Assembly: GCA_017134395.1 (NCBI GenBank)
Contig: CP070993.1
Span: forward strand, 462,199-526,198
Reading direction: 5' to 3'
Origin: Candidatus Kaiserbacteria bacterium
GTDB lineage: Bacteria; Patescibacteriota; Minisyncoccia; Phycocordibacterales; UBA2100
Length of the DNA stretch: 64,000 nt
The notes under the pieces are model-generated. The model was not told where the DNA came from, made no database searches, and saw only the letters and a list, made by a program, of their open reading frames with translations. The position numbers were made by a program, and so were the translations under genes. Positions 1-64,000 of the stretch are shown piece by piece. Positions within the stretch are counted from its first letter, which is position 1. The number at the start of each line of letters is the position of its first letter.

Positions 1-231
1 AATGCGTAATACGTAGTTTGCATTCGTACAGTGTACGAAACCACCCCTCTCCCACAGTTTGAAAATATTTCTTGTAAAGACTCGTGCTAGTAATGCGTAC
101 GTCTTTATTCGGTTGCCATGATACTTAGTAGTCATTAACTCATACGCTCTTGCGAGACATTCTTTTTGTGACGATGAATTCTGTAACTCCTCCACTGCAC
201 TCTGCATTGTTTTTGGTAATTTTTCTGGCAT
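1..231 (-). CDS. Partial hypothetical protein (N-terminus; runs off the window), possibly transglutaminase-like
   Basis: Open frame from ATG at 231: MPEKLPKTMQ...GGFVHCTNANYVLRI; not in the ORF track because it is truncated. Confidence 0.6.
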   Translation of the reverse strand, partial: MPEKLPKTMQSAVEELQNSSSQKECLARAYELMTTKYHGNRIKTYALLARVFTRNIFKLWERGGFVHCTNANYVLRI

Positions 232-288
232 GGCTGTTTTTTATATAATTTTGTATGGTAACCAGCTTTAAATCTAACATAGTATCGT

Positions 289-330
289 ACAACGTACGTA
301 TGGACGTACGTACGTCCATACGTACGTTGT
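289..330. repeat. 42-bp perfect loop-less palindrome
   Basis: acaacgtacgtatggacgtac|gtacgtccatacgtacgttgt. Confidence 0.9.
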
Positions 331-372
331 GTATCTATATTTTAGGAACGTAATCTGTTAGGATACCCCCAC

Positions 373-457
373 GGAGAGGTGGCAGAGAGGTCGATCGCAC
401 TGGTCTTGAAAACCAGAGTGCCGCAAGGTACCGAGGGTTCGAATCCCTCCCTCTCCG
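373..457 (+). tRNA. tRNA-Ser(TGA), CCA not encoded
   Basis: GGAGAGG acceptor stem, ctggt-CTTGAAA-accag anticodon arm, long variable arm, GGTTCGAATCC T-arm. Confidence 0.97.
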
Positions 458-460
458 CAA

Positions 461-692
461 TACACTAAAACTCCCCTACTTTCGTAGGGGAGTTTTAGTG
501 TATCTTGTCGACGGGATTCGAAAGGCGGAAGCCCGCGTGCGGGGCACGAGGAAGGGCTGAGCCCAGACCAAAAACACTTACGTAGAATTGAAGCGAAGTG
601 AACAATTGTACTTAGTGACTGGTGGTCGAATCCTTCTTTGAATATTTATGAACAAAATACTTAGCAGAGGTGACCGAATCCCTCCCTCTCCG
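461..692 (+). repeat. tRNA-trailer structured element, copy 1
   Basis: Long hairpin 461-502; inverted T-arm copy 513-522; TACTTAGTGA 609-618; 18-bp direct copy of the tRNA 3' end at 675-692. Confidence 0.7.
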
Positions 693-778
693 TATCGACA
701 TAAATAAACTTTTATGCTCTACTGCGCACAGCTTGTTCGTATTGACTCCATCTCAAATGAAAGAAAGGGTATCCTGCT

Positions 779-1189
779 ATGGAAACACAGGAAAAAGAAA
801 TTATTTGGGTTCCAGAAATCTCAGAAGAAGCGCTTGATGAACTTTTCAGAAGAATCAAGCCGGTGATTAGAATAGGTGACAATCTTCACCGAGTCAAAAT
901 AAAGCGGGAAAACTTGCGTGATACCGCATATTTATGGGGAGCAAAACTAAAGTGGAGAAGACAGAAAGGTCTTACGGTCTTGTGTGACATCAATACTTTT
1001 CATTACTGGACACGTCCGCTTTTTAAACCGTCTGTAGCTGAAGTATTGGCTCAGATACCAGAAGAATTCCTCGAAAAAGTAGTAGCGTTCGAAATTGTTG
1101 CGCTTGAACCTTTCAATTCTGAGCTGGGAAAGAAAGCTTTTAACGCTGGTTGTGCTACTGCAATCACAAGGCTTTATGTTCTAACATAA
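779..1189 (+). CDS. Hypothetical protein
   Basis: 136-aa ORF followed by a hairpin and T-run near 1211-1243. Confidence 0.7.
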   Translation: METQEKEIIWVPEISEEALDELFRRIKPVIRIGDNLHRVKIKRENLRDTAYLWGAKLKWRRQKGLTVLCDINTFHYWTRPLFKPSVAEVLAQIPEEFLEKVVAFEIVALEPFNSELGKKAFNAGCATAITRLYVLT

Positions 1190-1255
1190 GCGGTGTTGTT
1201 GACATAAACAAAAGCGTGCGACCTTTGGGACGCGCGCTTTTTTGTAACTTGATAA

Positions 1256-1879
1256 TTACCTAGCGAGTTGCTCAGGAGACCGGTTAAAGTTTCTTTTCAC
1301 ATACTCTGTAATCTGTTCAACGTCCACAGTATCAAGCTCAAGTAGTCTACCCCACGAAGCAACAGCAATGTTGCTATCATTTGCTGACCGCGGTGAGACT
1401 ACAGTTCTACCAGAATAGTTTCTTCCAATATCTTCGAGTTTCTGAATATCCTCTTGGCTTAAGTCTTTATATGAGATCCAAATACCTCCATGCTCAAGGT
1501 TATGGACTACATTTTCGTCGATTAATTCATCTTGGTACACACCAAAATTAACCGGGGCACCGTGCGCGCCTGATGTAGGAGGATTCGTATTGTATGGATC
1601 GTGTGTTGCACCTATGGTTATATGCCCCGCTCCCATCACGGCGACTTGTTTGCCTGGCCGTGCTTCCTCTGATTTTTCAGCGGCACTAATACCCCAATAT
1701 ATCAAGGCACCCAAGGCAACAAATACCACCAACCATACTGCTATTTTCTTAATTTTTTTTGAACGAATACTTCTTGCACGCTGATGCTCTTTTGCGGCTC
1801 GTTTGTTATCTATTTTTTCCTTTCTACTAAGTTGTGGTTCTTGGTTTATATTTTCTTCATTTTGCATATTGATTTTCAC
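1256..1879 (-). CDS. DUF3105-domain membrane-anchored protein
   Basis: Single TM; PPTSGAH and VHNLEHGG motifs. Confidence 0.85.
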   Translation of the reverse strand: MKINMQNEENINQEPQLSRKEKIDNKRAAKEHQRARSIRSKKIKKIAVWLVVFVALGALIYWGISAAEKSEEARPGKQVAVMGAGHITIGATHDPYNTNPPTSGAHGAPVNFGVYQDELIDENVVHNLEHGGIWISYKDLSQEDIQKLEDIGRNYSGRTVVSPRSANDSNIAVASWGRLLELDTVDVEQITEYVKRNFNRSPEQLAR

Positions 1880-1886
1880 TTAATGA

Positions 1887-2429
1887 CTAATCTGTTACAC
1901 ATACTTGCGGTTCGCTAATTTTTTTTGCAGTTGTTACAACAGCATATATGAGTAGCGCCACACCGAGAATTCCAAATTCCTCACCCCCTAATGGTAAGAA
2001 CGAAATTATGCCAGCAGCACCAATAAATCCAAGTATCCATGTAAGAATGAAAGTCCCACAGGCAGCACATCCAATACCAAATATTCCACTAATCAAACCA
2101 CCAACACCTGCCATTGAATTCGTCCCTCGTATGATTGTTTTTTGTTTACGAACAAAGTACGCGAACAATGAAACATTAACTCCAAACAAGATGGCGATAA
2201 GAATGGTGTATGTTGCTGACACTACTGTAAAGTTTGTCTTGATGGATTCAGATAAACTGAGAACAAGTGTGACTTTGTCACGTAACTCAATACTCGGACT
2301 CGGGAGTATCTGCCACAATAATGCGAAGTTAGGTAGCAGTACTGCAAAAGTAAAGATGAGTAACGCGATTCCTACCGAAAGGGCGATATAGAAAGGACTG
2401 CGAAATACTTTGTATATACCATCCATCAT
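1887..2429 (-). CDS. Multi-TM membrane protein with CxxC (GCAACG)
   Basis: About 4 hydrophobic helices; CAAC motif; operonic with DsbA-like gene. Confidence 0.75.
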   Translation of the reverse strand: MMDGIYKVFRSPFYIALSVGIALLIFTFAVLLPNFALLWQILPSPSIELRDKVTLVLSLSESIKTNFTVVSATYTILIAILFGVNVSLFAYFVRKQKTIIRGTNSMAGVGGLISGIFGIGCAACGTFILTWILGFIGAAGIISFLPLGGEEFGILGVALLIYAVVTTAKKISEPQVCVTD

Positions 2430-2432
2430 GCG

Positions 2433-3143
2433 TTATTTGCTATCTAAACCAATCTCTATGAGTTGTTTTACCGCTTCATAAGGTTGTGCACCAGAAAGTG
2501 GGTAGGTGGTACCGTCTGCCCCAATCACTACACTCCACGGCGTTCCGCGTCCACCAGTTTCTATAGCGTTTTGTATATCTTCCTCTATATGACTATCGTA
2601 CGTACCGCTATCCAAACACTCATTGAAAGCAGCTTCATTTAGCCCAATCTCTCTTACAATCTGTGGGATAACTGTGTCCAAGTCGGTTTGATTATTCGAT
2701 GGCGTCAATTCAAAAAAGCGGTCGGTAAACTGCCAAAATCCATCATTACCACCTAACTCTGCGGCACACTCAGATGCTACAGCTTCACGACGTGCTTTTA
2801 CTGGATGTAGTTGGTCGAGTGGGAATTGACGATACACCCATGCAACCTCGCCACTGTCCCCGTACTCATCCATAACTTGATTCATTGTTTCGTGAAAACG
2901 CTTGCAGAATGGGCATTCAAAATCTGAATATTCAACAATCTTTACTGGGGCGTTCGGATCTCCTTTAATGTGGTCTTGTGCTGTCACGGGATTCACTGCA
3001 TCCGTAGACCCATTTGCTTGTTGTTCTTGGGTATCGGCTGAAGCTTGACCAGCTGGATTGCTACTGCTGATAACCACTGCTGCTGCTACAAGCACTCCTG
3101 CGATAACTATTGCTACTGGTACTGCTAGTTGTTGTCCTTTCAT
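2433..3143 (-). CDS. DsbA/BdbD-family thiol-disulfide oxidoreductase
   Basis: N-terminal anchor, EYSDFECPFC, GTP cis-Pro loop, GAQPY. Confidence 0.92.
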   Translation of the reverse strand: MKGQQLAVPVAIVIAGVLVAAAVVISSSNPAGQASADTQEQQANGSTDAVNPVTAQDHIKGDPNAPVKIVEYSDFECPFCKRFHETMNQVMDEYGDSGEVAWVYRQFPLDQLHPVKARREAVASECAAELGGNDGFWQFTDRFFELTPSNNQTDLDTVIPQIVREIGLNEAAFNECLDSGTYDSHIEEDIQNAIETGGRGTPWSVVIGADGTTYPLSGAQPYEAVKQLIEIGLDSK

Positions 3144-3150
3144 ATATTTT

Positions 3151-3537
3151 TTACTTTACATTATTTATTACTTTTTTTAATTTATCTTCAATTTCTTGAG
3201 CGATGCTTTGTAAGTCTTCGCTTTCTACCATAGACATAGCAACTGTTGGTAAAATAGAAGAAACGAAAACCTCGTCGTCCTTCTCGTACACAATAACATT
3301 ACATGGTAAAAGCAGTCCTATTTCTTGTTCTGCTTGCAAGGCTGTGTGAGCAAATGGTGGATTACACGCACCTAAAATTATGTAATTACCAAAATCAACA
3401 CCCAGCTTCTTTTTCAGAGTACCTTTTACATCAATTGTAGTTAATACACCGAAGCCTTCTGCTGATAGTTCCTCCGTTGTTTTTTCGACCGTTTTCTCGA
3501 AGTTTAGTGTTGATTTTTTCGTATATCCGTATGACAT
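3151..3537 (-). CDS. DUF302-domain protein
   Basis: GFGVL, ILGACNP and GLLLPCNV motifs. Confidence 0.9.
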   Translation of the reverse strand: MSYGYTKKSTLNFEKTVEKTTEELSAEGFGVLTTIDVKGTLKKKLGVDFGNYIILGACNPPFAHTALQAEQEIGLLLPCNVIVYEKDDEVFVSSILPTVAMSMVESEDLQSIAQEIEDKLKKVINNVK

Positions 3538-3543
3538 AGTAAT

Positions 3544-5553
3544 TTATTGTAAGTTAATTTTTTTAAGCGTCATTGCGTTGACTACAACAATAACAGTTGA
3601 AAGACTCATGACCAAAGCTCCTATCTCAGGTCTTAAAAAGAATCCCCAAACAGCAAATACTCCAGCGGCGGCCGGAATAGCGATTATGTTGTACCCAAGC
3701 GCCCATACAAGATTTTGTATCATTTTTGAGTACACCTTTTTAGACAGTGTAATGAGACGAGCAATGTCACTTGGGTCATTGTCCATTAAAACAACATCGC
3801 CAGATTCAACCGCGACATCTGTTCCTGCACCAATTGCTACTCCGGCATTTGCTTGTGTAAGTGCAGGAGCATCGTTTACCCCATCACCAACCATGAGAAC
3901 AATATTTCCCTGTTCTTGGAGATCCTTTATGTGCGTATATTTGTCCTCTGGTAACACATTCGCAAAGTAGGTATCAATTCCCAACTCATCCGATACAGCT
4001 TTCGCCACCTGCTCATTATCTCCTGTAAGCATTGCAACTTTTACCTCCATATCGTGCAGCGCTTTTATTGCTGTGTACGATTCTTTTTTTATTGCATCTG
4101 CGAGAACAATGTAACCGAGTAGTTCTTTTTTATTAGCGACAAATACTATCGTCCCATTAATAGCGTTCGGTGATTCATGGTCAAACTGCAAACTCTTAAT
4201 TAGTCTCTCATTTCCAGCAAAATACTCTTCACCGTGTACCTTTGCTGTAATTCCCTGTCCTGCGATGTTCCGGAAATCAGAGATTTCCGATAATGCAATA
4301 TTTTTCTCCTTTGCATGAGCTACTATTGCATGTCCAATGATGTGAGAAGAATGTTGCTCTAGAGAAGCAGCAATTTCAATAATCCTGTTTTTATCTGATT
4401 CCTCCTTTGAAACTATTTCTGTCACACCAAACTCTCCTCTTGTCAGCGTTCCTGTCTTATCGAACACAACATAATCTGTTTTTCGAATAACCTCTATTTT
4501 AGAGAGGTCTTTGATAAAAAATCCATTCTTAACTGCAAGTGATGTCGTGATTGTTGTAACAGTTGGAATAGCGAGACCAAGTGCGTGCGGACATGCAATC
4601 ACTAACACTGTAATTGCGAGAGTGATGGCGAATACAAACGTTTCTCCCATGATAAGAGTCCAGACCAGTAGTGTAAGAAGTGCGGTTATTCCTGCAACAA
4701 ACGTCAATATAGCTGAAGCTTTATCAGCAATTTTTTGTGATCGTGGCTTTGTTCTTCCGGCTTCTTCTATTAACTTTTGAATTTGTCCGACGGTCGAATG
4801 CTCTCCGACACGAACAAGCTCTATTGTCAGTGCTCCATCTAAACAAATCGAACCTGCCACTACTTCATCGCCTTCGTGTTTTTCTATTGGTTTTGATTCT
4901 CCACTAATAAGTGACTCATCTACGTTAGCCGACCCAGTGATTAGTATTCCGTCAGCAGGAATTTTTTCTCCTGGTTTTACAATAACTACATCTTTCTCTT
5001 GTAACTCAGCTATATCAACATCAATTTCTTTCCCATCTACAAGTTTGTGAGCTTGTTTCGGTAACAATTTAGCAACTTCTTGCAGGGCATTTCCCGCAGC
5101 TCCGCTCGATTTTGCTTCTAGATAATGACCAAACAAAAGCACCCAAACCAGCGTTGAAATTTCAAGATAAAATTCAACCTCAAGAACTACGATAAACGTA
5201 GAGGCGACAGAAAATAAGTACCCTGCGCCAACAGCAAGTGATACGAGAGTCATCATGCCGTACTGTCTCGCTTTTATCTCATGCCACGCGTGTTTGAAAA
5301 ACACCAGCGCAAATCCAAAAATAATAGTAGCGATAATAAATTGAATCCACTTCCCTAATCCCAGCTCTCCGATACCGAGCAAACCAGCAATAAACTCATT
5401 GGTAAGAGCTAATGGAAGTAATAAGAAAGTAACAATCCAGAACCTTTTTAGGTAAGAACTCGCTGACCCATGATCCATTCCATGTCCGCCATGACTCGCA
5501 TGTGAAGAACTTTTCTCTTTGTGGTTAATGTGTGAAGAGTGATCCATACGCAT
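3544..5553 (-). CDS. copB: Copper-translocating P1B-type ATPase (CopB-like)
   Basis: His-rich N-terminus, SGES, CPHALG, DKTGTLT, GDGVNDAP, YN and MSLST motifs. Confidence 0.9.
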   Translation of the reverse strand: MRMDHSSHINHKEKSSSHASHGGHGMDHGSASSYLKRFWIVTFLLLPLALTNEFIAGLLGIGELGLGKWIQFIIATIIFGFALVFFKHAWHEIKARQYGMMTLVSLAVGAGYLFSVASTFIVVLEVEFYLEISTLVWVLLFGHYLEAKSSGAAGNALQEVAKLLPKQAHKLVDGKEIDVDIAELQEKDVVIVKPGEKIPADGILITGSANVDESLISGESKPIEKHEGDEVVAGSICLDGALTIELVRVGEHSTVGQIQKLIEEAGRTKPRSQKIADKASAILTFVAGITALLTLLVWTLIMGETFVFAITLAITVLVIACPHALGLAIPTVTTITTSLAVKNGFFIKDLSKIEVIRKTDYVVFDKTGTLTRGEFGVTEIVSKEESDKNRIIEIAASLEQHSSHIIGHAIVAHAKEKNIALSEISDFRNIAGQGITAKVHGEEYFAGNERLIKSLQFDHESPNAINGTIVFVANKKELLGYIVLADAIKKESYTAIKALHDMEVKVAMLTGDNEQVAKAVSDELGIDTYFANVLPEDKYTHIKDLQEQGNIVLMVGDGVNDAPALTQANAGVAIGAGTDVAVESGDVVLMDNDPSDIARLITLSKKVYSKMIQNLVWALGYNIIAIPAAAGVFAVWGFFLRPEIGALVMSLSTVIVVVNAMTLKKINLQ

Positions 5554-5560
5554 TAGATTC

Positions 5561-6046
5561 CTATTCTGTCTTCACTACTAACGCCTTAATTCGTACCTCT
5601 AGCTCTGGCGTAGCGCTCGCGTTTGTCTTTAAAAATACAGATCGTTGCGCAAGCCCTGTTCCTGAAGGACCGTGGGCTAGTGGATCATAGATAACAGTCA
5701 ACTCTTTCGTCTCTCCGGCAAGTATAACAAACTCCTTATTCATTTCTTCGTGCATACCGAAGCTAATCCCTCCAAGTGCAGCGTTAGTACAACCGCAACT
5801 GGTTGTGCCTTCTGTAACTACAACGTCATCCGGGCCCCCATTTGTTAGGGCAAAAGTTGTGGTAACTACTCCACTGAATATATCTACTTCACCAAAGTCG
5901 TGCATCTGCCTATCGACAGTCAACAGTGAAGAGCTTGTAGTTTGTTTACTCTCTACTGTTTGGTTTGTACCATCCGACAAGAGCATAATGCCTCCTCCGA
6001 CTAGAAGAGCTCCTATGAGTATAAGTAATGCAGTATTTGTTTTCAT
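5561..6046 (-). CDS. DUF1573-domain exported protein
   Basis: Signal/TM, HDFG, TSCGCT. Confidence 0.85.
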   Translation of the reverse strand: MKTNTALLILIGALLVGGGIMLLSDGTNQTVESKQTTSSSLLTVDRQMHDFGEVDIFSGVVTTTFALTNGGPDDVVVTEGTTSCGCTNAALGGISFGMHEEMNKEFVILAGETKELTVIYDPLAHGPSGTGLAQRSVFLKTNASATPELEVRIKALVVKTE

Positions 6047-6064
6047 AATTTATATATATGTTAC

Positions 6065-6973
6065 CTATTCGCCTTCTAAGATATCAACCGTGATTTTCAC
6101 TTCTGCCTCAAGATTGTTTGGGTCATTTGTTGGAATAAAAATAGTTCTAGTTAACTTATCTGAAGGCTCCTTATGAAAGTCGGGGTCAAAGTAAACGGTC
6201 AGAATAGCCGCATCACCAGGTGCAATATTTTCATTCGATATCTCTGCTGTGGTGCAGCCACAACTAGTACTTAGTTCGCCAATATTAAGGAGACTTTTCC
6301 CAGTATTTCTCACCGTAAAGGTAGTTTGAAGAATTCCTTGAGATTGGGGAACATCGCCAAAATCGTGCACTGCGCGATCAAAGGATATGCGTGCATCAGA
6401 ATCGTTTACCGAAGTAATATTTGAGTCAGTGCCGTCATACTCCCCAGTTTCAGTGAATGGATACTTATCTTCTTGCCAGTGCACCATACCACCTGCGACA
6501 CTGGTGATATTTGTATAGCCAAGAGAGTTCATAATGTCATATGCTTGTTTGCTGCGAGCGCCACTACGGCAATATATGATTATTTCTTTGTCCTTTGCGT
6601 TATCCCCAAGATTAATGCCGGCAAGTGTATTCGCTGAAAGTTCTCCGACCGGAAGGAGTAGTGCGTTCTCTAAATGAACTTCTGCATATTCTTCTGGAGT
6701 TCTTACATCAAGAAGCACGATATCTTTATTCCTTCTAATTTTTTCTACGACATCTCGTGGGCTCATTTCATAGCTATCTACGTAATCTGTATGGTACTCA
6801 TCATGACCAAACATCATATCCATCATTCCACCATATTCATGTTCATCGTGGTCATGATCGTGATTATGGCCAGTATGAAATCCTATGTGTGTGACATTAT
6901 TTAAGAAGAAGAATCCTAGAATAATAACGAGGATAGAAATAAGTACCGTCGTAAATACATTGGAATTGTTCAT
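6065..6973 (-). CDS. Membrane-anchored His-rich rhodanese / DUF1573 fusion
   Basis: TM, HTGHNHDHDHDEH, LLDVRTPEEY...CRSGARS, then HDFG...TSCGCT. Confidence 0.85.
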   Translation of the reverse strand: MNNSNVFTTVLISILVIILGFFFLNNVTHIGFHTGHNHDHDHDEHEYGGMMDMMFGHDEYHTDYVDSYEMSPRDVVEKIRRNKDIVLLDVRTPEEYAEVHLENALLLPVGELSANTLAGINLGDNAKDKEIIIYCRSGARSKQAYDIMNSLGYTNITSVAGGMVHWQEDKYPFTETGEYDGTDSNITSVNDSDARISFDRAVHDFGDVPQSQGILQTTFTVRNTGKSLLNIGELSTSCGCTTAEISNENIAPGDAAILTVYFDPDFHKEPSDKLTRTIFIPTNDPNNLEAEVKITVDILEGE

Positions 6974-6975
6974 AA

Positions 6976-7245
6976 TTATTTCTTTAATTTATATACTTTC
7001 AAAATTTCAGTCACTGCTTTCTTCTGTTCACCTGTTTTAATCTGGGTAATAACACAAGAAGACAGGTGCTTCTCTAGTAACACATCCTCAACTCCCCTCA
7101 AGGCATTACGAATGGCAGACGTCTGAGTAATAACGTCAATGCAGTATGTATCTTCTTCCACCATTCTTTGGAGACCCCTGATTTGGCCTTCAATTCTCTT
7201 TAGGCGATTGTTCACTAATTTCTTATCAGCTTTCACAAATTCCAT
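6976..7245 (-). CDS. csoR: CsoR-family metal-sensing repressor
   Basis: RLKRIEGQIRG, YCIDV, HLSSC (Cys/His/Cys copper ligands). Confidence 0.92.
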   Translation of the reverse strand: MEFVKADKKLVNNRLKRIEGQIRGLQRMVEEDTYCIDVITQTSAIRNALRGVEDVLLEKHLSSCVITQIKTGEQKKAVTEILKVYKLKK

Positions 7246-7267
7246 TATACCCCATAGGGGTATAATG
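7243..7267. promoter_or_regulatory. CsoR operator overlapping the csoR start codon
   Basis: cattatacccc-ata-ggggtataatg; C-tract/G-tract pseudo-palindrome typical of CsoR operators. Confidence 0.85.
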
Positions 7268-7316
7268 ACAAACGATCAATTGTGTCTGTATTATATAGAG
7301 CGTGTGAGGGCTTTTA

Positions 7317-8261
7317 CTACTCTTCTTCTCCTAACCGGAAAAATCGTCTTTTCAAACCAACCCAGAGCAAGTGCAGAGCACCGAGCGTAAGCACCACAAG
7401 CTCTGCGTAAAACATCCACGCTTTGCTTATCATAACTCCAGCAACAGAGGCACTCGCAGCTGCTATTTGATGTTCCCGTTTTTTACTTTCTTCTGCTGTT
7501 TTAATTTCATTTTCAAACCCTTCAACGGCAGGAAGTGACTCAGACCGCTCTATTTCTGCAAGCGCAGCACGTTGCGTTTCTTCATACTCTCGCAATACTT
7601 CAGCAGTTTTCTTTCGAGTGTTTTCGATTGACTCAAATGTTGTTGCCACTACTCCTTTTTCTTTCTCTTGCTCAGTATCCTCAGGAGCACTTTGTTCTTC
7701 TAATTTTGTACGTGGTGCTCGGCTCACTATCTTGTCTAATAACACCTTTCCTGATTCAGTAACATCAAAGGAGGTTTTAGGAAGTATATTTTTAATCAGC
7801 GGTTCACTATCTTCGCTATCGTTAATGCCATCATTATCGTCATCTGGATCGGTAGTATTTTGTATACCATCTCCATCAGTGTCCGCTACCACAAAAATAG
7901 TGCGCTCTGCGAGCTCAGTGTTTGTAATTTCACTACTATTACCTGCAGTAAAACTCATATGTATCGTGTGGCTGCCGACACCAAAGGCGTACGGGATGCC
8001 CACCCTTTTTATATCTCCTTTTCCAATAGTTACTTCAGTGGCCTTTACCGCCTCTCCGTCAACAACAAGCGTTGCAATACCTTGTATTTGTTCGTCAGTT
8101 TGATTATGCAACACTGAATATACGGTTGTTTCTCCAAAATTCGTTATTGGGTCAGTTGAAAACCACAACCCATTTACCAACCCGGCAGTTGTTGCGGCAG
8201 AAGCAGTTGTTGCAGTGGCAAGAAACAGTACGATGAGACTAATGTAACAAAACTTATACAT
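7317..8261 (-). CDS. Secreted surface protein with Ca-binding Asp-rich (thrombospondin type-3-like) repeat and C-terminal TM
   Basis: Signal peptide; DTDGDGIQNTTDPDDDNDG; C-terminal hydrophobic helix. Confidence 0.7.
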   Translation of the reverse strand: MYKFCYISLIVLFLATATTASAATTAGLVNGLWFSTDPITNFGETTVYSVLHNQTDEQIQGIATLVVDGEAVKATEVTIGKGDIKRVGIPYAFGVGSHTIHMSFTAGNSSEITNTELAERTIFVVADTDGDGIQNTTDPDDDNDGINDSEDSEPLIKNILPKTSFDVTESGKVLLDKIVSRAPRTKLEEQSAPEDTEQEKEKGVVATTFESIENTRKKTAEVLREYEETQRAALAEIERSESLPAVEGFENEIKTAEESKKREHQIAAASASVAGVMISKAWMFYAELVVLTLGALHLLWVGLKRRFFRLGEEE

Positions 8262-9270
8262 ATTCTTTAATATACCTCATGATAACATCTGCAAGCTTAC
8301 GACTATCATGACGAATGAATGAGCGTGTGTGTGCAAGAGCATCGCCCGTGCCACCTTCTGTTGTTTTTTCATTGAGGAAATCCTCTCCAATAATACGTGT
8401 GGTGTTTTTGTGAGTATCACATGATACAAACATCCCCTTTCCTTCTTGTTCTTCATATCGCCGTGCCAACTCTTCGCTCGGTTCTGCAGTATTACATACA
8501 AGCACATCGATACTTCTCCCACGTAAGTGTTTTTCAACTGTTGTTGCGTAGGTATGTGCACTAAATCCACCGGTGAGCCCTTTTTTGTTGGTAACGTTTG
8601 CTACAACTGCGATATGTGCTGATGTGTCGCGTAATGATTGTGAGATACCTTCTACAAGTAGGTTGGGAATAATGCTCCCGTGCACATCACCCGGACCAAT
8701 CACTACGAGGTCTGCTTTTGTAATTGCTTCAAGTGCTTCAGCTGAAGCAGTAACTGGGTACGCGAGCGAAATCTCTCTTACGCCATGTTCGCGCACGCGC
8801 TCATCATCATCAAGATAACTCTCCCCTTCAAGAACGACACCATTATTCAATTCTACCAGTAAGCGCATGTCTCCCTCCGTAACTGGCAGTACCCGTCCAT
8901 ATACATTGAGAATCTTTCCTGCAACTGCAACTGCTTTTGGAAAACTACCTGTTATCTTTTCAAGTGCAGAAAGAAATAAATTACCGGCGTTGTGTCCTTT
9001 TATATCACCATGCAAAAATCGATAGCTAAATAGCTCTCGCACTTCAGGAGTTGCTCGAGCAAGCGCGGCAAGGCATTGCCGCACATCACCTGGCGGCAAC
9101 ACTCCTAAATCATCGCGCAGCACTCCGGTCGAACCCCCGTCATCAGCCATGCTAACAATCGCTGATATGTGTATAGGAAATTCCTTAAGACCAGACAAAA
9201 GTACGAAGCTGCCCGTTCCTCCTCCGATAGTTACTATGCGTGGCTGTCGGCTATTTTTTGTTGTTTCCAT
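8254..9270 (-). CDS. yvcK: YvcK/GlmR (UPF0052) protein
   Basis: IGGGTG, DDGGSTG, PPGDVR, RHD motifs; start moved to METTK at 9270. Confidence 0.92.
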   Translation of the reverse strand: METTKNSRQPRIVTIGGGTGSFVLLSGLKEFPIHISAIVSMADDGGSTGVLRDDLGVLPPGDVRQCLAALARATPEVRELFSYRFLHGDIKGHNAGNLFLSALEKITGSFPKAVAVAGKILNVYGRVLPVTEGDMRLLVELNNGVVLEGESYLDDDERVREHGVREISLAYPVTASAEALEAITKADLVVIGPGDVHGSIIPNLLVEGISQSLRDTSAHIAVVANVTNKKGLTGGFSAHTYATTVEKHLRGRSIDVLVCNTAEPSEELARRYEEQEGKGMFVSCDTHKNTTRIIGEDFLNEKTTEGGTGDALAHTRSFIRHDSRKLADVIMRYIKEYV

Positions 9271-9325
9271 AGCTATGCATCTAATCTTATTGAATAGAAA
9301 GCAGTATGTCGATACAATGCATTGT

Positions 9326-9730
9326 ATGAAACGTGGTTTTACGATTATTGAGCTGCTTGTAGTCATGGCAATTATTGGCATGCTTGCATCAATAATGTTT
9401 GTTACATTCTCAACACTCCAGGCAAAATCACGTGACACTCGTAGAGTAGAAGACGTTCGAGAATTACAAAAAGCGCTTGGGATGTATTATATTGAAGGCA
9501 ACCAATTCCCTATTTCTGCCTCGGCAGTAAACATTACAGGTTCTGATCCTGTGTCAACGACACTTATAAATAATGGGGTGATTTCAGGAATTAGTGGCGA
9601 TCCCGTAAGCCCAACGTACGATTATACTTACCAAACATCTGGTCCAGGTAACTACACTATTACCTTCTGTCTCGAAACTGATTCAATACAAAAATATGTT
9701 CAAGGATGTACCAACACAGTTTCTAATTAG
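9326..9730 (+). CDS. Type IV pilin / GspG-like prepilin
   Basis: MKRG|FTIIELLVV class III signal peptide; KSRDTRR. Confidence 0.92.
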   Translation: MKRGFTIIELLVVMAIIGMLASIMFVTFSTLQAKSRDTRRVEDVRELQKALGMYYIEGNQFPISASAVNITGSDPVSTTLINNGVISGISGDPVSPTYDYTYQTSGPGNYTITFCLETDSIQKYVQGCTNTVSN

Positions 9731-9751
9731 CAGTAGTGTCACATACGTATC

Positions 9752-10213
9752 ATGCCACAAAACATCGTTTGGAAAGCATACGAACACTCCCACACAGATA
9801 AAGGATCTGACTGGTTTTGGGCGCTTGGAATCGTTGCCTTTTCGAGTGCCTTAGTTGCGGCTCTTTTTCAAAACTTCCTCTTTGCCCTTTTAATTCTTGT
9901 GGGTGCATTTACGCTTGCCCTTCTTTCGGCTCGCCCTCCTCGAGAACTTGAATTTGCACTCACCCCCCAAGGAGTACGTATAGACAATGCGCTCTATCCA
10001 TACCAAATGCTTATATCGTTTTGGATTAAAGACAGAGAAACTGACCACGCAGAACTCATCATTGACGCACGTAAATTTATGACGCCTCACCTTATTGCCT
10101 CTTTGGAAGATACAGATGTTGAATCAGTACAAGCGTACCTTGAACAGTTTCTTCCAGAAGAAGAGCTTGAAGAACCCTTTGTGCAACGCATCTTAGAGAG
10201 ATTTGGTTTCTAA
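9752..10213 (+). CDS. Conserved 2-TM hypothetical protein (DUF5673-like)
   Basis: WKAYEH...DWFW, two TMs, soluble C-terminal domain. Confidence 0.7.
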   Translation: MPQNIVWKAYEHSHTDKGSDWFWALGIVAFSSALVAALFQNFLFALLILVGAFTLALLSARPPRELEFALTPQGVRIDNALYPYQMLISFWIKDRETDHAELIIDARKFMTPHLIASLEDTDVESVQAYLEQFLPEEELEEPFVQRILERFGF

Positions 10214-10376
10214 TAACTGGTAATACACCAGTAATTTTGTATAGTAGTGCCTACTTATACCTATTGTGTATAAGGGTCGCACCACAAGAGTACTTCCATT
10301 ATTTCTAAGAGCATAGCTCTAAGAAAAATTGGTCGCACCACCAAGGCACTTCTTGTTTTGTAAACAAAACAAAGTC

Positions 10377-10448
10377 GCTCCCGTAGTTCAATGGATAGAA
10401 TACAGGTTTGCGGAACCTGAGATCTAGGTTCGACTCCTAGCGGGAGCA
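10377..10448 (+). tRNA. tRNA-Arg(GCG), CCA not encoded
   Basis: GCTCCCG/CGGGAGC acceptor stem; caggt-TTGCGGA-acctg; GGTTCGACTCC. Confidence 0.95.
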
Positions 10449-10450
10449 CT

Positions 10451-10662
10451 AGAAAACCAAGACCGTAACGCGATTAAGCGTTACGGTTTTTGGGTTTCTT
10501 GATTCAGCTAGGAGTCGAAAGACGGAGGCGGTATACAAGACGAGTGAAACGAGTGCTTGTCGCCGAGTCAAGGCAGGAGCCACTTAGGAGCGGAGCGAGT
10601 TAGTGAGCTGCGCCGACTCCTACGTAAAAGTGTGAAAATTATACTTAGTGATTCGTGACCAC
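10451..10662 (+). repeat. tRNA-trailer structured element, copy 2
   Basis: Hairpin ~10452-10499; inverted T-arm copy gctaggagtcgaa 10507-10519; direct copy cgactccta 10614-10622; TACTTAGTGA 10642-10651. Confidence 0.7.
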
Positions 10663-10673
10663 AAAGGTAATTA

Positions 10674-10699
10674 AAAAACCGCCCAATTGGGCGGTTTTT
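10674..10699 (-). terminator. rpsT terminator (loop-less palindrome)
   Basis: aaaaaccgcccaattgggcggttttt. Confidence 0.75.
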
Positions 10700-10961
10700 A
10701 TGCTACGTTTGCAACATCACGAGCAATCTTAGCTTTCTTTCGTGATGCGTTGTTTTTCTTTATAATTCCGCGTTTTGCTGCCTTATCAATTGCTTTGTAT
10801 GCCTTTGGAAGAAGCTCCTCGGCGGTCTTTTTTTCTTTTTTACCAACAAGAGTAGCAATTTCTTTCATTGCCTCTTTCATAGCGCGAAGACGACGTACGT
10901 TGAAAACACGACGGGCTTCCGCTTGTATAACTGACTTCTTTCCTGATTTCGATGTTGCCAT
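10698..10961 (-). CDS. rpsT: 30S ribosomal protein S20
   Basis: AIDKAAKRGIIKKNNASRKK. Confidence 0.97.
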   Translation of the reverse strand: MATSKSGKKSVIQAEARRVFNVRRLRAMKEAMKEIATLVGKKEKKTAEELLPKAYKAIDKAAKRGIIKKNNASRKKAKIARDVANVA

Positions 10962-11020
10962 GAATGGGCAATATACTGTATTTATCTACGAAACGCAATG
11001 CTCGTGGTATGATTTGTTCA

Positions 11021-11584
11021 ATGATTATACAGTTACGCGGCACAGTAGTGGGAAAAGACCCTGAATACATAATTCTCGACGTAAGTGGCGTTGGCTATAA
11101 AGTATTTGTTACTCCAGAAACATTAGCTCATACTCCAGAGGATAAAGAAGCAGCAGTATGGACACATCTAGCTGTTCGAGAGACATCACTTGATATTTAT
11201 GGATTCCTTAAACGAGAAGACATGCTTTTCTTTGAACTCCTCATCGGAATTTCAGGTGTTGGTCCAAAGTCTGCCCTATCCATACTTAGTCTTGCTGATG
11301 TCACGACTCTCACCAGTGCGATTTCCCAAGGAGATACTTCATACCTCACAAAGGTTTCTGGCATTGGTGCCAAGAGTGCTCAAAAAATAGTACTTGAGTT
11401 AAGTGATAAGGTAGGAGCACTAAGCGAAAACCCGTCACTGAAAGAAGATGCAGACGCAATTGACGCTCTCACCGCAATGGGGTACTCGGTGTCAGAAGCG
11501 CGAACCGCGCTTAAAGCTGTTCCAAAAGATGTCGAAGGTGCTAACGCACGCTTAAAGCAGGCATTAAAAGCGCTCGCTCAGTAA
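11021..11584 (+). CDS. ruvA: Holliday junction protein RuvA
   Basis: MIIQLRG, GVGYKV, SGVGPKSAL, GIGAKSAQKI. Confidence 0.97.
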   Translation: MIIQLRGTVVGKDPEYIILDVSGVGYKVFVTPETLAHTPEDKEAAVWTHLAVRETSLDIYGFLKREDMLFFELLIGISGVGPKSALSILSLADVTTLTSAISQGDTSYLTKVSGIGAKSAQKIVLELSDKVGALSENPSLKEDADAIDALTAMGYSVSEARTALKAVPKDVEGANARLKQALKALAQ

Positions 11585-11594
11585 TATTTACTAT

Positions 11595-12872
11595 ATGCAT
11601 ACACTCAAAAGACTCATACCAAAACCGCTGTACCAAATGATAGCGCCTCTCTACCACCACGCTCTTGCGTGGGTTGGTGCACAATTATACGGACATCCTT
11701 CAAAGAAAATAAACGTTGTTGCTATTACTGGCACAAAAGGAAAATCGAGTGTCAGTGAATTGGTACATAGTATATTAGAGCACGCTGGCTACAAGACGGC
11801 ACTTGTAAGTACTATCCATTTTAAAATGGGATCACATAGTGAGCCCAATAAACTCAAGATGACAATGCCTGGCCGCTTCTTTCTGCAAAAGTTTCTTAAA
11901 AAAGCAGTTGACGCCAACTGTGATTGGGCTGTCATTGAAATGACATCTGAAGGTGCTAGCCAGTTTCGTCATATCAACATTGAGACTGATGCGCTCATTT
12001 TCACAAATATCACTCCTGAACACATCGAATCCCACGGTTCGTTTGAAAACTATCTTGCTGCAAAACTTTCTATTGGAAAAGCCCTAGAGAAATCGAAAAA
12101 ACCCTCCCGGATTATTGTGGCAAATGCCGATGATGAACATGGGGCTGATTTCTTAGCACTTCATGTGGACAGAGCGCTACCTTTTACACTTGAGTATGCA
12201 AAACCATGGTCTACAACCGAAAGCGGCACACAAATAACATTTGAAGGTACCACCATACACTCTCCTATTCCGGGTGAATTCACTGCATACAACATGCTTG
12301 CTGCTGCCACATTCGCACGCGCCATAGGAGTGGGCATCAAGCACATTAAGGCGGGACTTGAAGCAACACAGCTTATTCCAGGACGAGTAGAGCCTATTGC
12401 AATTGGTCAAGATTTTAAAGTTATTGTAGATTACGCGCACACCATCGAATCTCTTGAGAAACTCTACCAGGCATTCCCAAACAAAAAGAAAATATGCGTC
12501 CTTGGAAACACCGGTGGTGGCCGGGATACATGGAAACGTCCCAAAATGGCAGCACTTGCAGAAAAATACTGCGAACGAGTTATCCTTACTGATGAAGATC
12601 CGTATGATGAAGACCCTGAGTCTATCGTGCAAGAAATGGCAGCTGGAATGAACACGAGGCCTGAAATTATAATGGATCGTCGGCGCGCAATTCGAGCAGC
12701 AATAGAATTAGCAAAAGGTAATGCCGAGAGTGCAGTGCTTATAACCGGAAAAGGAACTGATCCATATATTATGCGCGCTAACGGTGACAAAGAGCCTTGG
12801 AGCGACGCTACTGTGGCACGTGAAGAGTTACAGGCAGCACTTGGTGATACTAAAAGTGCTGCTACTATATAA
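11595..12872 (+). CDS. murE: MurE-type Mur ligase
   Basis: ITGTKGKSS, EMTSEG, TNITPEHIE, VDYAHT, ITGKG. Confidence 0.88.
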   Translation: MHTLKRLIPKPLYQMIAPLYHHALAWVGAQLYGHPSKKINVVAITGTKGKSSVSELVHSILEHAGYKTALVSTIHFKMGSHSEPNKLKMTMPGRFFLQKFLKKAVDANCDWAVIEMTSEGASQFRHINIETDALIFTNITPEHIESHGSFENYLAAKLSIGKALEKSKKPSRIIVANADDEHGADFLALHVDRALPFTLEYAKPWSTTESGTQITFEGTTIHSPIPGEFTAYNMLAAATFARAIGVGIKHIKAGLEATQLIPGRVEPIAIGQDFKVIVDYAHTIESLEKLYQAFPNKKKICVLGNTGGGRDTWKRPKMAALAEKYCERVILTDEDPYDEDPESIVQEMAAGMNTRPEIIMDRRRAIRAAIELAKGNAESAVLITGKGTDPYIMRANGDKEPWSDATVAREELQAALGDTKSAATI

Positions 12873-12874
12873 GT

Positions 12875-13786
12875 ATGTTAAAGAAAATTTTTGTTATTGG
12901 CGGAGCTATTTTGATTTTACTTTTTGTCTGGTTCACGTTTCAATCAGTCAAGAATGCACTCACAACAAATACCAAAAGTGAAAGCAGCTTCTTTGGAGCT
13001 GACTTTTTCTTTCCTTTTCCAAGTGACATTATGCAAAGTATCTCCTTCCAAGATACTAATCGAGTAGCACAAGTAAGTCTTGAAGAACTTGGTGAATTCT
13101 CTCCGGCACAAGGACTTGTAGAAATAGAAGAAAATACTGCGCATATAAGTGTTTCGGACGTGAATGATGAATACATCATTATTCGTGCGCTTGAAACAAA
13201 CGTGCAGCCAGTAAACATCAGTAATTGGTCGCTTCAAAGCATGGTAAGCGACGAATGGATAGGGCTACCACAGGGAGCCCCTCTGTACATTCTTGGAGAA
13301 GTAAATGAGGTACAGGATATCTATCTAGCACCAGGCGAACGAGCAATTATATCAACAAGTCAATCGCCTGTCGGTGTTTCGTTTCGCGTTAATCGCTGCT
13401 CTGGATTTCTAAATGACACTCAAGATTTTGACCCCCCTATTCGTACCGCGTGTATTAACCCACAAGAAATTCTGTTACCTACTGCACAGAACATAAAAGA
13501 CTACGGTGCTTCATGTGTCTCATTTGTTGAACGAATAGGAAGCTGTACGTATGTCACCAGTGATCTCAAAGAAATTTTGGATGTCTCACAGGCATGTAAA
13601 GACTTTATCAAACCGCTTCTTACCTATAACTACTGCATCAACACGCACGCTGGTGATGCTGATTTTTACGAAAAAAACGAATGGCGAATATTTTTAAATG
13701 AGGACAAAGCACTGTGGCGAGAGAATTACGAAATAGTGCGTTTGCTCGATGAAAAACATCGAACTGTTGATGTTATTACGTATTAG
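12875..13786 (+). CDS. Membrane-anchored Cys-rich protein, lamin-tail-like domain
   Basis: N-terminal TM; EYIIIRA...VNISNWSL; several Cys; RLLD C-terminus. Confidence 0.65.
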   Translation: MLKKIFVIGGAILILLFVWFTFQSVKNALTTNTKSESSFFGADFFFPFPSDIMQSISFQDTNRVAQVSLEELGEFSPAQGLVEIEENTAHISVSDVNDEYIIIRALETNVQPVNISNWSLQSMVSDEWIGLPQGAPLYILGEVNEVQDIYLAPGERAIISTSQSPVGVSFRVNRCSGFLNDTQDFDPPIRTACINPQEILLPTAQNIKDYGASCVSFVERIGSCTYVTSDLKEILDVSQACKDFIKPLLTYNYCINTHAGDADFYEKNEWRIFLNEDKALWRENYEIVRLLDEKHRTVDVITY

Positions 13787-14246
13787 TACTAAGTGAAAAC
13801 AAAACAATACCTGCAGTCACACTTACGTTCAGTGACTCCTTCTTTCCATGCATTGGTATCTCAACTATGTAATCGCTCTTATCGCGCAACTGCTTCGACA
13901 CCCCTCGTACTTCGTTACCAAGTATCAGTGCCATCTTGGGCAATGTCTTGAAGTCGTTTAAAACAATAGATCGCTCATCTTGCTCTATCGATATAATACT
14001 AAAGCCTTCTTTCTTCAAATCTTTTAATACGTTGTTAATGTCTCCCGATTCCCATCGTACATACTCTTGTCCACCAAGAGCGGTCTTGGCGATATCTTTT
14101 TGGGGACGACCAAAACGATCAATTGGCTTAGGTGTGTATCCGGTAAGATACATTTTAGTGACGCCTGCTGCATCAGCTGTTCGAAAGATAGAACCCACAT
14201 TGTGAGTACTCCGTATGTTGTGCAATATTACAATAACCTCATTCAT
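13776..14246 (-). CDS. SpoU/TrmH-family RNA methyltransferase
   Basis: HNVGSIFRTAD, GNEVRG, IPMHG..ESLNVS. Confidence 0.93.
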   Translation of the reverse strand: MNEVIVILHNIRSTHNVGSIFRTADAAGVTKMYLTGYTPKPIDRFGRPQKDIAKTALGGQEYVRWESGDINNVLKDLKKEGFSIISIEQDERSIVLNDFKTLPKMALILGNEVRGVSKQLRDKSDYIVEIPMHGKKESLNVSVTAGIVLFSLSTNT

Positions 14247-14307
14247 GCTGCATACTATACAATAAGACTGTAAAAATAGTGTATGTATGCTATATTTTGC
14301 ACCATTC

Positions 14308-14380
14308 CCGCCCGTAGCTCAGTTGGTAGAGCAGCGGCCTTTTAAGCCGAATGTCGTAGGTTCGAGTCCTACCGGGCGGA
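14308..14380 (+). tRNA. tRNA-Lys(TTT), CCA not encoded
   Basis: CCGCCCG/CGGGCGG acceptor stem; cggc-CTTTTAA-gccg; GGTTCGAGTCC. Confidence 0.96.
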
Positions 14381-14387
14381 CAAACGT

Positions 14388-14665
14388 AAAAATATAAGCA
14401 CTTCCCGTGAATAGGAAGTGCTTATATTTTTAGCAAGCAAACTGCTTTGCTTGCGGCGTTTGTCCGAGACGGAACCATGTTTTGCGATTTTCCCTGAGCG
14501 AAACGGGTGAGTCCGGGCAGGAGGTTCTTAATGAACGTAGTGAATTTAGAAACCTGACGCGACATATAAAGCACTTAGTAAAATTGGAGAGTACGAATAA
14601 TTTTACTTAGTGACTTGTGACGACATAATGAATTGAATGAAATTTACATAGTGATGGGTGGCGAC
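14388..14665 (+). repeat. tRNA-trailer structured element, copy 3
   Basis: Hairpin 14388-14431; cgtttgtccg 14457-14466 antisense to the tRNA 3' end; TACTTAGTGA 14604-14613 and TACATAGTGA 14645-14654. Confidence 0.65.
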
Positions 14666-14821
14666 AAATATAAAACCCACCTAATAAATGTGTGGTGACA
14701 AACAATCTAATTTGTTACTCTAAAAACAGAGACCTCTTGGCCAATCGTACTATGGGAGGAAGGTTGGCTAAGAAGCGGCTCGGAAAGGATCGCTTGGCCA
14801 GTGATCCTTTTCTTTGCCTCT

Positions 14822-16852
14822 TTAGTCTTCGGGCTTAAACTCTACCGTCACATCTTTGGTAGCTTGCGTACCGAACTCTGACTCACATTCGAGTGTGTAA
14901 ATGGCAGCACGTATTTGTCTGTCTGGAACACTTTCTTTATCAAAACTAAACGGTTCGGTTATCACCACGCCTTGTGGGTTTGTGTATCCAAACCCTCGCG
15001 GACCAGTAACCTTACAACTCTTCATAAACAAACTAGACCACGCAACTCGCACCCTATCGCCACGCTCAGCTTCCTCAGGTTCTACCACAATATCGTATTG
15101 TGGTTCTCCCACAGTTACCGCACACGTATTCCTTCCTATCTCTATACCGTCTTCATCGAGACACTGTACTGCGTATTCTTCATTATGGTCCGGGGTAACC
15201 GTCACTTCGCCAGAAACCTTTCCTTCTGTATCGATACCAATACCTTGGCTGCTTGTGGCTGCTGTCGTACATGCCCATTTAAGAGTACTCGGGCGATCCT
15301 TGCGAATTGTATTCGGTACACATGAGAGCTGTGGTGGCGAAGAACCTGTTGGACCAAGTGCGTCACTGCCTTCAACAACAACCGTCACTTCGCACATCTT
15401 TATGTTGTCATCTCCACTTCCTGTTGCGGTCAATTCATACGTTGTGGTTTCAGCAGGTCGTATTGTCGTCTCGCTACTCTTAGGCAAATCAGCTCCTATG
15501 CCACTAATACTGACTGTTTCTGAACTTGCAGTACGCCATCGAATAACGACCGTTTCGCCAGACAGAATCTCCTTCTTACTTGCATCTAACAAACACTGTG
15601 GCACGGCAGTCCCCTCTTTTTTACATACTGTCCGCCCATCCACAACAGCTTTAACGTATCCGGCTGAACATCCTTGCGCACTACTACCAGATCTATTGCT
15701 ACTACTCCTGTTCGAACTGTTCCAACGAGTAAACGCGCCTCCAATACCTTGCCCTATCGCAATTCCGACTGATGTCCACGCCTGTGAAGTTCGTGAGGTC
15801 ACACCTCGTATCTCACACTCCATACGCTGAGTAAATGTTCCACTACAGCGAGATCCACTAGTGCCCGGGGCTCCTGAAATTCCTGAGACGCCGGTGCGTA
15901 ATTTTGGATCTTTAGGAACACAGGTATATCCTTTTGTAGTGTCACTGAAATCGTTTGGATAACATACCACTGGACCTTTGTGCGCACATACAAGAGCTTC
16001 GGCCGCAGTAGCGTTTGAATGTGCGGTGCTAAGATTGCGTAATTTGACTATTGCATCAAGCTCTGGTTCACACACCTCTGGTACAGCAAACACTGTTTTT
16101 CCATCTTGCGTCTCTGAATCTGGGTCCAGCACAGTATTCTCGATAGGACAACTACCGCTTTCACAAGTCCTTAAAAACAATTTTGGTAAATCTGCAATAC
16201 AGAGTGCTTGCTTCATCGGGCTCTCAACAAATCGAACGGTATTTTCTGTAGTCCCTTGTTTTACTTCCGCAATATCAGCATTCCCGGGAATAGTTTCCCC
16301 TGTCTCACGTTCAATACATTGCTGTAGTTTCAAAACAGCCCTAACTGGGGCATTGGGAACATTTGATGCGTAACAATCAGTAACACGAAAACCATCTATT
16401 GATGGTGTAACAAATGAGGTAGAACATCTGTTCTTACAATTCCCCGTCCCATCAGCATCACAAGTTTGTAGCGCCTGTGTTAACAAATCAGTTGCAACAG
16501 AAACTCGTGATGTTGTGGGCGTATTCTCATTTTCTACCTCAACCTCTCGTGTGTTTGTACCTGTTCCGAACGGAATATTTTGACCACCACGACGAGCATC
16601 TGGATTCGTCCATTGTGTTGTTTCTGTTTGCGTTTGGGCTTGCTGTGGCGCACCCACGGTTCCGGTGTCAGGATTTATCCATTCCGATGCATCATTTGCC
16701 GCAGCGGTATTTCCCCCACTAACGGGAGTCTGTAAAAAGGTGCCTGAAACACCTAAACCAACTATTAAAAGTGCGGCAAACGCGAGTCGTGTAATATCTT
16801 TTTTTGTTTCAGTACCCATAAATAGCTTGTTACATGGTATCCGCAAAGACAC
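14822..16852 (-). CDS. Large secreted Cys-rich protein with C-terminal Ig-like repeats
   Basis: N-terminal TM, many paired Cys, three beta-rich repeats (W...T.Y.L.C type); start may be MGTETKK. Confidence 0.75.
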   Translation of the reverse strand: MSLRIPCNKLFMGTETKKDITRLAFAALLIVGLGVSGTFLQTPVSGGNTAAANDASEWINPDTGTVGAPQQAQTQTETTQWTNPDARRGGQNIPFGTGTNTREVEVENENTPTTSRVSVATDLLTQALQTCDADGTGNCKNRCSTSFVTPSIDGFRVTDCYASNVPNAPVRAVLKLQQCIERETGETIPGNADIAEVKQGTTENTVRFVESPMKQALCIADLPKLFLRTCESGSCPIENTVLDPDSETQDGKTVFAVPEVCEPELDAIVKLRNLSTAHSNATAAEALVCAHKGPVVCYPNDFSDTTKGYTCVPKDPKLRTGVSGISGAPGTSGSRCSGTFTQRMECEIRGVTSRTSQAWTSVGIAIGQGIGGAFTRWNSSNRSSSNRSGSSAQGCSAGYVKAVVDGRTVCKKEGTAVPQCLLDASKKEILSGETVVIRWRTASSETVSISGIGADLPKSSETTIRPAETTTYELTATGSGDDNIKMCEVTVVVEGSDALGPTGSSPPQLSCVPNTIRKDRPSTLKWACTTAATSSQGIGIDTEGKVSGEVTVTPDHNEEYAVQCLDEDGIEIGRNTCAVTVGEPQYDIVVEPEEAERGDRVRVAWSSLFMKSCKVTGPRGFGYTNPQGVVITEPFSFDKESVPDRQIRAAIYTLECESEFGTQATKDVTVEFKPED

Positions 16853-18414
16853 TAGATTGAAAATAGGTTATGCACACGAGTAAAGTCATTTCCATCAGTC
16901 ATCCGCAACAATGAACGTGGAGTGCTTCCAATAAGTAATGGAGATATAGTATGCACGACTCCGTAATATGAACCGTACAAAACACTCTGTTCAGCAAAAC
17001 GGACAGTCTTTCCAGGTGTAGAAGAAACTCTTTCTGGAGCAATCGTTTCTCGTCCTCCTACAACAAACTGTCCGTAATCACTATTATCAGCCTGCACGCT
17101 CGGTGCTTGTTGCACACTCGTTGTGCCATCGTTTGGTATATGTGTTGCATAAAATCCATCAAATGAGTTGTCGCTGGCGATAGTTTTTTGAATTTCGCTC
17201 TCCGCTCCAGATTGTGTTGTGTTATCAGCAGTATTTGAATCACTTCCGTTGGTCAATTTTGTTATATTGTGCACGAGATTTGAAACAACTGAATTATTTC
17301 CTCCTGCTGTAGTGTTTGCTTGCGTTTCCTCTTGTTGAGGCTCACATGTTTTGAAAAAATTGGTGCCCAAAAAACCAGAACCTTCACAGACAACTTCATT
17401 GTTTTCTGACGGTTGATTTGCAGGTGTATCGAAAGTTAAAACACTTTGAGAATCATCTTCGGTTTGTTTTTTAGGGTTAGTAAGAAAATCTAAAAGTGAC
17501 CCACCGCCAGTAGGCTTAGTATCGTCTGCCTGTTCGGAGTCAATGTATACCAACCCATCAGAGAATACTTGACTGGTCGCATCAGGAGTATTGAACGTGG
17601 ATCCACCGCCAATTGGCTGGAAAAGATTTGGAAATGATATACTCGGTATATTTGAGATAGGTTGATACAGCTCTTCAAAATAGTTTTTTGGTGTGTATTC
17701 ACTTGTTCGCGGTGTCAGTATTATTTCTTTGAATTCGTCCGAATACTCTGCTGGTGGTGTGTATTCTTCTACCGGTCCATACTCTTTTTCTTCTGTGTAA
17801 TCTCCACTAATACTGCCAGTTACGCACTCTCCATCACCAAAGCTATACAGTATCTCCCGGGCTTCTGGGTCGCGCACGTTTCCTGAAATGTTGGTTCTCT
17901 TATATCCTGTAGACCATATAGATGTCCGTCCTGTGCGAACATCTACATGTATAGATTTACTCTTGTAATAACCAATTCCCCCTTCGCAATTATTTACTTT
18001 TCGTAAACCACATATTGCAAAAGTGATGAATTCTTTTTCTTTTCCTTCAGTGACCTTCAGGTCAATTGCATTATTGTGACGATGCTGACTATTACTTACT
18101 CCGGTGTTGTAAGTACATTCAGGATTGTTTTGATTTATATCCCCTTCATTGTAGCGACAACCACTCGTAAAAGTACACTGATTTCTTCCGCCAATTGCCT
18201 CACATGCGTTTAGAACAACATCTGACACTTTAGTGTTAGCTCCACGTATATTCTCCCCGTATTCTTTCCAGTTAGCGTCAATAATTTCACACCCTTGCTG
18301 TCCAAACCGCAAATCAGGGACTGCAACAATTGCTTGTGCACTCTGTACAAAACTAAAAAACACTACAACAACCAAAATTAAGAATGTAGAGAAAGCACGA
18401 AAGGACCAAATCAT
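16852..18414 (-). CDS. Secreted peptidase M15 (YcbK/DUF882-like) with long low-complexity tail
   Basis: Signal peptide; SQHRHNNAIDL ... GGIGYY ... IHVDVR (His/Asp/His Zn ligands). Confidence 0.8.
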   Translation of the reverse strand: MIWSFRAFSTFLILVVVVFFSFVQSAQAIVAVPDLRFGQQGCEIIDANWKEYGENIRGANTKVSDVVLNACEAIGGRNQCTFTSGCRYNEGDINQNNPECTYNTGVSNSQHRHNNAIDLKVTEGKEKEFITFAICGLRKVNNCEGGIGYYKSKSIHVDVRTGRTSIWSTGYKRTNISGNVRDPEAREILYSFGDGECVTGSISGDYTEEKEYGPVEEYTPPAEYSDEFKEIILTPRTSEYTPKNYFEELYQPISNIPSISFPNLFQPIGGGSTFNTPDATSQVFSDGLVYIDSEQADDTKPTGGGSLLDFLTNPKKQTEDDSQSVLTFDTPANQPSENNEVVCEGSGFLGTNFFKTCEPQQEETQANTTAGGNNSVVSNLVHNITKLTNGSDSNTADNTTQSGAESEIQKTIASDNSFDGFYATHIPNDGTTSVQQAPSVQADNSDYGQFVVGGRETIAPERVSSTPGKTVRFAEQSVLYGSYYGVVHTISPLLIGSTPRSLLRMTDGNDFTRVHNLFSI

Positions 18415-18473
18415 AGCTTGATAGTACCGTGTGTGAGGTTAAAAATCTATTTTCCTGTGTGACTAAAGCAGTT

Positions 18474-19490
18474 TTACAAACCGAGGGTATCTGCAATGAG
18501 CATAAGTATGCGCCTCCACCATGCGAGCCGTTCTTCTTCTGTTCCTAAGCTATCGTAATAGCCTTCAGCGAGCAAATCGGCATCTGTTCCAGACTGAGAG
18601 ACATTTGAGCTTCGGTAGTCTCCAATATCACCAGTACCTGCATTTTGCTCGTTAAGTAGTGCTTCGCGTCGACGTGCTTCTTCTGCTGCTCGTTCCAGCT
18701 CAGCTAATGAAAGGCCAGATGTGTACGCTGGGTCATCTAAATTATCAAGAAGCTCTTGTCCAAATTCTGTATTTCCCCCGCTGGAGTTACTTGAACCACC
18801 ATCTAAAGATTGGTATGAGGTGGTTACAGAATCACCTGTTTGTGTATTTCTTGTGTTGTTCGTTGCTGGCGAGGCGCCACCTGTTGTATTTGTTGTTGGA
18901 TTTTCTCTGTCAAGGATTGTAAAGATTGAATCTGTGTTGCTAGAGTCATCCGAATTATCGTCACCAAAATCTAAATTAAATCCGTTGTCATTATTGTTAG
19001 CTCCGTAGTCATCAGTGACGTCTAAAAATGTGCTTACATCGTCAATGTAATCGTATTGTGTGCCACCTGAACCCGAGTATGAGTCAGTTCCTATCCCCCC
19101 ACTGATGAGATTGTTAATAAACCCCACCGCTGTTTGTACGACAATTCCCTGTGCTACGCCTTCGATGAAACCTCCTCCTAAGCTTCCGCCGAAGATACCG
19201 GTAGGAGCTGGTGTATATGTAGACACTTGGCAACAACCAGCAGTACACACTCCGTTGACAGCACCTCCCGTTATCCCTGTTGCCCAGCAAATAAATAGAC
19301 CATCTCTACCCTTAGGTGGCGGTCCTGCAGGTTGGCAGACTTCATGATTTATATATACACCAAAAGATGATTGTGGACATGCCGATTGTGCATTAGTAAA
19401 TGAAACTCCTACAAAGAAGTAACCAAAAACGAGCAACGCAATAAATGACAATGTTAAGTTCATTTTGTGTGTACGTAGTAAAGATTCCAT
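18474..19490 (-). CDS. Secreted hypothetical protein with Cys-rich N-terminal domain
   Basis: Signal peptide (TNA|Q), 6 Cys, Gly-rich helix, disordered linker. Confidence 0.7.
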   Translation of the reverse strand: MESLLRTHKMNLTLSFIALLVFGYFFVGVSFTNAQSACPQSSFGVYINHEVCQPAGPPPKGRDGLFICWATGITGGAVNGVCTAGCCQVSTYTPAPTGIFGGSLGGGFIEGVAQGIVVQTAVGFINNLISGGIGTDSYSGSGGTQYDYIDDVSTFLDVTDDYGANNNDNGFNLDFGDDNSDDSSNTDSIFTILDRENPTTNTTGGASPATNNTRNTQTGDSVTTSYQSLDGGSSNSSGGNTEFGQELLDNLDDPAYTSGLSLAELERAAEEARRREALLNEQNAGTGDIGDYRSSNVSQSGTDADLLAEGYYDSLGTEEERLAWWRRILMLIADTLGL

Positions 19491-19501
19491 ATACCTGTAT
19501 A

Positions 19502-20350
19502 TTACCTTGGATCTATCTCTAATTCCTCCTCTTGCAAAAGTCCGCTTTCAGATTCGCATGTGAGTCTAAAAATAGTATCCCGTAGAATTGCTGGTGTTTT
19601 TACTTGCCCCTCTATTCCCCGGCGCGTGAACCCTAGGTGTGTATCTGATGTTAACAAGCATGAGTTAACATCTGTCGTTGTCCAACTGAGCACGATTGAG
19701 TCGCCACGATCAATAGACAATGAATCAGCAGAGAACGTCAGTACTGGTTCTGCAACATTCACTACACAACTTGCGGTTGTATCAGCTACGTCAACCAAAT
19801 CATTTACACATTCTATCGTGTAGGTTGTATCCTCAGTAGGTTGAACCCGTACTGTACCGATTGTCTCACCAACACTATCAAAATTCTCACTTACCGTAGT
19901 GTACGCTCCATCACGACATGCCCACATGATGATTGTTTCTTCCGAGACCCCAATGATAGGCGGTATACAAATGAGGGTTACTCCACGCGTAGCGAGTGGC
20001 CCTGTGCCAACTTGATTTGTTTGTGTTGTCTGACCTGATTGGATTCCGACATTTGCAGATGGCGTATTGATATTAGTCTGAGTTGACGCTGAATTAAATG
20101 GGTCGTCACTTATATTAGAAAAGTATGCATCAGCATCATTTACATAATCACCAGTTACGTTTGTATTCGAATTTGTGTTACTTCCTGTTTGGATGCCAAG
20201 AAATGATGCGATGGAATCAAACGCGCCTGCTGTTTGCTGTTGCCCTCCAGAAGAAACAGTTTCTAAATTCTTGTATTCAGAGAAAGAGAAAGCGACCACA
20301 AAAACAAAGAGTAATGCAAGCGCTTTTATTTGAGTATGAGGAATATTCAT
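19502..20350 (-). CDS. Secreted protein with two Ig-like repeats
   Basis: TM/signal; IMWAC..TTYTIEC and LSWTT..FRLTCE repeats like those of 14822..16852; start set at MNIPH. Confidence 0.7.
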   Translation of the reverse strand: MNIPHTQIKALALLFVFVVAFSFSEYKNLETVSSGGQQQTAGAFDSIASFLGIQTGSNTNSNTNVTGDYVNDADAYFSNISDDPFNSASTQTNINTPSANVGIQSGQTTQTNQVGTGPLATRGVTLICIPPIIGVSEETIIMWACRDGAYTTVSENFDSVGETIGTVRVQPTEDTTYTIECVNDLVDVADTTASCVVNVAEPVLTFSADSLSIDRGDSIVLSWTTTDVNSCLLTSDTHLGFTRRGIEGQVKTPAILRDTIFRLTCESESGLLQEEELEIDPR

Positions 20351-20442
20351 AGGTGCAAAATCGGCCTTAGTATTTTCAATGATACGGGACGTACACCATT
20401 GTCGCAATTCGCCTTGTGCACACCAAGACACCGTTACTTTCC

Positions 20443-20478
20443 TTCTAAAATATATCAGTTAACTGATATATTTTAGAA
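20443..20478. repeat. 36-bp perfect palindrome with core aatatatcagttaactgatatatt
   Basis: ttctaaaatatatcagtt|aactgatatattttagaa; same 24-bp core at 62157-62180. Confidence 0.9.
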
Positions 20479-20510
20479 AAAAGGAAATTATAGAATATAT
20501 GACTCTTTTG

Positions 20511-21230
20511 CTACAACGTGAGAATAAACCGCTCGAGCTCAATTTCTAAGGCAACTCCGTTTCTACGTGCGTGCTGTGGTAATAAAGCTAACGCTTTCAG
20601 ATGCCCTTCCACTACTTCAACCGAAGAAAAATTTTTCAGGGAGCTCTTTGCTTTAGTAAACGGGTATGGCTTCATACCAACTTCATCTGGAGTTTTTGCA
20701 CTTGACGCAAGCACGAGGCTTTTCAACATCCAAAATAAAATTCCATGAATTTCCTCATCACTTACACCGCTATTTTTTGCCTCTCGAAATAAACTCCATA
20801 GTTTCTTAACATTTCTCTCACCAAGTGCGTCAGTAAGTGAGAATGTGTTAAAAGTTGGCTTTTTTGTAGGAACTGTTTCTTTAAACTCATGGGTTTTTAC
20901 CGCATGTTTCTCGAGCTTCTTTTTAATGGGGGCAGTCAAAGCTGCATCTAATACAAAAAATGGGTGTGGAGCTTCTGCGATTTTCTCAAGATTTTGCAAT
21001 ACAATCTCTTCTCCTTCTTTGGTACTAAAGAGCGTGTCGAGAACAACGACGTATTCATTCTTGAACAGAGCCTGACTACCAGTTAATTCATCAAAATTAT
21101 AGCCATGTACATCGTCCACTGTTATACGAAAGTAAAGTGCGTCTGGACTTTTAGCGAGCATGCTCGCAACAGTCGCCTGAACTTTTGCCCTCGCCGCATC
21201 TACATCTTTACCGTAGTAAACGTACAACAT
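20511..21230 (-). CDS. holA: DNA polymerase III delta subunit-like
   Basis: MLYVYYGKD, ALF, FSLTDAL, GMKPYPFTKA, LERFIL pattern. Confidence 0.75.
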   Translation of the reverse strand: MLYVYYGKDVDAARAKVQATVASMLAKSPDALYFRITVDDVHGYNFDELTGSQALFKNEYVVVLDTLFSTKEGEEIVLQNLEKIAEAPHPFFVLDAALTAPIKKKLEKHAVKTHEFKETVPTKKPTFNTFSLTDALGERNVKKLWSLFREAKNSGVSDEEIHGILFWMLKSLVLASSAKTPDEVGMKPYPFTKAKSSLKNFSSVEVVEGHLKALALLPQHARRNGVALEIELERFILTL

Positions 21231-21231
21231 A

Positions 21232-23613
21232 TTACATTCCCTTCATTTCACCCCAATTATCACCGTGAGAAACGTCAACGAGTAACGGTACTCCGTGAGT
21301 TTGATCTGGAGTTAGTATATTTTCCATTAGTTCTTCTATGTGTTTCGTTATTTTAATACTGTCTTTTTTCTTCATTTCGTATATGAGTTCATCGTGCACC
21401 TGTAGAACAAGTCGTGCAGAATCTAAGAAATTATTTTTGGTTAGATATTCATGAATGCGTATCATTGCAATCTTTACCACGTCAGCTTGCGTGCCTTGAA
21501 TCGGTGCATTTATCGCCATCCGCTCAGCAGCAGCCCGCACGTGCGGTAAGCTTGAAGTAATACCCTCAAAATATCGTCTCCGTCCAAATAGTGTTTCTGT
21601 GTATCCAAGTCGTGATGCGTCTGCTTTTGTATGGTCAATCCATTTTGCAAGACCTGCGTATTTTTCAAAGTATGTATCGTAAAACGCACGTGCTTCTTTT
21701 TGCGTAGTGTCGCCACCAAGATTTGCGCGTAGTGCGTTTACTCCCATTCCATAGAGAATACCGAAGTTGATGACTTTAGCACGTCGTCTCATTTCTTTAT
21801 CAACATCTTGTGGCTGAACATCAAACACTTCGGCTGCAACTGCTGCATGAATATCTCCTCCGCTTTTAAATACTTCGAGAAGTTTCTCATCTTGAGATAA
21901 AATTGCGGCAATGCGCAGTTCAATTTGAGAATAATCAAGTGCTACTAACTCGTACCCTTTCTCAGCAATAAATCCATTGCGGATACGTCTTCCGTATTCC
22001 GTTTTTATCGGTATGTTTTGTAGGTTTGGATTCTGGCTCGCCATTCGCCCTGTCGTTGTGCCGGCTTGTAAGAATTCGGCGTGTAGACGACCATCTTCAC
22101 CAACAAGCGTTGGGAGCGTATCAATGTATGTTGAAAGCAATTTTTGAAGTTCGCGATATGCAAATACGTCTTCAATTATTGGATGCTCTCCTCGTAGTTT
22201 TTCGAGTTCAGACTCTTTCGTACTACGTTGTCCTGTTGACGTTCTTTTTTGGTTTTTCGGCTTCAATTCTAAGGTATCAAACAGAATTTCGCCCATTTGC
22301 TTGGGAGAATTGATATTGAAAGTGACCCCTGCGTGTTTGTATATCTTTTTTTCTAGCTTCGAAAGCTCTGTATGGTATTCCTTAGAAAGCTTTTTTAAAT
22401 ACGCCACGTCTAATGCAATCCCATTTTCGTTCATGTGCGTAAGAACTTGGATGAGTGGCTCTTCAATATCTGTATAGACTGTATATAACTTTCTTTCTTT
22501 TAACGTTTTAAAAATTGCATCATATGCTTCTTTGAACGTTCCGTTTGGTACAAACTGCATAACATCTTCCAGTGTGGGATTGGTAATGTCTGAGCGGACA
22601 ATCCACAGTGCGAGTGCTGCTCGCGCAAGTTCTTCTGGGTTAATTTCTTCGGTCTCTTTCTTTTCTTCCTCTTCTTCATCGTACTCAACCCCATTACCTC
22701 CATTAAGCACCTTTTTTACCCTGTCGCTCAATGCGCGGAATTCAAGTTCTGAGAATAGTTCGAGTACTTTTTCTTTTTGTACTGTGTTGAGCCATACGTC
22801 TTCCGGAATCTCAAATTTTATAGGAGCGTCCCGCCTAATAGTTGCAAGCATCTTAGAAAAGAACGCTTCGTCTTTTCCCTCTTTTAATAAACCAATCATT
22901 CGCGCTTTTATGCCAAGCGCTATAAATTTATCTTCACTTTTCTCGAGTACTGTATAGAGATTCTCTAGTGTTCCAAACTCAATAATTAACGTTGTAGCTG
23001 TCTTCTCCCCAACGCCACGTATCCCTGGGATATTATCTGACGGGTCGCCGCGTAGACCTTTGTAGTCAGGTAACAAATCCGAGTGAAATCCAAAGCGGCT
23101 CTGTACCGCATCTTCATCGTATAAAATTGTGTCCTGTATTCCTTTGCGCAAGGTGTATACAGTTACCTTTCCTTTATCTATTAACTGAAGCGTGTCCATA
23201 TCGCCTGACGCGATGACTATATCAATAGGCTTCTTTTTCAATTGCTCAACAATAGTTCCTAACACATCATCGGCCTCGAATCCTTCCGCATCATAAATTG
23301 GAATACCAAATGCTTCGAATACATCTCGACTTCTTTGCAACTGCCTTGCCAGTTCGTCATCAGTTTTTTTTCTTCCTGCTTTATATTCCGCAAACACTTC
23401 ATGACGAATAGTTGGTTTTGGTAAGTCGAAACACGCAGTGATGTAGTCTGGATTCAATTCTTGAATTATTTTCATTAGCATCGTCGCCAGACCGTACAGA
23501 GCACCAGTTGGCTCCCCTTTACTCGATGAGAAATCAGGCAATGCGTGATATGCACGATGAATAATCGCATGCGCATCAAGTAGTATGAGTCGTTTATTAG
23601 GCTTCTTTGTCAT
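21232..23613 (-). CDS. polA: DNA polymerase I (short form)
   Basis: LLDAHAIIHRAYHA, GDPSDNIPG, DYSQIELR, KVINFGILYG, QVHDEL. Confidence 0.97.
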   Translation of the reverse strand: MTKKPNKRLILLDAHAIIHRAYHALPDFSSSKGEPTGALYGLATMLMKIIQELNPDYITACFDLPKPTIRHEVFAEYKAGRKKTDDELARQLQRSRDVFEAFGIPIYDAEGFEADDVLGTIVEQLKKKPIDIVIASGDMDTLQLIDKGKVTVYTLRKGIQDTILYDEDAVQSRFGFHSDLLPDYKGLRGDPSDNIPGIRGVGEKTATTLIIEFGTLENLYTVLEKSEDKFIALGIKARMIGLLKEGKDEAFFSKMLATIRRDAPIKFEIPEDVWLNTVQKEKVLELFSELEFRALSDRVKKVLNGGNGVEYDEEEEEKKETEEINPEELARAALALWIVRSDITNPTLEDVMQFVPNGTFKEAYDAIFKTLKERKLYTVYTDIEEPLIQVLTHMNENGIALDVAYLKKLSKEYHTELSKLEKKIYKHAGVTFNINSPKQMGEILFDTLELKPKNQKRTSTGQRSTKESELEKLRGEHPIIEDVFAYRELQKLLSTYIDTLPTLVGEDGRLHAEFLQAGTTTGRMASQNPNLQNIPIKTEYGRRIRNGFIAEKGYELVALDYSQIELRIAAILSQDEKLLEVFKSGGDIHAAVAAEVFDVQPQDVDKEMRRRAKVINFGILYGMGVNALRANLGGDTTQKEARAFYDTYFEKYAGLAKWIDHTKADASRLGYTETLFGRRRYFEGITSSLPHVRAAAERMAINAPIQGTQADVVKIAMIRIHEYLTKNNFLDSARLVLQVHDELIYEMKKKDSIKITKHIEELMENILTPDQTHGVPLLVDVSHGDNWGEMKGM

Positions 23614-24034
23614 AAGAAATGCTACGTGTTGTATCATTAATGTATTCTAAGTATATATGCTCAGTGTTTTGTGGAAGTAGTCCTTCTATCTTTTCTGGCC
23701 ACTCAACAAGAATAAGATTAGATGGGTCTATAATTATGTCATTCCATCCAAGGACTTCCATTTCCCTCTCTTCTTCAAGGCGGTACGCATCTACATGTAT
23801 CAACTGAGAAAAAGCTTGGTCCTCTAACGGATAATTTTTTTGTATCACAAATGTAGGGCTGACTATTTCACCAGTAACCCCAAGAGTACGAGCAAGTGTT
23901 TGTGCGAAGGTAGTTTTCCCAGCGCCAAGATCCCCATGAAGCGCTACAACATAGGCTCCACTCTTATGTGCTTTCAATTTCAACGCATATTCGCGAGCAC
24001 TTTTCTCGAAATCACTCAATACATAGTCTGCCAT
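23597..24034 (-). CDS. tsaE: tRNA t6A biosynthesis ATPase TsaE
   Basis: GDLGAGKTT, SPTF, HVDAYRL, VEWPE; start set at MADYV. Confidence 0.95.
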   Translation of the reverse strand: MADYVLSDFEKSAREYALKLKAHKSGAYVVALHGDLGAGKTTFAQTLARTLGVTGEIVSPTFVIQKNYPLEDQAFSQLIHVDAYRLEEEREMEVLGWNDIIIDPSNLILVEWPEKIEGLLPQNTEHIYLEYINDTTRSISYDKEA

Positions 24035-24152
24035 AGGCGCATTGTACACTAAAGAAAAAAGGTGGTCGCCTTGTCTGTATCACGGTCTTATTTCATATAC
24101 GCATAAGCACACAGGCTCTTTTTAGTGTACGTGATAAAATAGAAGTATATTT

Positions 24153-25856
24153 ATGGTTCAATTTGATGAAAAAGATCAAAAAGAGAAGGTAGCCGAGCTC
24201 TACGAACAAGAAGAAGAGTCATTAGCTCAGACTCTCTCTCAAAAATATGGCGTTGAATACGTTGACCTGACCCGTGTGTCTATCGACACCGACGCTCTAA
24301 AGCTAATCGATGAGCCAACTGCTCGAAAGGTAGAAATAGCGCCTTTTCGGAAAATCGGTAAGAAGGTTTTTATTGCAATGCGTGCACCAGGGAGGGCAGA
24401 CTCTCTTGAGGCAATCCAAACAATAGAGCGACTAGGCTACCAGACACGATTATTTATGGTTTCGTCTGCCTCACTTACGCACGCATGGGACCATTACAAA
24501 GATATTTCTCATGCATCGGCAAGCGAGGGCGGCGTTCTAAACATTTCTTCTGAAGAAATCGAGCGGATTAAAAATGAGTTAAAAAGTATCGAAGATGTCC
24601 GTAAAAATGTAGACGCTAGTTTTGCAAGTTCAAAATCCCACCGTGTATCTCGTGTGCTTGAAGTACTTCTTGGTGGTGGATTAGCATTACATGCGTCCGA
24701 CGTGCACATTGAACCAGAAGAAGAGTTCATTCGTGTTCGTTTTCGATTAGATGGACTGCTTACTGAAATTTTAGAATTCGACCACGAAACGTACAAGCTA
24801 CTCTTGTCTCGTATAAAACTTCTTTCTGGCCTCAAGCTCAATGCCAAAAGCTCTGCTCAAGATGGTCGTTTTAGTGTAAAAGTTGGTGATGGAGAAATGG
24901 AAATACGAACATCTATGATTCCAGGGAACTACGGAGAAACTGTGGTTATGCGGTTGCTTGACCCATCAACTATTGGTCTCCCACTTGAGAGTCTGGGTAT
25001 GGACGATTTTCTTATGCAGCTGTTTTTAGATGAAATAAAGAAACCAAATGGAATGATTCTAAACACTGGACCAACTGGTTCTGGTAAAACAACCACGCTA
25101 TACGCATTTCTTAAAGCAGTGAGTAAACCTGGAATTAAAGTGATTACACTTGAAAACCCTGTCGAATATCACTTACCGGGAATTGTTCAGACACAAATTA
25201 GCAAAGACTACACATTTGCTGATGGGCTCCGTAGTATCTTGCGGCAAGACCCCGACATCATTATGGTTGGAGAGATTCGCGATCCTGAAGTTGCCGCAAC
25301 TGCAGTGCATGCCGCGTTAACGGGACACTTGGTATTCTCAACTCTGCACACAAACAATGCTGCAGGAACATTTCCTCGTTTAATTGATATAAAGGTACGA
25401 CCTGAAATTCTTGGAAGTGCAGTGAACCTCACAATGGCACAGCGTCTTGCTCGACGTTTATGTGAGGATTGTAAGAAGAGTGTTCCTATTACTGGAGCCG
25501 CTCGAGAAAGTATGAATAAACTCCTACACAATATCCCCCGTCCAGATGAACTTCCAGAGAATAAAGATGTTATGTGGGAAGCGGTAGGTTGTGATACGTG
25601 TAATGGAACTGGCTACACTGGACGGCTCGCTATTCTTGAAGCAATCAGAATGGACGAAGCGGTGGAGGCAGCTGTTCGCGCTAACCCGAGTGAAATTGAA
25701 ATATGGCGTGCGGCGCGCCCACAGCAAATTAGGCGAATGGCAGAAGATGGTGCAGTAAAAGTACTCCAAGGGGTAACGTCACTTGATGAACTAGCTCGTA
25801 TTATAGATATAGAAGACGCTGACCTTATGGCAATGAAGGATTTTGGACAGGGTTAA
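24153..25856 (+). CDS. pilB: GspE/PilB pilus assembly ATPase
   Basis: ASDVHIEP, GPTGSGKTTT, RQDPD, TGHLV, tetra-Cys zinc motif. Confidence 0.92.
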   Translation: MVQFDEKDQKEKVAELYEQEEESLAQTLSQKYGVEYVDLTRVSIDTDALKLIDEPTARKVEIAPFRKIGKKVFIAMRAPGRADSLEAIQTIERLGYQTRLFMVSSASLTHAWDHYKDISHASASEGGVLNISSEEIERIKNELKSIEDVRKNVDASFASSKSHRVSRVLEVLLGGGLALHASDVHIEPEEEFIRVRFRLDGLLTEILEFDHETYKLLLSRIKLLSGLKLNAKSSAQDGRFSVKVGDGEMEIRTSMIPGNYGETVVMRLLDPSTIGLPLESLGMDDFLMQLFLDEIKKPNGMILNTGPTGSGKTTTLYAFLKAVSKPGIKVITLENPVEYHLPGIVQTQISKDYTFADGLRSILRQDPDIIMVGEIRDPEVAATAVHAALTGHLVFSTLHTNNAAGTFPRLIDIKVRPEILGSAVNLTMAQRLARRLCEDCKKSVPITGAARESMNKLLHNIPRPDELPENKDVMWEAVGCDTCNGTGYTGRLAILEAIRMDEAVEAAVRANPSEIEIWRAARPQQIRRMAEDGAVKVLQGVTSLDELARIIDIEDADLMAMKDFGQG

Positions 25857-26129
25857 GTGTGACCACTGTGGATAGCTAATCTATTTTTCCGTAAAAATCG
25901 TATACTACATTATAGTGTTGTGCACCGAAGGATACTTCGATGCACAGCGCACTCCTTTATATTTTATATAGGAGTTAGTGTGTGAGCTTGCGTAAGCAAG
26001 CAAGTGAAAAGCGCAGCCGCCCAAGCTGCGCTTTCGCTGTATGTATAAGAATGCGTCATGCAACGACACGCTGCTTCTAAGTAGTCAACTTTCCAAATCT
26101 CTTCCCCGCTGCTATGGTAGATGCAGACG

Positions 26130-26153
26130 AAAAAAACACCCCAAAGGGTGTTC
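26130..26153 (-). terminator. Intrinsic terminator on the minus strand with no upstream ORF
   Basis: Minus strand: aacaccc-tttg-gggtgtt followed by a T-run. Confidence 0.6.
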
Positions 26154-26161
26154 TAATCTCG

Positions 26162-26362
26162 TCGGGGAAAAAATTCTCTAAACGATTCTTTGCAATAAAG
26201 CAAAGGTGAGTGCCTAACTAAGGATAGAATCAGCACCTTGAGCCATATGAAAACCTCTCCTATTTTCGAATAGGGACGCACCCATAAGGCTCAAGACCAT
26301 TTCGTCCTTGAAAGGTCTCTTATTGACCAGGAGTCTCATCGCTTAGAGAATTTTGTCTCCGA
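26162..26362 (-). ncRNA. Candidate ~200-nt structured RNA (6S-like size)
   Basis: ~25-bp closing stem joining both ends, inner cttgagcc/ggctcaag stem, apical hairpin, downstream terminator. Confidence 0.55.
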
Positions 26363-26410
26363 AAATGTGCAGTAATGAACGTTGAAACTATATTAACACA
26401 TTAAAATTGT

Positions 26411-27439
26411 ATGTCAACCCCAATCGACGACACACAAGATGAAACGGCAGAAGATACTGCTGATGTCTTCCTTGATAAAACACTGCGTCCCAACAAATGG
26501 GACGAATATGTTGGCCAAAAACGTATAAAAGACAACCTCGCAATCCTCCTTCGAGCAGCGTCAGAGAGAGAACAACCTCCTGAACACATTCTTTTTTATG
26601 GTCCTCCCGGTTTGGGGAAAACAACGCTTGCTCACCTTATCGCCCACGAATCCGGTTCACAAATTCGAATTACGTCTGGTCCTGCCATTGAGCGAGTTGG
26701 TGACTTAGCATCCATACTTACCAACTTAGGCGAGAAAGATATCTTGTTCATCGATGAAATACACCGCCTCAACAAGAATATTGAAGAGGTCCTCTACCCT
26801 GCAATGGAATCAGGTGTGCTCGATATCATCATTGGAAAGGGGCCCTCAGCACGCACAATACAACTTGAACTTCCTGCGTTTACATTAATAGCTGCAACGA
26901 CACAAGTGTCGGGCATTTCAAGCCCCTTGCGTAGCCGTTTTTCAGGTGGAACGTTCCGTCTTGAGTATTACGACACTGAGGAGATAAAAGATATTCTGAA
27001 ACGTTCGGCAAAGATACTCGGTGTCACTATCGAAGAAGACGCATTAGACGAAATAGCAAAAAGAAGCCGTTTCACACCACGTACGGCAAACTTTCTACTC
27101 AAACGTTGCCGCGACTTTGCACAAGTGCACAAGAATAAACTCGACAAAAAGTCAGCTCAAGAAGCACTGGAGTTATTGGATGTTGATGATCTCGGACTCA
27201 ACCGAAATGATAAAGAAATTTTGAATATAATTATAAACAAATTCAATGGAGGCCCAGTTGGATTAAAAACGCTTGCCGCTGCAACTTCGGAAGAAGAGAG
27301 TACTATCGAAGAAGTATACGAACCATACCTTATTCAACTTGGCTTACTCGACAGAACTCCACGTGGGCGCATCGCAACTGCGTTAGCCTACGAACATATT
27401 GGCCTTGAAGTACCGAAGCGACTGCAAGAAAAAGCTTAA
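26411..27439 (+). CDS. ruvB: Holliday junction helicase RuvB
   Basis: [31 protein letters not shown]. Confidence 0.98.
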
Positions 27440-29208
27440 TTAGAGACTTCGTCTTCAAATGTCGTATCAGTTCCTGTTATGAGGTTTGTTAGTGTCTCAA
27501 CTGCACTAGAAGCAGCATCTGCGATGCTATCAATAATTCTTGAAACAAGGCTCTTTCCGTCTGTTGTTACTTCATAATCTTCCAAGACTGTTCCATCTTG
27601 ACCGTGCAATACACCGAGTGTAGACGTTGCGTGAGTTGCTGGCGCTGGAGTTGGTCGCACCCATCCATCGTACACTGCAAGAAAATGGAGAACTGCGTTT
27701 TCTGGCAACACTCTCTTTTCTAGCTCAGCAACAAACACTTGACGCTCAACTATTTTCGCGCGCTCCTCCCTTCTCTCTAAACAATCCTCACTCGTTTCAA
27801 ATGCCCTGCAGTATGTTGAATTCTTAGCCCGTTTCCCTTCTTCTTCTGCGAGCCGTAAGGAACGGATCGCCTCATCTTCAATAATCAAATCTTGAATGCG
27901 GCCGAATGATTTATTTTCTGTACTTACCTCGTTTGGACCTCCGACTAACGTTAACGTTTGTGCAAAATGATCCACTCGTGACAGTGTGTTTTCCGCTTGT
28001 TTTTGCGAAGCAATATCGCTCGCGATTTCTTTTATATTCCTAAATTCTTCTCCTGTCTCGGGTATTTCTGGTGTCGGAATCGTACTTACTACCTCTGTGT
28101 CGGGTATTTCAGTCCTCACAGTATTAACAATTGTTCGTCCTCTTACGAAATTCGCCAAGCTATCGATAAGGCCAGTTCCCCACGCAAATTGCTGTACTGG
28201 ACTACTGGGTTGCACGGTATCACTTGGGCTAGGTTGTAAACTTTTGTATGGGGAAGCATCGTCTCCAGTAACCCCTTCACTAGTTGCGATAGGTTCTGCT
28301 CCTGCACCAGATATTTGAGGAGTACCGAGTGATGCAAAACGCATTGAGTAGTCAGTGTTCATAGCTGCGATACTAATATCTGAAAGACCTCCCTGAAGAC
28401 CTGGAACCGCCCCGGATACGATTGTTTTACTTCCACCAATATTGTTTGAAAACTCTGGAGATAATTCAAAAGAATCAAGGCGACTTATGCTATTCCTTGG
28501 GGACTCTGAACTACTTATTAGTGCATCATCGAAATTGGTTCTGGGTTGAATACTATTTCCATTAGCTGGAGTAAGTTCAAAAGCATCCCCTCCTCCAACA
28601 ACATCCCCTCCTCCAACACTAGTGACTGATTGCTCAGTTCTAACTGGTGTAGTAACTTCACGACGTACTGCAGCGGCCTCGATGGTCCCAGAAAACGCAA
28701 TACGTGCACTGCATACCGGATCGTCCTTACGGCAACACTGCCAATTTTCTATAGCCGCTATAGGTGCCGCAACTTGAGTGTTATTACTTGCGTATGTTCC
28801 TTCAAAACATGCTACAGCGCCACGATATTGGTAGTCTGCCCCATTATCACAAATAGCTGGTGCTGTGGCACCCGAATTGCTATTAGTAAGCGGTTCAACT
28901 ATTGTTGCATCAATGTATGATTGACAGTCTGCGCGTCCTTCACATATCTGTGCTACAAATTCAGGACTTAACTTGCACGAAACAACCTCAGGAGGTACGC
29001 CATTGATTATATAGTTCGTTACGTATTTATTATTACATTTTTCTGTATTTGATTTAGGATCGGAACACTCGCCATCTTCTGTAGATTCTATGGCGGTAGC
29101 AACATGAATATTTCGGTCAGCACTAATTGTCTGTCCAATATCTGAAAAAAGTAAAATGCTTGCCACCAGCATTACAAGTAGTCCTGCTGTCACAAAATTT
29201 GCTTTCAT
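27436..29208 (-). CDS. Large membrane-anchored Cys-rich hypothetical protein
   Basis: N-terminal TM, Cys-rich domain, long S/T/P linker, C-terminal amphipathic helix. Confidence 0.7.
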
Positions 29209-29281
29209 TATATATACAATATAGCGTGATTATCTAAGTAAATGGACAAAAACGACTAAAATGTGGATACGGTCTTTATCA

Positions 29282-29310
29282 TTGACTTTGTTTGAAAAAA
29301 TGTATAGAGT
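29282..29310 (+). promoter_or_regulatory. Sigma70 promoter
   Basis: TTGACT-17 bp-TAGAGT. Confidence 0.6.
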
Positions 29311-29414
29311 TGTAATACAGAACAGCTATTGCAATATGTCAATAGCACAGAGGTTAATGTACACAAAATTTGCGTATATAGACCCCTGTCACTAGGGGAG
29401 AAAGGGAGGCTGTT

Positions 29415-29696
29415 ATGTTCAAAATTTCAGTTCTTGCTATCTTTGTGTTGGCAGCCCTCGCTGCCCCTGCCAATGCGGAAAATCGTAAGTGGACTTATTA
29501 CCAGATAGTAATTGATGGTGATGAGTCTAAGTGCATTGTTTCTGAACTCCATAAAGGTCGCCTCTATTGTCCTGACGATACCACTACGGCGGTTCTCGTT
29601 TTGGGGCAAAAAATCACCAATGTGGATTTCATTCAACAGCTCGAAGCTCACGGACAATTTTCGCAAGTACAAAACCGGACTTCAAACTCCGAATAA
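29415..29696 (+). CDS. Small secreted protein
   Basis: GGGAGG Shine-Dalgarno, signal peptide ANA|E, 2 Cys, terminator ~29717-29755. Confidence 0.75.
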   Translation: MFKISVLAIFVLAALAAPANAENRKWTYYQIVIDGDESKCIVSELHKGRLYCPDDTTTAVLVLGQKITNVDFIQQLEAHGQFSQVQNRTSNSE

Positions 29697-29760
29697 ATTG
29701 GTAGCAAATAACACACTGGGAGGGAAGTGCTTCGTGCTCTTCCCTCTCTTTTTATTTATT

Positions 29761-30783
29761 TTAGTTGTTTGGTAGTTCGCGTACTTCTATAGTACTCGGG
29801 TCAAATTCCTCTACTGGCTCCTCTTCTATTGGAAACACGATATCAAGACCGGCTGCTGCGCGTTCAATAATATACAGAATGTCGTACACAAGACGTTCAG
29901 CGTATACAAGGTCACCTTCCTGCATAGCATTTTCTAATTGCTGCTGTAATTCTACGACACGTTCTTGAGTGAATGTATCGATGTTTACAAGTTCTGCTAC
30001 TCTACTTTCCATAATGCCTATAAGCGCTTCTAGCACCTCTAGTGTGAGTGTTGATTTAGGTGCCTTAAGCAATACTTCAACTGTACTAATTGCACTCTCT
30101 TGAACAACCGTACGTGCCATCATTTCACTTCCCGCCGAAACAGCTGTTTGCGTGTTATCTACAAACATCATCTCTGGTGCCTCCATCGCGAGAGAAGCAG
30201 CTTGAGGTTCTGAATCCATACTAAAGTCTGCGCCACTGAATGCTAATGTACTTTCCTCACGTATCTCTTTACCAATAGCAAAAGCAACGCGGATAGCTTG
30301 AGCCTGCACGGGGTCTGTTTTGCTTAATGTATCGAGTTCTTCTTCTGCTTTTACGATACTCTCATCTACATACGCCATGTTGGCACCACTACCACTCTCT
30401 ACAAGTCTTGTCTGCTCAGCAAAACGTTTATATGTTCTATCTACCGCATAAAGAGCGCGCTCTTTCTCATCGCTAATTGTCGCTAGTTTTATTTCTTCGC
30501 CAGCTGTCTTGACACCAAACAGTACGTCTCCCGGGACAGCATTGGGTGCAGTAAACGAAACGCCAACACCAGAAACAACTAATAATAGCAGTACCGCAAA
30601 TGCTGTATTGAACTGACTAAAAAAGAAGTAGCCTTTAGTAATAGGAGCAGCGGGAACTTCTTTTTGCACAACAGGTGTATATTCCATATATTCAAATATC
30701 TTCTCGCGCATAGCATCTTTCTCCTGCGCACTCATGTGCACATGTGCTCCGATATCTTTCATTGTGTCTTGAAATTTTTTCAT
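29761..30783 (-). CDS. DUF5667-domain putative anti-sigma factor
   Basis: Single TM; AVPGDVLFGVK..EE motif; operonic with ECF sigma. Confidence 0.78.
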   Translation of the reverse strand: MKKFQDTMKDIGAHVHMSAQEKDAMREKIFEYMEYTPVVQKEVPAAPITKGYFFFSQFNTAFAVLLLLVVSGVGVSFTAPNAVPGDVLFGVKTAGEEIKLATISDEKERALYAVDRTYKRFAEQTRLVESGSGANMAYVDESIVKAEEELDTLSKTDPVQAQAIRVAFAIGKEIREESTLAFSGADFSMDSEPQAASLAMEAPEMMFVDNTQTAVSAGSEMMARTVVQESAISTVEVLLKAPKSTLTLEVLEALIGIMESRVAELVNIDTFTQERVVELQQQLENAMQEGDLVYAERLVYDILYIIERAAAGLDIVFPIEEEPVEEFDPSTIEVRELPNN

Positions 30784-30785
30784 AC

Positions 30786-31313
30786 TTATTGTGTAACCAT
30801 ATATTCCTGTAACTTTTTGATGCCGCGGTTTATTCGCACCGATACTGTATTCTCATTCTCGTTCAAAACTTCAGCAATCTCTTTTGGTTGCAATCCATCC
30901 ATAAAACGCATAACGACAACACTCCGATAACTGTCTGGTAACTGCGTAAGGGCACGAGCAAGCTCTTGCGATTGGAGTCCTATCTCTAATTTCTCAATTT
31001 CTTCTTCTAAACTTCCCGTTTGCAATCCCTCAAAATTTCCCTCTGTTACTCCCTCTTGTTCGAGAAGTGCATCAAGTGAAGAACTTTTTTTCTTTCGGTA
31101 CTCGTCAATTATGAGATTGTTGAGCACGCGAAACAAAAACGCTTTATAGTTTTGTATTTCTTTACCGTTTGAAGCTGCATCCCACGTTTTCATAAACGTT
31201 TCTTGTGTGAGCTCGAGAGCTCTCTCGCGATTCGACACACGGAAAGAGCAGTGCCTAAATAGCCCATCTGAATGCTCTTCATATGCTTGTGTGAATGCTT
31301 TTTCCACGTCCAT
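30786..31313 (-). CDS. ECF sigma factor
   Basis: LTQETFMKTW, FLFRVLNNLIIDEYRK, region-4 helix-turn-helix; start set at MDVEK. Confidence 0.93.
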   Translation of the reverse strand: MDVEKAFTQAYEEHSDGLFRHCSFRVSNRERALELTQETFMKTWDAASNGKEIQNYKAFLFRVLNNLIIDEYRKKKSSSLDALLEQEGVTEGNFEGLQTGSLEEEIEKLEIGLQSQELARALTQLPDSYRSVVVMRFMDGLQPKEIAEVLNENENTVSVRINRGIKKLQEYMVTQ

Positions 31314-31424
31314 TGGTGTGTATAGTATCAAAGACGCACCAGATGCGCCTTTCTTTCATATTTAAATCTTAAACAAAGAATACACTTGGCCAAGAATAGT
31401 CTTTCAGATCCTTCTTTTCTTTAC

Positions 31425-31448
31425 ATATTAGCGATTAATCGCTAATAT
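31425..31448. promoter_or_regulatory. Perfect palindrome upstream of TrpR-like gene (putative operator)
   Basis: atattagcgatt|aatcgctaatat. Confidence 0.75.
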
Positions 31449-31455
31449 TTTATAC

Positions 31456-31887
31456 ATGGTTCATATTTCCAAAAACAAAGTCGCTAGTCCCGTCCAAGAA
31501 AAATTGTTTAAAGAGCTCGCTGATCTGTTCGTTGCAAATACAAGCGCAACTGGCTTTTCGAAATTGCTTTTTGAGCTTCTCTCCAAAACAGAGCGGATTA
31601 TGCTCGCGAAGCGAGTTGGCATCATAGGTGCACTGCTCAATGAATACTCGGCATACGAAATTAGTCAGCTATTTAAAGTCAGTACATCTACGGTTATTCG
31701 TATTGAAACGCAAATGCAGCAAGGGAAATTTGACTACATAACGAGCATATTTAAAAAGAAGAAAGCGCGTGCAAGTTTCCTACATATTTTGGAAACAATG
31801 GTGACACTTGGTTTTCCTGGTGTAGCAAATAAGCGTGTGCGCGCTAAGGTACAGCGAGACATGCATGCGTGGAAAGCGGGTGGATAA
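31456..31887 (+). CDS. TrpR/YerC-YecD-like helix-turn-helix protein
   Basis: LLSKTERIMLAKR ... SAYEISQLFKVSTSTVIR. Confidence 0.82.
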   Translation: MVHISKNKVASPVQEKLFKELADLFVANTSATGFSKLLFELLSKTERIMLAKRVGIIGALLNEYSAYEISQLFKVSTSTVIRIETQMQQGKFDYITSIFKKKKARASFLHILETMVTLGFPGVANKRVRAKVQRDMHAWKAGG

Positions 31888-31973
31888 TAACACTAACCCC
31901 GCACAACTAGCACTGCACAGTGACTACACACTTCTCTAAACCTATAATTTGCTACCTGATTTGTATTTGTAGT

Positions 31974-31995
31974 TTTTAGCGATTAATCGCTAAAA
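31974..31995. repeat. Second copy of the TTAGCGATTAATCGCTAA palindrome
   Basis: ttttagcgatt|aatcgctaaaa. Confidence 0.85.
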
Positions 31996-32172
31996 TTCAG
32001 CATTGTAAATCAAAAGAGGAGAGAAGGGGGTTGAAAAAGAGGAAATAGGGGTGGTGCTTCCTGTTGCTGCTTTTTTATTTACGGTATAGTGCTGCGTTGT
32101 TTGTGTCCTGCTGATTGTACAAGGTGTGAATTTCTTTCAAACTATCTCGTAATATTGTAAAATCACCATACT

Positions 32173-32709
32173 ATGTCAGGACACAATAAATGGTCAAAAA
32201 TAAAGCACAAAAAAGCGGCTACTGATGCTGCAAAGAGTAAGGTATTCGGCAAAATGGCAAAACTCATAGCCATAGAGTCGAAAAAAGCAAATGGCGACAT
32301 AACGTCACCTGGATTGCGCGCTGCAATAGAATCAGCAAAGGGAGTAAGTATGCCAAAGGACAATATAGATCGTGCAGTTGCAAAGGGATCTTCTGAAGAA
32401 ACTGCGGCATTGGAATCTATCTTGTACGAGATGTACGGACCAGGTGGAACTGCAGTACTTATTGATATTCTTACTGACAACCGAAACCGCACGGCAGCAG
32501 AAATTCGCCACTTACTTTCAAAACTGGGTGGGTACGAACTCGCAACTCCAGGAAGCGCCGCATGGGCCTTCACAAAGCAAGCCGAAGGAGGATACGAAGC
32601 AAACAGCACTGTTGAAATTTCAGACGAAGATGGTGAAAAACTTGAAGCTCTCATGGAGGCTCTTGATGAACAAGAAGACGTCCAAGACGTTTACACAAAC
32701 GCTGCATAA
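32173..32709 (+). CDS. yebC: YebC/PmpR-family protein (short form)
   Basis: MSGHNKWSKIKHKK, YGPGG, TDNRNRT, DVQDVYTN. Confidence 0.95.
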   Translation: MSGHNKWSKIKHKKAATDAAKSKVFGKMAKLIAIESKKANGDITSPGLRAAIESAKGVSMPKDNIDRAVAKGSSEETAALESILYEMYGPGGTAVLIDILTDNRNRTAAEIRHLLSKLGGYELATPGSAAWAFTKQAEGGYEANSTVEISDEDGEKLEALMEALDEQEDVQDVYTNAA

Positions 32710-32742
32710 TCGCAGCGTTTTTTGTTCGTGTACAATGTGTGT

Positions 32743-33216
32743 ATGAGAATAATCGGTATAGACCCAGGTTATGAACGCCTCGGGATAGCAATTATTGAAA
32801 AAGACACTGGAAAAGAAATTCTAGTTCATAGCGAGTGCTTTCAGACAGATGCAGCACTTCCCTTTCACCAGCGCCTGCACAAAGTCGGCGAACGTATAGA
32901 GGCACTTGTTTCAGAATATTCACCAAAACAACTCGCACTAGAGAACGTTTTCTTTAACACCAACCAAAAAACTGCAATGGATGTTGCGGCTGTTCGTGGG
33001 GTTTTATTATATGTAGGAAAGTCACTGAACTTAGAAACATTTGAGTACACACCTCCTCAAATAAAGTCCGCAGTGGGTGGAAGTGGGCGTGCAGATAAAA
33101 AAGCGGTAGCTTCAATGATTCATAACCTAATAGATATCAACAAGGAAATTCGCTTAGATGATGAGTACGATGCTATTGCAGTAGCACTTACACACAGTGC
33201 TATCCACAGAAAATAA
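32743..33216 (+). CDS. ruvC: Holliday junction resolvase RuvC
   Basis: IIGIDPG, LENVFF, YTP.QIK, GRADK, DDEYDA. Confidence 0.96.
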   Translation: MRIIGIDPGYERLGIAIIEKDTGKEILVHSECFQTDAALPFHQRLHKVGERIEALVSEYSPKQLALENVFFNTNQKTAMDVAAVRGVLLYVGKSLNLETFEYTPPQIKSAVGGSGRADKKAVASMIHNLIDINKEIRLDDEYDAIAVALTHSAIHRK

Positions 33217-33380
33217 CTAGTTGTCCTCTCTTATTTTAAAGTTATTCCCGCTTAGAGCTTAGTTATTCACTCGCTTTCCACATTCTAATGGTAGTTATCC
33301 ACAACTTATTCCCTATTGAAAAAGGTTTTATATTTGGTACAAAAGTGACGGAGTATTAGTAAAATATTTTGTTATACACA
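33200..33380 (+). promoter_or_regulatory. Co-oriented DnaA-box array
   Basis: Box-like 9-mers at 33200, 33221, 33242, 33263, 33274, 33295 (perfect TTATCCACA), 33306 and 33372 (TTATACACA). Confidence 0.7.
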
Positions 33381-33382
33381 CT

Positions 33383-33592
33383 ATGATGTTGGATGAAGAA
33401 AACAACGATTTGTCAGAGGCATTTGACGATGCGTTTGATGAAGAAGACGAGGAAGATGTCGAGGAAGAGGAAATTCCTTTAGAAAACGGAGAAACTGGTA
33501 GTGAAGACGACGACGAGAGTTTGTGGGAGGATGATGAAGATGATAACGAAGCTCCCGAGATTCCTTTCTCAGACGACGAGCCGCGGCTCTAA
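33383..33592 (+). CDS. Very acidic 69-aa protein
   Basis: More than half Asp/Glu; followed by a bidirectional terminator. Confidence 0.65.
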   Translation: MMLDEENNDLSEAFDDAFDEEDEEDVEEEEIPLENGETGSEDDDESLWEDDEDDNEAPEIPFSDDEPRL

Positions 33593-33606
33593 TTAGCGCC
33601 AAAATG

Positions 33607-33637
33607 AACAAACGCCTCAGTCACTGAGGCGTTTGTT
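33607..33637. terminator. Bidirectional terminator between the acidic ORF and tyrS
   Basis: aacaaacgcctcag-tca-ctgaggcgtttgtt. Confidence 0.8.
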
Positions 33638-34855
33638 TTATACCTTAATTTCCAAGAACCTGTGTTTTCCTATTTTATATATTCCTGAAGTGGCAATGGC
33701 AGCTGTGTTGTCGATTTTTGTATTAGTTGTCTTGTTGGTGATAGCCCCAGCTTCCACTAAACGTTTAAAGTCAGTTTTAGATTCCACAACACCTGCTTCA
33801 AGGAACACGTCTACAAGAACGTCTCCTTTTTTTATTGAAGTGCTTTGTACATTTTCTGGTATACCTCCTTTTTGAAAAGTCGAGATGAATACCTCTTGAG
33901 CGGTAACTGCTTCTTTATCGCTATGAAAGAGACTCACAATTGCATGCGCAAGACGCATCTTAGTATCTCGCAAGTTCACTGTTTTCGCAGTTAGACCTTC
34001 TGTGATTTCGGTAACCTCAGCCATAGGTAGTCGCGTTAGGTTCGTGAAATACACTGGCATGACTTCGTCATTCACACGCATCACTTTTGCATACATTTCC
34101 GCCGGAGATTCAGTAAGGTTGATTGTATTGCCCCAACTTGAACTCATCTTGCGTCCGTCAGTTCCTTCAATTAAAGGATTCATAATAATGTCTTGTCGTT
34201 CTTGTCCAAAGTGTTCTTGTAGTGTTCTTCCTGCAAGTAAGTTGAATCGCTGGTCGGTACCACCTAATTCAACATCGGCTTTAAGTGCAACACTGTCGTA
34301 GCCCTGCATAAGTGGATACAACATTTCGCGAAGCGATACACGCTTCCCTGCGTCAAGACGCTTCTTGATATTGTCGCGTGCTATGAAATCTGCAACGGAA
34401 AATTGGTCGGCGTGCATACCAATTTCTTCATAGGTAAGTTTGTGTAACCATTCAGAGTTGCGGCGTTTCTCTACCTTCCTCATGTCGAGTATTGCGCTAG
34501 CCTGCTCGAAGTAGGTACTCATATTTTCTAATACCAATTCCCTTGTGAGCATTGGGCGCTCACTTTCTTTATCAGAAGTATCTCCAACTACACCAGTTCC
34601 GTCACCAATTACCAACACAACTTGATGTCCAAGTTTTTGAAAATCTCGGAGTTTAAGTAGTGGTACTGCTCGCCCTAAATGAAGATTGGGGCTTGTTGGA
34701 TCTATTCCTAACTTAATACGTAGCTGTCGTCCTGAGAGCAGCTTCTTTTTAAGAGAATCGTACTGAATAACTTCAGCAACGCCACGAGTGAGTAATTCTT
34801 CTATCTTTGCTTCGTCTGTACTAACAGCCGTGCTTTTAAAAAAGTTTGAAAACAT
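33638..34855 (-). CDS. tyrS: Tyrosyl-tRNA synthetase
   Basis: GIDPT..HLGR, YPLMQGYD, GGTDQ, KMSSS, C-terminal S4-like domain. Confidence 0.97.
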   Translation of the reverse strand: MFSNFFKSTAVSTDEAKIEELLTRGVAEVIQYDSLKKKLLSGRQLRIKLGIDPTSPNLHLGRAVPLLKLRDFQKLGHQVVLVIGDGTGVVGDTSDKESERPMLTRELVLENMSTYFEQASAILDMRKVEKRRNSEWLHKLTYEEIGMHADQFSVADFIARDNIKKRLDAGKRVSLREMLYPLMQGYDSVALKADVELGGTDQRFNLLAGRTLQEHFGQERQDIIMNPLIEGTDGRKMSSSWGNTINLTESPAEMYAKVMRVNDEVMPVYFTNLTRLPMAEVTEITEGLTAKTVNLRDTKMRLAHAIVSLFHSDKEAVTAQEVFISTFQKGGIPENVQSTSIKKGDVLVDVFLEAGVVESKTDFKRLVEAGAITNKTTNTKIDNTAAIATSGIYKIGKHRFLEIKV

Positions 34856-34903
34856 GGGTTAAATACTACACCAAATCACTGTTTCATGGTACCTTTTGTT
34901 TTA

Positions 34904-37309
34904 ATGAAGCGAATATTTCGTAACTTCTTTATAACCTCTGTAGCACTAGGGCTTTTTGTCGTAAGTGGTGTTTTTCTGTGGGTAGCAACTCTTGAAATTC
35001 CCACTCTCGATGGCTTTGCTGCGCGACAGATAACTCAATCAACAAAAATCTATGACCGAACCGGAGAAGTTCTCCTCTTTGATTTACACGAGGATATTCG
35101 TCGAACAGTAGTCCCACTTGAGGACATGTCTCGTAATCTAAAAAATGCAACTATCGCTATTGAGGATGCAGAATTTTATAGTCACTACGGTATTCGTCCT
35201 GGTCGTACGTTGAAAGCAGTGTACGACAACATAACAACTGGAGACCTACTCGGCGGACAAGGTGGCTCCACAATTACTCAACAGGTAATTAAAAATACCC
35301 TTCTCACACGCGATAAAAAAATATCTCGAAAGGTAAAGGAGTGGATTTTGGCACTAAAGATTGAACAGATTTTAGAAAAAGATGAAATTCTCGAACTCTA
35401 TTTAAACGAAGCACCATATGGTGGAAATATATATGGCGCTGAAGAAGCTTCACAGCATTTTTATGCAAAATCTGCTAGCGAACTCACTCTCGTTGAAGCG
35501 GCATATCTAGCAGCTCTCCCGCAAGCACCAAGTCGGTACTCTCCCTATGGAAACCGTACTGACCTGTTGGAGGATAGAAAAAATTTAGTCCTTACACAAA
35601 TGCTTCAGGGTGGTTTTATTACACAAGAAGAGTATGACGAAGCATCAACGGAGATTGTAGAGTTCGAACAATATGGTGATACAAATATTAAAGCTCCCCA
35701 CTTTGTCTTTTATGTACGAGAGTATCTCGAAGAAAAATATGGCCGGGAAGCTGTGTATGAAAGTGGATTAAAGGTTATAACCACACTGAATTACGACCTG
35801 CAAAAAATTGGAGAAGAAGTTGTTGCAGAATTTGCGTATAAAAATGAGGAAGATTTTAATGCCGAGAATGCAGCACTTGTTGCCATTGACCCAAAGACAG
35901 GCCACATTCTCACAATGGTAGGATCACGTAACTATTTTGATGAAGATATAGACGGTAAATTTAATATTACAACTGCGTATCGTCAACCAGGGTCTACATT
36001 TAAACCAATTGTGTATGCCTCCGCATTCGAACAGGGATATACTCCAGAAACTGTTGTGTTTGATGTCCCTACGCAATTCTCAACAAACTGCGAACCAAAT
36101 AACTTTAGTAGTGCAGATGGATGCTATTCACCAGTAAACTATGATGGTGTGTTCCGAGGACCAATGACATTCCGTAACGCGCTGGCTCAGTCAATAAACA
36201 TCCCTGCCGTCAAAGCTTTGTACTTAGTTGGTGTAAACACAGCGCTTGAAACAGCTCAAAAACTTGGTATAGAAAGTCTTGCTGAAAATGTCAATTATTA
36301 CGGGCTTCCTTTAGTACTTGGGGGTGGTGAAGTGTCTCCATTAGAAATAACGAGTGCTTACGGAGTGTTCGCAAACGATGGAGTACGACATCCTCACACT
36401 GCTATTTTACGCGTTGAAGATTCCGCTGGGACAGTCCTAGAAGAGTATGAGGAAAATGAGGGTAAACAAGTGATTTTAGAACAAACAGCTCGTTCAGTTT
36501 CGAGTGTCCTTACTGATATCCAAGCCCGCACGCCAGCATACGGTGAAAATTCATTTTCGTTTGGCTCTCAGCAAGTCGCAATTAAGACTGGTACGACTAA
36601 TGATTTTAGGGATGTATGGATAATGGGTTACACACCTTCGATTGCAGTAGGAACATGGGGAGGAAATAATGACAACTCTCCTATTGTTAAGAAGGTTGCA
36701 GGGTTTGTTCTTGCTCCAATGTGGCGCGCGTACATGGACAGAGCTCTGCCATTAGTAGAAGCTGAAAACTTTGAACCGCCAATACCTGAAGAAGATGTGG
36801 AGACTTTGAAGCCAGTACTTCGTGGGTTCTGGCAAGGATCGACTGCATCTACCACCTCGAGTGTTCATTCCATACTCCACTGGGCCTCTAAAAATGACCC
36901 GAGAGGACCCGTTCCTTCAAATCCGACCCAAGACCCCCAATATGAATCATGGGAGTATGCGGTTAATGTGTGGGCTCAGGAGAACACACCACAACTAGCG
37001 GGAGGTTTTAATTCAGGTATTAGTAACCAAAATATAAACATGCAAGAAAGTATAAAAATACTCTCACCAGTAACAGGTGGTGTGTATAAGGAAGGAGAAA
37101 TTCTTTCAGTGTTGGTTGGTACAAACAATTCACTTCCTATTACGTCAGTAGACTACTATTTTAATGATGTCTTTCTAGGAAACTCGAATCAAAAACCGTA
37201 TACATTAAGCATTATCCCAAGTGGTAAAGGTGAACAAACCATTACAGTTACCGGCCGAGGTGGTGATGCTTTAAACTACACAACTGAAGTTACTTTCCAG
37301 GTGGACTAA
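34904..37309 (+). CDS. Class A penicillin-binding protein with C-terminal Ig-like domain
   Basis: EDAEF, GGSTITQQ, RKVKE; STFK, SIN, KTG. Confidence 0.95.
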   Translation: MKRIFRNFFITSVALGLFVVSGVFLWVATLEIPTLDGFAARQITQSTKIYDRTGEVLLFDLHEDIRRTVVPLEDMSRNLKNATIAIEDAEFYSHYGIRPGRTLKAVYDNITTGDLLGGQGGSTITQQVIKNTLLTRDKKISRKVKEWILALKIEQILEKDEILELYLNEAPYGGNIYGAEEASQHFYAKSASELTLVEAAYLAALPQAPSRYSPYGNRTDLLEDRKNLVLTQMLQGGFITQEEYDEASTEIVEFEQYGDTNIKAPHFVFYVREYLEEKYGREAVYESGLKVITTLNYDLQKIGEEVVAEFAYKNEEDFNAENAALVAIDPKTGHILTMVGSRNYFDEDIDGKFNITTAYRQPGSTFKPIVYASAFEQGYTPETVVFDVPTQFSTNCEPNNFSSADGCYSPVNYDGVFRGPMTFRNALAQSINIPAVKALYLVGVNTALETAQKLGIESLAENVNYYGLPLVLGGGEVSPLEITSAYGVFANDGVRHPHTAILRVEDSAGTVLEEYEENEGKQVILEQTARSVSSVLTDIQARTPAYGENSFSFGSQQVAIKTGTTNDFRDVWIMGYTPSIAVGTWGGNNDNSPIVKKVAGFVLAPMWRAYMDRALPLVEAENFEPPIPEEDVETLKPVLRGFWQGSTASTTSSVHSILHWASKNDPRGPVPSNPTQDPQYESWEYAVNVWAQENTPQLAGGFNSGISNQNINMQESIKILSPVTGGVYKEGEILSVLVGTNNSLPITSVDYYFNDVFLGNSNQKPYTLSIIPSGKGEQTITVTGRGGDALNYTTEVTFQVD

Positions 37310-37318
37310 TACTGTTTT

Positions 37319-37579
37319 TTAGAAAATAGCAGTGAGGGCATTCTTATCACCCATCTCTTTATTTACTTTTTTTAGAATATCTTGTTGATTAAAGCGTATC
37401 TCACTTTTAATAACCGAAGGTGCATTCACATGTGCTGTGTGTTTATTTATTTTTACGTCTTTTTTGTCTATGACAAAATCTATCGTTTCCTCCACTGCTT
37501 TTATGAACGCTTTTTTGATCGTAGCATCAGGAGCTTGAATATGTGCGTATCTGTCGAGTAGATTGTTGATTATTTTCAT
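37319..37579 (-). CDS. DciA/DUF721-like small protein
   Basis: Directly after dnaN; HVNAPSVIKSEIRFNQQDILKKVN resembles the DciA KH-like pattern. Confidence 0.55.
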   Translation of the reverse strand: MKIINNLLDRYAHIQAPDATIKKAFIKAVEETIDFVIDKKDVKINKHTAHVNAPSVIKSEIRFNQQDILKKVNKEMGDKNALTAIF

Positions 37580-37581
37580 AC

Positions 37582-38685
37582 CTACTTGTTCATTGGCATA
37601 ACAAGATAAATAAATGAGTTATCACTTACGCCTTTCACAATGAGTGGTTTTCCAAATCCTGCAAAAGACAAAGATACACTGTCAGTAGTGATTGATTGAA
37701 ATACATCTATAAGATATTTATGATTAAAGCTTATATCTAAGTCTTCTCCTGTTATAGCAGCGTCGAGGGAATCAAATATTTCACCAACATCGTTGTTTCT
37801 AGCACTAATAGTGAATGTCTTTTTTTGAGGGTACACATGAAGTGTAATTTGGCCAAATTTATCAGAGAATATTTGAGCTTTTTTTAGTGTATTTAAAAGA
37901 TCTTCTTTCAACACTACAACTTCTGTTGTTGTTTCTTTAGGAAGAATGCTTCTGTAGTCAGGAAAAGAGCCATCTATAATGCGAGAGGTTATATATAAAT
38001 CACCACTTTTAATCGAATATTGGTTTTCGTCAATAAATACCTCGAGGTCTTGGTTTTGTTGTGATTCTAAGATACGAACAAGTTCTGTAGTGTTTTTTAC
38101 AGGCATTATTGTAGTAGGTAGTTCTTCTTCTGTTTTATAGTGTACTTTTTTTTCAGCCAGGCGAAACGAGTCAGTGGCAACGAATACTAAATTTTCATCT
38201 TCATGGTACATGTATACACTAGCGAGCTCTGGTTTAATTAGTGAAGTTGATGCACTGTATAAAACACTCTTTACACCTTTAATGAGGCTTTCTTTAGGTA
38301 TTATGTGTTTATTTTTAGTTTCTGGTTTAGGAATTGTTGGGAAGTCATCTAGTGGGATTGTCTTAATTGTTGTTTTTGCACCACCTATTACCAACACTAT
38401 AGATCCTTCAATAAGTTCTAGTGATACTTTAGATTGTTGTGGTGATGTCTTTAAGGTTGAGTGTAGTATTTGAGCAGGAATTGCTACAGATCCTTCTATT
38501 TTTACATCTGCTGAGAATTTTATTTCAATACTTAATTCTAGATTTGTTGAGCGTATAGTTACATTCTTACCTTCTGCTTCAAACACCAAACATCTGAGCA
38601 CTGGGAGTGTTGCTGAATTAGACACCACTCTTGATGTGGTATCCACAGCCTCTTCAAGGTCTTTTTTTAAACATTCTAATTTCAT
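37582..38685 (-). CDS. dnaN: DNA polymerase III beta clamp
   Basis: STNLE, ATDSFRL, GSFPDY, YLVMPM. Confidence 0.97.
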   Translation of the reverse strand: MKLECLKKDLEEAVDTTSRVVSNSATLPVLRCLVFEAEGKNVTIRSTNLELSIEIKFSADVKIEGSVAIPAQILHSTLKTSPQQSKVSLELIEGSIVLVIGGAKTTIKTIPLDDFPTIPKPETKNKHIIPKESLIKGVKSVLYSASTSLIKPELASVYMYHEDENLVFVATDSFRLAEKKVHYKTEEELPTTIMPVKNTTELVRILESQQNQDLEVFIDENQYSIKSGDLYITSRIIDGSFPDYRSILPKETTTEVVVLKEDLLNTLKKAQIFSDKFGQITLHVYPQKKTFTISARNNDVGEIFDSLDAAITGEDLDISFNHKYLIDVFQSITTDSVSLSFAGFGKPLIVKGVSDNSFIYLVMPMNK

Positions 38686-38932
38686 ACGTATTTTTTATTT
38701 TCCTCAACGTTTATATATTAGGACTGTGTGTATGTGGACAAAGGTATAAGTACCTAAAGTATTAAACACTTTTTAAATAAATACTCTGTGGGTTACTAGG
38801 TGAGAAACAAACAATAAGAGTGTTAACAACTAATACCTAAAAAATATTTTAAGATTTTTTGTGGACAACCTTTTAATAATTAACATAGTTATCAACACCA
38901 AATCCCAACATCTACACACAACTAATTAACAC
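38686..38932. other. oriC sub-region between dnaA and dnaN
   Basis: AT-rich; tgtggacaa at 38733 and 38860, ttatcaaca at 38889. Confidence 0.65.
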
Positions 38933-40291
38933 CTAATTGTGTATAAGTGTACGGACATGATTAATTTCTTGGTCAAGAACAGTGTCAGTTTTGATTTCAT
39001 TTTTTATCTTCTCACATGAGTGAATAACAGTGGTGTGATCTCTCCCCCCTATTTTTTCTCCAATACTTGGGTATGAAATAGCAAAATCTTCTCGTAGTAT
39101 ATACATAATTACCTGTCGTGGGCGAACAACTTCTTTTTTTCTTGTTTTTTTGTAAATATTCTGCTCTTCAACTTCATAATATTCAGATATTTTTTTAACG
39201 ACCTCAGCAACCGAAATATTTTTATTCGGTTTACTAGTGTGTTTTACAACATTCTGGACTTCTAAAGAACTTAATTCCTTTCCTTTCAACTGCGTTTTAC
39301 AAATAAGGGTGTTAAGAAGACCCTCTAATTCTCGAATGTTTCCTGGTACTTCTTTTGATATATATTGAAGAACTTCTTCTGGAATATTAAAACTATGTTG
39401 TAGTGCTTTTTCACGTAATATTTCCATTCTCGATTCAATATCAGGATTTGGGATTTCAGCAATCATACCAGCGCTAAAACGCCCTTTTAATCGTTCTTCT
39501 AGACCAGGAAGGCTATTAGGATGTTTGTCTGATGAAAAGATTATTTGTTTATTGTTGTCGTACAATGCATTAAATAAATGGAACAACTCTTCTTGTGTAC
39601 GTTCTTTATCTGCGATGAACTGAATATCATCCATAATTAACACATCATATTGTCTATATTTATCTTTAAAATTATTACCTTTACCGATTTTCACCGCATT
39701 TATAAAATCCATAGTGAATCGCTCTGAGGTAACATAAAAAACCTTTCGGTTAGAATTTGTTTTTTTTAGGTAGTTCCCTATTGATTGAATAAGGTGGGTT
39801 TTTCCGTGACCGGTACCACCATAAATAAACAAAGGGTTGTAAGTAAGGCCAGGATTCTGCACAACAGCTTGAGCGGCTGCGTGAGCCAATTGGTTAAAAG
39901 GACCAACTACAAATGTATCAAATGTGTATCGAGGATTAAGATTATCTCGTTTATCAATAAACATATCCTGTAATAACAGTTGGTTTTGATTCTGGTTTGT
40001 ATTTTGCGCAGGACGCTGCTCACCCGAGGCACGCTTAGCTGCATTTTTTGTCACCATATATTCAACACCTCGGATAGAATCATCAAACCCACGGATGGTT
40101 TTTAGAATAAAGTTGTTGTGTTTTTCATACAACCAATCCTTTACAATTTTATTAGGAACTCCAATGTAGACTATGTTGTTATCATGTTTAATGATTGCCG
40201 TATCTTTAAACCATGTACGGAAACTAGCTTCAGAGATATTCATCTCTATATACACAAGTGTATTCTGCCAAAGTTCTTGATCGTTTAACAT
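38933..40291 (-). CDS. dnaA: Replication initiator DnaA
   Basis: YTFDTFV, YNPLFIYGGTGHGKTHL, DDIQF, GGRDHTTV. Confidence 0.99.
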   Translation of the reverse strand: MLNDQELWQNTLVYIEMNISEASFRTWFKDTAIIKHDNNIVYIGVPNKIVKDWLYEKHNNFILKTIRGFDDSIRGVEYMVTKNAAKRASGEQRPAQNTNQNQNQLLLQDMFIDKRDNLNPRYTFDTFVVGPFNQLAHAAAQAVVQNPGLTYNPLFIYGGTGHGKTHLIQSIGNYLKKTNSNRKVFYVTSERFTMDFINAVKIGKGNNFKDKYRQYDVLIMDDIQFIADKERTQEELFHLFNALYDNNKQIIFSSDKHPNSLPGLEERLKGRFSAGMIAEIPNPDIESRMEILREKALQHSFNIPEEVLQYISKEVPGNIRELEGLLNTLICKTQLKGKELSSLEVQNVVKHTSKPNKNISVAEVVKKISEYYEVEEQNIYKKTRKKEVVRPRQVIMYILREDFAISYPSIGEKIGGRDHTTVIHSCEKIKNEIKTDTVLDQEINHVRTLIHN

Positions 40292-40580
40292 ATATCTTGA
40301 AAGTTAGACTATTATATACAAGTTTTCCACAGTCTGGAAATTGAGGTTAAATCAAAATATATGTTAGTAACCTGGGGATAACTAAAAAGAGTACTCAAGA
40401 AGGCTTTTGCCACCCTACTCTCTTAAGGACATACATGTATTGAAAAATATAAGGTTTAATACGAATGATGACTGAAAGACACTAAAATCATATAAATAAA
40501 AGAAACTTAAAATGTGGATAAAACAAAAATAGTCCACACCCTATTGCTTTTCTTGGTTTTATACGTACTATATGTTTCTT
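40292..40580. other. oriC sub-region between dnaA and rpmH
   Basis: ttatataca 40312, ttttccaca 40323, tggggataa 40373, perfect tgtggataa 40513, tagtccaca 40530. Confidence 0.7.
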
Positions 40581-40730
40581 ATGTCCACAAAGCGTACATA
40601 CCAACCAAAGAAAAAGAAGCGACAGCGAAAGCATGGATTCCTTGCTCGCGCAGCTACAGCAGCAGGACGCCGAGTTCTTCTTATGCGACGACGTCGCGGA
40701 CGAGCACAACTTACTGTAAAGAGAAAGTAG
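40581..40730 (+). CDS. rpmH: 50S ribosomal protein L34 (missed by the ORF track)
   Basis: [23 protein letters not shown]...[18 protein letters not shown]. Confidence 0.96.
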
Positions 40731-40744
40731 GTTACTATTACTCT

Positions 40745-41053
40745 ATGCTTTCTAAAAAACACCGTGCAACTACCGCTACGGTGGTTAAAACCATTACTCA
40801 TGGCAAGACTCGAAGTGCGCCTCACTTTTCAGTGCGTGCACTTTCAAACAGCTCCCCAGTTACTGCGGTAGTGGTATCAAAGAAAGTTTCTCCAAAAGCA
40901 GTTATTCGCAATACACTAAAGCGGCGCATACGGGCAGCGATACAACCACTTAAGTTTTCAAAAGATACAACTTTTGTTATATATGTAAAAAAAGGCGTGG
41001 AAGACCTTACTATTTCTGAAATACAGAAAGAACTACAAGAGCTTCTTATCTAA
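40745..41053 (+). CDS. rnpA: RNase P protein component
   Basis: VVSKKVSPKAVIRNTLKRRIR (RNR-like motif); synteny. Confidence 0.92.
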   Translation: MLSKKHRATTATVVKTITHGKTRSAPHFSVRALSNSSPVTAVVVSKKVSPKAVIRNTLKRRIRAAIQPLKFSKDTTFVIYVKKGVEDLTISEIQKELQELLI

Positions 41054-41092
41054 TTCATTTACTTGCACTACAGGGTGCGCTACTATGCTGCA

Positions 41093-41857
41093 ATGATTGT
41101 AAACACCTTTAACACCTTTATCTTCACCCCCTTATATAACGGTCTCATTTTACTTATAGATTTTGTTCCTTATGCAGATGTTGGATTCGCTGTCATTATA
41201 CTCACAGTTCTCGTTAAGATAATCCTATTCCCTCTTGCGCACAAAGTGGCACACATGCAGGTGCAAATGAAAGAATTGGCTCCAAAATTAGAGGAGTTGA
41301 AAGAAAAATACAAAGAGGACAAACAAGAACAGACACTCAAAATAATGGCGCTGTACAAAGAGCATAATGTACGTCCATTTCTCAGTATTTTAGTGGTGTT
41401 TATCCAACTTCCTATTATTCTCGGGCTATACTGGGTTTTCTTTCGTGGAGGGTTACCAGATATACAACTAGACCTTCTGTATTCATTTGTTCCCATCCCT
41501 ACAACAGTAAACATGAATTTCTTAGGGCTTATTGATATGGGTGGCAGAAGTGTCATTCTTGCATTACTTGCAGGCGCAACGCAGTATGTGCATAGTTACT
41601 ACGCACTTGCAAAACCTAAACCGCGAGGTGAAAATCCGAGTATTAAAGAAGATCTTGCACACAGCTTCCATTTACAGATGAAGTACGTGATGCCTATCAT
41701 TGTGGTGGTCATTTCTTACACTATTTCTGCAGCCATTGCCTTGTATTGGCTAACGAGCAATCTTTTTGCAATCGGACAAGAGCTTATTGTACGACGTAGA
41801 TTGAAGCACAATAAAGAAGCGAGTGTAACAGAGAACCATGAATCAGGAAGCAATTAA
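41093..41857 (+). CDS. yidC: YidC/Oxa1 insertase (short form)
   Basis: VKIILFPL, IQLPII, LYWLTSNLF. Confidence 0.94.
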   Translation: MIVNTFNTFIFTPLYNGLILLIDFVPYADVGFAVIILTVLVKIILFPLAHKVAHMQVQMKELAPKLEELKEKYKEDKQEQTLKIMALYKEHNVRPFLSILVVFIQLPIILGLYWVFFRGGLPDIQLDLLYSFVPIPTTVNMNFLGLIDMGGRSVILALLAGATQYVHSYYALAKPKPRGENPSIKEDLAHSFHLQMKYVMPIIVVVISYTISAAIALYWLTSNLFAIGQELIVRRRLKHNKEASVTENHESGSN

Positions 41858-42287
41858 GGATTTTATAGAAGAACTTTTACGTAAGGCTCATATTGAGTTT
41901 GATTCTGTTGCTATCGAAGAGAGCGAAGAACAAACAGTATTTCAAATTCAGACACAAGATAGCGCGAAGCTTATAGGGAGTCGCGGGGATACTGTTCGCG
42001 CACTAAATCACATCGTTAAAAAAGCTTTCGAGAATAAAGAAGAACACTTACGTTTTTTAATTGATGTAAATGGCTACCGAACAAAGAAAATTGAGGATTT
42101 AAAGGAGACAGCTAAACTTCTTGCTGAAAGAGCGCGTTCGTTAAAATATAATGTTGAAATGACACCAATGAGCGGATACGAGCGTATGATAGTACACACC
42201 GCTCTTGCGGATGAGCCTAATATAAAAACTGAGTCACATGGTGAAGGTCGCGACCGAAGGGTTGTTATAAGTTATGTGCAAGATTAA
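41838..42287 (+). CDS. jag: Jag/KhpB KH-R3H RNA-binding protein
   Basis: LIGSRG, DVNGYR, ERMIVH, GEGRDRRV. Confidence 0.92.
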   Translation: MNQEAIKDFIEELLRKAHIEFDSVAIEESEEQTVFQIQTQDSAKLIGSRGDTVRALNHIVKKAFENKEEHLRFLIDVNGYRTKKIEDLKETAKLLAERARSLKYNVEMTPMSGYERMIVHTALADEPNIKTESHGEGRDRRVVISYVQD

Positions 42288-42307
42288 CTAATTTAAGTTG
42301 ATCCTTT

Positions 42308-43108
42308 TTATCTAATCTCCCCACAACCTCCTAGTGGATTGCTCGGGTCACTTTTCACAGCGGCAGAACAATCATTTTGACTACTAAAACAATTATTACT
42401 GCTGTTAGGTAATGTATAGCACCAAGAACCAGAAGGAAGATTCCTTCTGTCAGTAGGAGGATAAATTGTCCCATTTGCATGTGCATTAGAAATATAATTA
42501 GGATTCAGTGCGCAGCAATCTCTCGTATCTGTACCAAAAGGAGATACTCCTGGACAACGAGATTCTCGCACCGCTTCCCACCCCTCACCCTTTACACTGC
42601 TACATGTCTCTCCGATAGACATTCGTGTCCAAGTCTCATCTGTATATTCTGGAAGCACGTCCGGTGCAACCAATGTTGCTCCTGTAGTGTTTTGTTCTGA
42701 AGGAGCACCTGACTCAGAAGGTTTTGCTACAGTTATATTTACAGGACTTAACACAAAATCGAGATTTAAAATATCAGGATTTATTTCATTAAAGAATAAC
42801 CACACGCTGAGTAACATAAGTAAACCCAGAACAGCCTGCTGCATTCGTTCTCTACTTGAGCCCTTGCCTGAAGCAGCTTCTGTTGTCATGTATTGTAGGC
42901 CTGACACGGCAATTATAAGAACGGCAAGAACCGCACCTATCGTAAGAGCAATTTGGAAGAGGTTGTTGAAAAAGTTACCTAAATTTTCAGTATCCAAATT
43001 TCCAAGACCGTTTGCAAGTGGTGTATAGGCAGCATCAACAAAGGAGGGTATAACCAAAAGTGAAAAGAGAACACCAACACTTAAAAGAAATAGTTTATTT
43101 TTAACCAT
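42308..43108 (-). CDS. TrbC/VirB2-like pilin with Cys-rich C-terminal extension
   Basis: Signal peptide, two TMs, GLQYMT...INPDIL motif, Cys-rich tail. Confidence 0.75.
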   Translation of the reverse strand: MVKNKLFLLSVGVLFSLLVIPSFVDAAYTPLANGLGNLDTENLGNFFNNLFQIALTIGAVLAVLIIAVSGLQYMTTEAASGKGSSRERMQQAVLGLLMLLSVWLFFNEINPDILNLDFVLSPVNITVAKPSESGAPSEQNTTGATLVAPDVLPEYTDETWTRMSIGETCSSVKGEGWEAVRESRCPGVSPFGTDTRDCCALNPNYISNAHANGTIYPPTDRRNLPSGSWCYTLPNSSNNCFSSQNDCSAAVKSDPSNPLGGCGEIR

Positions 43109-43126
43109 ATGTATCTGCTTAGTATA

Positions 43127-44407
43127 CTAAATACCTTCTTCGTCTCCACCTTCTTCTTCGACTATCTCTTCTGTTGTTTTAGGTAGTGTAACTGACCATA
43201 ATGTTTGGTCAGTTTTATTAATAAAGAATACTACATTTCCGTTAGTGCTCACTGAGAGATTGATAATATCGAGAGACACTCCGTGTTCAGCTTGTGGCGA
43301 AACGATATGAGTAATTCTTTTTGTATCGGTACGTACTTCAAACAATGAATCAGAAAAATGTACCCGCCCCTGGTACCATACATCCGGATACTCCCCTTTA
43401 GGGAATGCGTTGGGAAGCGCACAGAATACAGAAATGCCATTCGGATGCCACACGCATTTCTCAGCAAGACTCGCAATATCTAAAGTTGTTATTTTGCCCG
43501 ACTTTGTATTCTTAATTGTAAGTACAGGGATACCTCTGTCTCCATTGTGACTATACAAAACGTTTTCACCGTCAGGACTGAGTGTAGCAGCAAGTCCTTT
43601 TAGCTGCTGGAGAACTAACGTTTTTACGCCTGTAGATGTATTTATTACGTAAGCTGAACCCGGTAAGTCTGATGAGGCTTTTTGTGATACCAGTAATACA
43701 TCATTTTGCCAATCCATATTCCATCCTTGTAGAATTGATGCTGAAACCTCTTCTTCTCCAGAACCGTTCGGGTTTGCAAGGTAGAGTATACTTCCCTGTA
43801 AGGTTTGTTGTAAGAAGCTGATTTGGTTTCCGCTAGAATTGGTGGTTATCTCAGAGATCTGTGTCGGAAGAGATGAGCTCTGCGTTTCAGTACCTTTTAA
43901 ATCACTATAGATTGTAACTAACGAACCGTCCTCGCCAATATACCTACGTAAAACACCATCCCCGTCATTGGTAAACAAGGCTTCTTGTACCTGTGGAACG
44001 GTTGTTTGGTCAAGACGTGTCGTCGTGCCATCAGGGAGATCTTTTTCAAACACATGACCAGTAGCTTTGTCTACGAATCGTATTGCATTAGAACGCTTTT
44101 TTATAAAACCTGCTGTTGGAAGATTGTAAAGCTGACGTAATCGTGGTTTCGCGACAATTGATTCATCAGAGGTGCCATCCACATTCGTATTATTGTTTAT
44201 TACGTCCCCGAACGTTCCGCCAAACAAACCGCCTCCCCCACCACCCCTACTTGAGGTATTAAGTGCTGAATCAAAATAACCTAAATCCTCAGTCTCTTGC
44301 TGCAATCGTTGCTGTTGTTGTCCTATAAAAACAGCCCACGCTAAAAGCACAACTATAAGAATTATAATAAGGACTGATATACCGATGTAGAGTTGTTTCT
44401 TTTTCAT
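43127..44407 (-). CDS. Membrane-anchored beta-propeller-like protein
   Basis: N-terminal TM; SPDG, KCVW, FCA, WYQG, D.TLW motifs. Confidence 0.7.
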   Translation of the reverse strand: MKKKQLYIGISVLIIILIVVLLAWAVFIGQQQQRLQQETEDLGYFDSALNTSSRGGGGGGLFGGTFGDVINNNTNVDGTSDESIVAKPRLRQLYNLPTAGFIKKRSNAIRFVDKATGHVFEKDLPDGTTTRLDQTTVPQVQEALFTNDGDGVLRRYIGEDGSLVTIYSDLKGTETQSSSLPTQISEITTNSSGNQISFLQQTLQGSILYLANPNGSGEEEVSASILQGWNMDWQNDVLLVSQKASSDLPGSAYVINTSTGVKTLVLQQLKGLAATLSPDGENVLYSHNGDRGIPVLTIKNTKSGKITTLDIASLAEKCVWHPNGISVFCALPNAFPKGEYPDVWYQGRVHFSDSLFEVRTDTKRITHIVSPQAEHGVSLDIINLSVSTNGNVVFFINKTDQTLWSVTLPKTTEEIVEEEGGDEEGI

Positions 44408-44410
44408 ATA

Positions 44411-45442
44411 TTAAAATCCAAATAGCGAATTACGTGCACTTCCTTCGAATACTATATTAAAGGTACTTTTTGCGACTTGCAGAAGATGTGTGAGGTGATC
44501 AATTGTTACGTCTACAGAGGTAGCCGCATCCTCATCTCCAGATAGTTGAATGGTCAAAACAGAAGGTGCGTCTTGAACACCAAAAACTTTAGTACCGTTG
44601 ATGTTCCAGGAGTACAAAAGATTTTCGTCGTTCTCATTACGTGCGTCCATAAAGTAAGGAATTGCCTGCACTTCAATCTGTGAAGATTCTGCAAAAATAT
44701 GATTGCCATCTATAGCTGCATGATATTGAACGCCCGTTAGGGGGTTTTTTTCATACAGAATAACTTGAGGATCCTGTGTTTTTATACGTGTCGCAGATTG
44801 TGCACGCTGTATTCCATCAGGGGTTGCTACTTCAATGGCTAGAATATAGTCTCCAAAAAACTTAGGACCTTCTGTTAGTAAGGTGTTGGCACCAATGCCA
44901 GAGAGACTACCTAATACTGTCCCATTTTTACTCCATGTATAAATAAGTTCTGAGGCATTATATGTTTCCCCTTTTTCATTTCTAAATGTTGCCAATGCTT
45001 CTGCTCGTATAGAACTTCCTGACGAATACAATGCTCTACCGTTGTAAAATGGTGGAACATACGTATCTCCTTCCCAGAAAAGAGTGACTTCTGCTGGTGT
45101 TATTAATACAGATTTAGTAAAAACAGCCCCAGTAGCTGTTTTTACGAGTACGCTTACTTGTTGGGAAGAACCCACATTACCTGTTGTAAACGTAAAATCT
45201 ATCCCACCTGGTTTTTGTTGCTGCACTTCGTTGTCTAATAGCCACACAATAGTAGCTGTACGAACATTCTCGTTTGACGATGAGACGGTTGCAGTCACTT
45301 CTTGGTTCGATTGAGGTAATTCTGGCGATAAGCTAATTGAAATTTCTATTCCAGCTAAAGAGTCTATGGTTTGGGCGTAGGTAAAATTCTGAAAAGAAAG
45401 GAGCAAACTGAAAAGCAATCCTGTGTAAAGGAAAAAACGCAT
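44411..45442 (-). CDS. Secreted Ig-like protein of the T4SS-like cluster
   Basis: Signal peptide; WEGDTYVPPFYNGRAL; repeated Y.W..NG. Confidence 0.7.
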   Translation of the reverse strand: MRFFLYTGLLFSLLLSFQNFTYAQTIDSLAGIEISISLSPELPQSNQEVTATVSSSNENVRTATIVWLLDNEVQQQKPGGIDFTFTTGNVGSSQQVSVLVKTATGAVFTKSVLITPAEVTLFWEGDTYVPPFYNGRALYSSGSSIRAEALATFRNEKGETYNASELIYTWSKNGTVLGSLSGIGANTLLTEGPKFFGDYILAIEVATPDGIQRAQSATRIKTQDPQVILYEKNPLTGVQYHAAIDGNHIFAESSQIEVQAIPYFMDARNENDENLLYSWNINGTKVFGVQDAPSVLTIQLSGDEDAATSVDVTIDHLTHLLQVAKSTFNIVFEGSARNSLFGF

Positions 45443-45562
45443 ACGTACATTATATAGTGGTTTACGTAAATCAGCAGAAATATATCGTGATAAGTGTGGG
45501 TTTTCTGTGAATGCTATATTGTTGGCGATGATGTTTTTGTATAATCTTCCTCTTCCTTTTCT

Positions 45563-45895
45563 TTAATTTTTTTTAAGATCTTCCTTCTTAACTTGCTGAA
45601 TAATAACCCAAGTACCTACCGCCCAAGACGGTATGAAATTAATTAGTGGAAGCATTTCAGCTATTGTAATAGACATGTTTACTATGAAGCGATTTGGTTT
45701 ATCGGCGAAACCAACACCTAAAAGTCTAAACCAAATCCAGAAGATGATTCTGGCAAGAATTGTAAGAAAGCTCGCTAAAAAAGGTCCTACGATTGGAATA
45801 AAAGTTAACAATCCTTGCAAGAAATCTGTAAAAATGGCTGCCCCCATGAGTGCCCACGTGTGGAAACCGTTAATTCTTCTTATATTCTCATCCAT
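45563..45895 (-). CDS. Small membrane protein
   Basis: FIPIVG and EMLPLINFIPSW hydrophobic motifs. Confidence 0.7.
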   Translation of the reverse strand: MDENIRRINGFHTWALMGAAIFTDFLQGLLTFIPIVGPFLASFLTILARIIFWIWFRLLGVGFADKPNRFIVNMSITIAEMLPLINFIPSWAVGTWVIIQQVKKEDLKKN

Positions 45896-45903
45896 AGAGT
45901 GTT

Positions 45904-47763
45904 TTATTTCAATTCTTGTATGTCAGCTGGTTGTGGCGATGTAGGAGTTGCGGGTGTTTCGGATAGTTCTTGCTTTGCTTTTTTAATAGCAAGTATTTGC
46001 GATGGATCGGATGTGATAATTTGATCTTCCGTGTAGCTCGCGATAACTTTTATAGCAACGTGTTTTAGTCCAGCAAAAAAGATACCCTCCCCTACATCTG
46101 ATTCAAGTAATAAGTATTTCTCTTCATCTGAAAGTTTGAATGTTTCTTGAATAAGATCGATTGATGTTGGTGACTGACGAAGCAAAATCTGAATAGACGA
46201 GTTAGTGATCATAGCTTTTCCATACGTGCTGCTTAAAAAGTCAGCGACATCTTGTGTAATTGTTGCAAGTCCAAGGTAATATTTACGCCCACGTTTTGCG
46301 ATTCCAAACAAGAAAGACGCTGTATCTTCTGATTTCATCATCCACCACGCTTCATCGATAATAAGAAGCCGCTTTCGAAGCTCCTTTCGTACCATATTCC
46401 AGATATAATGCGTCACTAGATACATTGCAACTGGCTTGAGTTCGTCTTCCATGTCTCGAACGCTAAACACAACAAAGCGTTTGTTCATGTCGATGTTCGT
46501 GGGGCGGTTTATGAATCCAGCCCAAGTACCACGAGTATACTTTGAAAGGCGTTGCACAAGAGACTCAGAACCCTCTAATCCAGAGAGTACTAATTCGAAG
46601 TCTGAAAGTAGTGGTGGTTCTAAATTAGCAAAATCAGAGTTCGGTGTAATGTCTTTCAGTGCATACGTTTCAGTAATTGCCCTATCTATGATTGCATCTT
46701 CTTCGGGTGTAAGGCCACCAAACATAATACGAAAGAGGCCCACCAATGTAATGATGTTGTTTCGAAGAATATCAGCCGGACTCTCATCTTCGCGAGGTGT
46801 GGGAAGATCAAATGGATTTATATGGTGTTGTGAAGAAAGTGATATGTTGAAATGGCGGCCACCGGTAGTTTCTGCTAAGTATTCGTATTCTCGCTCAGGG
46901 TCAATGACGATAACGTCAGCATCAAACATGAGTGAGCGAACAATCTCTAATTTTGTCATATACGATTTACCGGCACCTGATTTTGCAAATACAACAGAGT
47001 TGTAGTTTTCTAATGAGAAACGGTCAAAGAGCACAAGGCTGGAGTTGTGGCGGTTGATACCGTAAAGAATTCCCCTATCGCTCGTGAGGTCGAAAGAAAC
47101 AAATGGAAAGATGCTTGAAAGTGGAGATGAGTTAAGGTTCGAATGAACCGAAAGAGCATCTTCTGCTATTGGTAACACACTTTTAAATCCTGGTTCTTGC
47201 TGGAACAGTGCGGGTTTTAGATAGACAAGGCGGGATTCAAGAATCGATCGTATTTCTGATTCAGTTTTATCTATCTCGTCTCGCGTGTCTCCATAGATAG
47301 TTATATACAAACCAATTTTAAACATCTTCTCTTGTGCTTGCTGTAGTTGGTCTCTGAGATATTCGAGGTCAGAGTACGCGGTGTCGAGCACAGGGTCTCT
47401 TACGAGTCCTTTTTGTTGCCTAATAGAGATTTGACTTTCAACTTCTGCTACCTTCTTTTGAAACTTACGAAGTACAGCGGTTGTCTCCATAGGATGCACG
47501 AAAATAGATACATCAAATACCTTATCGAGGTTGATAATTGGAGAAAACCAACCAGTAGAGAGGAATCGTGGATACGAAATAACAAAAAAAGTACGCGCTA
47601 CTTTTTCCCCTAGGTTAAGTTCACGAGGGGTTATTTGTAGTGCTGAGGGTGCTATAACATCTTGGAGCTCAAGAACACCATGTTTATAGATTTCCTCTGG
47701 AAGGATAGGAACTATATCCTGTCCTTTTTTATTCTGTTTACCTAAAAAATCAAAAAAAGCCAT
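45904..47763 (-). CDS. virB4: VirB4/TraC-like ATPase
   Basis: AKSGAGKS, IDPEREY, INPFD, IDEAW, RGRKY, TQD. Confidence 0.92.
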   Translation of the reverse strand: MAFFDFLGKQNKKGQDIVPILPEEIYKHGVLELQDVIAPSALQITPRELNLGEKVARTFFVISYPRFLSTGWFSPIINLDKVFDVSIFVHPMETTAVLRKFQKKVAEVESQISIRQQKGLVRDPVLDTAYSDLEYLRDQLQQAQEKMFKIGLYITIYGDTRDEIDKTESEIRSILESRLVYLKPALFQQEPGFKSVLPIAEDALSVHSNLNSSPLSSIFPFVSFDLTSDRGILYGINRHNSSLVLFDRFSLENYNSVVFAKSGAGKSYMTKLEIVRSLMFDADVIVIDPEREYEYLAETTGGRHFNISLSSQHHINPFDLPTPREDESPADILRNNIITLVGLFRIMFGGLTPEEDAIIDRAITETYALKDITPNSDFANLEPPLLSDFELVLSGLEGSESLVQRLSKYTRGTWAGFINRPTNIDMNKRFVVFSVRDMEDELKPVAMYLVTHYIWNMVRKELRKRLLIIDEAWWMMKSEDTASFLFGIAKRGRKYYLGLATITQDVADFLSSTYGKAMITNSSIQILLRQSPTSIDLIQETFKLSDEEKYLLLESDVGEGIFFAGLKHVAIKVIASYTEDQIITSDPSQILAIKKAKQELSETPATPTSPQPADIQELK

Positions 47764-47822
47764 AAAAACCTATCTGTATTATACCTGTTCAAACCAAACC
47801 AGACACACAACACTGGGGGCAC

Positions 47823-48488
47823 TTAGTTGAGTGCTTTTATCATTTGTTTTGGTTGGTCTCGCTCTCCTGGGTTAAATATTTTATAGAGGAGTTCTATTAT
47901 CTCCTCAGTATCAAGCTGCACAGAACGTACTCCGGTGCGCACTAGACCCTGTTGTACTATTGCCATCCGTTGGTCTAACTGAGAAACATTTTCTTGAAAT
48001 TCATTCTTTTTCACGGTGGTTTTACTTTCAGTTTTTTGAGATTTTGACCACGGGAGTGAACCCAGCATACCTTTGTTTATTGAAATCGTGGATGGGGAGT
48101 ATGGAACAACAACAAAAAATTGCTTAGTCATAATGTCAGCTCCTTCTACAAAACTCTTGATGAACTCCATATACTCACGTATTTGAATACGCATAAGATC
48201 GTCCATAGTACGTTTATACTCCACCTCAAGTGTTTCTATGTATGGGCGTATATCGAGTTCTCTTGATTGAATATAAATTTGGATCGAGAAATCTAGCGAG
48301 TTAAAGAAGTTCTGGAACTGCATTATAAAGGCACTTTGTTCATCCTCACTTTTAAGGGCGAAGTTTAATGAGGAAGCCATAAGTACACCTCTTAGGCCAC
48401 CGTTATTCAAAATAATTACACCATCTCGCACTTCTTTTACTGGTACGAAATCTTGAGATGATTGGGCTGATTTATTTGCTTGTGGCAT
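47823..48488 (-). CDS. TraC/VirB4 N-terminal-like protein
   Basis: NFALKSEDEQ..F..F.NSLDF.IQI; lies between prgI and virB4. Confidence 0.75.
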   Translation of the reverse strand: MPQANKSAQSSQDFVPVKEVRDGVIILNNGGLRGVLMASSLNFALKSEDEQSAFIMQFQNFFNSLDFSIQIYIQSRELDIRPYIETLEVEYKRTMDDLMRIQIREYMEFIKSFVEGADIMTKQFFVVVPYSPSTISINKGMLGSLPWSKSQKTESKTTVKKNEFQENVSQLDQRMAIVQQGLVRTGVRSVQLDTEEIIELLYKIFNPGERDQPKQMIKALN

Positions 48489-48490
48489 AA

Positions 48491-48934
48491 CTATGATATT
48501 TCTTCTTGCTCTTCTTTTTCTCGATCCAGACGAATACGCTCGTTTATATCAAGACTCCACGCAAGACTCTTAAGTTTGTTTTCCGAAACTGATGGAATAT
48601 CTTGTTGAGACTGCGGTAACGACGTCTCGGTCTGGGTACGCTTTTTGGTGTTTTTGTAGTTAGAATTCCAGAGATAGAGTTTCTTATGTATGAAGTACAT
48701 AAAAGCAGCCTCAAGCGTGATAATGAGCGGTTTTTTATTTACTTTTACAAATGCAAGTGCCGCTGCAAAACCTACAATAGCGAGAGCAAGTGGTATTGCA
48801 ATAAGCGAAGGTAGATAACGCCACAATAAGAACCCTACTCCGACTCCACCAGCAACATATATAAATTGCTTAAGCGTAAGCGGACCGAAGATTTTATCTT
48901 CTACATCAGTAAATTGCGGTACTTGAAATTGCAT
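48491..48934 (-). CDS. prgI: PrgI-family protein
   Basis: MQFQVPQFTDVEDKIFGPLTLKQF, two TMs. Confidence 0.9.
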   Translation of the reverse strand: MQFQVPQFTDVEDKIFGPLTLKQFIYVAGGVGVGFLLWRYLPSLIAIPLALAIVGFAAALAFVKVNKKPLIITLEAAFMYFIHKKLYLWNSNYKNTKKRTQTETSLPQSQQDIPSVSENKLKSLAWSLDINERIRLDREKEEQEEIS

Positions 48935-49108
48935 AACTGATTCCATTAACGAGCAGGGTGTAGAGTAATACGTAGGCTTGCTCGAATGTGCTAAGTGTTG
49001 TTCTTGGCGTAGACAATCAGCTTACCGTGTCACTCATGACATGCTCTTACTCGTAAGTATCGCACATTACATTTAGTATGCCCATGAAAAAATGGGGACG
49101 AAATACTG

Positions 49109-49582
49109 TTACGCAATCGATTCTCGATATGGGTCCTCTTGTACATCCGATCGTTCGGTGCTTTTTTGTCCAACCATATACGCAGTAGTATCTGAAGGCA
49201 CCGCTTTTTCTGTCTTTTTTGAAGAATATACCGTTTCTCTTTGTAGTGATTCGCTGTCCAAATGTGTTTGCATTTTTTCACGGATTGGCTTAAACACCTG
49301 TATCGCTATGTCGTCGACAAGTTTTTGAGCGAGGTCTTCCTCGATGCCAACTTCTTCTGCGATATTTTTTGCCATATTTTCAGGATCCTCTAAGCCTAAA
49401 AGAGTCAGCATAATTTCATTCTCTAAAAGAGTCCATTGGTCGAGGTGGAGTTTATAGTTCGACGCTAATTCACGAAGTTTTTTTTCTACACGTGTATCAG
49501 AAACGGCTTGTTGTACTGCTTCGGGCAGTTCCGAAAACCTTTTTTCAATAAGTGCTTCGATATTTTCTTCTTGTAAGTCCAT
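49109..49582 (-). CDS. Hypothetical soluble protein ending DPYRE
   Basis: 157-aa ORF inside the cluster. Confidence 0.75.
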   Translation of the reverse strand: MDLQEENIEALIEKRFSELPEAVQQAVSDTRVEKKLRELASNYKLHLDQWTLLENEIMLTLLGLEDPENMAKNIAEEVGIEEDLAQKLVDDIAIQVFKPIREKMQTHLDSESLQRETVYSSKKTEKAVPSDTTAYMVGQKSTERSDVQEDPYRESIA

Positions 49583-49587
49583 AGTAG

Positions 49588-51678
49588 TTATTTATCTTTT
49601 GTTTCGCTTTTATTGTCTTTTAATCCTGAAATGGAATCTTCTGTAGACTCTGTTTTCTTTAATATTTTTTCTAGCATCTTCTCTTCATCTGTCTTACCTG
49701 CTAATTTATTTGCTCTTGCATCAATTCTTTCTTGTGTCTTTTCTCTCATTCTTTTAAGTAATCCTTTTTTCTTTTCTTCAGCAGGCTTTGTTCCGTCTTC
49801 ACTTGCAAGACTTGGAATCCTTGGCTGATTTACTGTTGTTTGATCAGGACTTGTGTTTCCGACATTATTTACAGAAATATTGTTCAATGGATTTCTTCTC
49901 GCTTGTTCCTCATTAATTCTTTGGGCTGTTTTTCCAATATCTTGTCCTGCACCTTCTATCTCGTTTTGTTTTCCACGACTATCTGCAGTGTCTGTAGCTT
50001 TGGAAGGCGAATTATCATTTGTTACAGTGTTATCGTTTGACGGCGTGCTTTGGATGTTAGAAACAGGAGCAGTACCCTTTGCTTCTTCTGCATTGTCGTT
50101 TGTTGATTGTGGTGGTTGAACTGTTGTTTGGTCAGGACCCTGTGTTTGTGGCGGTGTCTGCTTAGACGTATCTTCAACGGTCGTCTTACCTGCTTTTTTA
50201 GCATCATTTTGATATTTTGCCTCGGCATCAATCATTTTGTCGTAATTTCCTACACCAGTACCAAGATTAACCCCTGCACTTTTAAGGCTATTGGCAAGAC
50301 TCTTTGAGTCACGAATGTCGAAAGAGGTGTCTGCAGCTTTTTTAGAAGCATTTAAGGCTAGTCTCGAAGGGATATTTCTAAGTGGGTTTCTGCTCCCAGC
50401 GTTTCTTCGTAGGAATTCATTTTCAGACAATGCAGTTCCTGCCCTACCAACAGTACCTCTTCCAGCACGGCCAGCGAGCCCAAATGCCCCACCAGCTAAA
50501 CCGAGAGGGAGAGCAAGAGAACCTGAAAGAAGTTTCCTAAATCCACCTTTGCTCATATTTCCTGCAAATTTAGCTCCGCCAATAGAAAGATTGTTTGCTA
50601 CTTGAGTTGATGCGTAAAGAAGTCCAATAACAACCATCATATTGAAAATGTATATCCATGAATTACTATTTTCTCCTACAAGCCCTGAAAAATTATTCCC
50701 ACTAGAGCCTGAGTTGATACCTCCTATAATTTGAACGGTTCCCCAGAGCATTATCATAAATACGGGCGCAAACAATGCATTTTGAATAAGATGTGACCAC
50801 CATTTGTCCCACCATTTATTTCCTCCAGGTATCATATACGCAGCAAACGCCGCAGAAGAAGTGAGCATAAGGACAAGAAACATCACTATACGAGTCACCA
50901 TCAAAATAAGCCCATATAGCATGACGATAGTGAGTGCTAAAAAGAAAATCATAGTAATGACCGTGTATAAAATCGCGTTACCAACCCCACTCTCCTCACC
51001 AGCTTGTACTTGATTTAATGCCTCTCGTGCAGACCCATATGTCCAGTCTACTACTCCTGTCTTTTGCATAAATATCGTTGTGATACCAGCAGTATTTCCA
51101 TCTGTGTCACTTACTGATATCGCTTTTCTAAATTGTATTGCAGTGATGTTTGAAACATCAATGATTGCTTTGGTGAAAAAGAGACTAAAGTTTATAAGTA
51201 CTGCAACAACAAGAATTCGCACACCGAATTTTTTTAATCCGTATGCGGGGATATCAAGAATGACAGCAAATGCAACAAATACAAACATCGCAATCATAAT
51301 GATATTTGCGACGTCACGAAAACCAGCCCAAGCAGCATTGACACCAGGCTCAAATATTTTAAACGTTTCAGAAAAATCGACGATTGTATAAAAGAGTACT
51401 AGATCGAACCCTGTCCCAACCATTGCGAGAAGCCCACCAGTTAGCGTTATAAATACCGCTAATATATAAGAAATAGTACCCTCAAAGAATGGTTCTATAT
51501 CTAAATCAAAGAAACCAGCATGAGAGATAAGTAGATTAATATCTAATTTTTCCACATTGAATTGTAATGGGAGTACAATCAGTATAAAAGCTGCTATTAA
51601 ACTGTATGTAATAGGCAGAGAAGAGTTGGTTACTTTTTTAAAAAAGGAAAACATACTTAGATTTTGTGTTGAGTCCAA
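49588..51678 (-). CDS. VirB6/TrbL-like polytopic membrane protein
   Basis: W..FRDVANI, LINFSLF..K.IID.SN, WW..L, many TMs, long disordered tail. Confidence 0.8.
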   Translation of the reverse strand: MDSTQNLSMFSFFKKVTNSSLPITYSLIAAFILIVLPLQFNVEKLDINLLISHAGFFDLDIEPFFEGTISYILAVFITLTGGLLAMVGTGFDLVLFYTIVDFSETFKIFEPGVNAAWAGFRDVANIIMIAMFVFVAFAVILDIPAYGLKKFGVRILVVAVLINFSLFFTKAIIDVSNITAIQFRKAISVSDTDGNTAGITTIFMQKTGVVDWTYGSAREALNQVQAGEESGVGNAILYTVITMIFFLALTIVMLYGLILMVTRIVMFLVLMLTSSAAFAAYMIPGGNKWWDKWWSHLIQNALFAPVFMIMLWGTVQIIGGINSGSSGNNFSGLVGENSNSWIYIFNMMVVIGLLYASTQVANNLSIGGAKFAGNMSKGGFRKLLSGSLALPLGLAGGAFGLAGRAGRGTVGRAGTALSENEFLRRNAGSRNPLRNIPSRLALNASKKAADTSFDIRDSKSLANSLKSAGVNLGTGVGNYDKMIDAEAKYQNDAKKAGKTTVEDTSKQTPPQTQGPDQTTVQPPQSTNDNAEEAKGTAPVSNIQSTPSNDNTVTNDNSPSKATDTADSRGKQNEIEGAGQDIGKTAQRINEEQARRNPLNNISVNNVGNTSPDQTTVNQPRIPSLASEDGTKPAEEKKKGLLKRMREKTQERIDARANKLAGKTDEEKMLEKILKKTESTEDSISGLKDNKSETKDK

Positions 51679-53711
51679 TTATCTGGTTTACACCATCCTT
51701 CTTCCCAATTAGTTCGAGTTTCTTCGAGGAGTTGCTGCATCGCTGTTTCGATTTCGTCAGCCTGTGTAGTTGCTTGCCGTAGTTGGGCTTCAGTATGTAG
51801 TACTCGAGATGCAATGAGCTCATCAAGTTTTTCTAGGATGAAACGTTGTCCACTGGCTGACGATGTTTTTTCAAGATCGTTACGTATTTTTGCAAGTACT
51901 TCGAGCGCTTTGAGTGAACGTGCAACATTTTCGTTAATGAGGTCAAGAACTGGTTGTATACTTTGATCGATTATTCGTCGGGATTCTTGCGCACTTACGT
52001 TAAGAGTTGCAGATTTTGTTGTACTCCGTGCAGTTGCGGTAATAGTTACTGCTGGTTTTTCAATCGGCACAGTGAGAACAACCCCTGTAGGCGTTGTTGT
52101 TTTCTTCACGAGTGAGAGTATGGGTGCAAACGTACCACTGCCACTTGCGAGAGTTTCTATTGTGGTCACAGTTATAGTTCCGTCTGGCAATGTCGCAAGA
52201 TCAATGGCATTCGTTGCCCAGTTACCATCGGTAGTGACCGTTGGTTGCACTGGACCTACATTGTTTGTTCCGTCTGTTGCAGTGACCTGAATAATAGAAC
52301 TTCCAGTGGAGGCACGTCCTTTCACGATGATTGTTGAGGCAGATGGCGTTGATATATCAACCGCATCTACTGCTAGAGTTTGGGTTGTTTGAACAGGGGT
52401 TGTACACGTATTAGTAGTATTTAATCCACATACTTGACCTGTAACCTCTTCTTTCAAATCTATTGTGGCTTGCTTTGTTATTTCAATCCAACACGTGTTT
52501 TCCCACGACTCAAGTTGTCGGCGGGTGTTAGAAAGTGTATTGGCAGCAGCTTGGCGTGCTTGAGCGTATTCTTGTTCTATACGAATGGTGTTATTTACGA
52601 TAGATGCACCAGCACCAGTCATGTTACTGCGTGTACGAGCAGCGGAGTCTTGTGCAAGACGATCAACATAGGGAGCTTCACCCGAAAATGATTTTGAAAG
52701 TCCAGAAAAACCTTCAACATCGGATAGAAGTTCAACTCCGATATGTGACATAAGGGCTGAAACGATTTCGTCTATCTCATCAGCGTTTTCAGATTGACGT
52801 AGTCCCGTACCGATAGTCTGGCGTAAATGATCGGCAATCATAAAACCTGGGGTCACTACACGTTTTAAGTTAGTAGTATCACCACCTCCTAAGTCTATGG
52901 TTTTGTCTGTTTCAACTGTACGGAAACCACTTCCCCAATCGAGCTGCGTTTGTTCGCGAGTTTGTTCATCGGCGATTGACTCAGTGAGCTGGTTTTCTGC
53001 GCTGTAGTATGCAAAAAGAGGATTGCAGGAAGGGTTTGTTGTGAGTTTATAGAAGGATTCCCAGCCACCGCCGCTATTGAAATCTCCAGACGAGAACGAA
53101 TTTAACTGACTCGTTGTTAAATCGCATGCCAACGAATTTTGAGGAGAGCGTGTTTCTCGCGAATAGTTTCTCGCAAGAGCAACCCTCACATCCCTTCTAA
53201 ACGGTTCTGCAAGTGTTTCAGTTTGGGCTCCTGTGATAACTCGTTCTGCAACTGGGTCAGAAATATTCTCGAGCATATGCAATGGAAGGTTTGTTATGTA
53301 TGCAGGATTTCCATCGAAGCCCGTGTTCGCCCAACTGACCACTCGGCGAATGATATCTGAGATAAGCGTTTCTCGCATCGAATTTAATATTCCATCAAGT
53401 AAACATTCTTTGTATGTAAGAAGACGTTCTTGGTCGTGTACTGCACCATCGAACACCGGAACATGAGAACCACCGGGTCCTTGCATACCAACGGCACCAT
53501 ACGCTGCCCCAGTACAGCCATAGATACCATCGCGCGAGAACCCAGTCGCGACAGATGTGGCAGCACTTGTACTTGTTGCATTGTTAAGTTGGTCGAGAAC
53601 ATTGTTAAGTAAATCAATACTTGAAGATGTTTGGGCATGCGAAACAGAAACGCCAAGGGTGCTCACAAATAAAACAGAAAGTATGAAGTATTTTGCTACT
53701 TTGTATTTCAT
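51657..53711 (-). CDS. Secreted T4SS-cluster protein with inserted Ig-like domain
   Basis: Signal peptide, WANTGFDGNPAY, GGWE, WGSGF, VTPG; Thr-rich beta domain around aa 455-575. Confidence 0.7.
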   Translation of the reverse strand: MKYKVAKYFILSVLFVSTLGVSVSHAQTSSSIDLLNNVLDQLNNATSTSAATSVATGFSRDGIYGCTGAAYGAVGMQGPGGSHVPVFDGAVHDQERLLTYKECLLDGILNSMRETLISDIIRRVVSWANTGFDGNPAYITNLPLHMLENISDPVAERVITGAQTETLAEPFRRDVRVALARNYSRETRSPQNSLACDLTTSQLNSFSSGDFNSGGGWESFYKLTTNPSCNPLFAYYSAENQLTESIADEQTREQTQLDWGSGFRTVETDKTIDLGGGDTTNLKRVVTPGFMIADHLRQTIGTGLRQSENADEIDEIVSALMSHIGVELLSDVEGFSGLSKSFSGEAPYVDRLAQDSAARTRSNMTGAGASIVNNTIRIEQEYAQARQAAANTLSNTRRQLESWENTCWIEITKQATIDLKEEVTGQVCGLNTTNTCTTPVQTTQTLAVDAVDISTPSASTIIVKGRASTGSSIIQVTATDGTNNVGPVQPTVTTDGNWATNAIDLATLPDGTITVTTIETLASGSGTFAPILSLVKKTTTPTGVVLTVPIEKPAVTITATARSTTKSATLNVSAQESRRIIDQSIQPVLDLINENVARSLKALEVLAKIRNDLEKTSSASGQRFILEKLDELIASRVLHTEAQLRQATTQADEIETAMQQLLEETRTNWEEGWCKPDNWTQHKI

Positions 53712-54613
53712 AAGGCTTCTTCTTTCAACGTAAAGTAAATATCAATTTGGCTATATGCGAGTTTAATGGCATCCTCACCTTCTAGAAAATCTCGCGTTGC
53801 TACAAAGGTGAGTAGTGGATCTTCTGGTGTTGTTGTCATTGTGTTTAAGATGGACGCAAAGGTGGCAAAGCTGTTTATTAAATCAAGGTGTGCTTGCGCA
53901 GCGTCTTCAGGGGCTGTAATAGTAAGTAATACTTGGGCAATCTCATCGTAAATAGTGGCCGCAGCGGTAAGTTTGTTAAACTCTTCTGCATTACCTGACT
54001 CAATAGCGCGCCCGTATGTGATAAGTTCGTATTCTCCAATTTGAGTAACCGGAGTTATGGCTTCTTGAAAATCACTTTTGTATTGCAATGTTCTGCTTTG
54101 TGAAGTGTCGGACGTGATGCCAATATCTTCGAGCGTATATTGGGCTGTGTGGCGTATAGAAAATTGTGAGTTAGCAGCTTGCGCAACGATGAAGTCAAAT
54201 GAATCACTATCGAACGACCCCTGCTGTTTCGACTGAATGTACGCTCCAAAAATTTCTCGAGCAAGTTGATCTGTTCTGGTTGTACTTGCATTACTGTGTG
54301 TGTTTTTTGCGTTTTCCTCAAACGTTTTTCGTGCTGCCGCAAGCTCATCACCATCGGAAATTCCGTCGTTGTTGGTGTCAGGATTGTTAGGATCGGTACC
54401 TAAAAGAATTTCTTCCCAATCCTTCACTCCGTCGTTATCACTGTCCGCTGTGTACTCTGTAGACTCTAGAATATTTTCTGTCGCTGTTTGCAAAGCCCCA
54501 TTATCAGACTGTGGTTTTTGAGAGAACAATTTCCATCCTGCGAAACCTACTAGCACAACGCCGAATAGCGTTGCAGCAATAATCTTGCCGCTTATGTGCG
54601 AATTAGTAAACAC
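53708..54613 (-). CDS. Membrane-anchored protein with Asp-rich Ca-binding repeat
   Basis: DSDNDGVKDWEE..GTDPNNPDTNNDG.SDGDE; GTG start inferred from a TATACT 6 nt upstream. Confidence 0.75.
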   Translation of the reverse strand: MFTNSHISGKIIAATLFGVVLVGFAGWKLFSQKPQSDNGALQTATENILESTEYTADSDNDGVKDWEEILLGTDPNNPDTNNDGISDGDELAAARKTFEENAKNTHSNASTTRTDQLAREIFGAYIQSKQQGSFDSDSFDFIVAQAANSQFSIRHTAQYTLEDIGITSDTSQSRTLQYKSDFQEAITPVTQIGEYELITYGRAIESGNAEEFNKLTAAATIYDEIAQVLLTITAPEDAAQAHLDLINSFATFASILNTMTTTPEDPLLTFVATRDFLEGEDAIKLAYSQIDIYFTLKEEAL

Positions 54614-54683
54614 ACTAATAGTATAGCAAGGTAGGGCGTATCGAGTGCTCAAAAAACCCTACAAATTGGGGACACGTTAGGAT

Positions 54684-55601
54684 TTATAGGGTAAACGTAA
54701 AAATACGTCCAGGTTCATGATTTTTAAATACAACTCCGTATGATTTGAATAGAGTTACGAGTGTTATGTGCCCTTTGGCGACTTTTTCTGACGCGATATT
54801 ATAGATTAATATTCTTTCCATAAGGCTCTCATCGTCAGTTGCGAGAGTGAGGTCCCATAATAGCTCCCCTACCAATGTATATGAGGTAACTAGGTTCGTT
54901 TGCGCGTTCTGTAGTTGTTCTGGAACCTCTAGATCTGCAATGTTAGCTGCAAGCTGTAAGTATCCATCGGTGAGTCGTTTGAGCTGCTCAGTATTTTCCC
55001 GATCTTCAATAAAAATATTCAAAAGTTTTGTCTGATCTCCTTGGGAGAGGTTAAACGCATTAAGTAATGTCGCAAGTTCGTTACCGTATACTCGGAATTC
55101 CTCCTGTATCTTTGAGGGAGCGTCTTCTGAAACGATAGGGACTGTTTTGGAATAGTTACCGCTCCAAATAGGCTCATCAGAAAATGTATCTGTGTCGCTT
55201 TGTTGAGCTAGCGTATCGAGCAATGAAGACCCAATAAGCGTATTAAAAAGCGATGAGACTTCTTCGCTTTCAGTTGGTGTTGTACTTGAAGCATCAAGCG
55301 TTTCGAGGGTCGTACGGAAGTCCTGTGAACCTGGGCGTTCTTCCCATGTTTGAATAATTTTTTGTATTGCCACCTTTTGTTCCTCCAGAGATTCTGGATC
55401 GATGGTTACTGGTTCTATCTGTGGTTTCTGCTGCAAACTTGTAAATAACGTATCAGTACTTGAGAAAGAAAAGTACGTAGGAGTGGTAGGAGTAATATTT
55501 TTTTCGCTCGTGAGTGGTAAAAACCATATCGAAGTACCCAAAACACCTGCGACTATAAAAACAAGAACAGAAAGGATTATAATGAGGCGCGCGCGATCCA
55601 T
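54684..55601 (-). CDS. Membrane-anchored hypothetical protein
   Basis: N-terminal TM, helical C-terminus resembling the neighbouring gene. Confidence 0.7.
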   Translation of the reverse strand: MDRARLIIILSVLVFIVAGVLGTSIWFLPLTSEKNITPTTPTYFSFSSTDTLFTSLQQKPQIEPVTIDPESLEEQKVAIQKIIQTWEERPGSQDFRTTLETLDASSTTPTESEEVSSLFNTLIGSSLLDTLAQQSDTDTFSDEPIWSGNYSKTVPIVSEDAPSKIQEEFRVYGNELATLLNAFNLSQGDQTKLLNIFIEDRENTEQLKRLTDGYLQLAANIADLEVPEQLQNAQTNLVTSYTLVGELLWDLTLATDDESLMERILIYNIASEKVAKGHITLVTLFKSYGVVFKNHEPGRIFTFTL

Positions 55602-55650
55602 GCGCACAGTATACCCTATTGGAATAATGTAATGATGCTACTATGTGCGC

Positions 55651-56013
55651 ATGAGCAGAACACGTAACTATTTTCCTAAAAAAAGTGTCGTTTTGGTAGT
55701 TGGCATCGCACTATTCGTGGCGACATCACTTTCTTTTCTTGCAACGCCACAACGCACGCAGGCGTTTGAGTGGGGTGGGCAATTCCAAACAGTAATCCCC
55801 TGTTTCAATGCCGTTATTTGGACGTTAACGAGTGGTCCGCGTGGAGGGACATTTATTTGGACGCCGAGCACGCGCACATACGACAATGGTCCACCGTCTA
55901 GTTCTGGGCAATACGGTCTCGGCCTTGCTGGTCCACCGTATTTTTGTATAGTCTTCCCGTTTCCCCTCGTGGTATTTCCCGGGGTTATTATGACAATGGT
56001 AGGTACGAGCTGA
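55651..56013 (+). CDS. Small secreted protein with two Cys, ending GTS
   Basis: Signal peptide TQA|F; TACTAT 6 nt upstream of ATG. Confidence 0.7.
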   Translation: MSRTRNYFPKKSVVLVVGIALFVATSLSFLATPQRTQAFEWGGQFQTVIPCFNAVIWTLTSGPRGGTFIWTPSTRTYDNGPPSSSGQYGLGLAGPPYFCIVFPFPLVVFPGVIMTMVGTS

Positions 56014-56015
56014 GT

Positions 56016-56789
56016 CTACAAGATAGACGCAAGTTCTTTCCATTTTTCTAATGGCACCTCTTCCGCACGAATATTTTCGCTTAAGCCAAGGCTTTCAAGC
56101 GTATCGATAATTGTATCTTTTGTGCCAAACTGAGCGAGGTTGTTCACCAACTTTTTACGCTTACTACTAAAACCACTTTTTACTATTTTGAAAAAGTGGT
56201 TCTCTGAAATTCCAGTGAAGAATTTTTTTGAAATGTTTTCTATATGTAAGACAGCAGAATCTACTTTCGGTGCAGGGCTAAAATAGCGCGCCGCAACAGT
56301 AGTCACATATCGTGGTTGTCCGAACACTTTAACTGATATGCTTAGTATGCTCTCCCTTGTATCGCGAGCAATGCGATGTGCCACTTCTTTTTGAACCAAT
56401 AACGTCATACACAGCGGCGGTTTATCTGCAGTGAGAAAACGACGAATAATCTCGCCGGTTATGTAGTATGGAATATTAGCAACGAGTTTGTAATCACCAG
56501 TAATTAAGTCGTCTAGTGATAATGTAAGTACGTCTTCGTGAACAATTTTAAGCTGTTTATTTTGTACATGTTCTCCGAATTTTTCTTCAAGAATCTCAAT
56601 CATATCAGCATCTGTCTCAACTGCGATAACAGTAGCACCAGTTTCAAGCAACGCTTGTGTCAAAACTCCTTTCCCGGGTCCTATTTCTAGGACGGTATCG
56701 TCTTTTGTTATTTGTGCGGCAGACAACATGTCTTTCAACACTGATTTTGAAGTTAAGAAATGTTGACCAAGATGTTTCTTTGCTTTCAT
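56016..56789 (-). CDS. rsmA: 16S rRNA dimethyltransferase
   Basis: KKHLGQHFL, EIGPGKG, ANIPY, PAPKVDS. Confidence 0.97.
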   Translation of the reverse strand: MKAKKHLGQHFLTSKSVLKDMLSAAQITKDDTVLEIGPGKGVLTQALLETGATVIAVETDADMIEILEEKFGEHVQNKQLKIVHEDVLTLSLDDLITGDYKLVANIPYYITGEIIRRFLTADKPPLCMTLLVQKEVAHRIARDTRESILSISVKVFGQPRYVTTVAARYFSPAPKVDSAVLHIENISKKFFTGISENHFFKIVKSGFSSKRKKLVNNLAQFGTKDTIIDTLESLGLSENIRAEEVPLEKWKELASIL

Positions 56790-57007
56790 ACTTTTTTGAA
56801 TCTTAAGACTTCTTCACCATTATGCATGACCGTTTCAGTAAAGAGTGTTAGTGGTCGTGCCCAGAGTGCGTCTTTACCGAATTCTTTGCTTTCGTACAGC
56901 GCGCGATAGAACACAAGTTCTTCAAGCGTTTCGCTGTGACGACCTACGCCAATAACTTCATACTCCCCTCCTTTAAAATGTCGATACTTTCCTAGCTCGA
57001 TTTCCAT
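56786..57007 (-). CDS. DUF1653 protein
   Basis: GKYRHFKG..Y, HSET, YRALY, WARP. Confidence 0.92.
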   Translation of the reverse strand: MEIELGKYRHFKGGEYEVIGVGRHSETLEELVFYRALYESKEFGKDALWARPLTLFTETVMHNGEEVLRFKKV

Positions 57008-57008
57008 G

Positions 57009-58955
57009 TTAGAAGTCTATCAAATCTATTTTTCTTTCGTGTGGTGGCGTGTGACCTTCGTCGGAACTTTCGATATATTCTTCGCCTATATCATCAATGA
57101 ATTGTGATGCTGTTTGCATAGACTGAGATCCAAAGATGGTACGAATAATTGCATGAGTAAGAAAAATCTTCTTTCGTGCGCGAGTGAGGGCAACATAAAA
57201 CAGTCGCCGCTCCTCTTCTTCGTCAGTATTTTGATCAAGTTTCTCGTGTGGGAAGAGGCCCTCCTCAAGTCCCACTAAAAATACATAATCAAACTCAAGA
57301 CCTTTAGATGCATGTACTGTCATAAGTTTTACTGCGTTGTGGTTTTTTACAAGGGAATCTTGGTCTGTGGCAAGTGACGCATCTTCAAGTAGTTTTTCGA
57401 TACCTTCTTCAGGAGAGAGCTCGTCATATTTTGATGCCAACGTCGCAAGTTCTTTTATGTTCTCTAAGCGTTCGCGATCTTCTTCTGTTCCACCACGTAA
57501 TTTCATCTCTAGCCCGCTTTTTTGTACGGTAAACCGAATGGTTTCTGAAGGTTTTTCTGATACAGCACTGTCTCGTATAGCTTTAAGAGCAGCTCTAAAT
57601 TCAGCCACCTTTTTTTGTAGCGCTGGAGAAAGTTCGTGTTCTGTGCCTTCAAACATTTTTGAAAGAGTCATTTTACCGATTCCGCGTGGAGGTGTACTTA
57701 CAATGCGTGCAATATCTCCTTGGGAATCTGGGTTAAGAGCTGCTCGGATATAACTTAATACGTCTTTCACTTCTTTTCGGTCAAAAAATCGTGTCCCGAG
57801 CACTTGGTACGGAACTCCTGCAAACATAAACGCTTGTTCAAGTGCACGTGATTGAAAGTTTGCTCGGTACAGCACTGCAATTTCTCGCGGTTCCACTCCA
57901 GAGTCGATAAGTTCTTGAGATTTTTGCATGACGAATCGTGCTTCGTCATCTTCACTATATGCACTATATAAACTAAGCAGCTCCCCTGCTTCGTTTTTTG
58001 TATACAGCGTTTTTTCTTTCCGTTTTACATTCTTTTCGATGATGATATTTGCGGCAGCAAGAATATTTTGGGTTGATCGGTAGTTCTCCTCAAGAAGTAC
58101 GAGCTTTGTTCCAGGGAATTCTTCCTCGAACGTTAAAAGGTTTGCTAAGTTCGCGCCTCTCCATGAATAAATATTTTGATCGATATCACCGACAACACAA
58201 ATGTTTGCTTTTTCGTCTACGAGCAGTTGTGTAATAGCAAATTGAACACGGTTTGTATCTTGATATTCGTCAACATGCACATGGGACCAACGTTTTTGGT
58301 AGCGTTCTCGAATTTCTGCGTTATCTCTGAGTAATATGTAGGTACGCAAAAGCAAATCATCGAAATCAAGAGCCCCTTCTTTTTTGAGACGCGCTTCGTA
58401 TTCTTTCCAGATTCTGCCGAGCGTATGGCGCTTTACGTCACCGACGTCTGGCTGGTATGTATCGGTGCTTAACCCATCGGATTTGTGTCGAGAAATAACA
58501 CTTAACATGACACGGGGTTCAAATTGTTTTGGGTCAAGACCGAGCTGCTTTAGTGCATTTTTTACCGCGCGTATGCTGTCTGCTCTATCGAATATTGTGA
58601 AGTGCCTCTTTAAACCGAGTTCTTTAGCATTCTCTCTCAAGATAGAAACTCCTAAAGAGTGAAATGTTGAAACGTAGGGGCTTGCAAGACCTGTCGCTCG
58701 TGCCGAAACAGGACGGTTTATATCAACGTCAGCATCTATCATGGCGAGTACTCGTTCGCGCATTTCTTTGGCCGCCTTGTTGGTAAACGTTACAGCCAAT
58801 ATTTTCTCCGGAGGCGTCCCTTTTTTGATTAACTCTAAGATTCTTTGTGTAATGACTCTCGTTTTTCCAGCTCCAGCTCCAGCGAGAATCATGAGAGGGC
58901 CGCTGTCGTGTGCAACCGCCTCTTTTTGTTGTGGATTTAGCTCAAATTCTGCCAT
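57009..58955 (-). CDS. pcrA: UvrD/PcrA helicase
   Basis: AGAGAGKT, TFTNKAA, DEYQD, NYRS, HASKGLEF, YVALTRA. Confidence 0.96.
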   Translation of the reverse strand: MAEFELNPQQKEAVAHDSGPLMILAGAGAGKTRVITQRILELIKKGTPPEKILAVTFTNKAAKEMRERVLAMIDADVDINRPVSARATGLASPYVSTFHSLGVSILRENAKELGLKRHFTIFDRADSIRAVKNALKQLGLDPKQFEPRVMLSVISRHKSDGLSTDTYQPDVGDVKRHTLGRIWKEYEARLKKEGALDFDDLLLRTYILLRDNAEIRERYQKRWSHVHVDEYQDTNRVQFAITQLLVDEKANICVVGDIDQNIYSWRGANLANLLTFEEEFPGTKLVLLEENYRSTQNILAAANIIIEKNVKRKEKTLYTKNEAGELLSLYSAYSEDDEARFVMQKSQELIDSGVEPREIAVLYRANFQSRALEQAFMFAGVPYQVLGTRFFDRKEVKDVLSYIRAALNPDSQGDIARIVSTPPRGIGKMTLSKMFEGTEHELSPALQKKVAEFRAALKAIRDSAVSEKPSETIRFTVQKSGLEMKLRGGTEEDRERLENIKELATLASKYDELSPEEGIEKLLEDASLATDQDSLVKNHNAVKLMTVHASKGLEFDYVFLVGLEEGLFPHEKLDQNTDEEEERRLFYVALTRARKKIFLTHAIIRTIFGSQSMQTASQFIDDIGEEYIESSDEGHTPPHERKIDLIDF

Positions 58956-59193
58956 AAATGGGCACTATACCATGCCACACTCTGGCTACGAAGAGTCCTT
59001 GACTCTGAGTCTATCCACAGTAGTATAAATGAGCTATTGCGGACTTATTCGTAGTGGTTACAGTGTATATAGGGGGTTTGCGACTGATGCGGAACCCTAT
59101 TCCGTACAAAACGGTACGGGCACGTTAATTAGGCTTATTTTATCTACAGATCAGGATTCTGATCCTAGTTTGCGTAGTTACGTAAAGGTTCAG

Positions 59194-60255
59194 ATGACAA
59201 AAATATCAACCACAATGTGGCGTAACGCCGTGTTTCTTGTGGTCGTGATATCGATGGTTTTCCCAACCGGAGTACACGCGGGCTTCTTCAGTAATGTCTT
59301 CGCAGCGTTTTCTCCAACGCTTGCATACACTGCACACGCTACTTACAATTCACAAACTATTCCTCTCCCCCGTGCTGCTCAGAACATTGACCCGAATCCA
59401 TCAAAAGGTGGAGGAGATATAACAATCGTAAATGACTCAGCGCTTTTACCAGCATCTGGTCCAGCAGGTTCTCTTGCAGACGTTGACGAAGGCAGTTCTT
59501 ACAAAAATAACGGACAAATTAGTATTTACATTGTTCGCCCAGGAGACACTCTTGGTGACATTGCACAGATGTTTGACGTATCCATCAACACGATTCGATG
59601 GGGTAACGATATTGCACGTAGTGAAGCGATACAACCTGGGCAAGAGTTGGTAATTTTACCAGTGACTGGAATTAAATACACAGTAAAGAACGGAGGAACT
59701 TTGAAAGATATTATTGATAAGTACGGTGGCGACATAGAGGAAGCTGTTGAATATAATGGTTTCTCAGCAACGGAACATCTTGTTGCAGGTACGGAAGTGA
59801 TTATCCCAGATGGTGAATTAGCAGCGCCAAAAGCGGCTGCAAAAGTGGCACAAAGCCGCTATACAACAACAACCTCACGCCCACGCGGGACATCAAACGT
59901 ACCTAGCTACAGTGGTTTCTATATCCGACCAATCAATGGAGGAACTAAAACACAGGGTATACATGGATATAACGCAGTTGACCTTGCAGCACCTGCAGGA
60001 ACTCCAATTCTTGCTTCAGCAGCAGGAAAAGTAATTATCTCCAAGGGAAGTGGATGGAATGGAGGATATGGAAAATATATTGTTATCGAACATGCTAATG
60101 GTACACAGACACTGTACTCACACAATTCACGAAACCAAGTGTTCTCAGGACAGAGTGTCGTACAAGGACAAGTTATCGGGTATGTAGGTTCGACAGGACG
60201 TTCAACTGGATCACATGTTCACTTTGAGATACGTGGTGCGAAGAACCCATTCTAG
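59194..60255 (+). CDS. LysM + M23 peptidase
   Basis: YIVRPGDTL LysM domains; HGYNAVD, YSHN, HVHFE; start uncertain (59194 or 59215). Confidence 0.92.
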   Translation: MTKISTTMWRNAVFLVVVISMVFPTGVHAGFFSNVFAAFSPTLAYTAHATYNSQTIPLPRAAQNIDPNPSKGGGDITIVNDSALLPASGPAGSLADVDEGSSYKNNGQISIYIVRPGDTLGDIAQMFDVSINTIRWGNDIARSEAIQPGQELVILPVTGIKYTVKNGGTLKDIIDKYGGDIEEAVEYNGFSATEHLVAGTEVIIPDGELAAPKAAAKVAQSRYTTTTSRPRGTSNVPSYSGFYIRPINGGTKTQGIHGYNAVDLAAPAGTPILASAAGKVIISKGSGWNGGYGKYIVIEHANGTQTLYSHNSRNQVFSGQSVVQGQVIGYVGSTGRSTGSHVHFEIRGAKNPF

Positions 60256-60257
60256 TT

Positions 60258-60379
60258 AAAAGTTGGAAAACAAGCGCAGCACTTTGTTGTGTTACATAAA
60301 ATTGCAATCACTGTATGTTCAATACAGTTCTTTTAATTTTATGTACACGCCTCGTTCTGCATCTTGTTTTCCAACTTTT
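60258..60379. repeat. 122-bp nested inverted repeat
   Basis: 17-bp terminal inverted repeat aaaagttggaaaacaag/cttgttttccaactttt plus two inner stems. Confidence 0.75.
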
Positions 60380-60385
60380 TTCAGT

Positions 60386-60946
60386 CTAATTTTTTGTATT
60401 AGATATAATCCAAAAACCAGCCCTGTTTTTTACGCCATGTAATTCAATAGCTTTAATTAGTTTTGCAAGAGAAACAGTTCTTCGTGGATAAAATATATCA
60501 GAATCAAGTAACACTACTTGATCACCATTGATACTTTCAATGATATTTACGTGACCACAATTACCGCCTGAAGGATCAAGAGGAAGATTGTTAAAACACA
60601 CTAATATATCATTCTCTTTCTCTAGGTTTATTTTAATAAAATCTGCTACGTCTTGTATCGAGCTTAAAGTTCTATAGGTTTCAGTTAGGTGTATATTGTT
60701 TGTGCGGAAATAATTATTTATAGAGTATTTCTCTTTTTGCACTTGCGTTCCCCACCCAGACTTAGGGCGCGTATTCGATACTGTCGCACAAGCATATAAG
60801 GAACTTTTTTCTTCAGGCACTATTAAGCCAAGAGAACATGCAATATTTTCTTGAGCATCATGTTCAATATTACGCCTATCGAGTATCATTTCTATGCATG
60901 CCGCGGTGCAAAGATAGGGCCTTTGTTTAATAGGGTTGTACTCCAT
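60386..60946 (-). CDS. Peptidase C39-like protein
   Basis: Q....C..AC, GHV and LD motifs; start set at MEYNP. Confidence 0.7.
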   Translation of the reverse strand: MEYNPIKQRPYLCTAACIEMILDRRNIEHDAQENIACSLGLIVPEEKSSLYACATVSNTRPKSGWGTQVQKEKYSINNYFRTNNIHLTETYRTLSSIQDVADFIKINLEKENDILVCFNNLPLDPSGGNCGHVNIIESINGDQVVLLDSDIFYPRRTVSLAKLIKAIELHGVKNRAGFWIISNTKN

Positions 60947-60950
60947 ATTT

Positions 60951-61415
60951 TTATGTTTCAATTGTTTCGATATCTCCTTCAGGAACCTCGTATCTTTCAA
61001 TGAGAATATCTAAAATCTCTTTATCAATATGGTGAATGTTATCTTCTTCCTCATTTCTCTTCCCTATTCGCTCCAAAAGTGTTTGGTAGGGCGCTGTGAA
61101 ATACATTATTCTCGAAGGTACGCCGATGTGTTCAGCGATTTGTTTATATTTCTCCCGTTCTTTTTGCTTGTAAAATCCGTAATCGAGTATTACCGAAGTG
61201 CCAGCTGAGAGCAAGGATTGTATTTCAGGAAGAAGTTCATCTTTAGTTGCCTGCTCGCGAATTTCAAGATCAACGTGGTGGTCATCCCCGTAGCGCTTGT
61301 GCATTTCTGAATCAAGTGAGAATAGTTTCGCGTGAGTATCTACTGCGAGAGTTTTGGCATAAGTAGTTTTCCCTGTACCGGGTAATCCAGTGAATATAAA
61401 TAGTGTTGGTTGCAT
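60951..61415 (-). CDS. P-loop kinase (AAA_33 family)
   Basis: GLPGTGKTT, VILDYGF, RIGKR; start set at MQPTL. Confidence 0.85.
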   Translation of the reverse strand: MQPTLFIFTGLPGTGKTTYAKTLAVDTHAKLFSLDSEMHKRYGDDHHVDLEIREQATKDELLPEIQSLLSAGTSVILDYGFYKQKEREKYKQIAEHIGVPSRIMYFTAPYQTLLERIGKRNEEEDNIHHIDKEILDILIERYEVPEGDIETIET

Positions 61416-61416
61416 C

Positions 61417-61728
61417 TTACTTTTTAACAAACCTATCTTTGTCGCGTACTCGTAATTTATCGAGTGCTTTTTCAAATTCGATATCAAGGTCGATGTTATG
61501 GGAGTTAGCAAGGCATACGACAGTGAAGAGTACGTCAGCCAGTTCTTCGCCAAGTTGCTGCTCAGCCTCCTCTTTTTTCTTTGGCTTTAACCCATACATA
61601 TGGTTAAGAAGTCGTGCGACCTCCCCCACCTCTTCACTAAGGCGTGCAAATTGTGAAAGCGGCGGCCAGTACGGAGGCTCAAGTCCTTTCACGAGGTTGT
61701 CTACACTTTTTTGGGCATCTTTTAACAT
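61417..61728 (-). CDS. MazG-like nucleotide pyrophosphohydrolase (YpjD type)
   Basis: RLSEEVGEVAR, EELADVLF; start set at MLKDA. Confidence 0.92.
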   Translation of the reverse strand: MLKDAQKSVDNLVKGLEPPYWPPLSQFARLSEEVGEVARLLNHMYGLKPKKKEEAEQQLGEELADVLFTVVCLANSHNIDLDIEFEKALDKLRVRDKDRFVKK

Positions 61729-61780
61729 ACATACAGTATATAGAATCATTATAAAAAAAGAACGCCAGACAGCACGAATG

Positions 61781-62074
61781 CTATCTGACGCTTTCTGCAC
61801 GGCGTTTTCTTGTGGCAACAGACCTCTTGTTGAAGTAACGCATAGCAACCAAGAGATACCAGCGATACTGGAAGAAAATAAACGAATATTTTCTAACAGC
61901 TTTTTCTACGAGGGCCTTAAATGCGGAACCCGTTTCACCTTTGCGGTGACTGTAGACTTCGTTGATAATGAGCTCTGCTTTCCCAACGTCAATCGTACAC
62001 AGGTAGTCTCTCTCGACTTCGGCAACAGCCTCTTTGAAGTAACTGTCATTTGTGTTAACAGTGAATGTAGACAC
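61781..62074 (-). CDS. Hypothetical protein
   Basis: AGGAGGT Shine-Dalgarno before GTG; hairpin and T-run downstream. Confidence 0.6.
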   Translation of the reverse strand: MSTFTVNTNDSYFKEAVAEVERDYLCTIDVGKAELIINEVYSHRKGETGSAFKALVEKAVRKYSFIFFQYRWYLLVAMRYFNKRSVATRKRRAESVR

Positions 62075-62146
62075 AACGACCTCCTTTCTCCAAGTCTTTA
62101 AGGTACGACGCTAGTTTTGATTGTATACCCAGCACCTATCTAGTGT

Positions 62147-62190
62147 AAAGCCCAAGAATATATCAGTTAACTGATATATTCTTGGGCTTT
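62147..62190. repeat. 44-bp perfect palindrome sharing its core with 20443-20478
   Basis: aaagcccaagaatatatcagtt|aactgatatattcttgggcttt. Confidence 0.9.
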
Positions 62191-62197
62191 CTAAATT

Positions 62198-62215
62198 TTA
62201 GCGATTAGTCGCTAA
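62198..62215. repeat. Third (one-mismatch) copy of the TrpR-like-associated palindrome
   Basis: ttagcgattagtcgctaa. Confidence 0.8.
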
Positions 62216-62246
62216 TAAACTGCCAGAGTGCCAGCACTCTGGCGGT

Positions 62247-63776
62247 TTATCTCTCTTGTTTGGGTCGATATTGAAGTGCTTCAAGAATGTGAGTTTCGTT
62301 AATATTGGCGGACTTTTCAATGTCGGCAATGGTGCGAGCTAGTTTTATACAGCGATGGTACGCACGCGGTGAGAGATTCATTTTAGTTGCAGCGTTATTA
62401 AGAATATCAGCACACTCTTTTGAAAGTGGCGCATGGTGACTTAGTCCTGCTGGAGTCATGCCGCTGTTAAGACGTTTTGGTTTCTTGAAGCGTTTTAGTT
62501 GTATTGTTCTGGCGTCTGCAACTTTTTTGCGCGTAATATCGGATTCATTATTCTTTTTCGGTTTCTCTAATAGTTTACTGTGCTCTATTGCACCAACTTC
62601 AATCCACATATCTATACGGTCCATTATAGGTCCTGATAGCTTTTGCTGATACCGCTGGAGTGCAGCAGGTGCACACGTACATTTAGTGCTCCCGTAATAG
62701 CCACACGGACAAGGGTTAAGCGCTGCAATGAGAATAAAATCAGACGGAAACACAGCAGAACCTTTTGCACGCGTTATAGAAACCACTTTGTCTTCTAATG
62801 GTTGGCGCAGTGCATTAATGACCCGTTTATCGAATTCTGGGAACTCATCAAGGAAAAGGACGCCACGGTGAGCGAGCGTTATCTCCCCTGGGCGCGGTAT
62901 AGTGCCACCACCGACAAGCGAAACATAGCTTGCGGTGTGGTGAGGACTTCGTAATGGTGGGCGTTGTACAATAGTTTCTGTAAGAGTCCCAGCGATTGAG
63001 TGAATACTTGTTACTTCTAATGCTATGTCGTGAGGTAAATTAGGTAATAAGGAACAGAGCGCTTTTGCGAGCATTGTTTTACCAGTCCCAGGAGGACCGA
63101 AAAGAGCGATGTTATGACCACCTGCTGCTGCGATAGTAAGGCCACGCTTTGCATGGTCTTGGCCTCGTATAGACTCGAGATGATTTTCAGGTGTATACGG
63201 TACTGTGTGTGGTGAGTTGCTTAAAGGAGTTATTTCTTCTGTGCCACGTAAGTGAGAAACAATTTGAGAAAGTGTGGCTGTAGGGAAAACAGTAATACCC
63301 TCGATAAGCGCTGCTTCAGCTGCATTCTCTTCTGGTACAAAGACTGCATTAAAGCCTTCGCTTCGTGCTTTTTGTACCAGAGGCAATACGCCAGTTGTTG
63401 CTTTGATTTTTCCATCCAATGAAAGCTCACCAAAGAAAAGAAGTTTCTCGATTGATGCCTCCAGTTCCCCGCTTGCCAGTAGGTAGGCGATGGCAATTGG
63501 CACATCAAATAAAGGACCTTCTTTCTTTAAATCAGCTGGCGCAAGAGACACTACAATCTTCATGTTGTTGTGTTTTGGCGCTTTGAAACTAGAACTTTTT
63601 TCAAAGTCAGCATTTTTTAGTGCTGCACTTACTCTGTCGCGAGATTCTTCGACAGCTTTGTCGGGTAGTCCAACTACCGAGAACGCATGGAGACCTTTTG
63701 AGAGGTCAATTTCTATAGTAACGATATGTGCAGAAAGGAGTGATGTTTGCGCACTAAAAACTTGAGCAAAGGACAT
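62247..63776 (-). CDS. comM: ComM/YifB Mg-chelatase-like AAA+ ATPase
   Basis: VGLPD.AV.ESRDRV, GPPGTGKT, RSPHH, PGEITLAH, NPCPCG. Confidence 0.95.
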   Translation of the reverse strand: MSFAQVFSAQTSLLSAHIVTIEIDLSKGLHAFSVVGLPDKAVEESRDRVSAALKNADFEKSSSFKAPKHNNMKIVVSLAPADLKKEGPLFDVPIAIAYLLASGELEASIEKLLFFGELSLDGKIKATTGVLPLVQKARSEGFNAVFVPEENAAEAALIEGITVFPTATLSQIVSHLRGTEEITPLSNSPHTVPYTPENHLESIRGQDHAKRGLTIAAAGGHNIALFGPPGTGKTMLAKALCSLLPNLPHDIALEVTSIHSIAGTLTETIVQRPPLRSPHHTASYVSLVGGGTIPRPGEITLAHRGVLFLDEFPEFDKRVINALRQPLEDKVVSITRAKGSAVFPSDFILIAALNPCPCGYYGSTKCTCAPAALQRYQQKLSGPIMDRIDMWIEVGAIEHSKLLEKPKKNNESDITRKKVADARTIQLKRFKKPKRLNSGMTPAGLSHHAPLSKECADILNNAATKMNLSPRAYHRCIKLARTIADIEKSANINETHILEALQYRPKQER

Positions 63777-63843
63777 GGTATGAGTATACCGTATTCAAAA
63801 CTAAGAAAGAGCAGAGTGTTTAAAACTTAGAATATATACAACA

Positions 63844-63889
63844 AAAATGAACACCTCATCCGCCAGCTGGCGGATGAGGTGTTCATTTT
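63844..63889. repeat. 46-bp perfect palindrome, likely also a terminator
   Basis: aaaatgaacacctcatccgccag|ctggcggatgaggtgttcatttt. Confidence 0.9.
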
Positions 63890-63919
63890 GGCTTCAGTAA
63901 GCCCTGTTTAGTGACCAAT

Positions 63920-64000
63920 TTAGTCAGCGTGAGCAACACACGTTGCTGCAGCGGGGTTTGCTTCGAGGCGTGCGAGAGGGATTTTTTCACCACACTCGTT
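63920..64000 (-). CDS. C-terminus of a DksA/TraR zinc-finger protein (partial)
   Basis: NECGEKIPLARLEANPAAATCVAHAD*. Confidence 0.85.
   Translation of the reverse strand, partial: NECGEKIPLARLEANPAAATCVAHAD

Follow-up and report, generated by a model that had tools for sequence, protein, structure and literature searches.

The window, by which we mean the whole stretch of 64,000 nucleotides analyzed here, harbors exactly three tRNA genes as judged by ARAGORN and Rfam, those for Ser(TGA), Arg(GCG), and Lys(TTT), and each is followed by a structured element. The features at the Ser locus are the following.

373..458, + strand, tRNA-Ser(TGA) gene (ARAGORN, Rfam), with a T-loop junction at C440/G441 and a tail (441-458) that is repeated downstream
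459..507, + strand, terminator-like hairpin H of the Ser element, the upper part of a long left hairpin at 438-522 (DNA z = -10.6)
513..522, + strand, 10-nt guide that can pair with 438-447, covering the last 3 nt ahead of the junction and the first 7 nt beyond it
523..627, + strand, scaffold, composed of hairpin P2 and right-end hairpin P3, with the right junction at C627/G628
628..692, + strand, repeats: a short direct copy (628-633), a relic second right end (~640-675), and a 17-nt copy of the tail (676-692)

P3 at this locus contains a T.T mismatch and carries TACTTAGTGA at 609, and our R1 model matches at 508-639 with 78 bits. The Arg locus is arranged as follows.

10281..10378, + strand, small hairpin repeat distinct from the main element, in two tandem copies that start at 10281 and 10337 and adjoin the 5' end of tRNA-Arg
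10377..10449, + strand, tRNA-Arg(GCG) gene (ARAGORN, Rfam), with a T-loop junction at C10431/G10432
10450..10506, + strand, hairpin H of the Arg element (DNA z = -11.1 for the left hairpin)
10507..10519, + strand, antisense arm, a 13-nt perfect match in which the guide proper is 10510-10519
10520..10614, + strand, scaffold (P2 and P3), with the right junction at C10614/G10615 and an R1 match at 10505-10626 (109 bits)
10615..10665, + strand, direct copy (10615-10622) and an orphan right end with TACTTAGTGA at 10642

The small hairpin repeat 5' of tRNA-Arg, up to ~57 nt long and present in 10 copies in the genome, lies outside the main element. Hairpin H of the Arg element is terminator-like on both strands (10459-10490 on the + strand, 10487-10462 on the - strand). 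The working right-end hairpin carries TTAGTGA at 10600, and the TACTTAGTGA copy at 10642 belongs to the orphan second right end, which terminates at C10660/ACA, a junction of the acceptor-end type. The Lys locus comprises the following.

14308..14381, + strand, tRNA-Lys(TTT) gene (ARAGORN, Rfam), with an acceptor-end junction at G72/A73 (G14379/A14380)
14380..14456, + strand, left arm, hairpin H, and a second hairpin (14433-14454) of the Lys element (DNA z = -12.6)
14457..14466, + strand, 10-nt guide, 10/10 complementary to 14377-14386
14467..14561, + strand, scaffold (P2 and P3), with the right junction at G14561/A14562 and a partial R1 match
14562..14705, + strand, stacked further right ends, each ending in G/ACA (14622/14623, 14663/14664, 14697/14698), with TACTTAGTGA at 14604 and a variant at 14645

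The original prediction had placed antisense strings at 513, 10507, and 14457, TACTTAGTGA at 609, 10642, and 14604 with variants at 658 and 14645, and a long hairpin on the left of each unit, and all of these were found where it had put them. Its loop motifs lie at 590, 10588, and 14533. The direct copies that it had reported for Ser and Arg start at 628, 676, and 10615 (627, 675, and 10614 when the preceding C is included), but they are not limited to these two loci: at Lys, direct copies start from the discriminator (ACA at 14562, 14623, 14664, and 14698), and they had been overlooked because this start is outside the T-loop. TACTTAGTGA had been taken as shared by all three units; it is present at the three sites, but it is the 3' strand of only one subtype of right-end hairpin and at Arg it lies on the orphan end. 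Genome-wide it occurs nine times, seven times inside elements and twice in unrelated sequence, and a search for a subtype pattern in 101 genomes of the phylum gave a match in G000 only. AATTNTACTTAGTGA occurs three times, against 0.02 expected, a number reached in none of 100 shuffles.

The element is protein-less, measures ~150-190 bases, and is ordered as junction, left arm, hairpin H, guide, scaffold P2-P3, junction, and host sequence again. The guide spans the junction, pairing with the 3 nt that precede it and the 7 nt that follow. Three registers occur, C56/57 in the T-loop (Ser and Arg here), N72/73 at the acceptor end (Lys here), and C74/75, with 93, 3, and 3 cases, respectively; this tally leaves out anchors judged spurious or weak, namely L202 (which lies upstream of an ordinary T-loop guide), L057 (start of the next tRNA gene), L204 (offset -1), and five rows scoring below 8/10. 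Targeted searches yielded 13 acceptor-end, 3 C74, and 1 T-loop anchors, the tRNA being present at only 22 of the 126 loci in the acceptor-end searches. Eight acceptor-end cases came from metagenomes, with three guide bases left free in the search pattern; all three were paired in seven cases and two of the three in the other. At variable position +2 the guide agrees with its host in 97% of cases, versus 30% for other tRNAs (n = 98), and it matches TGC T-loops in 3/3 and TTCAA T-loops in 11/12 instances. The base before the right junction also tracks the host, being G behind G72 tRNAs (9/9 loci) and otherwise C (6/6 C72 loci; 68/72 T-loop copies). Similarity to the host is seen in the distal antisense part (5.5 versus 3.8 for shuffled sequences), with no traces of earlier hosts above shuffles (6.47 versus 6.47). 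The repeated host sequence spans 2-25 nt or a whole unit. Since this internal 10-base stretch is complementary to the very site at the edge of the element, at three different positions of tRNA genes, it is likely a programmable guide.

The scaffold covaries: 90.7% of cells are paired, versus 31-41% when the alignment is slid, and 30 of 36 scaffold pairs vary on both sides, with the caveats that the structure was derived from the same sequences, that P1 pairing served as a selection criterion, and that the copies are related, so that counts overstate independence. P3 with its T.T mismatch covaries as well, and P2 and P3 types are found in mixed combinations. One exact 25-mer is common to 18 tRNA labels. 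The picture of an antisense part tailored to each tRNA on a common scaffold, and of a guide-like segment that follows the host and marks the junction, is supported as originally predicted.

Within the genome, the R1 model detects 21 copies, of which 19 lie directly behind 19 of the 39 tRNA/tmRNA genes (33-86 nt from the gene); of the remaining two, one is an additional right end at tRNA-Glu and the other the tRNA-Gln trailer, displaced by an island, and no R1 copy was found in the genome away from a tRNA locus. Relatives harbor 0-29 copies each, with 31 of 41 genomes positive. Occupancy turns over within a genus; guides are borne by 18/39 tRNA/tmRNA genes in G000, 11/41 in G010 (4 of them shared), 0/37 in G002, and 0/39 in G004, and about half of the tRNA genes are occupied in some genomes of 0.6-0.7 Mb while congeners have none. 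This confinement and turnover agree with the non-autonomous, tRNA-targeting element that had been proposed. A comparable geometry of tail, terminator, and antitail is seen where tRNA genes converge in pairs in G002 and G004. Rfam gave only sub-threshold matches (BTnc231 with 28.7 bits against a cut-off of 80.4, mainly on the terminator hairpin). The tRNA restriction of the motif, covariation, and the lack of an Rfam match all came out on the side of the original prediction. The Arg scaffold had no match in phages and plasmids, the eight matches listed in a further search all covered the tRNA only, and viral contigs yielded one chance match in apparently coding sequence and no 20-mer. A full-text literature search, with most subscription journals and supplements outside its scope, found no description of the element among the titles and abstract openings listed.

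As the original prediction had stated, no enzyme gene is attached to the element (90 anchors, 243 adjacent ORFs). Among Y1 HUH, small GIY-YIG, Xer-type recombinase, and (in G000) reverse transcriptase genes, none tracks the element as an obligatory partner would, and no DEDD recombinase (IS110) gene was seen among recurrent neighbors. No Y1 HUH gene linked to the same hairpins was found: both Y1 genes of G000 are flanked by unrelated palindromes and R1 is found at 0/19 Y1 loci. Y1 is present in 18/25 element-rich and 5/16 element-poor genomes and was not found in G010 and G025; the closed genome G010 has 15 copies, yet no scored Y1 and no small GIY-YIG.

We consider it probable that the trailers represent one kind of protein-less element, which is confined to the ends of tRNA/tmRNA genes, likely moves as folded single-stranded DNA, is likely sited by its guide, and depends on a predicted enzyme acting in trans; the best reading is a non-autonomous, guide-directed ssDNA insertion element. 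The tRNA-sense strand would fold when single-stranded, and two folds are predicted. In one, the guide would pair across the intact left site; in the other, it would pair with the right copy, which would close a three-way junction and put the cut site at the base of the P3 stem. An enzyme, possibly of the HUH type, or another strand-transfer enzyme would cut both junctions and free a circle made of the left arm, H, guide, and scaffold; neither a circle nor an empty allele was observed. The guide would then capture a matching tRNA site, where one strand exchange would insert the circle; the left arm would thereby rebuild the tRNA end, H would replace the displaced terminator, and the old end would become the direct copy. 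New tRNAs may be reached via near-matching guides, followed by correction of the long hairpin. One identical element is found at Gly(GCC) and Gly(TCC) on contig G020:C5, with a guide that fits Gly(GCC) for 17 nt and Gly(TCC) for 12; this jump is a single case and could be gene conversion, and the left arm of the Gly recipient has recipient sequence, so that a carried arm would need a 2-nt correction. Tandem stacking of unlike elements at single sites (L171, L028, L042) also speaks for the insertion model.

The alternative that there is no dedicated transposase, which we regard as unlikely, holds that host recombination (gene conversion among tRNA loci, ssDNA uptake, or possibly Ssn-like GIY-YIG nicking) both disperses and reshuffles the element and that the antisense arm is matched to its host by hairpin-templated correction. 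Perfect tandem duplications are in favor of this alternative; at the orthologous loci L042/L208, H and the guide persist and the scaffold is swapped. This swap at a fixed locus, together with the mixed P2/P3 types, points to recombination in place and against the insertion model. The geometry of the convergent tRNA pairs and the small GIY-YIG genes that adjoin the element (within ~1.5 kb) at 3/31 loci are likewise consistent with host recombination. So is a comparison of G000 and G010 with G002 (17 contigs, 530 kb, possibly incomplete) and G004 (all 8 contigs). Out of 3195 candidate ORFs it left 65, with numerous shadow frames among them; the 65 include a large serine recombinase as well as ComM and YraN, both present in G000 and G010 and absent from G002 and G004. 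The 4/41 genomes without ComM have 0-1 copies each. The ComM/YraN link was picked after the fact, however, and it was not upheld: in a class sample in which 144/151 genomes harbor ComM, the element is present in 1/7 ComM-less versus 48/144 ComM-bearing genomes (p 0.43), and neither G006 (19 copies) nor G033 (9 copies) yielded a YraN gene. Host recombination also leaves unexplained the base-exact junctions, the three registers set by the distance between guide and scaffold, and the exact 25-mer.

It is rather improbable that the unit works as RNA, be it a switch in a read-through pre-tRNA trailer (tRNA versus spare copy) or an intermediate that inserts via reverse splicing and reverse transcription. 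The loops argue against this: those of the scaffold (n = 168) include 57 GNA, 4 GNRA, and 1 bottom-strand TNC, and those of control hairpins (n = 113) include 5 GNA and 9 GNRA. The GNA loops are confined to one strand, and their excess over GNRA, with UUCG absent, persists even under RNA folding parameters; GNA triloops are described as DNA-type loops in the available part of one study (PMC13037366). Moreover, a terminator-like hairpin precedes the guide (a terminator was scored at Arg only), congeners are entirely without the element, and no reverse transcriptase was found in G000, the only genome covered. On the other side, the functional strand is the transcribed strand, both folds are stable as RNA, the N72/73 and C74/75 junctions coincide with positions of tRNA 3' end processing, and a small RNA arises from the E. 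coli analogue according to annotation and to the accessible part of a preprint. Judged from sequence, the guide-like, tRNA-targeting element of the original prediction is thus favored over its pre-tRNA switch and RNA family, with the triloops and the preceding hairpin as grounds.

Tyrosine-integrase islands and prophages use T-loop and 3'-end sublocations of tRNA/tmRNA genes, and tRNA-targeting islands have a T-loop junction with a repeated 3' tail. The element resembles them in its T-loop or 3'-end junction, restored tRNA, displaced tail, and tandem accretion, and differs in its size of ~170 nt, the absence of an integrase, the internal antisense guide, the folded scaffold, and occupation of up to half of the tRNA genes. 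That the units are scars of such islands (attL/attR with the cargo lost), or folded substrates for a single Xer-type recombinase, is very doubtful, for although the junction and repeated tail match the island layout, one Xer-like gene is present in 39/41 genomes, and a right-end pair at tRNA-Glu encloses an 80-aa ORF, att pairs need neither antisense guide nor folded scaffold, no integrase-bearing copy and no phage, plasmid, or real viral-contig match was found, and the presence of Xer does not distinguish genomes rich in the element from those without it. A classical MITE was rejected, as the two ends of the element differ from each other, its inverted part is host specific and sits inside the unit, and there is no fixed short target duplication.

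IS110/IS1111 elements employ a separate bridge or seek RNA bound to an element-encoded recombinase. Like these, the guide-directed element has a programmable internal segment that pairs to the left and to the right of the insertion point; unlike them, it has no recombinase gene found here and its loops are of DNA type. With IS200/IS605 (IS608, ISDra2), their non-autonomous derivatives, and REP/RAYT, as far as the available portions of PMC5934647 and PMC6006769 describe them, it has in common strand-specific folded ends with mismatched stems, a site set by pairing with an element-encoded guide, and a predicted single-strand circle. The guide of those systems is a tetranucleotide 5' of the hairpin foot that pairs with the four bases preceding the cut, versus 10 nt across the junction (3 + 7) here, which places the element nearer to engineered extended-guide IS608 variants than to natural IS608. 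It also differs from them in using one guide for both ends, in its exclusive tRNA/tmRNA targets, in the repeated host sequence, and in the lack of a linked TnpA. Ssn GIY-YIG ssDNA nucleases act with NTS, a hairpin of 28 nt that has neither a guide nor a link to tRNAs (PMC11893778, available part); single-stranded hairpin DNA repeats and small GIY-YIG genes near some copies are shared features, whereas our element has a guide, a tRNA link that the available main text does not mention for NTS, and no consistent gene linkage.

The layout is also that of the 178-bp RtT/rttR repeats behind tyrT-tyrV of E. coli (RF00391), with tail, spacer, and antisense arm, GAGAA (a variant here) after this arm, GNA-loop hairpins, a direct tail copy, and tandem arrays. 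In contrast, there is no sequence match (RF00391 covariance model, 0/5 genomes with the E. coli control positive; R1 against E. coli RtT, 7.9 bits at best; no RtT match in the Rfam scans), the RtT spacing is ~6-10 nt longer, and in RtT the base that precedes the direct copy differs from that of the host. RtT is treated in the accessible part of one paper as a small RNA whose mode of action is not known.

The element is common in ultra-small bacteria (Patescibacteria). We tentatively raise the possibility that it stands for a novel class of insertion elements, naturally programmable, guided by DNA, and inserting as a single strand, that parasitize the tRNA/tmRNA genes of Patescibacteria, with RtT as an unrecognized member, and in which a fixed three-way-junction scaffold and a 10-base guide would direct an undescribed enzyme to cut and join at any site read by the guide. 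Should the site be set by the guide, one enzyme would read a DNA scaffold and insert at freely chosen 10-base targets, which, if true, would be a compact form of programmable integration that differs from IS200/IS605 with its tetranucleotide guide and from IS110 with its RNA guide. The three registers predict the exact cutting position and its shift upon a guide swap, and the layout in common with the tyrT repeats would render a long-unexplained feature of E. coli testable. Even as a passive repeat the element matters, as it stands behind about half of the tRNA genes in some genomes and none in their congeners.

All of the strings named in the original prediction were found in the window at their coordinates, and the 15-nt motif said to be shared by the three trailers occurs well above chance (3 occurrences versus 0.02 expected). 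The single-contig genome that contains the window (G000; 687,746 bases) has 39 tRNA/tmRNA genes, and examination of all of them revealed a single layout across the trailers: a junction, a left arm equal to the tRNA's own end, a terminator-like hairpin (H), an antisense arm, a scaffold, a second junction, and repeated host sequence. The scaffold begins with A-R-R-C-G-G-A, followed by hairpin P2 and then hairpin P3, which contains a T.T mismatch. Two partners are available to the antisense arm: the left site, with which it forms a single long hairpin (DNA z about -11 to -13), and the right copy, where the pairing (P1) closes a three-way junction. Among 41 aligned copies, 90.7% of cells are paired versus 31-41% on sliding, and both sides vary in 30 of 36 pairs; as the structure was derived from these same 41 sequences and P1 pairing was a selection criterion, P2 and P3 carry the weight of the covariation test.

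With a model of the element (R1), 21 copies were detected in G000. Nineteen lie directly behind tRNA-type genes (18 for tRNAs and one for tmRNA). Of the other two, one is an additional right end located 0.7 kb past tRNA-Glu, and the second is the tRNA-Gln trailer, displaced 8.6 kb by a serine-recombinase island. In the window, R1 gives 78 bits for the Ser copy and 109 bits for the Arg copy, and the Lys copy is a partial match. An exact scaffold 25-mer matches 55 loci in the species genomes searched, 53 of them titled as Patescibacteria groups. The element is real, widespread, and structurally constrained.

At tRNA-Gln(CTG), the 8.6-kb island (G000:C1:656241-664820), which encodes a 562-aa large serine recombinase, separates gene from trailer, indicating that the element is older than the island. 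Two right ends at tRNA-Glu(TTC) flank an 80-aa membrane-like open reading frame, possibly a captured cargo gene (G000:C1:281466-282273). tRNA-Thr(TGT) (G000:C1:20574-20648) apparently lacks one base ahead of the 3' strand of the D-loop, and its trailer is reduced to the guide and the beginning of the scaffold; a similar truncation is seen at Phe. A P3-like hairpin that R1 does not match stands behind an ssb-like gene (G000:C1:424440-424530, minus strand), where there is no tRNA in the vicinity. The element is also carried by tRNAs at loci L100 and L102, labeled by ARAGORN as Ser(ACT), an unusual anticodon. A second small hairpin repeat, of up to about 57 nt and with 10 copies in G000, sits inside the main element without duplication at Met, Ser-CGA, and Glu, and tandem copies of it adjoin tRNA-Arg(GCG) on the 5' side.

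Other repeats
Window 287-332: palindrome of 46 nt, nearly perfect and built of ACGT-rich units, upstream of tRNA-Ser
Window 10281-10378: second hairpin repeat
G000 88549: second hairpin repeat
G000 141338: second hairpin repeat
G000 196143: second hairpin repeat
G000 281536: second hairpin repeat
G000 282788: second hairpin repeat
G000 377702: second hairpin repeat
G000 645589: second hairpin repeat
G000 457120: second hairpin repeat

The antisense part had been proposed to be tailored to each tRNA, and it does track its host: in 98 copies anchored by the scaffold alone, out of 211 distinct genes, agreement at the variable base of the T-loop is 97% versus 30% for other tRNAs, and T-loop variants are matched by the arm (TGC, 3/3; TTCAA, 11/12). 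Arm-host match in these copies is 95-100% at positions -3 to +4, with -3 and -1 fixed by the anchor, 88% at +5, 84% at +6, and 32-65% across +7 to +15. The constrained part thus spans about 10 nt and takes in bases that precede the repeated sequence. The distal antisense part resembles the host above shuffles, and tests against shuffles found no traces of other hosts in it.

The Lys copy of the window has no T-loop arm; the 10 bases preceding its scaffold pair 10/10 across G72|A73, and all Lys right ends in the window are G|ACA. Among 263 genes with 107 anchors, after removal of loci L202, L057, and L204 and five rows scoring under 8/10 as false or weak anchors, 93 junctions fall in the T-loop register (C56|57), 3 at the acceptor end (N72|73), and 3 at C74|75. 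Two targeted searches returned 126 loci, of which 22 contained a tRNA. The 17 anchors obtained comprise 13 at the acceptor end (Lys, Val, Ala, and Leu, including the window's own copy and two near-duplicates), 3 at C74|75, and 1 in the T-loop. In eight metagenome acceptor-end cases, the three scaffold-proximal guide bases, which were left free in the search pattern, pair with tRNA positions 70-72 at 3/3 in seven and 2/3 in one. The base preceding the right junction is G at 9/9 loci with G72 and C at 6/6 loci with C72, including one tRNA-Lys with C72; T-loop copies have C there in 68/72. These results indicate that the guide probably sets the junction. Where the junction base is G, the P3 foot is uncompensated in the cases inspected (the window and locus L432), suggesting either a cut displaced by one base in the 5' direction or a junction base held by guide pairing. 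Of the three registers, C74|75 is the least secure, since its members may be acceptor-end cases that have lost 2 nt.

The 168 predicted terminal loops of 77 scaffolds include 57 GNA triloops, 4 GNRA loops, and 1 bottom-strand equivalent, compared with 5 GNA and 9 GNRA among 113 long perfect hairpins genome-wide; the p value of about 1e-5 for the GNA excess overstates its significance, since the copies are related to one another and a different definition was used for the control. According to the available text of PMC13037366, mini-hairpins of the GCGNAGC type have exceptional stability as DNA, and the RNA counterpart is much less stable. H has mixed loops and T-runs and, under a strict terminator rule, scores at Arg and fails at Ser and Lys. 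We infer that it is probably as single-stranded DNA that the scaffold acts, on the tRNA-sense strand, and that H may also serve as a replacement terminator.

The element had resisted assignment to a known family, and Rfam gives no match at threshold. The Escherichia coli tyrT 178-bp repeats (RtT) resemble the element in the order of their parts and in their GNA-loop hairpins, but neither family's model matches the other. The available portion of 10.1101/2024.07.17.603846 reports raised "mobilome" coverage for tyrT/rttR under stress, explains signals of this kind at RNA genes as heteroduplex artefacts, and describes the mode of action as unknown; the available text of PMC10542128 contains no RtT passage. 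Three guide-defined registers, a host-tracking junction base, and DNA-type loops were tested in this analysis. Every family tested (RtT, integrase islands, IS200/IS605 or REP/RAYT, and classical MITE) has at least one defining test that the element does not pass. T-loop and 3'-end sublocations are known for tRNA-targeting islands, and a programmable segment of the IS110 bridge RNA pairs with both sides of the insertion point. Our literature search found no description of the element; supplements and subscription papers could hold one.

Copy number is 0 to 29 among 41 relatives, 31 of which are positive, as are at least 49 of 151 genomes in a class-level sample (21 candidates scored per genome). 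Guides accompany 18/39 tRNA/tmRNA genes in G000 and, among its congeners, 11/41 in G010, 0/37 in G002, and 0/39 in G004; G000 and G010 have 4 guide-bearing genes in common. Tandem arrays of both identical and unlike elements were seen. Replacement of the scaffold while H and guide persist (loci L042/L208) and mixed combinations of scaffold modules count against simple transposition. On contig G020:C5 of a related genome, an identical element follows both Gly(GCC) and Gly(TCC), with a guide that fits GCC over 17 nt and TCC over 12 nt, and both repeats at Gly(TCC) are TCC sequence; that this case could be conversion also counts against simple transposition. Convergent tRNA pairs with one common terminator in G002 and G004 (Arg/Gly, Leu/Lys, and Arg/Val) have a tail-hairpin-antitail geometry much like the left half of the element, and are a possible origin.

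No mobilizing enzyme was found among the Y1, GIY-YIG, Xer, and, in G000, reverse transcriptase candidates tested, and recurrent neighbor genes track the locus, not the element. In the closed genome G010, which harbors 15 copies, neither a scored Y1 nor a small GIY-YIG gene was found; this points to an enzyme from a different family, one supplied by the host, or a visiting one. Gene-content comparison suggested ComM and YraN as partners, and neither was found in congeners G001, G002, and G004; an independent class sample did not uphold the link. A 509-aa ComM/YifB-type AAA protein is encoded in the window (62247-63776, minus strand). Two RAYT-like Y1 genes (G000:C1:326561-327211 and 373287-373979) have their own flanking palindrome families, unrelated to the element. 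Small GIY-YIG genes lie directly behind tRNA-Met (G000:C1:644729-645227) and, at locus L129 (G039:C4), between a hairpin-split 5' tRNA-Tyr fragment and the intact gene. At L128 (G007:C50:1533-1900), a GIY-YIG gene follows a complete element within about 10 nt, the element itself standing behind a convergent tRNA-like sequence with no ARAGORN call. Ssn nucleases are described without mention of tRNA in the available part of PMC11893778. A 170-aa protein (G000:C1:601613-602125) is 60% identical in G010 and was not found in G002 or G004.

Taken as a whole, this is very probably a mobile element with a functional guide. Strand transfer of single-stranded DNA is a model that we somewhat favor, and HUH chemistry is a tentative proposal. 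Excision and insertion, modeled here on IS200/IS605 (PMC6006769 and PMC5934647), would be single stranded and guide directed. The guide would then have two roles, folding the left end and confining insertion to places in which a functional tRNA is restored by the carried arm.
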